A stretch of DNA of 64,000 nt from Amphiscolops sp. MND2022 (GCA_964187785.1 OZ076409.1:47430001-47494000); one strand, 5' to 3'; shown: positions 1-64,000, counted from the stretch's first letter. A program made the numbers and translations. The notes: generated by a model not told the origin, from the sequence alone.

Positions 1-2204
1 GATCAAATGTTCTAAAACCAATACGGTATAGATAATGCCAGCCAATCAAATCTGAGCATGGTTGATTAAGATCGCTGCATTTGTTTCAGAAAGGGCTGAT
101 GTTGGATTTAGAAGCATGGAATACAAAGAGAGGAGCCGCCTTTGAGGGTGTAGCTGAGGGCACAGAAAATAAACAGAGTGAGTTCATATATGTCAATTGA
201 TACATATACACTATTGTTTCCCTAATTAAAAGGGAGCGAACTCGCTTAAGCCTTTCTGTTGCGATTTATGTTGCTAGCATTTAAATTTTTGAGTCTTATG
301 TGTTGTCTACTTAAAATATATGAACATGGTGAATTTTTGCTCTTTTGTCAGAAAAATATCGAAAAGTCCGTATAATTTTTTGGAGGGATAAACATGGTCC
401 AAAATTCCATGTAACTGTCACTTAAGACAAGTACACATGTGCCTCCTCTTATAAAAACATATTTGATAAATGGGCGGTTAGAGAATGCTCTAGAGCCTGG
501 TTATGAAAAAAAGTTTCCAAAGCGGATCACTTTTTAGGTTCTCATGATATTGTATTTAAAGAAAAATTGACGTTAAAATGAACTTTTTCCGTCAGAATTT
601 CTGCGCTGTCTTAATCCCAATTTTTCTCTACCTCAGCAAAATTGATTTTCTTTACCTGTACCTGTAAATGCATGCATACACGCCATGCGATTAGCTGTAT
701 ACAATAAAAAAGGCTTTTCACCTGTAACGGGGATGAGACGCAGTTAATTGATCGTTTACTTATAACTTACGAGTAGCAGTTAATTAGCAGGAGCAGTAAT
801 CAATCCCTTAGTTTTGAAAGCTTTGATGTGTTCTTTATAACGGCGGCTGCTAATTTGCTTCCTTCTCTTTTGTCCTTTCCTAATTGCACAGCTACCCAAA
901 TAGGAATCCCTGCACTTGCTCATAGGAAAAATCCGTGTACCTACCTGGCATTTCTGTTGGTAATTAAGTCTGCGACCCTGGCGCAGTCCTAACACTAACA
1001 CCGATCCCTGAACAACATGTCTGTCACAGCATCTGTCACTCAGACTAAATAGGCTTTTCCCTACATCTCTACAAGCTATACACCGCAGCAATTACAAAAC
1101 AACGCAACATTTTTGTTTGAAAATAGTTTTCTCTAGCTGCTCAAAAATAAAAAAACTTGATCAAAGGGCATTCATATGACGTGAAGTTGAACAAAAGTAC
1201 ATTTCCACAACGTGATTCAAGTGCTTGAAAACTGAGACAAAGTTTCATTATGCACGAAATGTCTTGTTTCATGCAGACACTGTTTATTGAAATTTATTTA
1301 ATGAAAAACCAGTTATACGACATCAATAATTAGGAAGTTATCTAATATTTATTCCACATATGTTTCAGTCATGTTTCATTAGTCTGGAAACATGGTTGCT
1401 AGACGGTCTTTGTTGTAATAAACAAAGGAAATTGGTTTCTAGGACATGACACCATTTAATCAGTGTCAATGCTTTCAAATTTGTTATTTCAATCTTGCAG
1501 ACATTTTCTTCAGCATATTGAGTTTGACGCTGATCATCAACAAAACACCAATCTTCAAGCATCAAAAGATCACATTTTCAGGTCAATTCCAAGAATGTTT
1601 CATGTTTTGATTTGTTTATTTTGATTGTTTATTTTGACGCGATCATAAAAATTATTGGGTATTTTGACGCCTGTCGCGAATAGGAAAACACCGAAATGGG
1701 TTTGAAGGCTCTATTTTGGCTTGAATTTTGATTATCAACGCCTATTTCTAAAAAATTGATGTTAAAAAATCTCAAAAGTCCCTCTTGTAGATTTTTCGGT
1801 ACTATGAGACTGTTCAAAATTCTTATTTTTAGTCTGATATTAGGTTTTCTCCAAAAACCGATAAATATCCACCAATAATTTTTTCAATACTATTCGAATT
1901 TATGACTTAAGATCCGGAGTAAAACGCTATATCGGATTATTTGACGTTATGTCCGAACTATATTGCGTTTTACTAAGGTAGAGAATCAGAAACAAGCGCT
2001 CGCATTTGTCCCAGCCCGCTATATTCGAACTTCTGAAGCGTTTTCAGAGCAGGAGAGGCACCCTTTGGGTGTTTCGAAACTTTGAGCCTTTTTCATAGAA
2101 AAACGTCCTGAGCATATTTTAAAAACTTTTTAATCATTAGGTATAGCGTCGACTTTAGACGTTCCCGTCTTGTTAATGTCTCAATTTGTCTTTTTTCTCA
2201 ACAG

Positions 2205-5200
2205 ATTCCACTTCATGGTCTTCCCTGATAGCCGAGTTCACACTTTTTATGGGAAGTGTGAGTGACCTTATGGGGACCGTAGGTCAATGGGGTGACCCAG
2301 TGACCCGAGAGGTGGAGTACCCGCACAGTGGGCCCATATTCATCAAGGTGCGTGCCCGTCTCACCTGTTCAGAGGGCTACTATGGACCCACATGCAGCAA
2401 ACACTGCTTACCTCGCTTCAATAGAGTGTGCGATCAAAACGGGGATTACATATGCGCCCCTGGGTACACTGGAGTACAGTGTGATCAGTGTAAGTTGTAG
2501 AATTGTATCACGTGGTAGACATATCATTTTGTGATTACGCAACATTCATGTAAAGTGTTTTTGAAAGGCAAAAGTTTCTAGCTACAAAAAGGTATTGATG
2601 AACATTTCGTCAACTACGGCACGCTAACGCTTTTCCGTCTCCGAAATCAATATCTGTCCATGGGGATCGCCAATTAGGGCATCAATGAAAGTCAAGACGC
2701 CAGTGACCAAACTTCCTTCCCTTTTTAAACGTTTTACATGTTCGGTTGAAGCTTAAGACCCACAATTGTTTTTTCTCCACAATTTGCTAAGTAACTGGGT
2801 TAGTAAATTAAGTACAATCCTCTGAAATTATTGGCACTCAAATTAAACCCTGGATTTAGTTTGCATGCTATCGATCCTCTTCTCAGTATATTCAAAAGTA
2901 GGTTTCCATCAAGGGAAGGAAACAAATCCAACCGACTTGACTGTTGATTGTTGTTTCGTTTCACAATGTGACTTCAAAGTTAAAATTAGAGTCGCAATAA
3001 AACACTATTTGATCTGTATTCCAACTGCATTCAAACAATGCAAAAGTAAAGTTAGCAGTAAATGCAGTCAAAATTGTTTGAACCTAAATCAAATGAATTT
3101 TGAATAGGCATCATGTTACTGCAAGAGTATTTATATCAAAATTTGAGTTTAAAAATGTGCTCTAAATTCGAGACTTTCTGTGTTTTTCAGAACTTATGTC
3201 AATATCCTACAAAAATTTTGTAGAAGCACGTTTTCGTCATAAGATAGTCAAGTATTGACCAAAATTGAAATGAAGTATTTCTAAAGAGCCCATTTTTTAA
3301 TTATTCATTTTAATGAGATTCACCTGAAAAGTCTGTAGATGTAAACTTGTCAGCTATGCGTTTTTATCCGGCCAAAGAACTCGAAAAAGACAGTTTTCAC
3401 AGAAAAAATCAGAACTCACTCCTAATCGACTTTCTGATTTTTTAGAGTGAAAAACCTAAATGAATTAGCAAGACGGGAACGTCTCAAGTCGGCGCTCAAG
3501 AACGGCTCAAAAAGTGCAGAGTTTTGAAAAATATGCTCAAGACTTAACCTTAACTTGGCCAATGTGCCAAATTTGGCACATTTTGTTTCTGCAAATTCTT
3601 AACGCACCAGCTGATTGTATGGTAAAGCAAACCCTTTAATAAGAGTTTCAGACAATATTGCATAGCATTCGGCGCCTTTTCACGGAAAATTGACGTGATG
3701 TCTCAAAAACCCAGAAAATGACGCAAAAAAATCAAAAGAAAAATAAGTGCAGATTTTCCGTTTTCCCAGTTTTCGTTTGTGCCCCTTTTATCCCACTGGT
3801 ATCAACATTGGGTCAAAGCGTCCCCAGCATGTTTTGAAACATGTTGAAAAGCAAGCAGAGACACGACGCGTGCAAAGTTTTGGCGCAAAGTTCGGAGCCA
3901 GTGCGGCGAGGCCGCACGCCAGCGGAGAACTTCGCGCAAAAAACTTTGCGCGCAAGGGGCCCGCGCTAGCGGGCCCCAAGCCCAGCAGTTTAAAAATTGA
4001 TTTGAAAGCCCCAATGCTCCTCTTTCGAACGCTGTATACATCGTTTGTCGGACTTGTATAGTTCAGGAGATATTGCGGTTTAAAGTTGAAGCACCTGATT
4101 TTTGGACGCAACAAGATTTTTCCTGGCCAACTTAAGGTTAAAGAACATAAGACATACAAAAATGGATATAGCGTGCTGGGACAAATTGGAGCGCTTGTTT
4201 TCGAACCTCAGCTCCTGCTTAGTAAAATGCAATTTACTTCGAAAATAATGTCAAAATTCGGATATTGCGCAATAATTGGGATCCTCCGCTTCCTCCTTAG
4301 GAAAACGAATTATAGTTCGGATTATAGTAGAACGAATTATATTATGAAACGTCAAAAATTTGGATGGTGTTGAAAAAATTATTGGTGGATATATATCGAG
4401 AAAACCTAATTTCAGCCGAAGAATGAGAATTTTGAAATAGTCTCACAGTGCCGAAAAATGTAAAATCCACTTTGTTGCAAAATATCAAGACATTTAAATG
4501 CGCAAAACCCGAATATTCAACGTGATATCCGGATGGGTTGAGTTTAGTAGTTTCTGTAATAAGTGTTCACTACGCATACATTTTGTTATCTGACGACAAC
4601 CACTGTAACAGTCGCGCTCATTTTCTGCTAAAATGTGCCGACTAAAAACAAACACTTAGGACAGTCTGCGTGGTAATTCCTTCTCAGATATTATTAGTTG
4701 TTTTAGTTGCGTGTGAAGAGGGATGTGTTCATGGAAGTTGCACGGGACCCAACAAGTGTTCATGCAACTTCGGTTTCGAGGGAGTTTCCTGTGATCAGTG
4801 CACACCCCGAGGTGGGTGTACCAACGGGGGTTGCTACAAGAACCACCCACACACTTGCGCATGTCACACCGGATGGGGTGGACCTCTCTGTGACCAAGGT
4901 GAGTAGTTAGCTTTTTCTTTTCTCGATATCCGAGATTTTTCAGCTAGTTATTAGTGAGTCGAAGGTAGAAAGTTATTCTCTAGATGTCTACAAATTAGTT
5001 AAAAGCACTCTGAAATCTGGGTTAAAAATCACTTCGAAACAAGAACTAATTACCAAAGTAATTTTTTACCCTGGAACAAGGCGCTAACTCTACCTATAGT
5101 TGCCTTCGCATGAAAACATTTTAGGCTCACTTTGTAGAATTAGAGACGTTTACTTTTCTGAATGAACATAGCTCGATAAAAACAACATGAACAAAATTTG

Positions 5201-7454
5201 GTATTGAAAACGAAAAGTTTAGTGTTTGGGATATTAACTTGGCCTCATACAAAGTAGAAGTTTAAACTGTCGGTTCTACAAAATTTTTCAATTCAAAGTT
5301 TCACATTTCCTCGTTAGTTTAGTGTTGACGAATTTAAATACGAAGAGCACTCAATTAATAGACGCATTTTTGCAACTAGTTTTTGGATTAACCCGGGAGA
5401 TTTTGAAGTTTGATGTTTTTTCTTCAGATTTAGAGATTTGTGCTCGATTGAAGCCGTGCCAGAATGGAGGTCACTGTTCGCCTGACCCTTTATCCGCCCA
5501 GGGTTACAAGTGTAAATGCGAGAAAGGCTTCTCCGGACAGTCTTGTGAAGTGTCCGCTAATTGCGAGACAGAGGGCTATTGTCAGAACGGAGGCATGTGT
5601 AGTGCACCCTCTTCAGATATCTGCAAGTGCCCCTTTGGTTGGACGGGCTCTCGCTGCAATGAGAGGGCCAGCTGTGACACCGTTGGATGTCGCAATGGCG
5701 GCAAATGTGAGACGTCGATTACCAGCAGTATTCCCAGATGTGTGTGTCGATTTGGGTTCATGGGTAAATACTGCGAATTCGAAGACCCATGTTTCAAAGC
5801 AACATCAAGCGACCAACCTCTTTGTCTCAACGGTTAGTTGCTGCTATTAATTTTAGTCAAAAGTTGATGCTTTTTCAAAAAACTAGTTGAAGATACTTTG
5901 TAAACATTAGTTTAAGATCTACTAATGAAACGAGGGAAACTTCAAGCTTCACATTAATGCTGGTTATACCTTCGTGAGTTTTTGTCGAAGGCGCTCAAAA
6001 TGAAAATAGAGTCTGAAATTTTTGTGTACCAGTTTTTACTAAATCTTGTTTTTGAATAACAGTGAGATAATTTCATCCTGATAGGTGCACTGAATGTTTT
6101 TTCTTCAAAGACTGCAGTATTGAAGTTTCAAATACGAACAAACTGAATCAGACTTATGTAACCATACCAATCCACAATTTCCCGATCCATTCAAAACTTT
6201 TTTCTTGCAGGAGGAGTTTGTAAGGCTTTGGACACGGACGGATCTTTCAAGTGTTCCTGTGGCAGTCGTTTCTTTGGGTCGTTGTGCGAAAAACGTATTT
6301 CGGAGGTTGGTTGCGAGCCGAACCCTTGTCATAACAGAGGCACCTGCATCAAGAAAAAGGAAGGTGAGATGAAGTGTGAATGCACAGAGGAATTCACCGG
6401 AAAATTTTGCACGGAGAAGAAGAATCCATGTGCGGATCATCCATGTCACAATGGAGCAACTTGTATAGAAAAAGCTGCAGGGTTATACACGTGCAAATGT
6501 ACTTTTGGGTTTTATGGGAAAACTTGCGACAGAAAAATCAAAGTTGAGAGAACACAAGAAATGTATGAGTTAACTTCCACTGAAATGCCAACCACACAAT
6601 TATCGGAGGACGTTATGACAACAGGGGAACCAAATGAAAAAGTATTTATGGCAGATTTACAGGCTGACTCACAAAAAGTGTCGAAAGAAAATATTGATTT
6701 CAATGTCGAAGTCAATATCCCGAAAAACGATTCGAGTGCAATTACATTAAATATCATAGTTTTTCTGCTGGTTTTCATCGCCTTAATTGGGGTACTTGCT
6801 CTTGGGTATCATTTGATCAAGAAGTTCAGAAGTGGTGATGAAAATTTTATATGTTGTTGTCCCAACCGCAAAGAAAATGTATCCTTCTCTTACCCCTCAA
6901 CCAGGAGTAACGTCCACAAAAACAACATGGCGTCTGTTCATTCCCCTTTATACCCGACAGAAGCTGTGGACAAGCAAAACGATGACCCTGAGATTGGATA
7001 CAGACAGAAGGAGCTGAATAACTTTCCATATAAGGAAGATCTCGTGAAAAGCGGCGGGCACATTCAGCAATACAATTACCAGCAGAGAAACTTCAAGTGC
7101 AATAACTTGGATAAACCTACCATCGAATCTTCTCAGAAAGTGTTCAACAGCAATCGCAATTCGGCAATCCCAGAAAAGTGGATAGCGTTAACTGGAACCC
7201 TTCCAGTATCATCCAATTGCGACAAACAGGCTTTTTCCGACGAACAGATCACAAAAGTATCCAAAACGAACAATGGCGCGGAAGACCAACAGACGGTCGA
7301 TACGTTGCGACATTTGAATCATGCTGAGAAGAAACAACATCAAGAACAAAACTCAAACTTTGAAGGGACCCAAAGAGGGCGAACTTCAATCAGTCGCAGC
7401 CTCGATTCTATCTCACCGACAAATAGCCAAAGTTACAAAACTTCCAGATTTTGA
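2205..7454 (+). CDS. Delta: Delta-like Notch ligand (DSL + 8 EGF repeats + TM + cytoplasmic tail); exons 2205-2489, 4707-4898, 5428-5832, 6211-7454; 5' exons not identified
   Basis: DSL-type CSEGYYGPTCSKHC...CAPGYTGVQCDQ; DOS-type EGF1/2; junction reads CDQDLEIC..KPCQNGG as in Delta; 8 EGF repeats, no vWC domain; TM ITLNIIVFLLVFIALIGVLALGY. All three introns are GT-AG, phase 1, and join in frame (cagt|gtaagt..ttttag|tt, caag|gtgagt..ttcag|at, aacg|gttagt..ttgcag|ga). Confidence 0.9.
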
Positions 7455-9379
7455 CAACTTTTTCCATCTTCATTGCTCAAATAAATATTAATTTAATTCA
7501 ACTCATTTTATTCCATTTGATTAGGAGTAAGTCACAAGTGTGTTAATTTGAACCAATCAATGTTTTTAATCCCGCTGCTCTTTTTTGTCGCTCTAACTAG
7601 TTAATTAATAGGAGGAACAAAATGTGCGTGCTGCTCCTAGTCTGTAAATGTTGTAAATATATTTTTCTACAAACCCACTTTTTCTATGCTTCTATAATTT
7701 AAACACCTTCAGTCGGCGCTATTTATTATTGTTACTTCTATTTGGCTTTCCGATGTCAGTAGATTTTTAGTTTCATTCAAATTTCAAATTCAAAGTTCTT
7801 CTGTAACTCTTCCAAGTTGAGTGAGCAAAGGTAAAAAAATATATATAGCAACAAGCCGGGGGAGTCAAGTATTCTTTTTTACAGTACCCGAAAACCCAAA
7901 AGTTGGACCAAATTGGCGCGCCGGGGACCCGCTAGCTAAAAGGGGGGACCCTTTGGGATTTTCAACATTTCTGTCGCAAAACATCAACAAAATTGAAGGG
8001 AGGACCCTTTGAAGTCATTGAAATATTTTCGAAAAAAAGTCTCACAATGCCGAAAAAACTTGAAGGGTGGACCCTTTGGAATTTTTCAACATCCATTCTA
8101 TCGCAAAACATCAAGAAAATTGAAGGAGGGATCTTTTGGTGGAAAAAAATTTCTCCAAGAAAATTGGAAGGGGAGGACCCCTCAGTCTCGCCCGGTCACC
8201 GGTATTGTATGTTACGCGAAGAAAAGGAAGAACATTTTTGGTTCAATTCGCTAGGCCAAATGGTTCATTTTACACAATAAAATTTTGCAGAACTTTCAAG
8301 AACTATTTTGTTGAATTCGTGTGGATTGAAAAAAGCCACTAGTATAGTCGTGTTTCACTTCATAAAGCCCCAAATGAAAAATTAGCCAAGTTTGTCTAGT
8401 TTTTTCATTAGATCATTCTAATGTGTTTCAATAAAATAGGCCTCTGCGAGGCACAGTATAATTTTTGCTTTTAGGCTTTCATGTTCAAAAATAGAAGCAT
8501 ATCTTATTCATTTAAATAGCGCACAAGTAATCACCCTACCAGTGTACACCGCCTTTAAATCTTCTCAGACTAAAGGAAATATCACTAATAAGTGTAGACG
8601 AAGTTTCGCATTTGAATGCAGGCGAAGCTCTCGGCGGACGAATATCTAACACTCAGTCGCTTCATCTCAATAACTCGGCGTACGAATGCATAATTACCAC
8701 TCGCTTGTTCCATCGCACGAGGAACAAAAATTAAATTTCACGCTCTTAATCACTGCCGAACAAAATATCTGAAATTTTCAGTAGGTACTCGAAATCGACA
8801 AAAATTGAACTGAAAAAAGCTCAATATTTCAGATTTTGCTATCGCAGAAATAATAATATTAAAAACAAATATATTAGTTAACATATTTAGATAATCTAGA
8901 AATAGGGCCTTGCTTGAGGCTCAAAAAGCCGGAAAAGGTGTCAAAATCTTGTTCAAAATTGACTACAATGTGGCAATTATCAACTTTCTTCATTCCACAC
9001 ATCAAGCTCTTGTTCCATTTACCTAGCTTTGTTTTATTCTTACTGCGGAGGATAAGTTGACAACTCATACCAGCAAACCTTATATCAGTTGACATCTATC
9101 AAATCAAAAAACTACAACCCATATCAAGCGACAACTCAAATGAAATTCAAACAAAACAGCATTTTAGGCATCGAATTTACCAAAAAGTTAACCCGTGCTA
9201 AGATTTAGGGCATTCCATCAATGGGTAGGGTTAGTCCAGGCAAAGAACCCTATAAGTCAAAAGTCTTTCATTCTTATATTATCAATGGTTCTCATTCGCA
9301 ATGAAACTCAATGAAAGTCAAAAAGTAGTATATATAGATTCATGAGTCACTGCAGTTCAATGAAGTTAGGAGTCACTTC

Positions 9380-11640
9380 AGTGATATGCTCCCCCTTTAG
9401 CTGCAAAGAAGAAGGGGCGCGTAGCGACTATGGAGAAAAAATGATGCGTAGCGTTGCGGAGCGAACCGTCACGGGGCAAAAACGCGAGACAGCGCAACGG
9501 CGGGCCGATCGAAGTCTTGACTGTGCAGACACGGACAACTCTATGTCGCCCAGTGTGGGTAGCTGTGATTCGTCCAAGAGGCCATATTCCACGAGCTGTA
9601 AAATCGCGTAGGATCCAAACAAGATCACCTACTCGTAGCTGAGGTTGGGCAGTCGACCACTTCCCTCGAGGATGAAGAGTAGGGAGGTATTCTTCAGCAA
9701 CATCTTCCATATGTGGCTTGTCACTTTCTGAAATCCTTTCCATGATTTAAAAGAAAGTGGCTGGTTAGAGCTGTCAAAAACTCCAGGAGATAAGTTGGCA
9801 TGGGGTCGATGCAGTGGGAAGTGGTTGGGCTTCAGTGGTTCTTCTACGGCTGATCGGCAAAATGAGTTAGTGGGCGGGAATTTAGCATCAGCTCTGTTTC
9901 TGCTGAAATAGTTATGAAGAAATCCAAAGTGAGCTTCTGCGATCACAGGATGATCAGATGTGTTCGCTTGGCATCCTCTCCCACGCTCCACTTAAATGGG
10001 AGCTGACGGTGGGTTGAGATACCAGTGTATATCCGCAGCTTGCGGGATTTTCTCAGTGAAATAACGAATCCCTCCGTTCAAGCTGTCCTGGAGGGAATGA
10101 CGGGCACCAATAAAAAATAGTTCCTTTGTGGGAACGCAAAAGGCGTGGTTGTCCCCGTCTAGCGAGGAATCGTCGAAAGGCGTTCAAGAAACTGTTGCTT
10201 GTGAGAGAGGGACTCGCGTCAAAATGGCAAGTTCGTATTAATAGGCAACTAAAGATGATGCCATAGTGCTTATCAATTTTTTGGCCCTTGACGATGAAGA
10301 AGGGACCGGAAACATCAAATCCTGTCTATCAAACGGGAACGGTTGATTGGCGGTCGGAAAACGAGATGACGGAAGTGGGACATTTTTGGGTTCTGCGTTT
10401 TGCGCGCGGAAACAGCGACAAGTGAAGCATCTGTGACTCAGTGTGCGTAACGCACGACGGACTCCAAAACTCAGAAAACGCTGCTGGAGAAACGTTTTGA
10501 CGTATTCTGGTCCGGCGTGATGACAGACGGCGTAATAATGTTCTAAGAGAAGCTGTCCGATGGGATTGCGGGCGTCTAAAACGAACGGAGAGCGTGTCAA
10601 AGAGGAAGAGGAGCGTATTGGAGGCGACCGGCGCACCGTAAAACGGCGTGTTCTTCCAAACCTGAACTGTATGGAAAAGTTTGTCTTTCGACGAAAGACT
10701 TTCCTTGCTATGCAATTGAGCTACCGTGTAGGGAAAAAACTCATTTTGCGATTGTTGGGAAAGCAGGCGCTGGGCGCGTTGCAAGTCATCGGTGGTGAGA
10801 TTGCGGTCAGACGTGAGGTTTCGGAGGCGGCGGACGAAACGGCACACTTGAGCGGTAGAGCAGAGGAGACGAATCCAAGAAACAGTCGATTGACATTTAG
10901 AAGAGCGGATTGAAGTTTTGATTTAGCAGCGGCGCAAATACTATTGGCGTGCGGAAGAGGGCAGCGTTGCGGCCATTTATGTGACGGTTGGCCTAAAATG
11001 GAAAAGGACGAGCCTCTCGTGCCATAATCCGCTGGGTTTGATTCGGTGGGTATCTCCAGTCAACTGGAGATGTCGATTGTTTGATTTCGTTAACTCTGTT
11101 GGCTTAAAACTCTTCAATTTGTCGCGGAATTGGATTCAATCGAGGGCAACACAACTGCCGGTGCAAAAGGTAACTGATTGAACTGTGTGGCGAAGGTTTT
11201 ATAAACGGTTTGGAATAAACGGATTTCTAGAACGGCAGCCTGAAGACTTTGTTGTTCGATGGGAGCAACGCCGCTCTTTCCTAGGACGAAGTTGTCGGTC
11301 GATATTATAGCAATTTGCTGGGGTCGTGTTGTGAATACGGTTTGACTGTTTGGAAAAGTTGGTTTGCCGAAGCACTGCTGCACAGTGTTCGCTGTCTGTC
11401 GGAAGTTGGTTTGGGTTATCTGTTGTCGTGGGAACTTGTTCATGTTAAGAGTTGATCAATGAGGTGGCGTCTGACGTCCAACAATTGTAGGTTGTGGGAT
11501 CAGTGGTGGTATGGAATAGTTAGCAGGGTATGCTGTCAGTTGATGTGACAGGTTTATCGCACGATGAGGTACAGCTGTCGGAATGGTTGTAGAGCAAGTT
11601 GGTAGTGATTGATTTGAGTGAAGTACTTGAGAAGAGATAG
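9380..11640 (-). mobile_element. Degenerate BEL/Pao LTR-retrotransposon remnant (RNase H, integrase Zn-binding and C-terminal domains)
   Basis: PTESNPADYGTRG RNase H motif (~11020-11060), HHAGPEY..RCFTC integrase zinc-binding domain, EEYLPTLHPRGKW..GDLVWI..WPLGRI..VVRVCTVKT C-terminal motif; many frameshifts; no RT motifs seen. Confidence 0.8.
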
Positions 11641-14600
11641 TTTTCTGAACTGAAGTGTCTTTTTTTCGGGACTCTGAGACTTTGCCCCAAAACATTCGAA
11701 ACGTTTATGTTTTCCTAAAATTGATTTTTTGTTTTCAGTTAGGTAAAAGTTGTTTCGGAGCTCTATGCGTATTCTTTGTGGTATTTTTTGGCACTGATAA
11801 AAGTTTCAAAACAGTGTCCTTTGCATATTCAAGATACTTGAACCCGACTTGGGCCGTTCCCGGCTTATTCCTTTGGTATGGAACCAGTTTGTAAAAAACC
11901 AGTTTGTAGAATCCAGTTTGTAGAAAAGTGAGGTACAGTTTGTAGAATTTTTTTTCTACAAATTGGATTCTACAAACTGGTTTTCTACAATACCAGTTTG
12001 TAGAATTCTGGAATTGGAGAAAAACAATAAAACCAATAAAATAGGAATGATGCTAGGTATAAAACGTGCCTCGGGTATGTCCCCATTTCCTCTAGTGGCC
12101 CGCGGCCCCATGGGGCCGCTTATGTTCCCTTCTTGATAAACGAGGTCGAACAGGAGCAAAGACCTAGCGGGAACGGAGATCGCGAAGCAATTTTAGTGGG
12201 AGCTGGTCTTTACGACGGTGAGGGCGAGCGTGCATATACTGGATATGCCCCATATTTCAGTTTGTAGATCTTATTCCTTTAGATCTTAGGCGGTGGAGCT
12301 CTCGGGATATTGTGTGAAGGATGTCCAGTTTGTAGAATTTAATGATCCAGTTTTTGTAGAAAAAAAAATCTACAACCTGGACCACCTAAGACCAGTTTGT
12401 AGAATTCTAAAACTGGTATTCCACAAACTGGACCTATTTCGTTCCTTTCAGTAGCGGGTGAAGATCGATTTTTCAATTGACTCATCCAAAACTACAGAAA
12501 ACGGAATTTTCAAGGTCCCGATATGGTGTTTGAAGGATCTCAATTTCCCAACATTACGCCTTCTGGAGTTTTTTGATATAGCTTTTCAGAGCACGATCAA
12601 ACGTCTGTGATCTAACCCCTAAAAACAAACGATTTGACATACTCAATAGGCAAAATTTGCTTAAGATCTTAAATGCCGAAACCGCCAAAGTCTTTTCCAA
12701 CTCTTAGGCGTTAGATCCTATTTCATTTTGGAATTAGATCTTAGGTGTTAGATCCTAATAGTGACCCACTATTTTTTCCAAACTCCTGTTAGATCTTAGA
12801 CGTTAGATCTCAGGCGTATGCCAAATTTATTAGATCTTAGACTTTAGGGCCGATTCAATTTTGGAATTAGATCATAGGCATTGTATTCATGTTAATCTGA
12901 GTATGCATTTAATATCTTACTTCTTCCAATCAAACATCAGATCTCCTACCAGTGATTGTAGATCGTTTCAAGTAATTTTATATTGTATTACCGAGAGCAG
13001 TCACAGAAATCTGCAGCCGTGGAAGGGGACAAAAACCATCGAAAGGGGACAGCATCTGATGTTTGACACACTATTTGGACTCAATGTTTTTCGATCAGTC
13101 TCAAGACTTCCGCAGAAAATTTTATCAACTGAATGAATGTCTTTTCCTGATTTTTCATGTTCTGATTTTCCATTTTTCAATCATTTCAAATGATTTTTCC
13201 GATTTTTTTGTTTCGATGTATAAGAATTTAAGGCCTTATAACGTCACCGACTTTCAATCCATTGCCAGGGGTGGTCCATGGATGGCCAGCGGTGGTTCAT
13301 GGAAAGTCAGGGGTGGTCATTGTGAGGTTCTGTTGTTTTTTGACCCTTTTTTGGTTTCCATCCCTGGCCAAAGCTGGTCCATGCCTGGTCAGCTGTAAAA
13401 GTGTTTATTGCCACTGGTACACCAGGCCTGTGTATACGTATTTTAAAAAAGTTCAATAAATGAAAGAAAGTGTTAAAATTTGTCCTTGAGGGCGAGGACT
13501 TGAAGAGCGATTAAGCTCATTTCTCGTCCAATTTGGATGTTCATTTGTTTGACTTTGTATTTACTATAAATGGCCTGTGTATACGAATGTTTGAATAACG
13601 TTCATGACATCTTTAAAAATTAATTTTCTTTTCCTAATTTACAGATAGAATATTAGATGGATTGCAAATCACTGATTGATCTGGTATTTTTCTCATCTAC
13701 TGTCAAAAGCAGTATTTTTGACCAGGAAGAACTTGATCATCTTTAATAATTTCCTGTGAAACTGCAAAAAATAACCCAAAGGTTTGTTGAATCTCTTCTA
13801 TCGGACACTTAAGGCACATTTTCAAATATGGAATGTTCCCTCTTTTGTGACGAAATTTCTCACATCAGCACGAATTAAAGTTTCTACTCCTAAGTTTCAA
13901 AATAAACTTTTAAGTAGGAAGGAGGAAACTGGTTTTTCATGTCAGTAAATTCCGTCAATTTGTCTTCACACCGATGAATACGAACAAGTGAATTGACACA
14001 AGCTTTGTTACATGTACTTGACTGGAAGAGAATACTGCTGGTGAGCGCTTCTACTAAGTACATAGTAGTGAATTCAGAAGAAGAAAGGCAAATCTTAAAA
14101 TCGAACATCTCAGAAGTCTGCAGTTATATTTGGAAAACTTGAGAAGTTAAAGTTTCCTAGAGTTTCATCTAGTTTACCAATACGCCAGGGTACCAAAAAA
14201 CTTAGACACTCGTATTCGCTGACAAGAAATTTGAAATCGCAACAAATTTTCACAAATTGACGCAGGAGCAAAACTTCCTTAAATTTTGATCGAAATTACG
14301 GGGTCATTTTTTGTTTAGAGAAGAAACAAAAATTGCAAAAGTCATAACACTTGGCTTGTTTTTGACTTCTGGCATTTTCTGATTTTCTCGAAAACCACTT
14401 TTTACATAAACACTTTTTCCGAAAAATTCTCTCCCCTAAAACTTTACACTGCAAATTGATTTTAAAATGCGAAATAATCGATTTTTACTCCGAATAGTAG
14501 CTGTTACGTTTTCAAGAAAGCATTTTCCGGAAGAGTGGGGTCAAAAGAACGATTGGGGAGATTTCTCGGTTATTGTTTCTCCGATATTCATGAGTTCAAA

Positions 14601-17510
14601 AATTTCCAAATTTTCCTGATTTAAATTTACAGTTTTGATTCGATTTCAAAACAAAAAATACCGTCGTAATTATGATAAGAACTTTAAAAGCTTTTGCTTC
14701 AGAGACTGTGTTGTGAAACGGATATAACAAAAGATATTGCGCTTTGAATTTTTTCGGTCAAATCTAAGATCTTGAGCTTTTTGGGACATTGATGTATGTT
14801 TGTTTCCAAATTTGTGATGAAAACTATTTCCGCTAATTTATTTCGAAATTTACCTTTGGCCTACTTTTGAGCAGAAGGTCGAGAGATTTCATGTTCAATC
14901 AACCCCTTGAGTTACCTGAAGCCCTTGATATGTTCATCTCGAAACTATTAAAGAGTTTTCCTGATAGCTGTATAGAGTATGCAGTAAAATACAATTTTGA
15001 AATTCGAAAACTTGAAACAAGCTCATAGTAATACAATTTACAATCCTTCTGAGGAAAATCATTGTCAGATTCGGAATTTTCGGGAGTGTCATGATTTGAA
15101 ATATTTTGAAATCAAAAAATGTAATTGGGTCAAAAAAAATTTTAAATGTTTTGAATATAGCTCTCGGCCAATAAATTGGGCTCGTGAGACCTTATTTAAC
15201 CAATGAGATTTTTCAATTTTTGTCTTCCCGCGTGTTGTGTTGCTTTTAATAATTTCACTACTGTACACTGTCATTAACTTTCATTATAGGGCATATGTTA
15301 CTGAGAGCTTATTTTTCCCAAGTACAAGACGTAGACATCTGTCACCTGCGAATGAATTCTATGTGAAAAAAAACGAAAAACACATCGGAAAATTTATTTC
15401 AATTACAGAAAGGTTATGGGACTGAATCTGTTGATGAAATTTCGGAAAGTACATTTTTGATTTTAAACTGTTTTCTCCAAGTATCAATCTTTGTGAAAGC
15501 GTGCTATCTTAAATTCGGCTAAAGTGACCTTTTTGCTCTCTGAATGCCCATTTTAAAAAAGCGCAATTCCTAAAATGTATCGGACAACTCAAGTGACTGG
15601 TTTTTGGTCAAGTTTTCAATGAAAGAAAATACAGACTATCAAAATGGCTAAGTTTTTTTCTTGAAAAGCTACAAACTAACTGAATGGTCCACTTTTTCAA
15701 CATATATTAAAGTTTCAAGTGTATCCAAAAGTCCGGAGAGTCCAGTTTTCGATTTTCTCGGTATTGTAGAAGCAAAATCTCCTTTGCATTCATTTACTTT
15801 TATGTAATTGTAACCCATCCAGGGGTATCCAAGTGAACGAACCATACTTAACTCAGGTAACTCGGAAACTAATAAGCCTAGGACACTATAACTCAGCATA
15901 TAGGAACGTTACATGCCATGGAGAAGCTTCAGTCACCTCAGGGGTTACTCCTGAACATATGCAAGAACGTACGAAAAACATGTCAGTAAACGTCATTTGC
16001 GTGATAATTCATGCATTTCAATTAGGTGAGAGGACTCGCGGTGAGCCGCACTCAGAGTGACGGGGAAATACCCTTCACGCGAAGAGAACCTGTAAACCAT
16101 GCAAGCGAAGTTCCTCGAGCGATCGTAATACTTTATAAATACCTGGCGAGACTTGAATTATCATGGAATAACAACTTAAGACAAGCAGCCTGTTTGTCAT
16201 TGGTGGCAAAGAAATAGCAGTCGAAGTATAGCTGTTTGATAGAAGCGTTCGCTATATCATAGAAGAGTATGTAAACATGAGTGACCACATGCGAACTCGG
16301 GATGCCGATGCCCAATAATAAATGCCAATTATGATAAAATGTGATGAGATAACTAGAAACATGTGGGATGAATAACTTTGAGTCGGAATTGGAATATATT
16401 GGTATACACAAACGAGTTAGAGAGCTAAAAGCAAGTTGAGCCTCGAGACGGGACAATAAAATTGTTTTAGTCAAAAAACTGATTCGTCGGCAGCTAGAGA
16501 TTGAATTTCTGCAAGACTGGGACTTGTCTTTTGCGCTTCAACTCAGTTGGTTGAATCGTGATTTTTTTGTTAGTAATTAACTTTAAAGACAGAGATTTGC
16601 CTTTCTTCTAGAAATTCAATTTTTACTTCTACTTTCTTGGGAAATATTCTTTGCCCTCGAAATCGCAATTTTCTACAATGAATCCCAAAAGGGCGAGTTG
16701 AAAAAAGCATTACCACCGGTTATAATTGGCTGATCTAATTGAAAGTCATTGCTATGTATATACCCTATTTTTAGTCGACGCGTTATTGAAAATAAAAAGC
16801 ACGACTTTAATAAAGGCTCTACAACAGTTTTTTCCAATACACACTAACTGACCAAAATAGTTCTACAATTTCTTGAAATCGTTACATGTATATCGTTATA
16901 TCTGAAGTAAGTTGCGAGTTACCAAGAAGGCGGAGTTTTCGAAAATATTGCTCTGTATCCGAATTTTTGACGTGACATCCGAAGTAAATTGCGTTTTACT
17001 AAAGAAGAGGTGGGGGTTCGAAAAAACACCCTTTTCTCCCAGCACGCTATGTATAAACTTTTGAGGTTAAATCCAAACTCAAACTTTGGGTACAGTGGAA
17101 GATTACTTTACGCTTTGAAGAACTTTTATTTTCCAGCCTTAAGCGGGGCGCCGACTTGTGTCGTTCCCGGTTTGTTATTGTTACACAGTATATGGCAGAA
17201 AGCAGCAACAAAATGGTTCAATTTAGAAACATCAAAAATTTGAAAACCTGTCGAACACAAATTTATTCCTATCAAGACAAAAAACTCGGGGAAAACGGCA
17301 TACATTTGGATATAGCGCGTTTCTCTTCTGAAAACGGTGAAATTATGAGTTAAATTGAAAAGATACACAGGCACCTTTGGCACCCCTGCATGCATTGAGA
17401 TATTGAGCTAACTCAAAAATTGGACCAAATTTTCTCGAAAATAGTAGTGTCAAAAACACCAAGTCTCTTTGCTACCTTTTTAGTCAATGTGAGGGGTTCA
17501 GACCCATGTA

Positions 17511-18126
17511 CAGTAGTGATATTATTAAAAGCAACAAAGCACGCGGAAAGAGAGCAAACAAATCTCATTGGCTAAATAACGTCTCACGCGCTCATTTCAT
17601 TGGTGGAGAGCGATTTCCAAAACATCATTTTTAGTTTTTTGAATTTTTGACCCACTTACAATTTTTTGTTTTCAAAATAATTTTGACAGAAAAATTCTCC
17701 CAAACATTTCGAATCTGACAATATAATTTTTTCTCGAAAATACTGTAAATTGTATTAGTACGAGCTTGTTTAAAGTGGCTATATTCCAAAATCGTATCTT
17801 AATACATGTATTTTCGAAAAAACGTAATTTTACAGCGTATTTTCTTTGCGATTTTAGAATGATTTCTTAATCAAAACATATCAGGGGCTTCAGTTAAATC
17901 AGGGGTGCCAATTGAACATAAAATTTTTCAAAAATTTTGAGCAAAAGTTGACTAAGAGTGAGAAAAACCTAAATTTTGACCTAAATTTGGCTAAAAATGG
18001 CCTATCGTAACTTCTACAATTTATCTAAGAAACTTTCACTTTTGTCATTTTTCAAAATTCGCTGCTGTTTCAGAGATATTCGATTTTGAGATTTGCCTTT
18101 TGTTGCTTTTAATAATATCACTACTG
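17511..18126. mobile_element. Tc1/mariner-type MITE (616 bp, TA TSD)
   Basis: TIRs CAGTAGTGATATTATTAAAAGCAACAA / TTGTTGCTTTTAATAATATCACTACTG flanked by TA on both sides; a related copy in opposite orientation ends at 15263. Confidence 0.75.
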
Positions 18127-18956
18127 TACTCTGATTTCCAGTTCCTAGGCTCCACCGAGCCCAATAATAAAGAATGCGACCTTCGCAAAGAAAGCACACC
18201 CCAACTTATACATTGCGAACAATTTTTCTCCAAAGGTTGGTGGGGCAGCTTCTTAAAATCAGTCAAAACAAACAAAAAACGTGAACATATCCGATAGATA
18301 GATTCAATCATAATGCGAATGGCATAATTTGAGCTCGTCAAAGAAGCGCAAGTTTCGACTGCGCAAGTTTGATTCACAAGATGATTATCGATGTTTATAA
18401 TTTGGCCAATTTATACTGTCCTAAAGTCTTATAACGGCAAACCATTGTATGTCAACTATCTGCGAAGTGAGTGACTGGCGAGAGAAACCATGTGCAGCTG
18501 AAATTACAAGAATGCTGTTTCTTCCACTTAAAAACAGAGTCAAAGAGCCTTCAATCGAGAGAGTTTATGTGCCTTAAAAATGGGTTACACATTTGAGACC
18601 TTAGGTTGCCAGATATAATCATTCAAGAGACTGTAGCAATTTTAAAATCAAAAACCAATACTTGTAATTTTTAATTAAACTTAACATTTGATCAAAACCA
18701 TTAAGACTAAAGAAATTGAACAAAAATAAATTGAGATATCTTGATGTAGTTTGTAAATTTTTAATTACTGAAGTTTTATTGCAATCATATCTACAGAAGC
18801 TCGGTTCAGTAGAGCAATAACAAAACAAGGGCTCATTCCAGTCCTTCATCATCCGATAAGCAGTTTGGATTTCGCCTTGGCTCATGCTACATCCAGGCAT
18901 TCATTGCGTAACCCAAAACAGACTTCTGGTATTTTTGAGACTTTTCCACGATTGCG

Positions 18957-19126
18957 TCATTTGCTCATGCCACCTGTGCCGCTACCAAAAATATGAGAAG
19001 TATTTGGAACACCTTTCGGTGGTTGCTGATATACAGGGCCGGGTCCTGCTCCACCCATCATGGCCTTCTCTTTCTTCTCGAAACGATTTGACTCGCTGAT
19101 TCCTTTTTGGATGCTGGATATTAGCT
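18957..19126 (-). CDS. UPF2: UPF2 last coding exon
   Basis: ttttag|ag cta (phase 1, ELISSIQKG..), YQQPPKGVPNTSHIFGSG, TGA stop. Confidence 0.8.
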
Positions 19127-22100
19127 CTAAAACGCAGCATGATTCGAAATGAAACACAAAATCTGCTTCGACAAGTTCAGACCAGCTCGAAGTGGAATAA
19201 ATAAATGAATCATAGTATTCTCCCCGCATCCTTCTGTAAAAAAACCTGAAGGAGATATAAGTATTTGATGGATCTTTTCAGTCATAACTTGATAAGAGGA
19301 TTAAGCTAAACTCGAGTACTTTAAATCAATCAATGCAAACCCTAAACCAATAAAAATATTTTTACAACTTTTGCATAGACGGCACCAGCTCATTAGTGTT
19401 ATAGGAGAGCTTGTAGACCATGAAGACCCTTCACCTCTAATATTGACGTAATAATTCCGAAAATGAAAATGAGACGGGAACGTCTAAAGTCGGCGCTCCG
19501 CTTACAGCTCAAAGTCTCATTAAAATGCTTACGGTGGCTTTTGGGAAATTTTTATAAATTTCACATTGACAAAAATATACGAAAGGGCGACCTGCGGCCT
19601 CGAAAAACTTCTTTTGATAGAAACAAAAAAATACCAAATTGATGAAAAAAATCGAAAGTTGCACAGAGAAAGCGAAAAAAAACAGGCCTTTTAACACGTC
19701 AAGGGTGTGCAAACTAAGATATTTCGTGCTCGGCAGACATCGAACCGACTGTCGTCTGTTTGGGAAGCGCGCATTCTAACTACTGGTGGCGTAAACAAAA
19801 ACTATTGAAAATAGGACCATTCGTATAAATTCTGCGCATTAACGAAAAAAAAATTGTCACTGTAATAGTCGGGCACATTTTTTGTGTCGTTTATAAAACG
19901 CGCCGACGAAATAGAAATACATACGAACCCATCTGTTCTTCTTCCTGTTGTCGCTGATTGATATTTAATGTCATCTCTATCAACTTCTTCCTCTCCCTTT
20001 CTTCCGCCTGAGCATACAATCACAACTTTTACAACAGTATGAAAATCATACAAAATTGACGGTGCTCCTCAAATAAGAATATATTTCTTCTCTTTCTCGC
20101 CATCTGTTTCTCTTTCTCGTTTTTTTTTCTCTTTTTCTTTTATTTTTCTCGCCATCAGAAATGAAGTATATATACTTCATATCTGATGGCGAGAATATAT
20201 TTTGCTGTCTCAAAGAACTTACCAAATTTTGCTGCCTGATATTTTCTGCCATTTCTTCAGTGACGGGAACTTGCAAGTCTTTCAGCTGCACTTTTGTACC
20301 CTTCTTCAACATGATCGACAAACTACCTCCAGGAGGCGCATTGTCATGCTTTTTGCTGGCATTCTGATCTCCCGAGTCAGCTGCTGGAGTTTGGGACGCA
20401 AGGGGATTGAGAGATGATTTAGGCGAGTAATTCAGACTGATTTGCTCAAGAGCTGCGGTCTGGTCAGCAGTACTACTACCCAGCCCTGTAGTTTTCTTAC
20501 GAGCGTTCATTGGCAATGAAAGATCCGCAGTTGGGGCTCGCATTGCTTCGGACGTGCGTTGCTGCAAAAGGACAAGGAAATATGATATTAGTAGTAATAG
20601 CAGGGGGGCGGGTTAAATGATGTTTTGGGCTCCCAACCGAAATTATTCTAAGTCAGAAACCTATCTCACTTTTAGGGCTCCCAACCGAAATTATTCTAAG
20701 TCAGAAAGGTTAAAGTTCATTTTAACCATACCGAGCTGAATGTATGCCAATTGTCATGAATGTTTACTAATGCAAACTAATGATGAAGGTGCATTCTGAA
20801 TTCAATACATTTCAACAATGGTAACTGAGATTCAACTTTAATTGATCTTATCAACTAATTTTGCCATTTCCTGACAATTCACGAAAGTTATCATAGAAAT
20901 TAGCCAAAAGAACAAAACTGAATAGAAGTATAACATTAAGAATTCAAGGAAACACGTTATTTCTGATTGAACAACGAAAACCCTTTTATTCCTGAATTCC
21001 GAAACTTAGAAAAACAGGGTAAAATTACATGAAAAAACGTGGATCAAAGCCTCATTCCCGATGAAAATTTTTAGGAGTCGGAAAAATTTTTCGATTACTT
21101 ATGCAATCGTATCGTTTTTTTGTTTTTTTTTTCAACCGACCTTTCATGAAAATTTCGAATTCCTCAAAAACTGTCCATACTGTTTACATAAATTTTGCAC
21201 AGTCATTCTACACCCAGAGATGCTCCTGCGTGCGCAATGGCATTGAAATAGTATGACTGGTATCTGAGAAAGATAGCCAAATTTAGCCCAAAAATGACCA
21301 AAAACAGCCATTTTTCGATTTTCTCAAAAACTGTCCATATGATTCGAACGAAATTTTGTACAGTCATTCTACACCATATTATGGTCGTTTGTGTGTAATT
21401 TCATCAATTTTGTATGGCTGGGATGTGAGAAACATAGCCGAATTTAACCCAAAAATGCCCCAAAAACAGCCGTTTTTCGACTTCTTTTGATTTTCGCAAA
21501 AACTGTCCATACGATTCGAACGATACTTTGTTCAGTCATTCTACAACATATCAAGGTCCTTTGTGTGCAATTTCATCAAATTCGTATGACTGGGATTCAA
21601 GCGAGTCGGAAGGAAAAAGACCTAATCCGACTCCTTTACCGTATATGCGGCTCTGGTCACTATTGCTTTAGTTCAAAATCAAATGTGCGTCTTTGTGTAA
21701 TTCACCATTTCGAACATTCATGTCCATAAAAAGATTGGAATGAGACTATGATGACAATTATTCTAGACACGGCATTCGTATAAAATGTATTCATGCCATG
21801 AATGCGGAAAAATTCTTGTATCACAACGGGCCCTCACTAATCATCTCAGAACAAAACACCAAAATACCAATAACGTCACCAAAGTCTTTCAGTGTGGCCA
21901 CTGCTTCGTAGCATTCACCCAAACTAAAAATTTGCTGAGGCATTTACGCTCTCAGCATAATATGAATGAAAGCCATCGATGCCCAGCTTGTCCAACTATC
22001 TTTGGTTCACTGACAACTCTGAACGAACATGAGGAAACAGCACATCTGCACCAACCTTTACCAACTTCCCATTCGACGTCAGCAACCGTAGAGTTTACCA

Positions 22101-25100
22101 CTCAGGCGTTCAATTCTCGCTTTCAAATCCATCGAATGAAAATGGAAGATTCGGGTTTCATTGACCCGTTCAACTGCCTGGTGTCGTTCAAAAACGAATT
22201 ACTGGCCTTTATTAATTCAAAATTGCAAGTTGCGAGAAGCGTTAGAATTGGCTTCTCAATCGGCGTTCGCCTCATGAAACCTTTACTGGATGAATCAACT
22301 GAAGCTTACTTCAATTCGACTATGGTAAGGGTGTCACTTGAAATGACCATGGATGAATTCTTGGGTCATGTTGATCAGCTAATGTCTCAGCTGAATATGT
22401 TTGCCACTGGCGGTTCAGGCTGGGTTGTCGAGAAACTCTCCCGGTTGGAAATTAAAACAGCTCAGATTGCCACCTCACCTGCTGGCACCTACATTGAGAC
22501 TCCTCCAATCCTTCGAAATCTCAAAAGAAGCCTATTGAACATCGTCAATAAAAAAGATAGCTTCTGTTTTCTTTATTGCATTGCAGCTGCGTTATTTTCT
22601 TTTGTTGGTTCTCCCTTCAGACCGAAGTCATTTGAAAAACATTGAAAAACTGAATTTCGACCTTAAGCGAATGCCAATGCCGCTTTCAGGAATTCGCTCA
22701 TTTGAAATGAGAAATAAGTGCTCGATCAACGTTTACCAACTTGAGGACAACAAACTCATCAACATTTACAACAGCAAGAACAAGAAGTCAAGACGCCGAG
22801 TGGATCTTTTAAGACTTGTCAATGGAGAGCGCAGTCACTATTGTCTTATAAAGAATTTCTCACACATTGTTCACCATTTATCACGATCTCCCAAAAAACG
22901 AGAAGCGGGCCCGAAGAGCCGTTTTTGCCGCAATTGTTACCAGCCGACATCAACACAAAACATGCAACGGCATTTGAAGTTTTGTGAAACTAATGCCCCT
23001 TTGGAAATTTTGATGCCCGGACAAGACCGAGTTGTTGAATTTGTGAATTGGCAAAAAACACAACGATGTCCTTTTACGGTGTACGCTGATTTGGAGGCGA
23101 TCAATGTGTCACAGTCGGAATCGGGCTCCGACCAAAGATCCAAAACGCGTGAAATTGAACGACAGTACCCTGCGAGTTACGGAGCCGTTCTTATTGACAT
23201 GAGAGGTGAGTGGTTCAATTTTGTCGTTTTCAATTTTTTTTCTGGGCTTCAAATATTTCTTTTCAGCTGATGGTGTTGTGAAAAGTTCCTTCTATAGCGG
23301 CCACAATTGTATCGATAAATTACTTTCTATTCTGCGTGAATGGACACTGTGGTGTTATCATGAGAAGCAAACTTTTCGCTGGCTCCGAATTTCAAAATCG
23401 GAGCGGGAAAATCATTTACCTGGAGATTCGAAACATTGTTGTATTTGTGGTAAGAATGCTGAAAAGTCAACGCGGGTCATTCATCATTGCCATTTGACTG
23501 GTGAAATCTTTGGGGTGGCACATTCAAAATGCAATCTCAGAGCAAGATCAACAAACTTCCTCCCAATTTTTTTCACAATTTCTCTCGATATGATTCGCAC
23601 CACATATTAAAAAATCTACAGCTAAAACCTGGTGAAAAACTTTCAGCAATATCCAAGACCGATGAAACCTACACTTCTGTTAGTATTGCCGTTCCCGTTG
23701 GGAGTTATAAGGACAAACGAAATCGAATAGTGTCACTATATCATTCGCTCAGATTTCTCGACAGCTTTTAATTTATGCCTCAGAGTCTTGACGCTTTGGC
23801 AAAAACGTTGCAGTCCAAAGATTTCGTTCACCTTCGTGGCTACTTTTCCAACTTTTCCGAGGAGTTATTCAAAAAACTCATTAGAAAGGGTTATTTTCCC
23901 TACGGTTTTTTGGATAGCTTCAGTAAATTTGAAGGACCCTTGCCACCATATGGCAACGACTGGAAAAACTCCTTGACGGGATCAATTGATATCACCAATA
24001 AAGAGTTTGATGAAGCTGTTTCCATCTACAACGCATTCTCTTGTAAAACACTCGGCGACTATCATGATGTTTACTTACAAACCGACGTTTTGCTTCTGGC
24101 TGATATTTTTGAAAACTTCAGAAGGGTTTGCATCAAGGTGTACAAACTCGATCCGGCACACTTCTTTTCAGCCCCGAACCTTAGTTGGGACGCTATGCTC
24201 ATTTCAACTGAAGCCAAGTTGGGTTTGTTGGATGATATTGATAAACTATTGTTTTTCGAACGGGCTATACGTGGCGGAGTCAATGGAATTGGTGAAGTTC
24301 GACACTTTACAGCCAACAATCCCCTGTTATCGAGTTTTTCTTCCAGTGAAACCACTACTTTGTGCCTTTTTCGATGTAAAATCCCTTTACGCGGGTACAA
24401 TGCAACAATTGATGCCAAGCGGAGATTACAAATGGAACACGTCTATTACCCTACAGGAATTGCTTGATACTCCAACTGATTCACCTCTAGGTTACTTTGT
24501 TGAAGTTGACTTTCTATATCCTAAGCATTTACACGATGCTCACAATGGCCTTCCACTGGCACCTGAGAAAAAGATCATTCAACATTCTTGGCAGTCTGAC
24601 TATGCTGAAAGCTTCGGTGTTAAGCCGAGCAAAACGGCCAAATTGATAGACTCTTTTCGATAAAAAGAACTATGTATGTCACTATGAAAATCTGAAATTC
24701 TATGTCAAGCACGGTCTCGTTGTAGACAGACTGCATCGTGTTTGCGATTTCAAACAGAGCAAGTGGCTCGGTGTCTACATCGAAAAAAACACTGTTATGC
24801 GGAAACAAGCAGACAATAATTTCGAGAAGGCTTTTTTCAAACTAATGAGTAATGCTTGCTTTGGAAAGACAATGGAGAATCTACGGAAGCGCAGCAACCT
24901 AAAGTTTGTTTCAAGTGCGAGGCAGGCCGAATCTTTTGTTGAGAAAGCATCTTTCAAGTCTTTTCAGGTCATCAACGAGAAACTTGTTAGTGTTTCCTTC
25001 AAAATGACTTGTGTGCTGTGGGACAAACCAACTCCGGTGGGTGCTGCTATTCTGGATCTATCAAAACTTTCTCTCTACAAATTCCACTACGAAGTGATGA

Positions 25101-28100
25101 TTCCTCGGTATACTGCGGCCCGATTAAAACTGGCATACAAAGATACTGATTCCCTGCTATACTGTATCGAGACAAGTGACTTGTACCAAGACATGGCATG
25201 TTTCAAGCACCTACTGGACCTTTCAGATTATCCACGTGAACATTTTTTGTATGATCCTACCAACAAAAAGGTACCCTTGACAATGACAGATGAACTGCAG
25301 GGTAAAATCCTTCGGGAGGTAGTATGTCTGAGGTCCAAACTTTATAGTATAGATTTTGTTGGAGGTAAAAAGCAGAGTGCGAAAGGCGTCTCCAAAACGG
25401 TTAAAAAGACTCTGCATCACGATCTTTTCAAACAATGCCTTCTATCGAAAAAGAATTTCACCAAAAGAATGACCCAACTTCGTTCCTTCAATCATCAAAT
25501 TGTGGTAAACTCTGTCGACAAAATAGCTCTCAGCTCGTTTGACGACAAGCGGTACATCCTGGATGATGGAATCAATTCTCTCGCCTATGGTCATTATAAA
25601 ATACCTTCATCTCTTCGAGGTTAGTTTATTCGATTTCATTAAAAGATTCACCCAAGTGCAAAACTTTCAAAGTATTCTTGAAGGTTCCGTCGAACCGACA
25701 AATGACGAATCTACCGACTAGGAGAGTTTGAGGAGCTCAAGCAGCCACGAAAGTAGTAGAAGTAGTTCATCAGATGAATCGTCTGCCTCTTTACCAAGCC
25801 ACAACAGTCCCCTGAAAAGAGCATGGCAATCGGCTAGTTTCAGTGAGTAGTACTAGTATCGATTCCAAAGCTACATTTATTCAAGAGCCTGTACTTTTAG
25901 CATGCCAGTCTGATCTTGTTTTTCTTTTAGCTGGCCCAGACCCTGGTCTTTACCAACAAACTTCAATGGCCGACGATGATGAGCTTTCGGATATTGTTGA
26001 CTGGGACAATTTGTCTGTAGACCTTGAAGCTGATGAAAACCAAGACAAGTTCAACTGCCCGCTTATCAACTACGAGGCCCAAGAGTCAAGTGGTGACGAT
26101 TGTATTGAAGCCAATGAGCAGCTTCCCTCGAGAAAAATGAACAGTCAAAGTAGTCGTAAAATACAAATTGTAGACTATTCTTCCAGTAGCGATGAAAACG
26201 ACGCGACGCATGGCCTGGTCTAGTCTTATCAAAGTGAAAACAAGGTTGCTATGAAAGTTCATTTGTATTCAACGCACAGTATATCTGAATAAAGTTTTGT
26301 ATTTATCATTTATGAAACGGATTATTTCAATTTCACTACATGATTTCAATTTTTCATCCATTTGAGACAATTCGCAGGGTTTCTTTGCTATATAGTGAAT
26401 CAAAAAGAGACAATAGAGACCACACATATTGGAACTAGCATTTTGAAGTTTGAGTGCAATTTGTCGATATCCCGTTTTGCCATACAATTGATTCAGGCGA
26501 TTGAAAAACGTTGTGTAGAGAGACACTGGTCGACCCAAACAGTCCCAGACGAACACCTGCATTTTCTTTTGTCCTTGCGCAATTGTAGCGCCGAGAAGTA
26601 ACCAGTGCGATCCATGTGAGTTTTTGGGGGAAGTATTCACAATTTGAAACCAAACCAATCGTTCGCTCGCAAGAAGGTTTGTGTTCGTATCAGTAGATAC
26701 TGGTTGCAAGCTGAAATTGTCCGCTGACCAAATTCCCGCAAAGGCTACGCTCAGTGTGGAGTTGCCAAAAATCATGTGTTTTAGAGTTGCGCTATCCATC
26801 GTAGGGTCTGTTTTTCTTTATATTTCTTGCTGAATCGATAGTGACTTGACTGAACCGTTCCCCAATCAAAAATAACTCGATTGCATCGTCGAGAGCTTTT
26901 TCAAAGTACAACTTTAAAGTTAGGCTGGAACCGGTGAGTTCGGGAAAGAGTGTAAAGTTTTTGCTAGCCTCCTCTGTTGAAGTCAAGTCAAAAACAAGGA
27001 AAAAATGATTGTCCTCGTAATCCTCAAGTTTGATTCCGTTGCGTTTTTCCTTAAAGCCGAGTGCTGTTATCGTATTGTAATATAACCTCACATTGTTTGT
27101 GGTGTCTAGGGGAGTTCTTGCGAGCGGAACCCCATTTCCCCGCTGAATTTCTACCCGCTGCAAGTTGAACTTTTGATAGGAGAATGGCGTTTCATTGAGT
27201 GGAGTACTCCGGAAAAGAGAATTTTTTACCATACACAAAGTTAGACGCCGAATGGGCTCTGTCCCGAAAATATTCTCCTTTATGAAACAATTTTGTCCAG
27301 CTTGAATGATAAAACTTTTGTTCAAACTTTCAATAAAGGAATATATTGCGTCACTTTTCATTAATGCCCTCTCAATTGACAATTTGACACTGTCAGTCAC
27401 GACCACTTTTCGAACAAAGAGAGGCTTTTTCAACAACTGGAAGTATTTTACCGTCAAGGTTCTTGACATCGTCATCAGTGCCCTTCAGATGGAGAACAGT
27501 GTTGTTTGGAGATCGATATAGACGCACATGTAGAGTTACATTTGGAAGTAAAAATTTCTCACAGTCCAAAAAGTCAATGTGGAGAGCACCGCAGAGCTGA
27601 ATTTTGCATTCCTTTTTTTCTGCAAAGCTGGCAGCGAGCTTGTTAAACTGTTGATCTTTTCCAGTCGACTTGGCCAAATAGTTGTATCCTTGGCATTCGG
27701 CCCATGAGTTTTTGCTTCCCGTGTCAGTTGAAAGTTCAGTCTCCACAAATGCTGAATGCAAGTAACAATTATTGCTGTGCGAAATCAATTTTTCATTTAA
27801 GTAAAGTTCCGCATGTGAGAAGAGAGTGTGAAGTGTGTTGTTGGAGAAAACAACGTCAAAATCACCAGGTTTGGCTTTTGTCTTGCCATCTTCAAGATAA
27901 ATTGCTACTTGAACGCAAAGAACGATGCGATTCAAGTCTATTAGGTTTTCTGCTTCCGCAGCAACAAAGTCAATTGAGGTCCACGGCAACCCACGTGTGG
28001 AAAAACTTCTTGATCGTAGGCGCCTTCAAAGTTGATATAACTCCTGGTTTCTCGAAAAAGTCCAACGCACTGTGTGTCACGGGCCTCGCAATCTCTGTTG

Positions 28101-31100
28101 CACTGCCGACAAATAAATTGTTGACGGACGCCAGCTTGACAAGTTTTAATTGGAATATTGAATTTCAGACAAAATGTTGGACCGACTTCTTTTGGCGGCT
28201 GTTTTTCTCGAAATGCTGGTCGAAATGTTTCGTTTCCTGTTGACCAATCCTGCCACTGGCCGTTCGCCGCCTCCGACGCTTCCATTCGTCGCCCGTCGCG
28301 CCGCCCCCGGTTTCCGCTCGCCGCCGCCCGGGCGAAGTGCGACGCCCGCCGGCAAGTTTTTACTCATTGTTTTTGCAGCAGTCTTTTTCGCAACACTGGC
28401 TAAAAGTTTCCGATTGGGCTTCTTTTTGCCAGTCAGAACATCTCCAATTTCGGGAATTGCAGTCTCCAGCAAGTTTTTACCAACTTGTCTTGCCACAGGC
28501 AAAACGTATTTCCTTACTAGAGGAATGGCCACACGTCCCATACGGACTGCAAACGCTCCCAGCCCACCTCCAGATCCCATCTGTCTGGCAGGTCCACTGT
28601 AATTGGTGTGAGCGATGACTGATTTAATTTGCGAATCATAGTGAGCATCGATTGTGAAAGCAAGCAATATTTGAAATTGACCACCAACTGAACCTCCCAA
28701 ACGTTGGAGAACGAATGACGCGGATTAATTTCGCGGCACCGGTCGGAATGCTAAAGTAATGTTGGTGCGTCCGCAGCTCAAAAAGGGCATCTTTTGACCC
28801 ATCTCATTGGCGAGAGTTAGACTGATTGACTGAAATTGGGGTTTGACGATTCGCTTCCACTGCATGTTTGTGAAGCTCTTGTGGTTCACCTCACCCATAG
28901 TTTGCGCCAAAGCTATACTCTTGAGGGGAATGGACCTCAGGAGTGCCGTCTGCGTGTCGCCCAGCGTCTCGTTTTGTACAAGATCACAATAGATAAACAT
29001 TGTGTGACTGCCGGCATTCAAATCGACGGGCCACAGTCCGACTTGTTTCACAACCTTGGCAGTTCCTGAAGCAATTTTGTCAGGAGATTCAGCTTCGTAG
29101 CGATTTTGCGATTGACAATCGATGATTATATCGGTGCCCAAAATGTTTTTCAAATCGTCCGAGACTGCAATAATTTTAAATGCCTCGTTTTCAGCAATGC
29201 CGCTCGACTTGACATGCAACCTCCTCGTTACACTATCAATTTTCCAAGACATCAAAGAGTCATTCGTCCGAGGATTTTCGATCAATTTGCCATCTTTCTT
29301 GCCTAGAGCAGCTTTCATGATGGCTTTCATTATTGAGTCCACCGATGGGTAACAACCGGACTTGATACAAAGCGTTACAGGTTCACTGTAATTTGGTTTT
29401 TGGGTTAATGCTGAAGGGACCGCCATCGAGATCAAACCGTGTTTGTGATGCCTAGGATATTTTTCAACTGACAAGGCCGGCACTCTTTTTGAGACTGTAA
29501 ACTCTCCAACAGTAACGTTTTGGATCATTGCCGGCCAAGCAATTTCAACCAGTGCCACTTGCCAATCGCCAGGCAAGGACTGTTGTTGGTAACAGCGTCG
29601 TGAAGTTTGACGAAGAGTTTCCGGGAAAAGTAGTCATGGACGCGTTCGATATTAGGTTCATCGTAAACTCTTGACCACCTCGGCTGCTTGTTCTGTCCAT
29701 GTCTCCAATTCGTTTCAGACTAGGATGGTACTACAAACTTCACGAGTTCGGGTTCGTAAAACTTTCCCTGAATAATTTCGTTATTTCTATCCTTGACAAT
29801 GTAAGTGGGAGGGTTGCAAGTGGGAATCGAAGTTACAGTGAACAACTCTTCAGTGAATTGAATCTTATATCCTCGATGAAATGTATCAATTTTGCGTCGA
29901 ATTCGAACTTGATCGCCAACTTTGAATTTTGGTTGCTGCAGAACATTGGTGTGACAAAGCGATAAGTAGGGCACGTCTTTTTTAAGACTGTAAGATGTAC
30001 TTGAAGATCAATGATTTGAGAGATCGAATATTTCTTTCCGCCAGTGCAGACTTTGTTTCGCTTTTGGTGGAATAAATTACAATATCTTTTGATCGACAAA
30101 AACTGGCAAACTCTCCAGAGAATTCGCGGCCCTTGTCTACCCAAATCTTCTCAGGCTGATGCGTTGCATTGCAAATTTTGGGTACCGGAGGCATTCCGTT
30201 TTTGACAATGATCCTCATTAGAGCTTCTTTGCAAGCTTGTGATGTTTTAACTTTGAGGGGCTCTACCCAGAGATAACGGCTTAGGGCGTCTACTGCCACA
30301 AACAGATATCTAATTCCGCTGTTGTTAGCTGCGAATTTTTGCATATCGGCCAAATCAACTGACCAAATTTCATTCAACCTATAACTGACAACTTTCAATC
30401 GCAAGAAACGTTTCCTGGTTAGTTTGAATTTTGTGTACGTTTCGCTCGAATTGAGGTATCGATCTACATTTTTGGGAGAGCATTGGGAAGTTGTTACCAA
30501 GTTGCGTCTGCTTCCAAAAGCTGCTTTGCTCCTAGGATTTGTATAACTTTCGTGAATTTTCGTGAAGGAAGTAGCATAATCTTGGTCAGCTTCGTCGCTG
30601 AGTAGAATTCTGCTTCGATTACACTTAGAGCACAAAAAGTTGTCGTTGTATTCCTTGCTGTTCGCGAGACCGCTGCATTTGAAATGCACCCAACCGCAGA
30701 CATGACACCAAAGTGAGGGAGATGTTTTGGATCCTTTACCCAGAGGCGTTTTACAAGATCCACAAAACCACCTTTTCATTCTAAAAATTTGTCAACCACT
30801 GACTGCTGCTACCCTGTTCTGTGTCGAGTTTTAGCCTTTTGTAGGGAGACGCTCCGCTCGCTAAGCGAATTTGATGCTGATTTTGATTACTGGTCTGTCT
30901 CGCGTAGGTGTTTGCCAGCAGAAATGGTGGAATTCTGAGAACTTCAACCAGAGTGAGAAATTTCTTTGGCAATTGTTTTGTATTGACTTGCAATGCTGAG
31001 AGAAACTCTACAACACTTACTCCCGTGTCTTGTTGATCTAAATTGATGGTTTGATTAGTTTCGTCTATCGTAGTTCGTTCGCAATCTTCAATCTTTTTCA

Positions 31101-34100
31101 AAATTTGTCTCGACCTTTCAACTTTTCCACCGGTCACGCCAGATTCTAGTAAATTTGACAAAACTTGATCAGATGGGTTTTTGTATGATTGTTTTATCTC
31201 TACGGCGTTCGAAGTGCTCGAGTCTCCCGAATGGTAGCGTGAATTCAAGTTCAACTGGGCAACTAAAGAGTCTTCGGGTAATTCCTTTGTCGTATTGAAA
31301 GTTTTGATCTGGTTATCTTCAATCGGTTCAAAATTAGTTTGAGTAGCTTCGGCAAACTTTGAAAGTAAATGCTGTTTTTGCTTCTCACGTGCGTCTGTTG
31401 ATTTCTCTTGTCTTTCAAGAGAAATGTAATCTTCATGAGTGATTACGATTAGGTCACGCAGGCTACTGTTCGATGCCATGGCAACTTTTCAAATGAATTA
31501 GTACGAATTAAAATCAATTTCAACAGACGCAAACCTCTCTTTTTCGCTTCAAGGCAACTCGACGTTTCGAACAATTTTTTTCTAGATTCACTTTCTCACG
31601 TGCCAGGGAGACAGCTTTTTCTTGCAACTTTTTGTCTAGCTTGACTTTTCCCTTTACTACGTTGAAAACACAGTCACAGAAAAACTTCAATAGATTATCT
31701 GGACAATGTAAAATGGAAAATTTTTTCAATGTAGGTGAAAACTTTAGATATGAATCAACTGTATAGTAATTTTGTAAATTCATCATTGATTGAGATGAAA
31801 AGTTCGTCTCTCGTGCAATAAAAGTGGGATGGTTCGTCACCAGAGCAATGTGAGCAGTATCTGAGGTTCCTGCTGCTCCTCACATCCAAATCTATCAATA
31901 AATGACCAAATGCTTCTTGAGTTGCTCTTTTATAGACCTTCAATAGAGTAGAACGCTCGCCCAGTTGACGTCCCAAAATTCCAATTTGTTCAGAATCTCT
32001 TGGACAATCGAAAAGAACAATTTGAGTCACATTCAAATCAATTGTCTTTGAGTATTTGGACTGTTGGAAAAGATTGTGCCGTAACACCATCAGGTGAACG
32101 TTGCGATGACGGCCAGCGATGACTAGGTCCAAAAACTCTTTGCTGTTAGCAGCTTCGTCATACAGGTCGTCTATAACGACGAGAGTACGTTGCTTCAAGA
32201 TTTCTCCCCGCTCGACCGCATTCCACTCCAAGCCTTGAATGAGTTGCAGATCAACTTAGTTGGCAAGGCATTCTGCTTCAAGTTGTCTATACGGTTGCTG
32301 GTAATGCTTCTGGCCCCACAACAGAAAGAAACAATGAGGATTTGTACTGATTCTCTTGTTCATGTTTTTGGACCAGGTAAAATATGGCCTATGCAAGCTG
32401 ATAGAATCGCTAGAACCCCGGACGAAACTTTGTTGTCGTTTTCACAAAGGGTTAGGAAAAGAATACAGAAAGTAAAAACAGCAACAATTATGAAATAATG
32501 TAAAAAGACCAACACCAGAGACCTTTCAACTCGAGAATTACAACAACAAAAAGCGTAGGGTGGTCTTTCGTTGTCTGTTTGGTCGAATATGATTCTTTCA
32601 AGGTTCGGAACCGATAAATTTCCGTGATCGATTTGATCCTCTTGTTCGCTTCGATTGTTCAACGACAAGTTACTGTAGTAGCCACTAGTATGGCTCAAAT
32701 CAAGGCCGCTCATAACCTGGCGTAATTTCGAATCAAATTGATATCTCCTCCTCAGGATGCAACTGAACAGAATAATATTTAAAGTACAAATGATTGTTAA
32801 AATGGAAATGCATCAAAATGCTCTCGATGGAACAATTTGACGAATAACCAATATGATATTCCTGAGAAATGTCCTAGAAGCATATTGTTGTGGAAAGACT
32901 GAGCCTTTGTGAGAGTGTAGACGTAACCTGGGCCAACTTCCTCGAAGCTGCGCATGTACCCAGGAGCATCATGGAAAATTGCATGCAGCCTAAAGACTTT
33001 GGAAAATCTTAGATAATTATCCAGCTTACTATCGCCTGGCCCTATCTTGCCTCCGAATGGTGCCTTAGCGTTAACTTCCCTCAAATCAACATTCTCGTCT
33101 ATATAACGACAAACTGCTAAGAAAGCGTTTTTGGTGCTGCTGTTTTTAGGAAAGCAGTAGCTAACTGCCACAAAATTTTCACAAATTTGTCTCGCAGAAA
33201 ACATTACAATTTCACTGAAAGTTTGAATTATAAAACAAGGCAACTGTTTTCAAATGAAATTTTTACAGAAATGAAGTATCGATTATGGTGTCTTCATTAT
33301 AAGGGGAAAACAGTTGAGCGCTTGGTGGTGTGTTGTCGATCGCTTCGTCGAGTTGCAATGGTTGATTCAGACATTCAAAGCACATGCATTGAGCATTGGA
33401 GACTACCAGATCAATATCCAATATTCTACTGTGCTCAGAAAGAAAAAGTCGCCCGATACCTCGTTGTAAAAGTTCAATATGAGATATCACAGTATCCTTG
33501 AAAGGCGCATCACTTTTTTCTAGTTCCACAAGCTTTTGAAATATGTATAAAGCCTTTTCGTTATCGGGACAGTCACCCAACGAATTGTGTCTGTCAAGTT
33601 CCCAAACGCACTTGAAACTACATCCCAAACTTTCCGTTGTTTTCCGAGTCATCAGGCTCTTCATTCTCTCGCCTTCTACAATGAGAGATCTAGGAGAAAA
33701 AATTGACGTCTCTGTTTTCAGAAAGTTTTCTGGATACGAAACTGTGAGAAGTCGTACCTTTGCCCATTGTTCATTGGACAAAACTTGTGAAATGGTTTGT
33801 TTCAACATTGTTTCGGCGTTAGTGCATTGTGGGAGATACAAGAGAAGATGGTGATGATTTGTAAGCATGGCTTCACAAAACTCGTCCAGCGATCCATTTC
33901 TGGAGTCCTCTTTCGTATGAACTCTTCCAATGGATTGGCATTTGTGAGATTTGGAGAGTATTTCCAGTAAATTGGAAAGACTTGTGGGTGATTTTGAACC
34001 GCTGTCCTTTGAATTACAGTAGACATCACTTTCGGATTCTTCCGTTGAAAACAAGAGCAGCCAATAACTACTCGGTATTTCGCGAAACACTGAAGTCATA

Positions 34101-37100
34101 TCGCGCCTCGTGGTAAGGGTTAACTGCTCCGGAAACCATTTCAATTTATAATGACAATTTCTCTTATCAGAAGTATCATCGAAGGTAAACATGGAAAATT
34201 CCTTTGGAAAATACCAAGGGAAAGTTCCATGCAGAAAGCACAGTTTCTAGGTTTGTGATACCTAGATACTGCCGGCCCTGTTTTTTTTTCAGTTTCGAGA
34301 ATCAGATTTGTCTTCTAAATATATCAGTTTCTTTTTCGGAAATTTACGTATATTCCTATTACTGCTGCTGTCAGAGGACGAAAGGTTAGAATTTTATATT
34401 GAATTTCATTGCCCTGCATTAATGCATGAATAAAAAGCTATTTCTTTCAATTCAAGTTTCAAATGCATATAAGTCGGTCTGCTCGAAAGTTTATCATCAT
34501 TAGTTTGCATTAGTAAACATTCTTGACAATTGGCATACATTCCGCTCGGTATGGTTAAGATGAACTTTAACCTTTCTGACTTAGAATAATTTCGGTTGGG
34601 AGCCCTAAAAGTGAGATAGGTTTCTGACCTAGAATAATTTCGGTTGGGAGCCCAAAACATCATTTAACCCCCCCCTGCTATTACTACTGATATTTATGCG
34701 GTGCTTCAGCAACTATTTCAAGATCGAAGGGAGGAAATTCCATTGAAACATGAGAAACTTTAGTGAAATATTTATCTCTTTATATATCTTTTGAATGAGT
34801 AATAAATCAGGCTAACTCAGTGAAAGTTTGAATGTTTTTTTCAAAAATTCCAAACAACAAGCTAGATCTATTCCGGAACAAATAGCAAGCGGACACGAAT
34901 ACCTGAATGTTCTCAGACAGGAATTTTTCGAAGACATCGATGAAATCATCTGTTTCAGTGTCTTCCATTTGCTGCGATTGCTGATTGTAATTGTAACGAG
35001 ATGAGGGGCCTGATGATAGAGGAGAGTCCAAATAGGAAGAAGTTGAAGTTCGGTAACTGGATGAGTCATCATTCTCGTTTTCTTCCAACTCGTCTTCCTC
35101 CTGTCAAACAATAACATCTAAACTAAGGTGTTATAAATGAAAAACTTAGGTTTTTAAACAAAAAAAGCATTCAAGAAGTTCCAATCAAAAGCTTTTCGTT
35201 GAGTGTGGATTCAATGAGCGCATCAAAAAAGAGAAAGTTCATCGGAAAAGCCAGGTGTACGCCTGTATTGGACTGAATATGGAGTAAGACTGACTAATGA
35301 TGAAAGGCACACCTGTATTTCCATGCTAATTCTACGCATGCTTTCTTCACTGCAATACTCCGATTCATCTAACTCGTTGATGTCGTACAGATTATTTGCA
35401 TCCAGGTGCGGAATGTCTATTGAATTGTTTGGCGAAACATCGTCGAGATTCGTCTGCTTATGCTTCGATTCTACCTCCAAAGATAGGCTCGACACTGAAA
35501 TACCAAAACGATGACCAAAAATATGAATCAGAAAAAGTCCTGGAATAAAGAGTACCTGTATTGTTAAAAAAATGTTTTTAGTAACATCTAGATAAAGACT
35601 AGACAAATAGTATGAAATGAACGATGTCACATGGATAAGTTATGACTAACGATATGTTTCTTTAAGCTCCATTTCCAATTTGACTACGGCCTCTTGAGCA
35701 CTGCTAAGGTCTAGCTCCTGTTTCAACTGAGGCCTCAGTTGCTCGATTGTGTCACAGATCATGTTCTCGATGTCAGTGGGAAAACTAGCATTCCCACCAG
35801 TTTTGTTGGCATTGCTCATTGCTTCCACCAGAGTAGCGGCCCCTTTAGCTTTACTTTTGTTTTCACCCTGATCCCCTTTCTGTTGAGGACTAGATTTGGT
35901 ACCTGAAGCTGACTGCTGTCGAAACCATTCACGTTTCTCACACAGATATCTCTGAAACCAAGGCCACTATTCATATTTCTGGCAAAACTACAGCCAAAGA
36001 GAAAACTTGAATGATTTTCATTTCTTGTTTAACTATTTTAGAAATTCAAGGTTGATTTTAAAAATTTCTTCACTAATTTAAGGTTGCATTAGGACTTTGA
36101 TCTGGACTGATTCACTTCGTTGTTCTTCATTCAAGTTGAATGAAACGCGGGCATCCTATAGGCTACCCTATTACTTTGCAATGATTAAATTACTTGGAAG
36201 TAGACGAGAAAGCAGTCGAGCTTTTTCTTGGCAAGGCCCCCGTTGAAAAACTGGCCACAGGTGTCGAGGAGAGTGCACACTAGTCGGATGCGAAACAAGT
36301 TGTGGGGAGGGTCCAGCACCCAACTGCCGAAAGTGATGAGGGAGAAGAGAACGTGGAAGACAACCGAAGAATCGAGAAGTTTATAATTGTACAACTCTCC
36401 CAGATACTTGATCACGCTAATACGTCGCTGATTAAACTTGGCCTGTTGAACCTACACAAACACATCAAAGATACTTCCATATTCAACTGCCTTAAAGTTA
36501 GTGCTGCGGATTGTTATTATGAAGATATGTGTTCCGCGGATCGCAATTTTGTAGACATTCATAAATGTATCGTTTGAGGCAATTAATTTTTAGATTACTG
36601 TCATTCGTGGTCCCACACGTTACAACAAACATCAATGAACCCGCAAAAGCACCAAGATTACGGTAAAGGATTTCTACTGATTTAATGCGCTGGAAATGGT
36701 TGTGAGTTTCATACCTCCATGCCTTGGCGTATTTCCTCTAGAACATTGTCGATGACATGTATGACGACATGGTCGTGGTATTTTGCCAGTCCAGCCAGCA
36801 CGCTGGCCACGTACTGGATGTTGCTGAACTTCACTTCCCAGATGCGTGTGAATGTGTCTTGTGTGAATTCGACCACTTCTTCATCGTCCCAATGCAATTT
36901 TCTCAACTGATTCAACACCTGGACAAACAAATATATGAAATTGTGGTGTAAAAACTTCGTACTTTAATGACTCGTAACAGGCTTTTGAAAGCGTGTTTCA
37001 TCAGTTTAATCGCTGACAAATATAGAGGTTTGATTAGCTGCAAATAATAAAGCGTCAAAATACAAATCCACCACTTCGCTTGCCCATTTTCAAATTATTT

Positions 37101-40100
37101 GAACAGTCCTTTTTGAAGAAGCCATCAAAACCGAAAATCCGCTTTAAATCGCTTTTCAATGATTTCGGAAGTCTTAAAAGTAATTTCAGAAATGACGGTT
37201 GTCAATTAGCGACAGATTCGACATGACAATCTAAAATCACGGTGAGAATGCTATTGTCTTTCCATGACAACAATTAAGAGGAAGAAGCGAATTGAGATAC
37301 TCATTTTTTTTCATCTTGAACAAGGCTAGACTTTTGCTAAATAAAACAAGACGGGTACGTCTAGAGTCGGTGCTATATATAAAGCTCAAAAAGTGCAAAT
37401 TTTTTAAAATATGCTCAAGATGTTTTTGAAAAGCTCAGAAAACAGTTTCGAGACACCCAAAGGATGCCTTTCATGCTCGATAAGACTCGGAAACCACTTT
37501 TACCCAACTGGAAAAAATTTTTTCTTTCGGAAAATGTCGCATAGTGCCGAAAACCCTAGGCAGTCCTCTATTCTCGCAAAACGTTTCGTTTCCAGTAAAC
37601 GTCGAGGGGACTTCGATAAAAACAAGTTGGAAAAAAGTCGCATGGTGCCGAAAAAACCAAATTCGGATACAGTGTGCTGGTTCAGAGAAAACCAAATTTT
37701 AAAACAAAAAATAGTCATTTTGAAAAATCTCACAATGCCGAAAAATGTAAAAGGGGGACCCTTTTGGAGTTTTTAACATCCATTGTGTTGCAAAATTGAA
37801 GGGGGACCATTTGATGCAACCCAAAAATTTTCGAAAAAAAGTCTCTTAAAAACACAAAGATAGCCAAAAGGGGGAGATTCTTGGTATGTTTTCGAGGTTC
37901 TGGACGTCGGTTTTATTTTGGACGAGGTACTGAAGTATCCAGTAGGTTTTGGACATGCATAGTTCAAGTTGAACAAATGAACAAAAGAAGTGGACGTTTC
38001 AGTGAGAGGTCTGTGGTCTGGAGAAAAAAAGAAAAGGGTCACTGTAAGAGTCGGGCATTTTTGCTTCAAAAAAGCGCCGACTAAAAATACGGCGTTTCAA
38101 CAATCTTTTCCTTCAGAGCAGCTTTGATAGGATTGTGTTGTCTTACAAGGTCGTTCTCAATCAAAAGTCACGCAACTTTGTAACCTTGTCAACGTTGCTC
38201 TTATTGAGTTCACGGGTGACCAGATGCTGAATGTAGGCCAACATAACGGGCAGTCTCTCCTGTAGGGTGACGCTCAGAGACGAAGCAGGCGGAGGGTTCG
38301 TACAGTAGAACGCATTCTCAACCATGGCACTGAGTCTAGGGTCCAGATTGGCCACGGCCTTTTTCCTCATCATTTCATCCTAAATATTTTAGCAACACTA
38401 AACCACGTGATAATCAAGGGCAATCCAAATTGCTCTAACTCTGAAAGGGTGGAACCACAAAAAAAGCCAAAGTCTGCAATATTGGATGAAAGTACATATC
38501 AGTACATATCACTTATGAAGCAAACCGGAAACAAAATACATTTCGCCATTTCACAAGAAAATTGAAAGCACAGTAGACATTCTTTTGCCAAATCTCGAGG
38601 TATATGCTTAATAAGTCTGGCCCCAAACAAGTTTTTGAGTTTGAATTAGAAAAACGAATGAAAGTTCCACTAACAAGAAGAAATTTTGCTAGTCTGTGAG
38701 TGGCGGGGGTGCGGTAGAGATATCTGCCTGCGGTCTCCAATAGAGCACACGTCATATCTATCTGGTGATGCACGAACGATTTCAACAACTGCTTCAATAT
38801 ACGCAGAGTTTGTTCACTCTTGTATACTCCGAATTTGGTCAGCTCTCCGATGAACGTCACAGTCTTCACTTTGGATTCGATTTTAATTTGATCTTTCTTC
38901 AAAATCTGAATCAGAGAAAATTGAGATGATTATTAGGCGAACTTGAACAAAACATGCGGCGAGCATTGCATCACAACGAAAGAAGTTACCGGATTATCAA
39001 TATATACACTACTCGTATAACTCTTCAAAACAAAAACAAGTTGGCCCTGGGTGGAATTCCAACCAACATCCTCGTGTTTCCGGGGCTAACAAGCTAACGC
39101 TTGAATCACTAGGCCATCGAGCTTTACTTTCTAGTCAATTTATTAAACTTCATGAAACAGTCATAAAAGTCGTTAATGACAGCTGGAAAAAACCCACCCT
39201 TGTCTGAGTTACATGTTTTGCTTGTTTTCGGGTAGGTTAAAATGTTTGCCAAAATATCGCGAGCAATTTGGTAAACTACAGACAGTTTACCGTTTCCATG
39301 TGCTAGCAGAAATATTATTGAAGAGTACGAAAAAGGACAACAGAATGAGTTATTTGGTCAGATGAATAGAAAAAGAGGACTCTTAGGTTCATACAAATAA
39401 TACGAGCTTACCCATCCTCTGAACTCTCTGTACAGCGCGTTCGTAAGTTCAGTGGCTACTTCTGGTGCGCATGGGTAAATTGTGGCGACAAATCGTCCGT
39501 AGAAGGGTAACAGGTCCAGCCTAAACAGTCAACACAGTGCAATTTCCTACACTGAGACGTAAAAATAAAATAACATCTATCCTATTACATGTCCTCAAAA
39601 AATTATCAAAACCCATAAGAGAAGCTCTAAAAACGTACTTAATTGATGGACTGAGATTTATAGACTTGGAGGGACCATGTTTAAAAAGAATTATCTGGCT
39701 TAATAAAAGTATCAAGCACCGTTATACGAACTAACCTGTTTCTGTTGACCATGAAAAGAGTACGTGCAAGTTTGATACGGTTGCCTTGATTGTTGAATCC
39801 TTGCGATGTCGCAAACTCAATGCTAGCATCATCGATGTTCTGTCGACTGATACATTCAGGGAGCCTCGTCAAAAACTTCTCAAACTGGATCTGCGGCAAA
39901 CTGTTACCACCAGTGCCCGAACTACTGTTGCTTTCTAAAAAACACCCACGGGCTAAATCCATTCTTCTGTATAAATGATTACACTTCGAAAACCTTAAGA
40001 TTCATGACACTTAAAAATGCAGGAGCTATTCAGGTCATTTCATGAATTATGGTGATTAAATTCTAAAAACCTAATTCTTGAGTTTTTGAGACATCGAAGT

Positions 40101-43100
40101 GTTCAAGAGAATATTTTAATATTAAACAAATACCTTCAGCATTTAACGATAGGAGTGCTAGCGTTTACCCGGTTTGTTCTACTTAGTTTCCTGTGATTCT
40201 CAGGTGCAATCTACAAAAGCAGCAGTATTTGCGGACATGGGATTTAAAAAGCGAGCTTCAATACCTGAATAATTTCCCAGATCATCCTCCATGTCATTGT
40301 TGTTCCAACCAATGTCCGCGAGAGCCATTTCCAAAGCATCACTCGCAGAACCCTTAGAGCCCTGCTGGGCAGATGCTTTCTTATTACTTGAACATCTTGC
40401 TCCATTTTTACTTTTCTCTTCCTCATCGTCTTCCGTTTTCTTCTCACTCCCAGTATCTGTGTCTTGTTGTTCCTCACTTTTCCCCTTTTCTTCATCGTCC
40501 ATAATATCGTCTGCTTCTCCAACACCCGCTGCATCTTCAGCATTCTCTCCTGAACGATACAGTTAGTTCTTCTATTGTGTCTTTTGGGGACTAAACCTTC
40601 GTACAAGTGATGTCAAAACTAACCTGACAGATCTTCAGAGCATTCTTCTTCAGCTGGTCGCAAAAGACTTTCCGCTCTTACAGCTGCCTAAAACGACAAC
40701 CATCAGGATATTTTCCACACGACGTTTTTAATAACACATTTATAGTCCTCGAGCGTAGCCTATAAAGTCAAATTTTTGACAAATTTCGGCAAATTTTCGG
40801 CCCTTGTGAAAACTTATTTTTAAGCAAAAATATTTAGAGGGAAACTCAGCAAAATGTCTACCAGGTAGCTTTTTGTTTTGCCGTTTATTTCTGAATATTC
40901 ATGCCGACGAAAAGGCTCAAAAAGTTTACAAAACTTGCACAAAAAGATCACAAATTTAGAGTATCAAAAGGACAGAGAAATGGACAATGCATTCGACAAT
41001 TCTTTGAAACAAGTTTTTGTGAAAATGATCTGTGCACCTGGAGACTCTTATGTGAATGCACAAACTGCAAGGAAGTGAAGAAGATCAACTTTCCAATAGC
41101 AACCTGAACTGAACAACACAAACTGGGGATTAACACACACCTGGACTTTGTCCTAAAGCCTTTATTATTATTATAGATTAAACTAATTTTGATTAGAGTA
41201 CAGCAAATTATAGTACGTAGAAAGATGTTGTTGAGTTAAACCTGTGGTAACATCGGGATGATGTCAGGGAAGTCTTCATAGAACTGTTGAGTGTCGAAGT
41301 CAGGCCAGCGACTTCTGTCGTAATCGAACTCGACCTCTTCGTCCGCATTGACTCCTCTGACTCTAAACTCTGGAAACTTCTCGACCACAACTCCAGAGGT
41401 GTCCATGTCATCCAACTGTGCTTCCAAGGTCTGCTCTAACAAAACAGCATAAATCTTGATTTCAACCAACACTCAGGTTTATACCAACGTTGAAACATAC
41501 CTTTGTGAAGTGTGTCGTTCAAGTTTACCGCTATCATAGATCCGAAGGAAAACTCATGTAACATTTTTTATGTAAAAAAACGTCTTTATTTTTCAAAGAA
41601 GTCAACATCCTTCCCAGGTTGACCATCATGGCTAATTCATGGATATTCATCCATGACCATGGATATTCATCCATGATCATGGATTTTTAACATTACATAC
41701 TTATTCATGAAAAAACACCGATGATCCATAAAGAGACGCTTCATGGATTTTCATCTGATTTGCCATGTTGAAAAATTCGTTCAAATTAGGCAAAATTTTC
41801 TGTGCGTGTCGGTTCTCATAAAATGGAGGTTCATTTGTTGTTTATTGTCGTTTATTGCTATTAATGGAATTTCAGGGTTACCTTAATGATCCGGGTAGCA
41901 TTAAGGGCGCTTTTCGGCACCGCGCATCCTGAAGCCGCAAGATAGGCAGGATTTTCGCTTTTTGTAGGGCATTTTTGTTAACTTCCCAATCAAAAACTTG
42001 GAACTATGGCCTCATTATTTTCGTAACTCATCGAATTTAGGGTATTCAGTTTAACGGCCAGTTCAAAAAGCCAGTTCTCATTAATTTGCATCGATGATCA
42101 TCCTCGGCATCGTGTATTTCATCCATGATTCATGGGTTTCCATCCATGAATCATTGACGAATATGCATGAATTAGTCATGATGGTTAACCTGGGTTACCA
42201 CCCCCTCAAAAACAGTGCTTCCTGATTTTATTCGACAGAAACCAACCAAAATTTGTATAAGGATATCGAAAGTTTTTCTAGACATTTCAAAGCCATCATT
42301 CCATCATTTTGAGCTGAATTCACAACCACTCTACTGAAGAAAAGTTTTTGAACTGCGAGGTTAGAATGTGTTGATCTAGGGACAACAAAAACAGAGAAAC
42401 CCGCGATAGGTTTTAGAATAGTGAAGTTCGTGTTCGGAAAATTTGAAAAAGGGGTCATTCAAACGGTATCTTCAGTTTTCGTAATTGCTACCACTAAAAA
42501 AATAAAAGTTGAATGATCAATTTAAATTAAAATTATGACTTGCACATCAATCAGTGAAACTTTGACATCCCTTTCGAGGGATGTAAAAAACATTGTATTT
42601 AAATATATTGACAATAAAATATATACTTGATTTTGCACAATACAATTTAATTTTTTGCTCCAATATAGTTGTTTTAGATAAATATAATTTGAAATATAAT
42701 TTGATATTCAATTTACGGTTGGCAAGCATTAACACAAAGGTATGATTTTTTGAGACGTGTAGAAAAATCCATTCAGGTTTTATCTTCAAAGTTTGATATT
42801 GTTATTGATGGATGGATCGATAGAGCTTATTGGGACTATCGAAAAACCTCTACACTTTAATTGAAATGTTGCTTTTCTTGTTTGTAAACGAAAATCACAA
42901 TCCAAGACGCGTACAAATGAACCTTTTGCTCGAGCAATTTTTTCCTCACACAAAATAGGAAAAAAATATTTATATTTATTGTTGACAATGAAATTAAGTA
43001 AACATATACTTTTTTACACCTTTGTCCCCTTCTGTTCAGAACATTCTGTACTTCAGATGAAGTGAAATCAGTGAGAACCGACCTACCAAAACTTTGCACA

Positions 43101-46100
43101 GTCATAGAGGGCACTTCATCAGGGTTGATTCCCATCAACTCAGCCAATGACGTCATGCTATGATGCAATTTCTGTAGAGCCGAGTACTCACTCTCGTATT
43201 GCTCTTTCTTCTCTTCGTGCAACTCGCCTTTACTCTAAATATACACACATGAAACCATTAACACCTCACCACAAGAACTCAATTGGAAATATTTCAAATA
43301 ACATATGTGATTTCATGAAATTTTTACGAACCAGGAATTTTGTTTTTTTTTCCAAAAAAAATCCAAAGGTTTATGTGTCGTTTCAAATTCAGATTTCGAA
43401 CAAAAAACTTACAGTGAGAATACTGTAGTTTCGCTTTATCAGGTCCATCACAAACCTCTCCTTCGATTTAAAACTGAGTCTCACAGCACTGAAGTAGTCC
43501 AGAAGCAGCTTTGCAAACATTCTCTGAGTCTCCAACGGAAAGACCTGTGAAAATATGAAATGAAAATATTCAGTCCACCTTGAAGTATCACGAAGGTAAT
43601 GAAAATTAGAGTTTGACATTCAAGGCCTAAGTTTTGCACAAATTACGTTAATTTCATCTATACATTTTCTTGAATATCGTCTCATCAAGTCACATTGAAT
43701 TGGATTACTACAAAGGATTCACAAAAATTTTTCAACCATGTACCAAATACCATGTCGAAAACCATTCACTTCTAACAAGTGATCAGAATTAAACAAGAAT
43801 AAGCTATTTTCTTTAGCATTCTGAATTGAACAACGATTTCGGACAAAATTAGAATTCCACAGCCTCAGTAATACCTTATTCTGCTATCGGGGACTCATTA
43901 GGAAATAGATACCGCTACTCTGATTGTAACATTATTCTAATAGACTGCCGCCGAGATGCCTGACTTGAAAGAAATGTTATGAGGTCAAATCAGTTTATGG
44001 AGCAGAACGAACAATAATCGAATTCATGAATGCGATGATGATAAATAACATTAAAAATCTGCCACAAAAGTTCCTCAACAAAGTATCCACAACACAATAA
44101 AAAGCTTATTTACAAACTTCCTTCTGAATTTGATCCTACAGTCCCGGAATTATAAACTCCAAAGCACTAAGAAATGACTTTTACTTTCAAACGAGAAACT
44201 TCCCAGACTGGGAAGTTAAGATGGCGAACAAAGAATGAATTGTCGACTCACGTCCGATTTGGGAAATTTAAGCTGCGGGAACTTTTCTTTTAGTCGCTTT
44301 GTCTGTCTAGGTACCACTCCCGCAAAGTCATCTCCACAGAAAGTGACGAAAGAAATGACAAAAGAAAGCATTTCTTGGTTCACAGATGAGGCCGAATTAG
44401 AATCTGTAGTGGCTGTCAACAAGTGAGATAGATAGTTGTGAAGCAAAGGAATAGCTTCTTTGTCAGGCAGAACTCCCGCTAAAATCAACTCGGCTAGGAA
44501 ACGCACATCAACTCTGAGCTTCGATGAGGATTTGACTGCCACTGTATTGGTCTTATCGTCTTTACGGATCTCAAACTGTTTCTTCAGGAGTCCCAAAAAA
44601 CTGGCTTGAAATGTGGGATATCTCTGGTGCACCAAAGAACATAGCTGCACTGCGAACGCGAAATCCGTGGTCTAAACAATCAATGATTCATAATTTAGAT
44701 AGGAAATATCTTTGTCAAATGTTTTTAAAAAGTTGACAAATTTCAAAAACTATTTCACTTCCACATTTCTAGTCGGCGCTCCATGAAGTGAAACGCGACT
44801 ATACTAGAGACTTTTTTAATCCACATGAACTGACCAAAATAGTTCTACGAAATTTTAAGGGGTCAAATCTAACCAGTTGGCCCAGGGAACTGATCTATAA
44901 AAGTTGTTTCTTTTTTCCAGCGAAAAATACAATACCGGGCAAGACTAAAGGGCCCCCTTTCGGATTTTTTTTTGGCATTGTGACATTTTCGACAATTCTT
45001 TAACGTCTCTAAAGGGTCCCCTTCATTTTTTTTTGATATTTTGCAACAGAATGGATGTTAAAAATCCGAAAGGGTCCCCCTTTTAGCGCGCCAGGAGCCC
45101 GCCCTAACGGGCCCCCGGCGCGCCAGTTTGGTCCAACTTTTGGCTTTTTCGGGTACTGTAGAAGAGAATGCTTGACATTTTGAAGTCTTTGTGCTATTTT
45201 TGAGCCTTCGGTATGGCGCCAACTTATGCCGTTCCCGGCTTGTTTCTAATAAAATAAAATTTTACAAAAATCACCCACCAAGAGAACCCTTCAATTCCAG
45301 ACAATTTCTCGGAAGTCTCCATTTATGAATTTTGTATGAGAAATGCATCCTAAGCTCGCAGCAAACAATGTTGAACAGAAAACTTGATTCTTCTCATATT
45401 CCACGCAAAAAACTAGAATATGTTGAACTCAGGCAACTTGCGAGTAACGATCACGTCTAAATAAGAACTTTCTCAGCAAACGCAATGAAGTTGGGCAGGT
45501 ACACAATAGGACAGAAAACTCTGGTAGGTGTATCATTATTTGAACTCTGACGTCGATTTTATTTTTCATAGTTTGCCTATCACGAACTTCTAAAAACTGT
45601 TTCCAAGTGAAAGTGATAATGTACCTTGAACTTTCGGTCAGTTGTTGCCAACGCAGAAGCTACTTCATCAATGAATTTGACAAGATTGAGTTGTTGCAAT
45701 TCCGCCAGCAGAGCATCTCTGCCATCTTGGTCAACAGGAAATGTTTTGAGTTTCTTCACAAAAGCATTATTTCGTTTCAAGCTCGAATCCAAGTCTGAGA
45801 AGAAGTACTCGTCTGGCCAATTTTCTAAATAAAAAAATGAAAATTCATAACATCTATGATCAAAACGGACGTCTATGATCAAGGCAATAAAAATATAATC
45901 GAAGAAATTTCAAAATCATGAAAGACGCCATTACTGTAGAAAGTCGAAATAAAATACTTCCAAAAAGAATTTACTTTTCGTAATCAACCAGATTTCACAC
46001 AAGAACCAAAGAAGATTCATTGAGAGCATCCAACATCTAAACTATAAACTTAATGAGGGAAAACATCACTTGCACTTGACCAGAGGAGAAAACCAGTAAA

Positions 46101-49100
46101 AGTGATGAACTTTTGCGTTGACTTCTTGAAGGTAGTCAGAATGCTTTCAGAGAACAATTTATTAGCCAATAGTCAACTTTTGAAATCGCTACTGACAATA
46201 TTGTCAGAATGAGTAAGGCGTTGTTTGTTATAGCTAATCCTCAAACATAACATTTGTAATAGCTAACCCTCTAAGGATTTTTTTAATCCAACGGATTTTT
46301 TTTTTACAAAATTTGCCTAGCACCAAATTTATATCCAAGCTAGAGGGTTTTACACATATTCAACTGACGTAAAATTAGCATCATGCGGAATGTTTTTGTA
46401 GACATTTTTAAACTTTTTAGGTTGACCCCAAAAACAGTAAAAACTGCAAAATTTTCCGATTTTTATGGTTTTTATGCAATGTTGCTCAAATTTTCAATAG
46501 ATTTTATGACTAAGAATGTTGAAAACGTTCAAAAAGGAAAAATTTAGTTATCCAGGAGGCTTTTTCGAAGAAATAATGGCAAAAAGTTCAGACTTTTAAC
46601 AATTTTTAAAACTTTTATCAAATTTAGGATACACTTGCTAGCTTAGAAAGTTAAAACGTTCAACATGGGAAAACTTCGTTGTCCACGAGGCTTCTTCGGA
46701 GAGAAAAGCAATTTTTTTTAAAAAATGTCTAAAATTCAGACCGAAATTGACGAAAATCCAAAAAAACTTTTCATGCAATTTTTGTCTAGTTTTCGAAAGA
46801 CGTGATGGCTTAGAACATTAACGACATTCAAAAAGAAGAAATTCGTTGTCCGAAAGGCTTTTGTTAAGAAATAACCGCAGTTTTCTAATGAAAAAAAGCT
46901 CAAATTGCGACCAAAAATGACAAACTCCAAAATCTAGCGATTTTTCACGTTATGCAACTTTCGTCAAATTTTCACGAGATTTCATGAATCAGAACGTTGT
47001 AAACGTTCAACAACGAATGAATTCATTGACCAGTAGGGTTGCTCGGGGAAATAAATGCAGTTTTGTAAAAAAAGCCCCAATGACCCCAAAACAGTCAAAA
47101 AAATCTTTTTACATTTTGATTTTCCAACGCAATTTTTGTAAAACTTTCAAACTTTTCATGGACTAGTACTGTGAAACCGTTCAACAATAACTGAATGCGT
47201 TGTCCTGTAGGGTTTTTGATGGGATAAGTGCCGGTTTCTGATACAATGTGCTTTAATTTGTTGCAAAAGTTGTTGAAAAGTCCAAATTTTATGTTTAGGT
47301 AGCTTCTTCATGTTATTTGAGTACGATTTTTCAGAAATTTCGTGAGTAAGAAGGTTCAAACCAATCAAAGGCGAAGGAATCAGATATGTACTTTCCTTTT
47401 TGATGTGAAAATTAGTGTTTTACATCAGAAATACTTCAAAACGGCACAAGTGGGTCGGAAAGTAAAAGAATTGAAATTTTAAACGTCTTTTTTTTTAACA
47501 AAGTCTGTGAACCGAAACGTTTCGAGGGTTAAAATAATAGAATGGTTCAACAGCAAGTTGATATCCAGTTGGCTTTTGTGGGAGGTATTTGCTCATTTGT
47601 GTTGGAAAATGTCTCAATATGAACCGAAAAAAGTCTAAAACATTCAAAGTTTTTTTGACAATTTTAGTAATTGTTTGAGAAACTTTTCGTTAACTAGATG
47701 GTCCTAAAGCTCCAGATAATTTATCAAGCTATACAGTACGCATCTTGACAGAAAAGTTTGTAGTTTTCTAGGTAGAACAATATCTCAATGACCCAAACAG
47801 GTCGAAAAGCCAAAACTCTTCCGAACAGGACGGGACCGGCCCAAGTCGGCGCCATATCCAAGGCTCAAAAATAGCAAAAGGACTTCCAAGAGTCATCTTA
47901 CAGTGCTCGAAAATCGAAAAAGCAAAAAAATGGACCGAGTGGCGCACCGGGGCCCGCTAGCGTGAGCCCCTGGCGCGCTAAAAGCGGAGACTTCCGAAAT
48001 TGTCAACATTTTTGTCGCAATTGAAGGGGGGACCTTTTGGAGAGAAAAAAAATTTAGAAAAAAGTCTCACAATGCCGAAAAACTGAGAGGGGGACCTTTT
48101 GGGGTTTTTCAACATCCATTCTGTCGCAAAACATCAAAAAATTGAAAGAGAGACCCTTTGGGGAAAAAAATTTTCCGATAAAAAAAGTCGCAGTGCCGAA
48201 AAAAATGAAAGGGGTGACCCTTTGGTCTTGCCCGGTATGGTATGTTACGCGGCAAAAAAGGAAAAACCTTTTTGGTTCAGTTCGCTAGGCCAAATGGTGC
48301 AATAATATTTCGTAGAACTTTTAAGAACTATTTTGGTCAGTTCGTGTGGATAGGAAAAAAGTTACTATAATAGTCGCGTCTCACTCCATGAAGCGCCGAC
48401 CAAAAACGAATTTTGGTGGAAATTTTGTGCATTTCATATAATAGATAACATTCAACAGCAAACAAACGCAAAAAAGGGGAGTAGACTTTTCGAAAATCAA
48501 TTGCAGTTTCATGTTCGAAAAGAGTCTGAAAACGGTACCAGAATAACTAAAAATTTCTCAAAACTTGACGTTTTTAACCCAATTGTTTTCGAAATTATGA
48601 AAAATTTCGTAAATTAGAACTTCGAAACATTGAATTAGCATTTGGAAACGTTGTCCAGTAAACTTTTCGGAAAAAATGCAAGTTATCACAGGAAGCCTCA
48701 ATTTCACCCCAAAAAACTAAACCCAACTCTTCCAGATTGTCGTTTTTCCTGCTATTTGTGTACAATTTTTGAAAGTTCTCGTGACTAAGAAAGTTCAAAG
48801 CACTCGAAAACGAACAAAATAGCTATGCAGTGTTGGTATTTTAAAGAGAGTTGCAGTAGTTGGCTTCAAAATCACTTCAAAAATGACCCTGATGAGTCGG
48901 GAATGAAAAAAATCCAAATTCAACTCGTCTTATGCCAAGTTGAATTTTTTGAAAAGTTTTCATCGTTGGAAGAATGAGAATGTTCAACAGCAAACAAATT
49001 TGCAATTTCACGTTAAAAAAGCGCTTCAAAATGACCCCAAAATGTTTTCAAAAAATAGGCCCCTCCGGGGCTCAGTACTATTTCTGCTTTAATCTTTATT

Positions 49101-52100
49101 TTTTTAAAACAAAAAATCATTAATAAAAGAATCATATCTGGAATACCAATACACTCCTGTTTAATCATTACTTAGAGCACAATTAATCACTGTACAAGTT
49201 TACACCGCCTTTAATTCTTCTCGGACTAAAGAAAATATAACTAAGCGTAGACGAAGTTTCGCATTCGCATTTGAATGCAGGCGAAGCTCTCAACGAACGA
49301 ATAATTAACACTCATTCGCTTCATCTCAATGACGTCAGCATACGAATGGATAATTACCACTCGCTCGTTCTATCGCACTAGAATTGAATTGTTGTCGGCA
49401 GCTTTCCCACGCTTACACTCACTGCCGAACAAAATATCTGAATTATTCAGTAGGACGAAATTTGACGACTGAAAAAAAAAAAGGACCAACTTTGAGGTTA
49501 CAATAACATTCCTGCTAAAGCAGAAATATTAAAAAATTGACAGTTGTTTGACAATTTAGTGAATTTTTAATAAAGTTACCAAAGAATCGTAATGTTCTAA
49601 AAGTCTAATTTTTTAAAATTTTTTGAATGGGCATGCAGAGAGAGAGAAAGACTTTATTCTCATAGAGAAACCAAGAAATTTAGCTAATACTTTTAAACAA
49701 AACAAGTCGAACAAGTACATACAATATAATAGGTACAAACAACGTCAATAGAGAATGATTTATTCAACAAAAATTTGTTAACAGATGTTTCATCGTTCTT
49801 TTGAAATCCACTTATTATTTTGTGTCGGAAAAGGTAATTGGCCATAATCGCGCTCGTGAAGAAAGAGTAAAGATTGCTCGAAAGGGTATTGGTCTTGAAA
49901 AAATTGAATGAGCATATTCGTGTCTGGTCGGTTGAGTCGTTAACGAGAAGAAATTTCCTGTAATCATATTGGTATTTATTGTTCATCAGTTGAGATAAAT
50001 AGATGAACGTTCTTAGCTCAAAAAAGCGACAAAAATGAGAAGAATGCAGTGATTTTTCAGTAGCTGTTGACAAGATGTTTTTGTAAAGAAAAAATCCATT
50101 TCAAGCACTGTTTTGAAAATTTTACATTATTTTTAATTGAGTTATATCGGGTGACCAAGATGGGATCCCAAATAAAGGAACATAACACTTGAGGAATAAA
50201 GGTTGAATTTTTCTCTGATGGGGTTTGCCATGGAATTTTTTGCTTCAATGAATAAAAACTTCTTTGGGCTTTTGCAATTCTCATCTGCACAGAATCCGTC
50301 CATTTAAGGATATGACTTACTATGATTCCCAAATCCTTTGTATACTCAACGTTTTTTAACAGACAGTCATTCGTAGTAACAGAGGTTAACCCCTTAAAAT
50401 TTAAACAATTAGTTTTCCCGAAATTGGCAATCTTTCCATTTGATAAGTTCCAATTGTAGAGACGTGTCAGGTCATTGTGGAAATTCAGTGAGGAGAAAAG
50501 GAGCTTAAGATCATCGGCAAACAACAAGATCATAGCGTCAAGAAAAATACTCGGAAGGTCATTGATAAATATAAGAAATAAAAATGTCCTAGAACTGACC
50601 CTTGAGGGTCTCCACTAGGTACTGACAGATGTTCGGAAAATTAGCCGTTCACATTAACAACTTGGGTTCTCCCATTAAGATAAGATTCAAAAAGCAGTAA
50701 GAGCTCTCAATCAAATCCAAAGAGCTTCAATTTAGATAATAAAACCTTAGGAGGGACTTTATCGAACGCTTTTTTGTAATCCAAATAGACGGAGAAAAGG
50801 GTGCTAGATTTATTGCGATACAGTGTTTTCAGATAGTCTATTAATTGAAGTACAGCATTTTTCCGAGATTGAAAGCCGACTGCAGAATGTTAAAAAACGA
50901 TATTTACAATTTTGTATGCAAAAAGTTCGTCAGAACGACTTGTAATAAGTTCAAAACTAAGTTTTTTTGAAATATTGATATATTTTTTAAACCTTTCGAG
51001 CACTTTTGTAATTCAAGAACGACTGGAACCGTTATCCAATAGGCGTTAAAAAAAATCTATAGTTTATTAGAAAAGTTCTCGCCGCAAAGTTGTCGGAAAA
51101 GCAAAATTTTCTGCGCAAAATTATAAAAAATGATTGGTTAGGTTTTGGTAGACACACAAACCGACAACAAATAAGTGTTTGGTGTGTTCTCCAGGTGTTT
51201 CCTTCTGAAATGAGATGACAGTATTCAAAAAGTGTCCAACGTTTTTTCATCAAACTTCTATCCGTTTTCATAGTGCAATGGCTACTCTTGAGTCTCAAAA
51301 ATATGTCATTGCTAGAACAATTTGGACGAAAAATATCCTGCTGGTCAGCGTGCGTCTTGTTACTTAAAATAGGCCCCTCCGGGGCACACCATTATTTCTG
51401 CTTTAATCTTTCATTAACAATAGAATCATCTGGAATACCAATACACTCCTGTTCAATCATTAATTTGCACACAATCAATCACTATACCACTTTATACCGC
51501 CTTATTTATTTTTACACAGAGGCGAAGCCGTGCTTCGCAAACACTTGCGAACTTTTGAAGAAAACCAAATAAGCAATATCATACGGAAAACCAAGGGTAA
51601 AAGGAGATTAAAATTTCATCGATTTTACAGCGCCAAAAAATACCCGAAGGGATACGCGTAAGCCTCGAAAACCATTCTTCCCCAACTGAAAACAGCAAAA
51701 AACCCATTCTTTCTCAACGGAAAACCTTGAACAGAAAATAAAAAAAAAATTTCTAAAATTTTTCGAAAACATTTTTAATGGTCTCCGGTAAGTCGCAAAG
51801 CCTAGAGGAGTCCTCTCGCAAAACGTTTCGTTTCTTATTTTAAAAAAAGTCGCATAGAAAAAAGATCGGTCTTTAAAAAAACGGTCTTTTAAAACTAAAA
51901 ATTGAGAAGAAATTTTCCGAATTTTTTCGAATTTTTTTGAACTTTCTGCTAAGTCGCATAGTGCCGAAAAATGTGAAAAAGGGACCCTTTAGGATTTTAT
52001 AACATTCGTTCTGTTGCAAGATATCAAAAAATTGAAAGGAGGACGCTTTGGGGACATTAAAAAATTTTTGAAAAAAAAATAAAGGAGTCTAAAAAATTTT

Positions 52101-55100
52101 TGAAAAAAATTAAAATTTTGAACAGTCTCATAGTGCCGAAAATTCTGAAAAAGGGACCCTTTGGGATTTTTTAACACTCGTTCTCTTGCAAAATATCAAA
52201 AAAATTGAAAGGAGGACTCTTTGGGGACATTTAAAAAATTTCGAAAAAAAGTCTCAGAAAGCCGAAAAAGAGTCTCACAAAGCCGAAAAGTCTCATAGTG
52301 CCGAAAAAAGTCAGAACCTTCTGCTTCGGAATACTTGTAAAAAAATTAGCGCATACCCACGGGTTCGAACACGAAACCTCTGGGTTGAAAAGCAAGCATC
52401 TTACCACTAGACCACGAACGCGTGAAACGTGCGAGTTGCCGCGTGAAATCAGAGAGTTGCCGCGCGGAAAAAAAAAGCACCCGCACTTTCCCATAACACT
52501 TGCTTATCGCAAGTGTAATAAAAGAATTTTATTTTTTTTTGAATTGTGGAAAAAAATTTTTCATGAATTTTTATCCTTGAAGTTCTTTCAAATGCGCTTC
52601 GGATACTGCTTCAATCTTGTTTTAGCATCATGTGCCGATTTGAACCAAGAAGACTAAACCCAAGAACGACAAATTTGATTATCGGAACCTCTCGAACTAA
52701 ATACATCAAAGCCAACGAAGTCGATACCGCAATACACTCCTACAGAGGCGCGAACCTGAGTGAATTGAGCCATGTTATTGAAAGATACCCGCATCAGCAA
52801 TTGAGTACTGTTATTGTTGTAGCTGGCTTCAACGACCATCGAAAATCCCCGGCCATTTTTGTAGAAAATTGGAAATATATTATTCAGCTGATCTACTGGA
52901 AATTCAACCACTCAACGGTCATAATCCCAAAGACAATTGCAACTGCTAACGATTCAATCACCAACCGACGTATCTATTGGCTGAACTTCGCTCTACATAA
53001 GCTCCTAGGTTCACTGAATCCACCCATTGTGTCACCAAATTTTAATCATGATTTTGACACCAAGATATTCTGCCGTGACGGAGTTCACTTTTCCTTCTTT
53101 GGAAATCATATTTTCACCCGCATTCTGTCTTTCTATATTTCTCACTATAGTTGTAACTTTATTCATATGTAAATAATCGAATTGTACATATAACTGACCT
53201 GACAACCTTCCCTCAATTCCATGGCAGATCAAACGCATTGTAGTAAATGCAACGGGCATCTGAGGGGCGGAGGTGTATGGTGCAACGAGTTCGGCTACAT
53301 TCATATACGATGCAGCGGTCTGGCATCCGGACGAGACCACTACGCGGGTTTCATCTGTCAAACCTGTAATCTTGCCGCCGCCCCGCAAGATGACACCAAC
53401 ACACCGCCCGCAGCGACGCCACAAGCCAATCCGCTTACAACTCTAGAAATAAACCAAAACGACCCTGACACCTCGCCCAATGTCACTCCGCCCACACCCG
53501 ATGACTTCTGGACGAAATTAACACCAACACATACTGACTTTATCAAAAAATGCTACTCTGAAATAGTCCACTGGAAGCCCCAATTTGTCACTCTCAGCAA
53601 AAACAAAACTGGACATTGCTTCATCGAAAGCCTCAGCATTATCTTCGATGAAGTTGCCGAAAAATCGCGAAACTCGAACGTAGCACTTTACTTCGCGATG
53701 GTAATGCCCCATCTAGTTCTGGCCCGTACGAAAGAGAAACGTGAAACATCCATCGGAAAAACCATTCAAAGACGAATGGAAGCATGGCTTAGCTGCGAAT
53801 TCGAGGCGCTCTTCAACGAAGCAAAGGCACTGCAGCTACGTATACCAAAAGTGCGGAAATTTTGACATCCAAATGTCATCCAGGAAAATCTCAAATGCAT
53901 TGCGGTGTCTGGATGAGTCTCAGAAAGGTAACGTCCTCTCGCTGCAAGAAAGAGTGGGAAACAAAACCGTAATGCAAATCCTTCAGGAGAAACACCCAAA
54001 ACCGATGACATCAAAAGACAGCTACGTCACTAACGAAAATGACCACACCCTCGAACACCATCACAGTATTTTCGACAAAATCAACGCCTCGACAGTCCGA
54101 AAAACAGCCATGGTAACGCAAGGTAGCCACGGACCATCCGGCGTCGACGCCAACGACTGGCGCAGGTGGCTTTCACATTTCGGTCAAGCATCCACGAACC
54201 TCTGCAAGGCTCTTGCGGCATTTGCCCGGAGGCTCGCAACAGAACAAATGCATGATCTAACTCCCTACAACGCATGCCGTCTCATACCGCTTGACAAAAA
54301 CCCAGGTGTCAGACCAATCGGAGTGGGCGAAGTCATCAGACGCATAATTGGGAGGAACATTTTTCGATGCATCGGGAACGATCTCAAGATCTTGGGCCAG
54401 AATAGGCAACTCTGCCTTGGTCAAAAATGTGGCATCGAACACGCCATTCACAGTCTACGTGAGACGTTCGACTTGCCAGAGACAGAAGGGCTTTTCCTGA
54501 TTGACGCCAAAAACGCGTTCAATAGTCTAAATAGGGATCTGGCCCTGAAAAATATTCAGAAAACCTGTCCATCCATCATAACAGCGCTCCGAAACTCATA
54601 TGGTACATCTTCAAACCTTTACGTGAATGGGAAAACTCTTGTCGCAAGAAGGAACTACTCAAGGCGACCCTTTGGCTATGTCCATGTATGGCATTGCGCT
54701 TCTACCGTTATTGGACCTCGTGAACGAAGGAGTGCTTCAAAAATGGTATGCTGACGATGGCAATGTAGCCGGTAGCATCGAATCGCTCCGAAATCTCTTC
54801 GAAAAACTGAAGCTCCACGGTCCCGCATTTGGATACAACATCACTAAATGTCATCTCATCAGGAAAGATTCCTCCCTTGACAAAGCAAAAGACCTCTTCA
54901 AAGACGAGGATGTTGAATTAGTGGGAGGACACCGTGTACTGGGGTCCGTTATTGGATCGTCCGAGGCCTGTCACGCTTTCCAGTCCTCCAAACTCACTGA
55001 GTACACGAACATTGTAAACAAACTTGCGTCACATGCGAAAAAGTCACCACAGAAAGTCTATCATGCATTTACAAAAGGTGTTCAACACAACCTCACCTTC

Positions 55101-58100
55101 CTGTCAAGAACAACACCTGACATGGAAAACACACTGCAAAACACCGAATCTCTCTTAACGACGAAACTGATCCCTAACATCACCGGCTGTGGTCAGTTAT
55201 CTATAGCAGAACGTTCTCTTTTCTCCCTACAGCTCAGCAAAGGTGGGCTGAATATCCTTTCACCCGAAGACAGAAGAAACGATCTGCAGTGGTCAAAGGA
55301 TGTTACTTCTCATCTCGATGAAGAGGATCTAACCACCACTGAAGCGAAGCAACACTCAACAGTAAACATGATAAAGAAACAGAAGCAAGAAATTCAAAAA
55401 ACTATGCTTGAAGAAGTCAAATGCAACTTGAATGACGAACAACGACACGCAGTTACACTTGTTTCGGAAAAAGGAGCATCCAGCTGGCTAGCAGCCCTCC
55501 CACTGAAACGCTATGGTTTCACTCTTACGAAGTCTGAATTTCGGGACGGTCTCGCGCTGCGCTACGGTTGGGAGCCAAAGAATTTACCTGCCAAATGCCC
55601 ATGTGGTGAACCCTTCACTGTTGCCCATTCCCTACACTGCGGAAAAGGAGGCTACACTCACATGAGACATGACGAAATACGCGATACGTTCGCAAAGATA
55701 ATGAAAGACGTTTGCTTCGACGTTGAGGTGGAGCCGAAACTTCAGAGGTTAGAAGGGGAATCCTTCGAATATAAATCAACTTACACTGAAGATGAAGCTC
55801 GTCTCGATATAAGAGCAAATGGACTCTGGGATTCACGATTCTCGAGAACGTATTTTGACGTCAAAATTTTTAACCTGCTGGCCAAGTCCTGTCCGAAAGA
55901 AGTAAAGGAAGCGTATAAATATCATGAAACTTTGAAAAAACTGAAGTACGAACAGAGAATCCTTGGTGTGGAAAACAGCTCATTCAATCCTCTTGTTTTC
56001 GCGTGTTCAGGAGGCGCAGGTCCTTCAGCCTCGAAAATTATGTCCCGACTTGCTCTGAAGATCGATAAAGGACAAGACAGCTACTCGGACGCCATAGGAT
56101 ACATCAGGACGCAAATTAGCTTCGCTTTGCTACGCAGTTCCGTGCTATGCCTCAGAGGATCTTGATCTACTCGCCGTCAAACTGAGGAATCATCTATCTC
56201 TGCAATGTTGAAGAGGGAAAGTTGTCTTGACTTACCTCGACGATATTTGGTGATTCCTGCGATATATTTACAGCCGATGTTTTTTAAAATTATGATACGA
56301 TGCCCTAATTTATAAATCTCTCCTCCACTTGATGTTCTTGGTGCTTGTTTCATTCAGGGGACCGCTTTTGACATTGTATGGAGGCTCTGCAGCTTGCAGC
56401 GATCCGGCACCTTGCCTATCTTTTTCTGACTGCCCATGCTTCAACTCGGGCTAATTCCATTTCGTAAAGACCCTTTCAAAATGGTTCCAGTTCGCACGGT
56501 CCTTCTTTTTATAATAGAAAAAAAGTATACTTTATACCGCCTTCAAATCTCGGACTAAAGCAAATATAACTACTAAGCGTAGACGAAGTTTCGCATATCT
56601 CAAGAGGGAAACTTTTTCATTTCAAACTTGCGGGCTTTGTTTGCATCAACTAAGATCCCAGCTGTCCCAGTAGCCAATTTTGGAACGAAAACGAAGTTTC
56701 CAGAAGTGACTGCAAAATTTTGAATAAAAATTCGACTTTTCATTCATCATGAGATGATCGGAAAGTTACACAATTTCTGAGTTTCCTTTTTTTTGCGCAA
56801 ATGTGAAAATCACACTGGTTGTAATCACACAAATGTAATTAATCACACTGAAAATAGTAAGTAATTGAAAAACAGTCGTCAATGGAATATTTTCGAGTTA
56901 ATACTCATCATCAGCATAACATCTTAAAATAGAACAAGCCGGGACCGGCCCAAGTCGGCGCCATATCCAAGGCTCAAAAATAGCAAAAAGACTTCCAAGT
57001 GTCAAGTATTCGTTTACAGTAGTCGAAAATCGAAAATTTTTCGAATTTTTTTTTTGAAAAAATTACATACTAAAAAAATGGACCGAGTGGCGCGCTAACG
57101 TCTCACAATGCCGAAAAACTGAAAGGGGGACCCTTTGAGGTTTTTCAACATCCATTCTGGCGCAAAACATGAAAAAATTGAAAAAAAATCCGAAAAAAAT
57201 GTCTCGCAGTGCCGAAAAAAATTGAAAGGGGGGACTCTTTGGTCTCGCCCGGTATGATATGTTACGTGGAAAAACAGGTAAAACCATTTTGGTCCAGTTC
57301 GCTAGGCCAAATGGTGCTATTTGACACCATAATATTTTGTAGAACTTTTAAGAACTTTTCTGGTCAGTTCGTGTGGATAGAAAAAAAGAGTCACTATAAT
57401 AGTCGCGTTTCACTTCATGAAGCGCCGACTAAAAATCAATCAACGAAAATAGTATCAAAAATAGAATCAAAAAAGAAAGAATATCTGTGTGTGCCAAACT
57501 GAGTCAAAAAGGGAATGAAATGGTCAAATTAGCGATTTCATTCCCTTCTTTCTGACTCAGTTTGGCACACACAGATATTCTTACCATTTTGCTATTCCAT
57601 CCACGCCTTTTCCACAATAAACTGCGAATTCCTCAGAACAAAGCTTGGCTTATGTGGTACTTTGAATTCAACATTATCAGAGTTCTAAAAATTGCGAAAA
57701 TAAAAAAAGTTTAAAACTAAAACTCAATTCACTTGTCTCTCGTTAGGGCCGACTGTAAATGTAATTCAAATTCATATTTGCCATCTCAAATGTGCGAATT
57801 GCATGCTTCACAAAATAAAGCATTAAAATGAATATTAGAATATAGACTGATAGTATTCGCAGTCAATTATTTTGAGCTGTAATCAAACAAGGGGCTTAGT
57901 GGCAGTGCGATTATTTTGTTACACTGCTTCAGAAGCATTCGGAAAAACCTTCAAAATTCATTTGTTTGAAAATTTTCGATTCTCTTAGGACAAATCACGG
58001 AATTTTCAATGTACTCACGAGGTGCTTCCAAGTTTTTCTGTCTCAAAGCTTTCTTGGATGTTAATTTGTCAGCGATCTCAGCTATCAAGTTTTCTGTTTC

Positions 58101-58199
58101 TGCTATTTCATTTTTACTTTCATCATCGTCCTGTGCTGTATCTTCTACAGCTTGCGTTGGATTGGAAATGTCTCCGGCGATATCAGGAACAACTGTCAT
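18957..58199 (-). CDS. UPF2: Regulator of nonsense transcripts 2 (UPF2), multi-exon gene
   Basis: Exons in collinear order match UPF2 motifs: KALRQKNLEAP|QNWPDEYFFSDLDSSLKRNNAFVKKLK (MIF4G-1), LCSLVHQRY, RLDLLPFYGRFVAT, KKDQIKIESKVKTVTFIGELTKF (MIF4G-2), LRKLHWDD, KYLGELYNY..DPPHNLFRIRLVCTLLDTCGQFF (MIF4G-3), DDFIDVFEKFLSENIQ, IMLKKGTKVQLKDLQVP, YQQPPKGVPNTSHIF. Canonical GT-AG boundaries checked for several exons; a few small internal exon boundaries (41.2-43.1 kb) unresolved. Confidence 0.95.
19929..20007 (-). CDS. UPF2: UPF2 penultimate exon
   Basis: ctcag|AEERERKKLIEMTLNINQRQQEEEQM|gttcgt, similar to the UPF2 C-terminal coiled segment. Confidence 0.8.
20223..20561 (-). CDS. UPF2: UPF2 exon with UPF1-binding beta-hairpin
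   Basis: ttttgcag|caa cgc acg (QRTSEAMR..), SLSIMLKKGTKVQLKDLQVPVTEEMAEN, donor ttg|gtaagt. Confidence 0.85.
20590..20786 (+). repeat. Polinton left terminal inverted repeat
   Basis: Reverse complement of 34494-34688 with 4 substitutions and one 2-nt indel by manual comparison; contains a 33-bp internal direct repeat (20627-20659, 20675-20707). Confidence 0.95.
21171..21620 (+). repeat. About three diverged 160-172 bp tandem units in the Polinton left arm
   Basis: AAAAACTGTCCATA..CAGTCATTCTACA recurs at 21171, 21331 and 21503. Confidence 0.7.
21785..25624 (+). pseudogene. pPolB: Protein-primed DNA polymerase B with N-terminal C2H2 zinc fingers; disrupted
   Basis: Three C2H2 fingers, GGSGW, NKKDSFCFLYC, EndoVII-like HCHLTGEIFGVAHSKCNL, FHNFSRYD, RFLDSF*FM, RKGYFPY, YLQTDVLLLADIFENFR, motif A DVKSLY, motif B KLMSNACFGK, motif C YKDTDS, DDKR. 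Frameshifts near 22630, 23570, 24360 and 24650, an in-frame TAA at 23769-23771, and a 61-nt GT-AG intron at 23206-23266. Confidence 0.95.
25657..26223 (+). pseudogene. Ser/acid-rich low-complexity ORF of the Polinton with a probable 88-nt intron (25843-25930)
   Basis: ttca|GTGAGT..ttcttttAG|ct joins ...RAWQSASF-T-GPDPGLYQ in frame; one in-frame TAG at 25719-25721; start uncertain. Confidence 0.5.
26269..26799 (-). CDS. PRO: Adenain-like cysteine maturation protease
   Basis: QIVNTSPKNSHGSHWLL, VWDCLG, LQNASSNMCGLYCL: His, Asp, Gln and Cys positions of adenain-type proteases; ORF uninterrupted. Confidence 0.9.
   Translation of the reverse strand: MDSATLKHMIFGNSTLSVAFAGIWSADNFSLQPVSTDTNTNLLASERLVWFQIVNTSPKNSHGSHWLLLGATIAQGQKKMQVFVWDCLGRPVSLYTTFFNRLNQLYGKTGYRQIALKLQNASSNMCGLYCLFLIHYIAKKPCELSQMDEKLKSCSEIEIIRFINDKYKTLFRYTVR
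26792..28134 (-). pseudogene. MCP: Double jelly-roll major capsid protein; frameshifted
   Basis: ALDFFEKP..NFEGAYDQEVFP..GPQL/DF, NTLHTLFSHAELYLNEKLIS, GALHIDFLDCEKFLLPNVTLHVRLYRS, PFSYQKFNL, FFLVFDLT, LKLYFEKAL; at least three frameshifts (~28050, ~27975, ~27420). Confidence 0.88.
28146..28660 (-). CDS. Basic core (pVII-like) DNA-condensing protein
   Basis: RQMGSGGGLGAFAVRMGRVAIPLVRKYVLPVARQVGKNLLETA..DVLTG followed by an Arg/Lys-rich tail; located between MCP and penton as in Polintons; start uncertain. Confidence 0.7.
28725..29700 (-). pseudogene. mCP: Minor capsid (penton) protein, one frameshift near 29590
   Basis: FTMNLISNASMTTFPGNSSSNFTTLL../LPGDWQVALVEIAWP N-terminus and MFIYCDLVQ..GDTQTALLRSIP..ITLAFR C-terminus. 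Confidence 0.85.
29720..30779 (-). pseudogene. INT: RVE (DDE) integrase with N-terminal PHD-like zinc finger; broken between FKY and the C-terminal domain
   Basis: WSVDLADM, YLFVAVDALSRY, WVDKGREF, AERNIRSLK (D, D, E present); C-terminal KFKVGDQVRI..FHRGY..FTEELF..GKFYEPEL in another frame; N-terminal CGSC..WCHVCGWVHFKCSGL..FLCSKC. Confidence 0.92.
30781..31479 (-). CDS. Hypothetical Polinton protein (232 aa), resembling the conserved gene next to integrase
   Basis: Intact ORF; LIVITHEDY start and C-terminal SVVEFLSALQ..LRIPPFLLAN segment are reminiscent of a conserved Polinton accessory protein. Confidence 0.5.
   Translation of the reverse strand: MASNSSLRDLIVITHEDYISLERQEKSTDAREKQKQHLLSKFAEATQTNFEPIEDNQIKTFNTTKELPEDSLVAQLNLNSRYHSGDSSTSNAVEIKQSYKNPSDQVLSNLLESGVTGGKVERSRQILKKIEDCERTTIDETNQTINLDQQDTGVSVVEFLSALQVNTKQLPKKFLTLVEVLRIPPFLLANTYARQTSNQNQHQIRLASGASPYKRLKLDTEQGSSSQWLTNF
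31480..31800 (-). pseudogene. Small basic Polinton protein (pX / gasderminX-like), frameshifted near the C-terminus
   Basis: LLKFFCDCVFNVVKGKVKL..ALKRKR followed in another frame by KRGLRLLKLIL; pattern typical of the small protein beside the Polinton ATPase. Confidence 0.55.
31755..32363 (-). pseudogene. FtsK/A32-like packaging ATPase with Walker A missing
   Basis: Walker B LVVIDD, GRHRNVH, IDLNVTQIVLF..PRD, FGHLLIDL; N-terminus MNKRISTNPHCFF runs straight into KHYQQPY with no GxxGxGK; in-frame TAA near 32255. Confidence 0.85.
32360..32713 (-). CDS. Small two-TM membrane protein (117 aa)
   Basis: Hydrophobic LVLVFLHYFIIVAVFTFCILFLTL and GVLAILSACIGHIL preceded by a CCC motif; intact ORF. 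Confidence 0.6.
   Translation of the reverse strand: MSGLDLSHTSGYYSNLSLNNRSEQEDQIDHGNLSVPNLERIIFDQTDNERPPYAFCCCNSRVERSLVLVFLHYFIIVAVFTFCILFLTLCENDNKVSSGVLAILSACIGHILPGPKT
32797..33243 (-). CDS. Phospholipase A2-like protein (parvovirus VP1u / adintovirus PLA2X type)
   Basis: IGPGDS calcium-loop-like motif followed by LHAIFHDAPGY (HD catalytic pair plus Tyr). Confidence 0.7.
   Translation of the reverse strand: MPCFIIQTFSEIVMFSARQICENFVAVSYCFPKNSSTKNAFLAVCRYIDENVDLREVNAKAPFGGKIGPGDSKLDNYLRFSKVFRLHAIFHDAPGYMRSFEEVGPGYVYTLTKAQSFHNNMLLGHFSGISYWLFVKLFHREHFDAFPF
33263..34192 (-). CDS. Uncharacterised Polinton ORF (309 aa)
   Basis: Long uninterrupted ORF just inside the right TIR, same strand as the structural module; no recognised motif. 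Confidence 0.6.
   Translation of the reverse strand: MFTFDDTSDKRNCHYKLKWFPEQLTLTTRRDMTSVFREIPSSYWLLLFSTEESESDVYCNSKDSGSKSPTSLSNLLEILSKSHKCQSIGRVHTKEDSRNGSLDEFCEAMLTNHHHLLLYLPQCTNAETMLKQTISQVLSNEQWAKVRLLTVSYPENFLKTETSIFSPRSLIVEGERMKSLMTRKTTESLGCSFKCVWELDRHNSLGDCPDNEKALYIFQKLVELEKSDAPFKDTVISHIELLQRGIGRLFLSEHSRILDIDLVVSNAQCMCFECLNQPLQLDEAIDNTPPSAQLFSPYNEDTIIDTSFL
34494..34688 (-). repeat. Polinton right terminal inverted repeat
   Basis: Ends in ...TGCTATTACTACT followed by TSD GATATT. Confidence 0.95.
34903..35105 (-). CDS. UPF2: UPF2 exon ending in the UPF1-binding helix (5' boundary approximate)
   Basis: Acidic linker then ETDDFIDVFEKFLSENIQ|gtattc; phase-0 donor at 34901-34902. Confidence 0.85.
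36195..36445 (-). CDS. UPF2: UPF2 exon, MIF4G-3 (boundaries approximate)
   Basis: NQAKFNQRRISVIKYLGELYNY..DPPHNLFRIRLVCTLLDTCGQFFNGGLAKKKLDCFLVYFQ. Confidence 0.9.
38660..38900 (-). CDS. UPF2: UPF2 exon, MIF4G-2 (boundaries approximate)
   Basis: KKDQIKIESKVKTVTFIGELTKF..HHQIDMTCALLETAGRYLYR. Confidence 0.85.
41613..42194. mobile_element. MITE with CCCAGG termini (582 bp), possible 2-bp TT TSD, in a UPF2 intron
   Basis: TIR CCCAGGTTGACCATCATG / CATGATGGTTAACCTGGG; internal CATGGA-rich subterminal repeats. Confidence 0.65.
44252..44671 (-). CDS. UPF2: UPF2 exon, MIF4G-1
   Basis: AVQLCSLVHQRYPTF..KLRVDVRFLAELILAG..FCGDDFAGVVPR; gtttag|acc and gac|gtgagt boundaries. Confidence 0.9.
45625..45824 (-). 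CDS. UPF2: UPF2 exon, start of MIF4G-1
   Basis: NWPDEYFFSDLDSSLKRNNAFVKKLKTF..LNLVKFIDEVASAL; AG at 45825-45826, GT at 45623-45624. Confidence 0.9.
47815..48405 (+). mobile_element. Representative copy of a dispersed Helentron/HINE-like non-autonomous family
   Basis: Begins AACAGGACGGG..AAGTCGGCGC and ends CATGAAGCGCCGAC; related copies at ~1630-2172(-), 3468-4050, 7851-8375, 16900-17175(-), 19470-19800, 37345-38085, 44765-45247(-) and 56933-57432. Confidence 0.6.
49055..49470 (+). repeat. Second dispersed repeat family
   Basis: AATAGGCCCCTCCGGGGC..TTCGCATTTGAATGCAGGCGAAGCTCT..CACTGCCGAACAAAATATCTG shared with 8435-8800, and partly with 51368-51550 and 56515-56600. Confidence 0.7.
49800..50950 (-). 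mobile_element. Degenerate CR1/L2-like LINE reverse-transcriptase remnant
   Basis: VYLDYKKAFDKVP, GDPQGSVLG..FINDLP, LFADDLK and KDLGI motifs across broken frames. Confidence 0.8.
52349..52421 (-). pseudogene. tRNA-derived (Glu-like) segment embedded in a repeat
   Basis: A-box TGGTCTAGTGG, TTTTCAA loop (TTC), B-box GTTCGAACCC; anticodon and acceptor stems do not pair well. Confidence 0.5.
52630..53172 (+). CDS. SGNH/GDSL hydrolase (esterase) ORF, apparently ORF1 of the CRE-type retrotransposon
   Basis: Block I LIIGTS, block II RGA, block III VAGFND, block V DGVHFS..G; intronless; stop codon is 48 nt before the ATG of the RT polyprotein. Confidence 0.8.
   Translation: MCRFEPRRLNPRTTNLIIGTSRTKYIKANEVDTAIHSYRGANLSELSHVIERYPHQQLSTVIVVAGFNDHRKSPAIFVENWKYIIQLIYWKFNHSTVIIPKTIATANDSITNRRIYWLNFALHKLLGSLNPPIVSPNFNHDFDTKIFCRDGVHFSFFGNHIFTRILSFYISHYSCNFIHM
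53221..56165 (+). mobile_element. CRE-clade (RLE-type) non-LTR retrotransposon ORF: PHD-like finger, RT, CCHC knuckle, restriction-like endonuclease; two frameshifts
   Basis: RLIPLDK.PGVRPIGVGE, IDAKNAFN, QGDPLAM, WYADD, GGLNI, SSWLAALP, CPCG..HSLHC, MRHDEIRD, RLDI..GLW..FDVK, PLVF..GG; frameshifts near 53860 and 54640. Confidence 0.9.
58019..58199 (-). CDS. UPF2: UPF2 first recognisable coding exon (MTVVPDIAG...KKALRQKNLEAP)
   Basis: Donor cct c|GTGAGT (phase 1) joins acceptor tttag|aa aat tgg at 45824 giving EAP-Q-NWPDEYFF; intron 45825-58018 is 12,194 nt. The ATG directly follows tttcag, so an upstream exon is possible. Confidence 0.8.
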
Positions 58200-58339
58200 C
58201 TGAAATGTCAACAAAAGATCGCAAAAAACTTCAAAAATAATGAAAAGCGCTGGCACTAATAAAAATTAGAGGAACAAAAAGATCTCACTACGTTGGCCAC
58301 AGGTTAAAAAGTGACCAGGAGAAATCATTTCATTTTATG

Positions 58340-58490
58340 AGGGATGAATCACGTGGTGGTGTAGCGTTTTACGTACGCAATGACCTTGCTGTGAACATGC
58401 AAACTGTTCTCAGTTTCACCAATGGTGTCATCGAATGTTTGTGCCTCTACTCAGAGATTCCAAACCTTTTCTTGATTTTTCTTGACCTAT
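58340..58490 (+). mobile_element. Short AP-endonuclease fragment of a LINE
   Basis: RGGVAFYVRNDL..IECLCL in one frame. Confidence 0.4.
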
Positions 58491-59158
58491 GGTGTTCCTG
58501 ACAGCTCGCTGTCGTATATGTTACAACTCATTGTATTTCTATTGTGACTGTATCGTTTGATGTCTTTTATATATTTTTAGACAAACATGACTGATGATGT
58601 TTGTCTAAAAACTTCATCAGTCATGATGAAGCAAATAATAAAAGACCCGCCACATTCAATCGCAAGAGGGCTGTCAGCAAGGGGACCCCGAAGGCCCAGC
58701 TCTCTTCTCCGACACTATTCAAGACCTCGTTAACCAAATGGTTTCACAATATAATGTTTGGTACCTCGACGACGGAAACCTTTCGGATGACTATCGGACG
58801 GTTCTTGAGGACCTCAAACGAATCATCGCTAGCGCCGACGAGTATGGGTTATCACTCGAGAAAACTAAATGTTACCTGATTTTCCTCGGAAATTGTACCG
58901 AAAGTTCAAAAAAAAGAATCAAAGCGCTTTTTGACGAAATTTGCCCGGGTATTAAAGTGGAGGATCGTGAGAATTTGGAAATTTTAGGGTCGCCAATGGG
59001 CGCAAGTGCTCGACGAGACCTGTTGAACAAAAAAATGATTGAATTGCAAAAACTATCTGAAGTCGTTACGAAATTGGATGCCCACTATGGTTTCTACTTG
59101 TTGAAGAACTGCTTTAGTCTACCTAAACTACTATACTTTCTTCGTACCAGCCCTTGCT

Positions 59159-59508
59159 GGGTGGGCGGAAATAGGTCGAAGGAACGGGATCGAAAATCAA
59201 AGTTAGTCCTCAGGTCGACAATACCAAATTTTTGAATGGGATCGAAACAACTCGGATCGAAATTTTTATAACGTAGTCAGATATGTTCACATACCCCTAG
59301 TGCCCTGAATGCAGGAGCGAAGCGAAGCGGAGAGACGTGCCATATGGCCATGCCTCAATGTTGCTACTTGGCGAAGGGAGCGAAGCGACCGAGCCATACA
59401 ACAAATACAATAAAATTCGGCCGCATTCCATTCGATCCCTGTAATTCGATCAAAAGGTTCGACCTCAGTCTTTTCGACCAGAAAAATTCGACCTATTTAC
59501 AGCCACCC
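59159..59508 (+). mobile_element. 350-bp MITE with GGGTGG termini and 9-bp TSD (MULE-like), copy 1
   Basis: TSD GCCCTTGCT at 59150-59158 and 59509-59517; imperfect ~22-bp TIRs; removing it restores RTSPCFEEVDLL in the CRE RT. Confidence 0.85.
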
Positions 59509-59629
59509 GCCCTTGCTTTGAAGAGGTGGACCTCCTACAGCAGTATGATTCCATTATCCGCAAATCATTGTCCAAAATCTGCAATGTGAATTTTGATGAA
59601 AGCAGCTATACTCAAGCGATTCTCCCAGT

Positions 59630-59872
59630 AGAAACAGCTTTAGTTGTCAATGTTAAACTGTCACAATATGTTTACAAACGTTTTCGACTATGAAAAGTCA
59701 TCATCAGGCATAATAATCTGAAAATTGTGAAAATGTTGTTTATATTTTCAGATTATTATGCCTGATGATGACTTTTCATAGTCGAAAACGTTTGTAAACA
59801 TATTGTGACAGTTTAACATTGACAACTAAAGCTGTTTCTACTTGTAATCGTCAATGATTCTCCCTTACTGTA
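59630..59872. mobile_element. 243-bp hairpin insertion with 12-bp TSD and a hammerhead-like core (Penelope-like terminus)
   Basis: TSD GATTCTCCCAGT (59618-59629, 59873-59884); perfect 96-bp arms 59630-59725 and 59744-59839; CTGATGA-t-GAC..GTC-GAAA at 59762-59787. Confidence 0.75.
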
Positions 59873-61198
59873 GATTCTCCCAGTCTCCAAAGGGGGCATA
59901 GGCATTGCATCGGCTTCCCAGATTGCTCTTCCTGCTTTTTTAGCTTCAGCATCGGGTGCCAAACGTGCTTTGTCGTGTATCCTCCCGGAAGACTATGTTG
60001 ATGCATCGTTTGAAAAGGCTCTGGATTTATGGTTGGCGAGGGCGAACCTGACAGAAGCACCGTCGGACTCCATTCAAAAACATTGGACCTCTCCTCTGAG
60101 CGATGCTACTTTTGATCAACTTATTACAGACCTTGATGCGGAAATTGTCAAAAGGCTGAATGCTTATCAGGACCCCTTTGGTTCAGCTTGGCTGAATGTT
60201 GTACCAAGCAAAAACCTCGGTCTGAAGTTGACAGATCAGCAACTGCGCATCTCCTTATCCCTCCGCCTGGGTTCGAAAATTTGCGAAAAACACACTTGCC
60301 GCTGCGGTAAACTTGTCGAAGAGAACGGACATCATGGTCTTCCCTGTGCCAGAAGCGCGGGACGTTTCTCGAGGCACCACAACCTCAATACTCTCGTGAA
60401 ACAGGCGCTGAGTTCCATCAAAATTCCCTCAATTTTGGAACCATATGGTCTGACCCGAACAGATGGGAAGCGCCCAGATGGAATTACCCTAGCGCCCTGG
60501 GAGGAATGCAAGCAATTAGTCTGGGATGTTACTTGTGTCGATCTTCTTGCCCCCAGTAGAATAGAGAACGGGTCTCTTGCCAACCCAGGCACAGCAGCGG
60601 AGGATGCAGAGGAATTGAAAACGGCTAAGTACGTTTGTTTGACTGACAAAGGATACATCTTCCAACCTTTAGCCTTTGAAATTCAGGGAGGAGTCGGACC
60701 TTCTACGTCTACCTTCTTGAAAAACCTCTGTAAAAAGTTGTGCGTGTGCAATCAAGAAAATAGAGCCGGGTCCTTTTTCAGGCAGAGACTCTCTCTCGCA
60801 ATCCAGGTAGGCAATGCGGCCAGTGTAGTTGGAACGGTTCGGGACGAAGACCACTTAAGCGAACTTTACTACTTGTAAATCCGCGTTTTAATGTCCGTTT
60901 TGTTTCATTAAGAAATATATGTCTTCTTTGCTTCGTAATCGTTACCAGTTCACATGCCTCTTTGAGTTTCTGAATTGAGGTTCCTCCTGGGTCCTTTGAA
61001 CTCTCTGGTTGCATGATCCTTTCCTTATTTTTTTAATGTTTCCTATGTTGGTTGAATTTTTTTGTCTGCCGCCCGGGCTGGGGGCACATGATGAATACAG
61101 AAGCGTTTTTTAAGAAACGCTAATTGATGACGACGATCCAATTCTGATTGCCTATCTGACTGATGATGATCTGTTCAAGGATCGAAAAGCTTTTCAAT

Positions 61199-61548
61199 GG
61201 GTGGCTGTAAATAGGTCGAACTTTTCTGGTCGAAAGGACAGAGGTCGAACCTTTTGATTGAATTGCAGGGATCGAATGGAATACGGTCGAATTTTATCGT
61301 ATTTGTTGTATGGCTCGGTCGCTTCGCTCCCTTCGCCAAGTAGCAACATCGAGGCATGGCCATATGGCACGTCGCTCCGCTTCGCTTCGCTCCTGCATTC
61401 AGGGCACTAGGGGTATGTTAACATATCTGACTACGTTATAAAAATTTCGATATGAGTTGTTTCGATCCCAATCAAAAAACTTGGTATGTCGACCTGAGGA
61501 CTAACTCTGATTTTCGATCCCGTTCCTTCGACCTACTTCCGCCCACCC
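61199..61548 (-). mobile_element. 350-bp MULE-like MITE, copy 2 (inverted)
   Basis: TSD CTTTTCAAT at 61190-61198 and 61549-61557; near-identical to 59159-59508. Confidence 0.85.
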
Positions 61549-61598
61549 CTTTTCAATATTGCATTGTCTTTTCTATTTCTCAACTTTTCTTGATTGTT

Positions 61599-61798
61599 NN
61601 NNNNNNNNNNNNNNNNNNNNNNNNNNNNNNNNNNNNNNNNNNNNNNNNNNNNNNNNNNNNNNNNNNNNNNNNNNNNNNNNNNNNNNNNNNNNNNNNNNNN
61701 NNNNNNNNNNNNNNNNNNNNNNNNNNNNNNNNNNNNNNNNNNNNNNNNNNNNNNNNNNNNNNNNNNNNNNNNNNNNNNNNNNNNNNNNNNNNNNNNNN
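61599..61798. other. Assembly gap (200 N)
   Basis: Run of N. Confidence 0.99.
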
Positions 61799-61826
61799 TT
61801 TCTAACGACCACACATGGTCACTTTA

Positions 61827-62413
61827 CACCTTTTGTAATTCAAATAGAACATTGTGAACATTCGAATAGAACAATTGGAGATTCAAATTGAACACATAAA
61901 AAATCCATGCCTAGCGGAAGTTCAAATAGAACAGCGGAAATTCAAATTGAACATCCGTCTTTATTGAGGTTTGAAACTGTGACAAGGGGGTTTTCTTCCA
62001 ATATTTCGACAATAAAATCCAGCATGGAACTATCAACTTTTTTGTAAGTTTTTCCGCCCCGCTTTTCCTCCACAGCCTCTCTTCGCACAATATTGTACGC
62101 TGTTGTCCTGTTTATATTCAGCTGCGTTGCTAAATTCAAGAAATCACCTTCATTTCGGTAAACTTCTCTAAGTCTTTCTTCATCAAGACGAGAAATTGTG
62201 TTGTAGGTTTGACGAGGCATTGAAAAATTTGATAAAATAAACGTATCTATGTAGAATAAAATAGGAGAGAAACGATTAAAAACGGATGTTCAATTTGAAT
62301 TTCCGCAGTTCTTTTTGAACTTCCGCTAGGCATGGATTTTTTATGTGTTCAATTTGAATCTCCAATTGTTCTATTCGAATGTTCAGAATGTTCTATTTGA
62401 ATTACAAAAGGTG
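61827..62413 (-). mobile_element. Internally deleted Tc1/mariner-IS630 transposon (TA TSD, ~128-bp TIRs) retaining the transposase HTH N-terminus
   Basis: TA|CACCTTTTGTAATTCAAATAGAAC ... GTTCTATTTGAATTACAAAAGGTG|TA; ORF 61942-62220 LATQLNINRTTAYNIVRR..RGG..EENP. Confidence 0.8.
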
Positions 62414-63321
62414 TAATACCGATCTATAAATAACCGTATTACGTCACGTTAGAGTGGTCCTCTCTAAAGAACTATGACCCGCAATTTCTTGCTGATCACG
62501 ATCAAAGGAGTATAAATGGTAGACACCCTTAACGTGTAGGATCACCAGTAGGATCACTTGTTTTTGTTCTTTTACCAGTTTGATACGACGTTTTAAATTC
62601 AAAAGAATGACTACTGAAACTGTTGCAATTTCATACAATTCTCTAATATAATCTTTACACAGTGTTTATTTTTTATGAAGTCTTCAACTAGGAGACAAAA
62701 GGCAAAGCATAAACGTTCAAGACAATCGAACGTTATGTCAGACTGAGAAAATTCGAATGTTTTGCTGGGGAATTCCGTCATACGGGTTGGTCCATCAACT
62801 TTTATTATTTTTCGAAAATACAGAGTAAATTATCCGGAAATCTTCATTATCGATGAATTAAAAGAGTCCATATCTCTTGAATGAAAGTTAACATGAGAAT
62901 CTGTTCCCAACAAACGTTGAACATTTCGATTAGCGACAGAAAAATTTTTGATTATTGAAACCTTTTCGTTCCTTGGGGACAAAATTTTTCAATGTTCGTT
63001 CACTGGTTAAGAGTTAAAAGTTCAATTTCTGGCGCCAACAGTTGGTTTTTATTTTTTTTTTGAAAACAATCCGAACGAACGTGGGCAAAGAAATCACCAA
63101 GGCTGGAAACGGGTTACACTCAGTATTACAATACAGTCAAACATTTAACAAATTGAAAGGCTCGAAACATGATTGGCTAAAAGTTTTAGAAAGATTTGGT
63201 TTACACAATTCACTAAAAATGATTTGTGCCCACTTCGAAATGAGCAAGCAACAAACAAAACTTCTTTTAATTCCAGAAACAAGTTTTCAAGAAATAAATA
63301 AGAGATAAATAGGTTTTAAGC

Positions 63322-63830
63322 TTAACTATGATATAAATTTCTTCGAACGCATCCCTTTCGCTCACAGTTCCTAGAACAAGGCTGGACTGCCGATCTGACA
63401 GTCATTGAGATATGTTGCTTCAAAAAACTGCCAGCTCGTTGATCGTCGTGCGAAGGACAGAGCATTTTACAGAGACGCTTGATGAAATTTTCATTGCTCT
63501 CGCCTAGCGAGATCTGTACTTCCAAGACCACCAGTTGAAACAATTTTCCATTGTCTATCAATTCGCATTTTTACGTGCTTCAGCCTCAGTGCTCGTGGTT
63601 CCCGGATTGCATAAGGTAGCTTGAATCAAGGGACTGAGTGCAAGAAGTTCCACAACCGTGACATCCCACACCAAATGTTTAACTATTTACCAAGGAATCA
63701 TAGTAACACCGTTTGGGTGTGTGCTATCAGTTCGGTACAATCCACGCGGCTCGAGCACTGAGAGCAATGAAGGCAAGTCCAGAGATCACAACGTCTGCTT
63801 CATGAGATAACTGAGAGTAGAATGATGTGA
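63322..63830 (-). mobile_element. Third, degenerate CRE-type RLE-domain fragment
   Basis: LEPRGLYRTD..GVTMIPW..LVWDVTV and ..QRAGSFLKQHIS, parallel to the 60400-60800 region. Confidence 0.7.
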
Positions 63831-64000
63831 GCAGCGATGTGCAATGAAGACCGTTTAAACCCTCTGTTCAACTATCTTACGAGTGGCACATATGCGCAGC
63901 ACAGGTGTTGGCTCAATGGCAACTCACTAAATTATCTAGACACTAAAGCAAAGATTTAGAGCTGACAGGATTCGAAGCTATTCTTCCAAGTCGCGGCCTG

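What the first reader, a model, noticed from the sequence alone, without database searches (positions are those of the whole stretch)
20562..34902. A complete 14.1-kb Polinton/adintovirus inside an intron of the NMD gene UPF2
UPF2 exons join across the element in phase 0 (..SENIQ|QRTSEAMR..). Removing the element and one TSD shrinks the intron from 14,341 to 236 nt. A virus-like element therefore resides in a core RNA-surveillance gene; NMD is an established restriction pathway for some viral and aberrant RNAs. The capsid/integrase/ATPase module is in UPF2 sense orientation and pPolB is antisense.
Basis: partly seen in the sequence, partly recalled or inferred. Interest (0 to 1): 0.8.

Follow-up and report, generated by a model that had tools for sequence, protein, structure and literature searches.

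The report
Decayed Polinton with spliced polymerase gene
A broken-down copy of a virus-like jumping element sits in an intron of the RNA quality-control gene UPF2, likely by chance; the less ordinary feature is that its DNA polymerase gene, like those of four sister families, is cut at one fixed spot by a short host-style intron that is predicted to need the host's splicing machinery.

Summary
Anatomy confirmed: a 14,099-bp Polinton (197-bp TIRs, 6-bp TSD) lies in a 14,341-nt GT-AG intron of an intact single-copy UPF2 (20 exons, 1,362 aa), with the stated orientations. It is not functionally complete. Polymerase, both capsids, integrase, ATPase and a PW-like gene are broken, and its private changes are near-neutral (dN/dS 0.82 against 0.14 between subfamilies). 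The UPF2 address looks like chance: the family has at least 40 copies, at least 3 of 10 other Polinton copies sit in introns of conserved genes (ValRS, BIRC6, CRTC), and UPF2 has another 12-kb repeat-filled intron. It lies at the same codon in five families of this genome (62-88 nt, unrelated interiors), and two lineages lack it. The tree favours one gain plus one precise loss. Papers I read call core Polinton genes intronless, but this scan has already noted spliced Polinton polymerases in at least 4 other genomes. A conserved HUH-fold accessory gene is a side lead. No sequencing runs were listed, so splicing and empty-site alleles are untested.

The parts
18957..58199 (-). Host UPF2 gene: 20 coding exons, 1,362 aa, no internal stop, 19 of 19 introns GT-AG; intron 1 (45825-58018) is 12.2 kb of repeats
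   Evidence: single copy
34903..35100 (-). UPF2 exon 17 (acidic linker and start of the UPF1-binding region), upstream of the element
20562..34902 (-). UPF2 intron 17, 14,341 nt, phase 0; element lies 214 nt from the donor and 28 nt from the acceptor
20223..20561 (-). UPF2 exon 18 (Pfam Upf2 PF04050, positions 36-117), downstream of the element
   Evidence: E 5e-9
20584..20589 (+). Left 6-bp target-site duplication GATATT
34689..34694 (+). Right 6-bp target-site duplication GATATT
20590..34688 (.). Polinton/Maverick copy, 14,099 bp, decayed
20590..20786 (+). Left TIR (197 bp, AGTAGT end, internal 37-bp repeats)
34494..34688 (-). Right TIR (195 bp)
20587..20591 (-). Branch-point-like CTAAT formed by the element's end plus the TSD, A at -27 of the UPF2 acceptor (function inferred only)
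21159..21596 (+). ~165-bp imperfect tandem repeats upstream of pPolB
21785..25624 (+). pPolB gene: C2H2 fingers, terminal-protein (LF/PAD-like) domain, OTU domain, exonuclease with EndoVII/HNH insert, polymerase; broken here near 22620, 23570, 23770, 24360 and 24650
23206..23266 (+). 61-nt phase-1 GT-AG intron inside pPolB (GTGAGT...TTTTCAG), shared by all 30 sister loci parsed and at the same codon in four other families
25966..26223 (+). Acidic 85-aa ORF, homologues in 7 of 10 family representatives
26269..26799 (-). Adenain-type (C5) maturation protease, frame open
   Evidence: E 2e-4, just over Pfam cut-off
26792..28145 (-). Major capsid protein, broken in three places
   Evidence: unbroken family homologue resembles PF21738 DJR clusters (score 0.98)
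28146..28655 (-). Basic core-protein-like ORF (PZ-like label recalled); lacks the start used by sister copies
28725..29700 (-). Probable minor capsid protein (by position and size), broken near 29580
   Evidence: identity not tested directly
29720..30779 (-). rve integrase with an N-terminal PHD-like Cys/His finger; ~0.1-kb deletion near 29990
30781..31479 (-). Conserved 232-aa ORF, no family match
31466..31786 (-). PW/GasderminX-like ORF (label recalled, untested), broken
31755..32362 (-). A32/FtsK packaging ATPase; ~0.1-kb deletion and a second break near 32310-32330
   Evidence: (Pox_A32 E 5e-5)
32360..32713 (-). 117-aa ORF with a hydrophobic C-terminal half
32797..33204 (-). PLA2-like ORF by motif (invariant GPG...HD); no database confirmation
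33263..34192 (-). 309-aa ORF with invariant H-x-H and a predicted HUH/Rep-like fold, present in all 10 family representatives

Best explanation
The element is a decayed copy of a multi-copy Polinton family that likely landed in UPF2 intron 17 by untargeted integration and is predicted to be spliced out harmlessly, while its polymerase gene carries an old, family-wide GT-AG intron that likely makes polymerase expression depend on the host spliceosome. Shown: termini, TSD, broken genes, near-neutral private changes, intact UPF2 frame, and the intron's position, phase and splice dinucleotides in five families. Inferred steps: (1) the integrase of an active relative inserted the copy 28 nt upstream of the host acceptor; (2) it was tolerated because the polypyrimidine tract and AG stayed intact, and the element's end plus the TSD form a branch-point-like CTAAT at -27; (3) it then decayed, about 1% per TIR; (4) in active members, host Pol II transcribes pPolB in the nucleus and the 62-88-nt intron is removed to join the terminal-protein/OTU/ExoI half to the rest of the exonuclease and the polymerase; (5) the intron was gained once in this clade and lost precisely in one sub-lineage.
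For: Decay: frame-changing indels or deletions in 6 genes, mostly private and mostly outside homopolymers (2 of 17 coding indel events at runs of 5), against 0 breaks in 4,089 nt of UPF2 CDS. Private N:S 47:16, omega 0.82, against 86:175, omega 0.14, for subfamily-fixed differences; Fisher p 3e-9. Chance location: at least 40 protease-bearing copies (40 scored of 85 candidates). At least 3 of 10 other copies have exons of one gene on both flanks: ValRS, BIRC6, CRTC (downstream motif recalled). Intron: unsplit relatives run through the site with no residue missing (P0007 478/479, P0012 472/473). 28 of 30 sister loci have GT..AG and 30 of 30 have AG. Five families have 62-, 68-, 69-, 82- and 88-nt inserts at the same codon and phase, all GT..AG. 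Between families the interiors are at most 0.01 above the highest shuffled value (0.42-0.59), while flanking exons are 0.51-0.70 identical. Four lengths break the frame and the fifth holds a stop. The first Met after the acceptor varies from 18 to 169 codons. Both sides are under purifying selection (omega 0.20 and 0.06). In representatives of these families the other core genes show no shared split. 19 of 27 database proteins matching the first half stop at the site. Intron-bearing rows do not form one clade (AU p 0.002).
Against: No RNA or raw-read evidence for either splice event or for the element-host junctions (none listed). For a gene named in advance the chance of a hit is small (0.001-0.007 for 25 kb), so 'chance' rests on the post-hoc argument and a 10-copy sample. 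In the window's own subfamily three sisters have a 60-nt, in-frame intron, one with a lost GT, so read-through is possible there. The intron is no more diverged between subfamilies than synonymous sites (2 of 51 against pS 0.09-0.15), so there is no neutral-rate signature at that depth. The intron state of P0003, P0005, P0008 and P0009 is inferred from protein ends only, and the loss scenario depends on P0008/P0009. Many ENA proteins may come from another assembly of the same species and are not independent. Only 8 of 19 host introns show a CTRAY/TTRAY motif, so the branch-point argument is weak.
Confidence: 0.8

Rival explanations
1. The insertion dampens NMD: premature polyadenylation or mis-splicing inside the element yields UPF2 cut within its UPF1-binding region, which benefits Polintons.
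For: The junction falls just inside the UPF1-binding region, which starts at residue 1105 in human UPF2 (PMC3936715 passages; alignment). The element is 28 nt from the acceptor and has 5 sense-strand AATAAA. Polinton insertions did alter the C. elegans eri-6/7 siRNA locus (10.1101/2024.01.15.575659, abstract).
Against: The copy is dead. UPF2 is single-copy with an intact frame. Cryptic donor, acceptor and AATAAA densities (0.64, 0.21, 0.35 per kb) are like those of UPF2's 12.2-kb intron 1 (0.74, 0.16, 0.82). Other copies sit in unrelated genes.
Confidence: 0.07
2. The pPolB intron is a regulated switch: retention gives a ~480-500-aa zinc-finger/terminal-protein/OTU product without polymerase, splicing gives full pPolB, so the element can make priming protein apart from polymerase.
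For: A model of the natural first-half ORF matches the LF/PAD fold (4IR1, Z 8.2, rmsd 2.7, 98 aligned) and OTU domains (Z 8.1, rmsd 3.1, 99 aligned), the two domains described for Polinton pPolB N-termini (10.1101/2024.03.18.585575, passages). Unspliced frames stop within 1-28 codons in all five families.
Against: The intron lies ~115 residues past the OTU domain, inside the exonuclease, not at a domain border. Related lineages with the same gene set lack it. Splice sites score as ordinary host sites (9.0 and 8.2 bits). No RNA data.
Confidence: 0.1
3. The break in pPolB is not an intron but a split gene, frameshift site or shared decay; or the element's breaks are assembly errors and the copy is intact.
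For: No transcript evidence; homopolymer-rich intron; reads not seen.
Against: Frame offsets differ between families (+1, +2, 0 with a stop), which excludes one frameshift mechanism. There is no conserved second start. GT and AG are kept at fixed positions while the interior turns over. Host exons beside the element have no errors, and ~0.1-kb deletions and excess amino-acid changes are not typical base-calling errors.
Confidence: 0.03

Closest known systems
Polintons/Mavericks of animals (adintoviruses; PMC8502044, PMC8097293)
   Same: TIRs, 6-bp TSD, ~14 kb, pPolB with terminal-protein and OTU domains, rve integrase, A32/FtsK ATPase, adenain protease, DJR capsid; most copies decayed (96% in vertebrates, PMC8097293 passage).
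   Different: [quoted passage not shown] The element also carries an HUH-fold ORF and a PHD-like finger on the integrase.
HNH-containing pPolB2 Polintons of nematodes and oomycetes (10.1101/2023.08.22.554363)
   Same: HNH/EndoVII-type insert in pPolB (PF02945, E 6e-6).
   Different: Relationship not tested on a tree; no spliceosomal intron reported there (2 'intron' passages, both about group I introns).
C. elegans eri-6/7 Polinton insertions (10.1101/2024.01.15.575659)
   Same: Polinton inside a host RNA-surveillance gene.
   Different: There the insertions rearranged the locus and changed expression; here the host gene is collinear and intact and no effect is shown.
Introner-invaded Polinton-like proviruses of dinoflagellates (PMC11957031)
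   Same: Spliceosomal-type introns in Maverick/Polinton-like elements.
   Different: There, mostly young introner insertions after integration; here one old intron is inherited by whole families, and its sequence was found only at Polinton pPolB loci (38 matches, same places).
Adenovirus E2B (terminal protein and polymerase made by alternative splicing; recalled)
   Same: Splicing needed to express a protein-primed polymerase.
   Different: Here TP and polymerase are one fused frame and the intron lies within the exonuclease domain.

Membership tests
Polinton/Maverick (adintovirus) | Terminal inverted repeats with repeated end motif | tested here: met
   197/195-bp TIRs, AGTAGT ends
Polinton/Maverick (adintovirus) | 6-bp target-site duplication | tested here: met
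   GATATT on both sides; 6 of 7 fetched copies with both ends also have one
Polinton/Maverick (adintovirus) | Protein-primed PolB with N-terminal TP and OTU domains | tested here: met
   PF03175 weak, below cut-off; 2160 homologues; LF/PAD and OTU folds in a 93%-identical natural first-half ORF
Polinton/Maverick (adintovirus) | rve integrase | tested here: met
   PF00665 E 5e-9
Polinton/Maverick (adintovirus) | A32/FtsK ATPase and adenain protease | tested here: met
   PF04665 E 5e-5; PF00770 E 2e-4
Polinton/Maverick (adintovirus) | [quoted passage not shown] | tested here: met
   Atlas score 0.98, 225 of 256 features shared with a PF21738 cluster, for a family homologue 81-93% identical to the window pieces; Pfam and PDB sequence searches gave nothing
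Polinton/Maverick (adintovirus) | [quoted passage not shown] | tested here: inconclusive
   Assigned by position and size; no Pfam hit
Intact (potentially active) Maverick as defined in PMC8097293 | All core ORFs unbroken | tested here: not met
   Six genes broken in the window copy
Intact (potentially active) Maverick as defined in PMC8097293 | Core ORFs intronless | tested here: not met
   GT-AG intron in pPolB in five families
Alpha versus Beta adintovirus | PolB class and hallmark accessory gene (PLA2X versus GasderminX/Cupiennin) | tested here: inconclusive
   Top viral fold hits are Drosophila adintovirus 2 and bidna-like polymerases, and a PLA2-like motif is present (no PDB support); the GasderminX-like label is recalled only
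U2-type spliceosomal intron (pPolB 23206-23266) | GT-AG ends, host-like donor and polypyrimidine acceptor, homologues contiguous across the site | tested here: met
U2-type spliceosomal intron (pPolB 23206-23266) | Removal from RNA | not testable with these tools
   No run listed; no spliced family member among proteins listed
UPF2 orthologue | Three MIF4G domains plus Upf2 C-terminal domain, intact frame, single copy | tested here: met
HUH endonuclease (orf309) | HUH motif on a Rep-like fold | tested here: inconclusive
   H-x-H invariant in 9 of 9; best PDB match AAV5 Rep Z 7.7, rmsd 3.8, 129 aligned, tied with de novo ferredoxin folds at Z 7.0; top viral hits parvoviral NS proteins, E 9e-5
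HUH endonuclease (orf309) | Conserved catalytic tyrosine | tested here: inconclusive
   Helix after the HUH sheet reads F-x-K rather than Y-x-x-K in most members; a nearby Tyr is kept in 8 of 9 close members but not in distant ones

The most novel reading that the evidence does not exclude
A clade of animal Polintons captured a spliceosomal intron in pPolB and uses it as a switch: retention gives a stand-alone terminal-protein/OTU product (a likely NMD substrate), splicing gives the polymerase, converging on adenovirus-style separation of priming protein and polymerase. A sister lineage lost the intron exactly, a footprint of RNA-templated change in a DNA virus. The same elements carry an overlooked parvovirus-Rep-like HUH-fold protein.
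Probability: 0.12. Interest if true: 0.75.

Novelty: new variant of a known kind. Interest (0 to 1): 0.42.

Why it matters
The headline claim (a virus living in an NMD gene) is real anatomy but probably coincidence. The polymerase intron matters more. Surveys that define active Polintons by intronless ORFs would score five families of this genome as broken. An inherited intron implies that the replicase is expressed through nuclear Pol II and the host spliceosome, which bears on whether these elements replicate on their own in the nucleus or depend on helper viruses. Presence and absence at one codon among close families gives a tractable system for intron gain and loss in a DNA virus-like element. 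The scan has noted spliced Polinton polymerases elsewhere, so this is one more, fairly well-controlled case and not a first.

Tried and rejected
Sequencing runs: none was listed for window:34700-41500, so no reads were laid; this is no evidence either way. Empty-site haplotig: the right flank has 1 match in G000, so the assembly holds no second allele; polymorphism stays open. Spliced pPolB product: no member longer than 795 aa among the 15 listed of 24 (P0002 cluster) or the 15 listed of 38 (P0006 cluster); no family member spanning the site among 27 hits; most are genomic gene calls, so this is weak. Intron as a mobile introner: 38 matches, all at pPolB loci seen; rejected for this intron sequence. 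Metagenome scan: 2 loci, 39-40% identical; L161 runs through the site unsplit, L162 starts after it. NACHT/STAND reading of orf309 (Atlas 0.82): rejected in favour of the HUH-like fold. PDB sequence searches for UPF2 exon 18, MCP, PLA2-like and orf309 found nothing relevant; Foldseek against PDB gave no hit at E<=0.001 for the first-half pPolB model. Flank test: 140 of 1,507 candidate ORFs were scanned (top 7 per flank); 7 of 10 copies stayed unresolved or intergenic (one lies 245 nt past an ELP4-like gene end); two searches found nothing. One search compared two non-homologous ORFs and is uninformative. The first UPF2 models had wrong exon borders and were corrected; the splice-site matrix used one acceptor misplaced by one base. 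The 33-row tree finished only as a quick tree; the 20-row careful tree dropped 13 rows (within-family duplicates, rows of unknown intron state, most distant outgroups). Earlier-findings look-ups by place, relatives, UPF/NMD and HUH returned nothing. Literature searches for spliced Polinton polymerases; none of the passages read reports one in animals. Repbase, subscription papers and all supplements were not seen and may record such cases. The HUH-fold ORF was checked in print only by a word search in PMC8502044 (0 hits).
Full report
1. Observation. The element runs from 20590 to 34688 (14,099 bp). It begins AGTAGT and ends ACTACT, has TIRs of 197 and 195 bp with 4 mismatches and one 2-nt gap, and is flanked by GATATT on both sides. 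The host intron 34902-20562 on the minus strand is GT..AG and 14,341 nt long, or 236 nt without the element and one TSD. The flanking exons join in phase 0. The downstream exon matches Pfam Upf2 (E 5e-9) and four upstream exons match MIF4G. A mollusc UPF2 aligns to 34968-34903 with residues 1151-1172 and to 20567-20196 with 1171-1265. The full model has 20 exons, 1,362 aa, no internal stop and 19 of 19 GT-AG introns; its 3' part is 36% identical to mollusc and frog UPF2 over about 870 residues. G000 holds one match to the flank and one to PF04050. No N lies in the region.

2. The copy is a fossil. Natural full-length pPolB relatives align to the window in six pieces over changing frames. Against 7-8 sister copies, the window copy has four frame-changing indels and a stop in pPolB, three breaks in the major capsid gene, one in the probable minor capsid gene, two in the PW-like gene, and ~0.1-kb deletions in integrase and ATPase. 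Ten of these 15 gap events are private; the shared ones partly coincide with large deletions in other copies. Only 2 of 17 coding indel events lie at runs of five, and the host exons beside them are error-free, so assembly noise is unlikely. Private substitutions are 47 non-synonymous to 16 synonymous (omega 0.82); differences fixed between two subfamilies are 86 to 175 (omega 0.14; Fisher p 3e-9). The nearest sisters differ by 2.0-2.8% and the TIRs by 2.1%. The lineage replicated under selection, and this copy has drifted since insertion. 'Complete' is true of its outline only.

3. Is the UPF2 address special? The family has at least 40 protease-bearing copies (40 scored of 85 candidates), and the genome holds at least seven families with the same gene order. 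I took 10 kb on each side of 10 other copies and scanned 140 of 1,507 candidate ORFs. Three of 10 have exons of one gene on both sides: valyl-tRNA synthetase, BIRC6 and CRTC (the downstream motif is recalled). The other seven are unresolved or intergenic, so this is a floor. UPF2 itself has a second, 12.2-kb repeat-filled intron. Strong cryptic donors, acceptors and AATAAA on the sense strand of the element (9, 3 and 5 in 14.1 kb) are not denser than in that intron (9, 2 and 10 in 12.2 kb). Against this, a gene named beforehand would be hit with probability of only 0.001-0.007. The junction lies just inside the UPF1-binding region (human residue 1105 onward; PMC3936715, passages), and the element sits 28 nt from the acceptor. 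Its end plus the TSD spell CTAAT with the A at -27, which may have supplied a branch point; only 8 of 19 host introns show such a motif, so this is a suggestion. A Polinton in an RNA-defence gene has a precedent in C. elegans eri-6/7 (10.1101/2024.01.15.575659; abstract and outline). No run was listed, so expression and polymorphism are untested.

4. One of the pPolB 'breaks' is common to all copies. It is a 61-nt GTGAGT...TTTTCAG stretch at 23206-23266, phase 1, across which unsplit relatives lose no residue (P0007 478/479; P0012 472/473). Of 30 sister loci, 28 have GT..AG, one GG and one AA at the donor, and all 30 have AG; lengths are 59-68 nt, 19 of them 62. Four further families carry inserts of 66-68, 69-70, 82 and 88 nt at the same codon and phase, each GT..AG, while two lineages have an uninterrupted ~1,275-aa frame. 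Between families the interiors are 0.42-0.59 identical, at most 0.01 above the highest of 50 shuffles, and the flanking 150 nt are 0.51-0.70 identical. Unspliced frames stop within 1-28 codons. The frame offsets differ, which rules out one frameshift mechanism, and the first Met downstream lies 18-169 codons in, which argues against a separately started second protein. Both halves are under purifying selection (omega 0.20 and 0.06). The splice sites score like host sites. In ten family representatives no other gene showed a shared split. In the protein database, 19 of 27 hits to the first half end at the site, 4 span it and 4 end earlier; 79 of 120 hits to the C-terminal part, most of them distant relatives, span it. 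Logan and JGI members only 69-86% identical to the nearest G000 family suggest other hosts, but ENA members may be the same species. The intron sequence occurs only at pPolB loci.

5. History and mechanism. On a 20-row tree of the catalytic region, the five intron families form a clade with P0003 and P0005 (100/98). Holding all split rows together is rejected (AU p 0.002). One gain and one exact loss is the simplest reading; two gains at one codon is the alternative. A model of a natural first-half ORF (P0303, pLDDT 64.5) shows zinc fingers, an LF/PAD-like domain (4IR1, Z 8.2) and an OTU domain (Z 8.1). These are the terminal-protein and protease domains described for Polinton pPolB (10.1101/2024.03.18.585575, passages). 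The intron lies after the first exonuclease motif (motif label recalled). I read it as a constitutive intron that ties polymerase expression to the host spliceosome (inferred). A regulated retention switch is possible but unsupported.

6. Side lead. The last ORF (33263-34192) is in all ten family representatives, under purifying selection (omega 0.13), with 141 relatives at E<=0.001. It has an invariant H-x-H. A model of a family member (pLDDT 79) matches parvoviral NS proteins (E 9e-5) and AAV5 Rep (Z 7.7, rmsd 3.8, 129 aligned). Z is under 8 and generic ferredoxin folds tie, so this is a lead.

7. Comparison with what is known. The element meets the Polinton/Maverick features tested (TIR, TSD, pPolB, integrase, ATPase, protease, DJR capsid), fails the 'intact' definition, and is not cleanly Alpha or Beta (PMC8502044, passages and section 7). 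PMC8097293 (passages) found no introns in intact vertebrate elements and cites Kapitonov and Jurka 2006 (not seen) in agreement. 10.1101/2022.07.12.499685 (passages) calls the core genes intronless, with introns only in cargo. PMC11957031 (passages) reports introners in dinoflagellate proviruses, mostly acquired after integration. Passages of PMC12220804, PMC8363768, PMC11296320, PMC9683012 and 10.1101/2023.08.22.554363 gave no spliceosomal intron in an animal pPolB. The searches were made; Repbase, subscription papers and supplements were not seen. The scan's own notes list 10 findings of spliced pPolB in at least 4 other genomes; these are unchecked and lower the claim to be first.

8. Verdict. 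Observation partly confirmed; interpretation partly supported. Best reading (0.8): a dead, chance intronic Polinton whose family carries an old spliceosomal intron in its polymerase gene. New variant of a known kind; interest 0.42.

Noticed in passing
window 33263-34192 (-); homologues in L164-L182: Conserved accessory ORF (omega 0.13 between subfamilies, 141 relatives) with invariant H-x-H and a predicted HUH/Rep-like fold; the usual catalytic Tyr is not evident, so it may be an origin-binding protein.
   Followed up: partly
window 30600-30779 (-): PHD-like Cys/His finger at the integrase N-terminus, also in other families (Pfam PHD only E 0.3-0.7); a possible chromatin-targeting module.
   Followed up: partly
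L189:8071-8226 and L190:2955-5973: Another Polinton copy lies between exons of a valyl-tRNA synthetase gene.
   Followed up: yes
L193:8382-8684 and L194:4260-6806: Another copy lies between exons of BIRC6 (PDB E 8e-22).
   Followed up: yes
L197:9064-9519 and L198:2977-3207: A copy of a different family lies between exons of a CRTC/TORC gene (downstream motif recalled).
   Followed up: partly
window near 23770: The in-frame stop in pPolB is shared with one sister copy of 8 compared; a defective lineage may have been copied in trans.
   Followed up: no
window 45825-58018: UPF2 intron 1 is 12.2 kb, rich in dispersed repeats, with a reverse-transcriptase fragment at 50710-50889 (PF00078 E 6e-5).
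   Followed up: partly
window 20146-20195: Perfect-looking 50-nt palindrome (25-nt arms, 96% complementary) in UPF2 intron 18, 28 nt after the donor.
   Followed up: no
G000: Polintons are abundant and diverse here: about 4,600 loose pPolB candidates and at least seven families with one shared gene order.
   Followed up: partly
BFVD entry A0A7D4VFN9: Drosophila-associated adintovirus 2 has a separate 560-aa C2H2 protein matching the first half of pPolB; it may be another split polymerase. PMC8363768 has no 'intron' passage.
   Followed up: partly
L133 and L074: Two copies hold internal tandem duplications that include the pPolB intron.
   Followed up: no
proteins P0289-P0291: Nearest named Polinton relatives are from the acoel Convolutriloba macropyga (57-59% to G000 families, unsplit at the site), hinting that the host is an acoel worm; host not identified directly.
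   Followed up: partly
window 61599-61798: 200-N scaffold gap; none lies inside the element or UPF2.
   Followed up: yes
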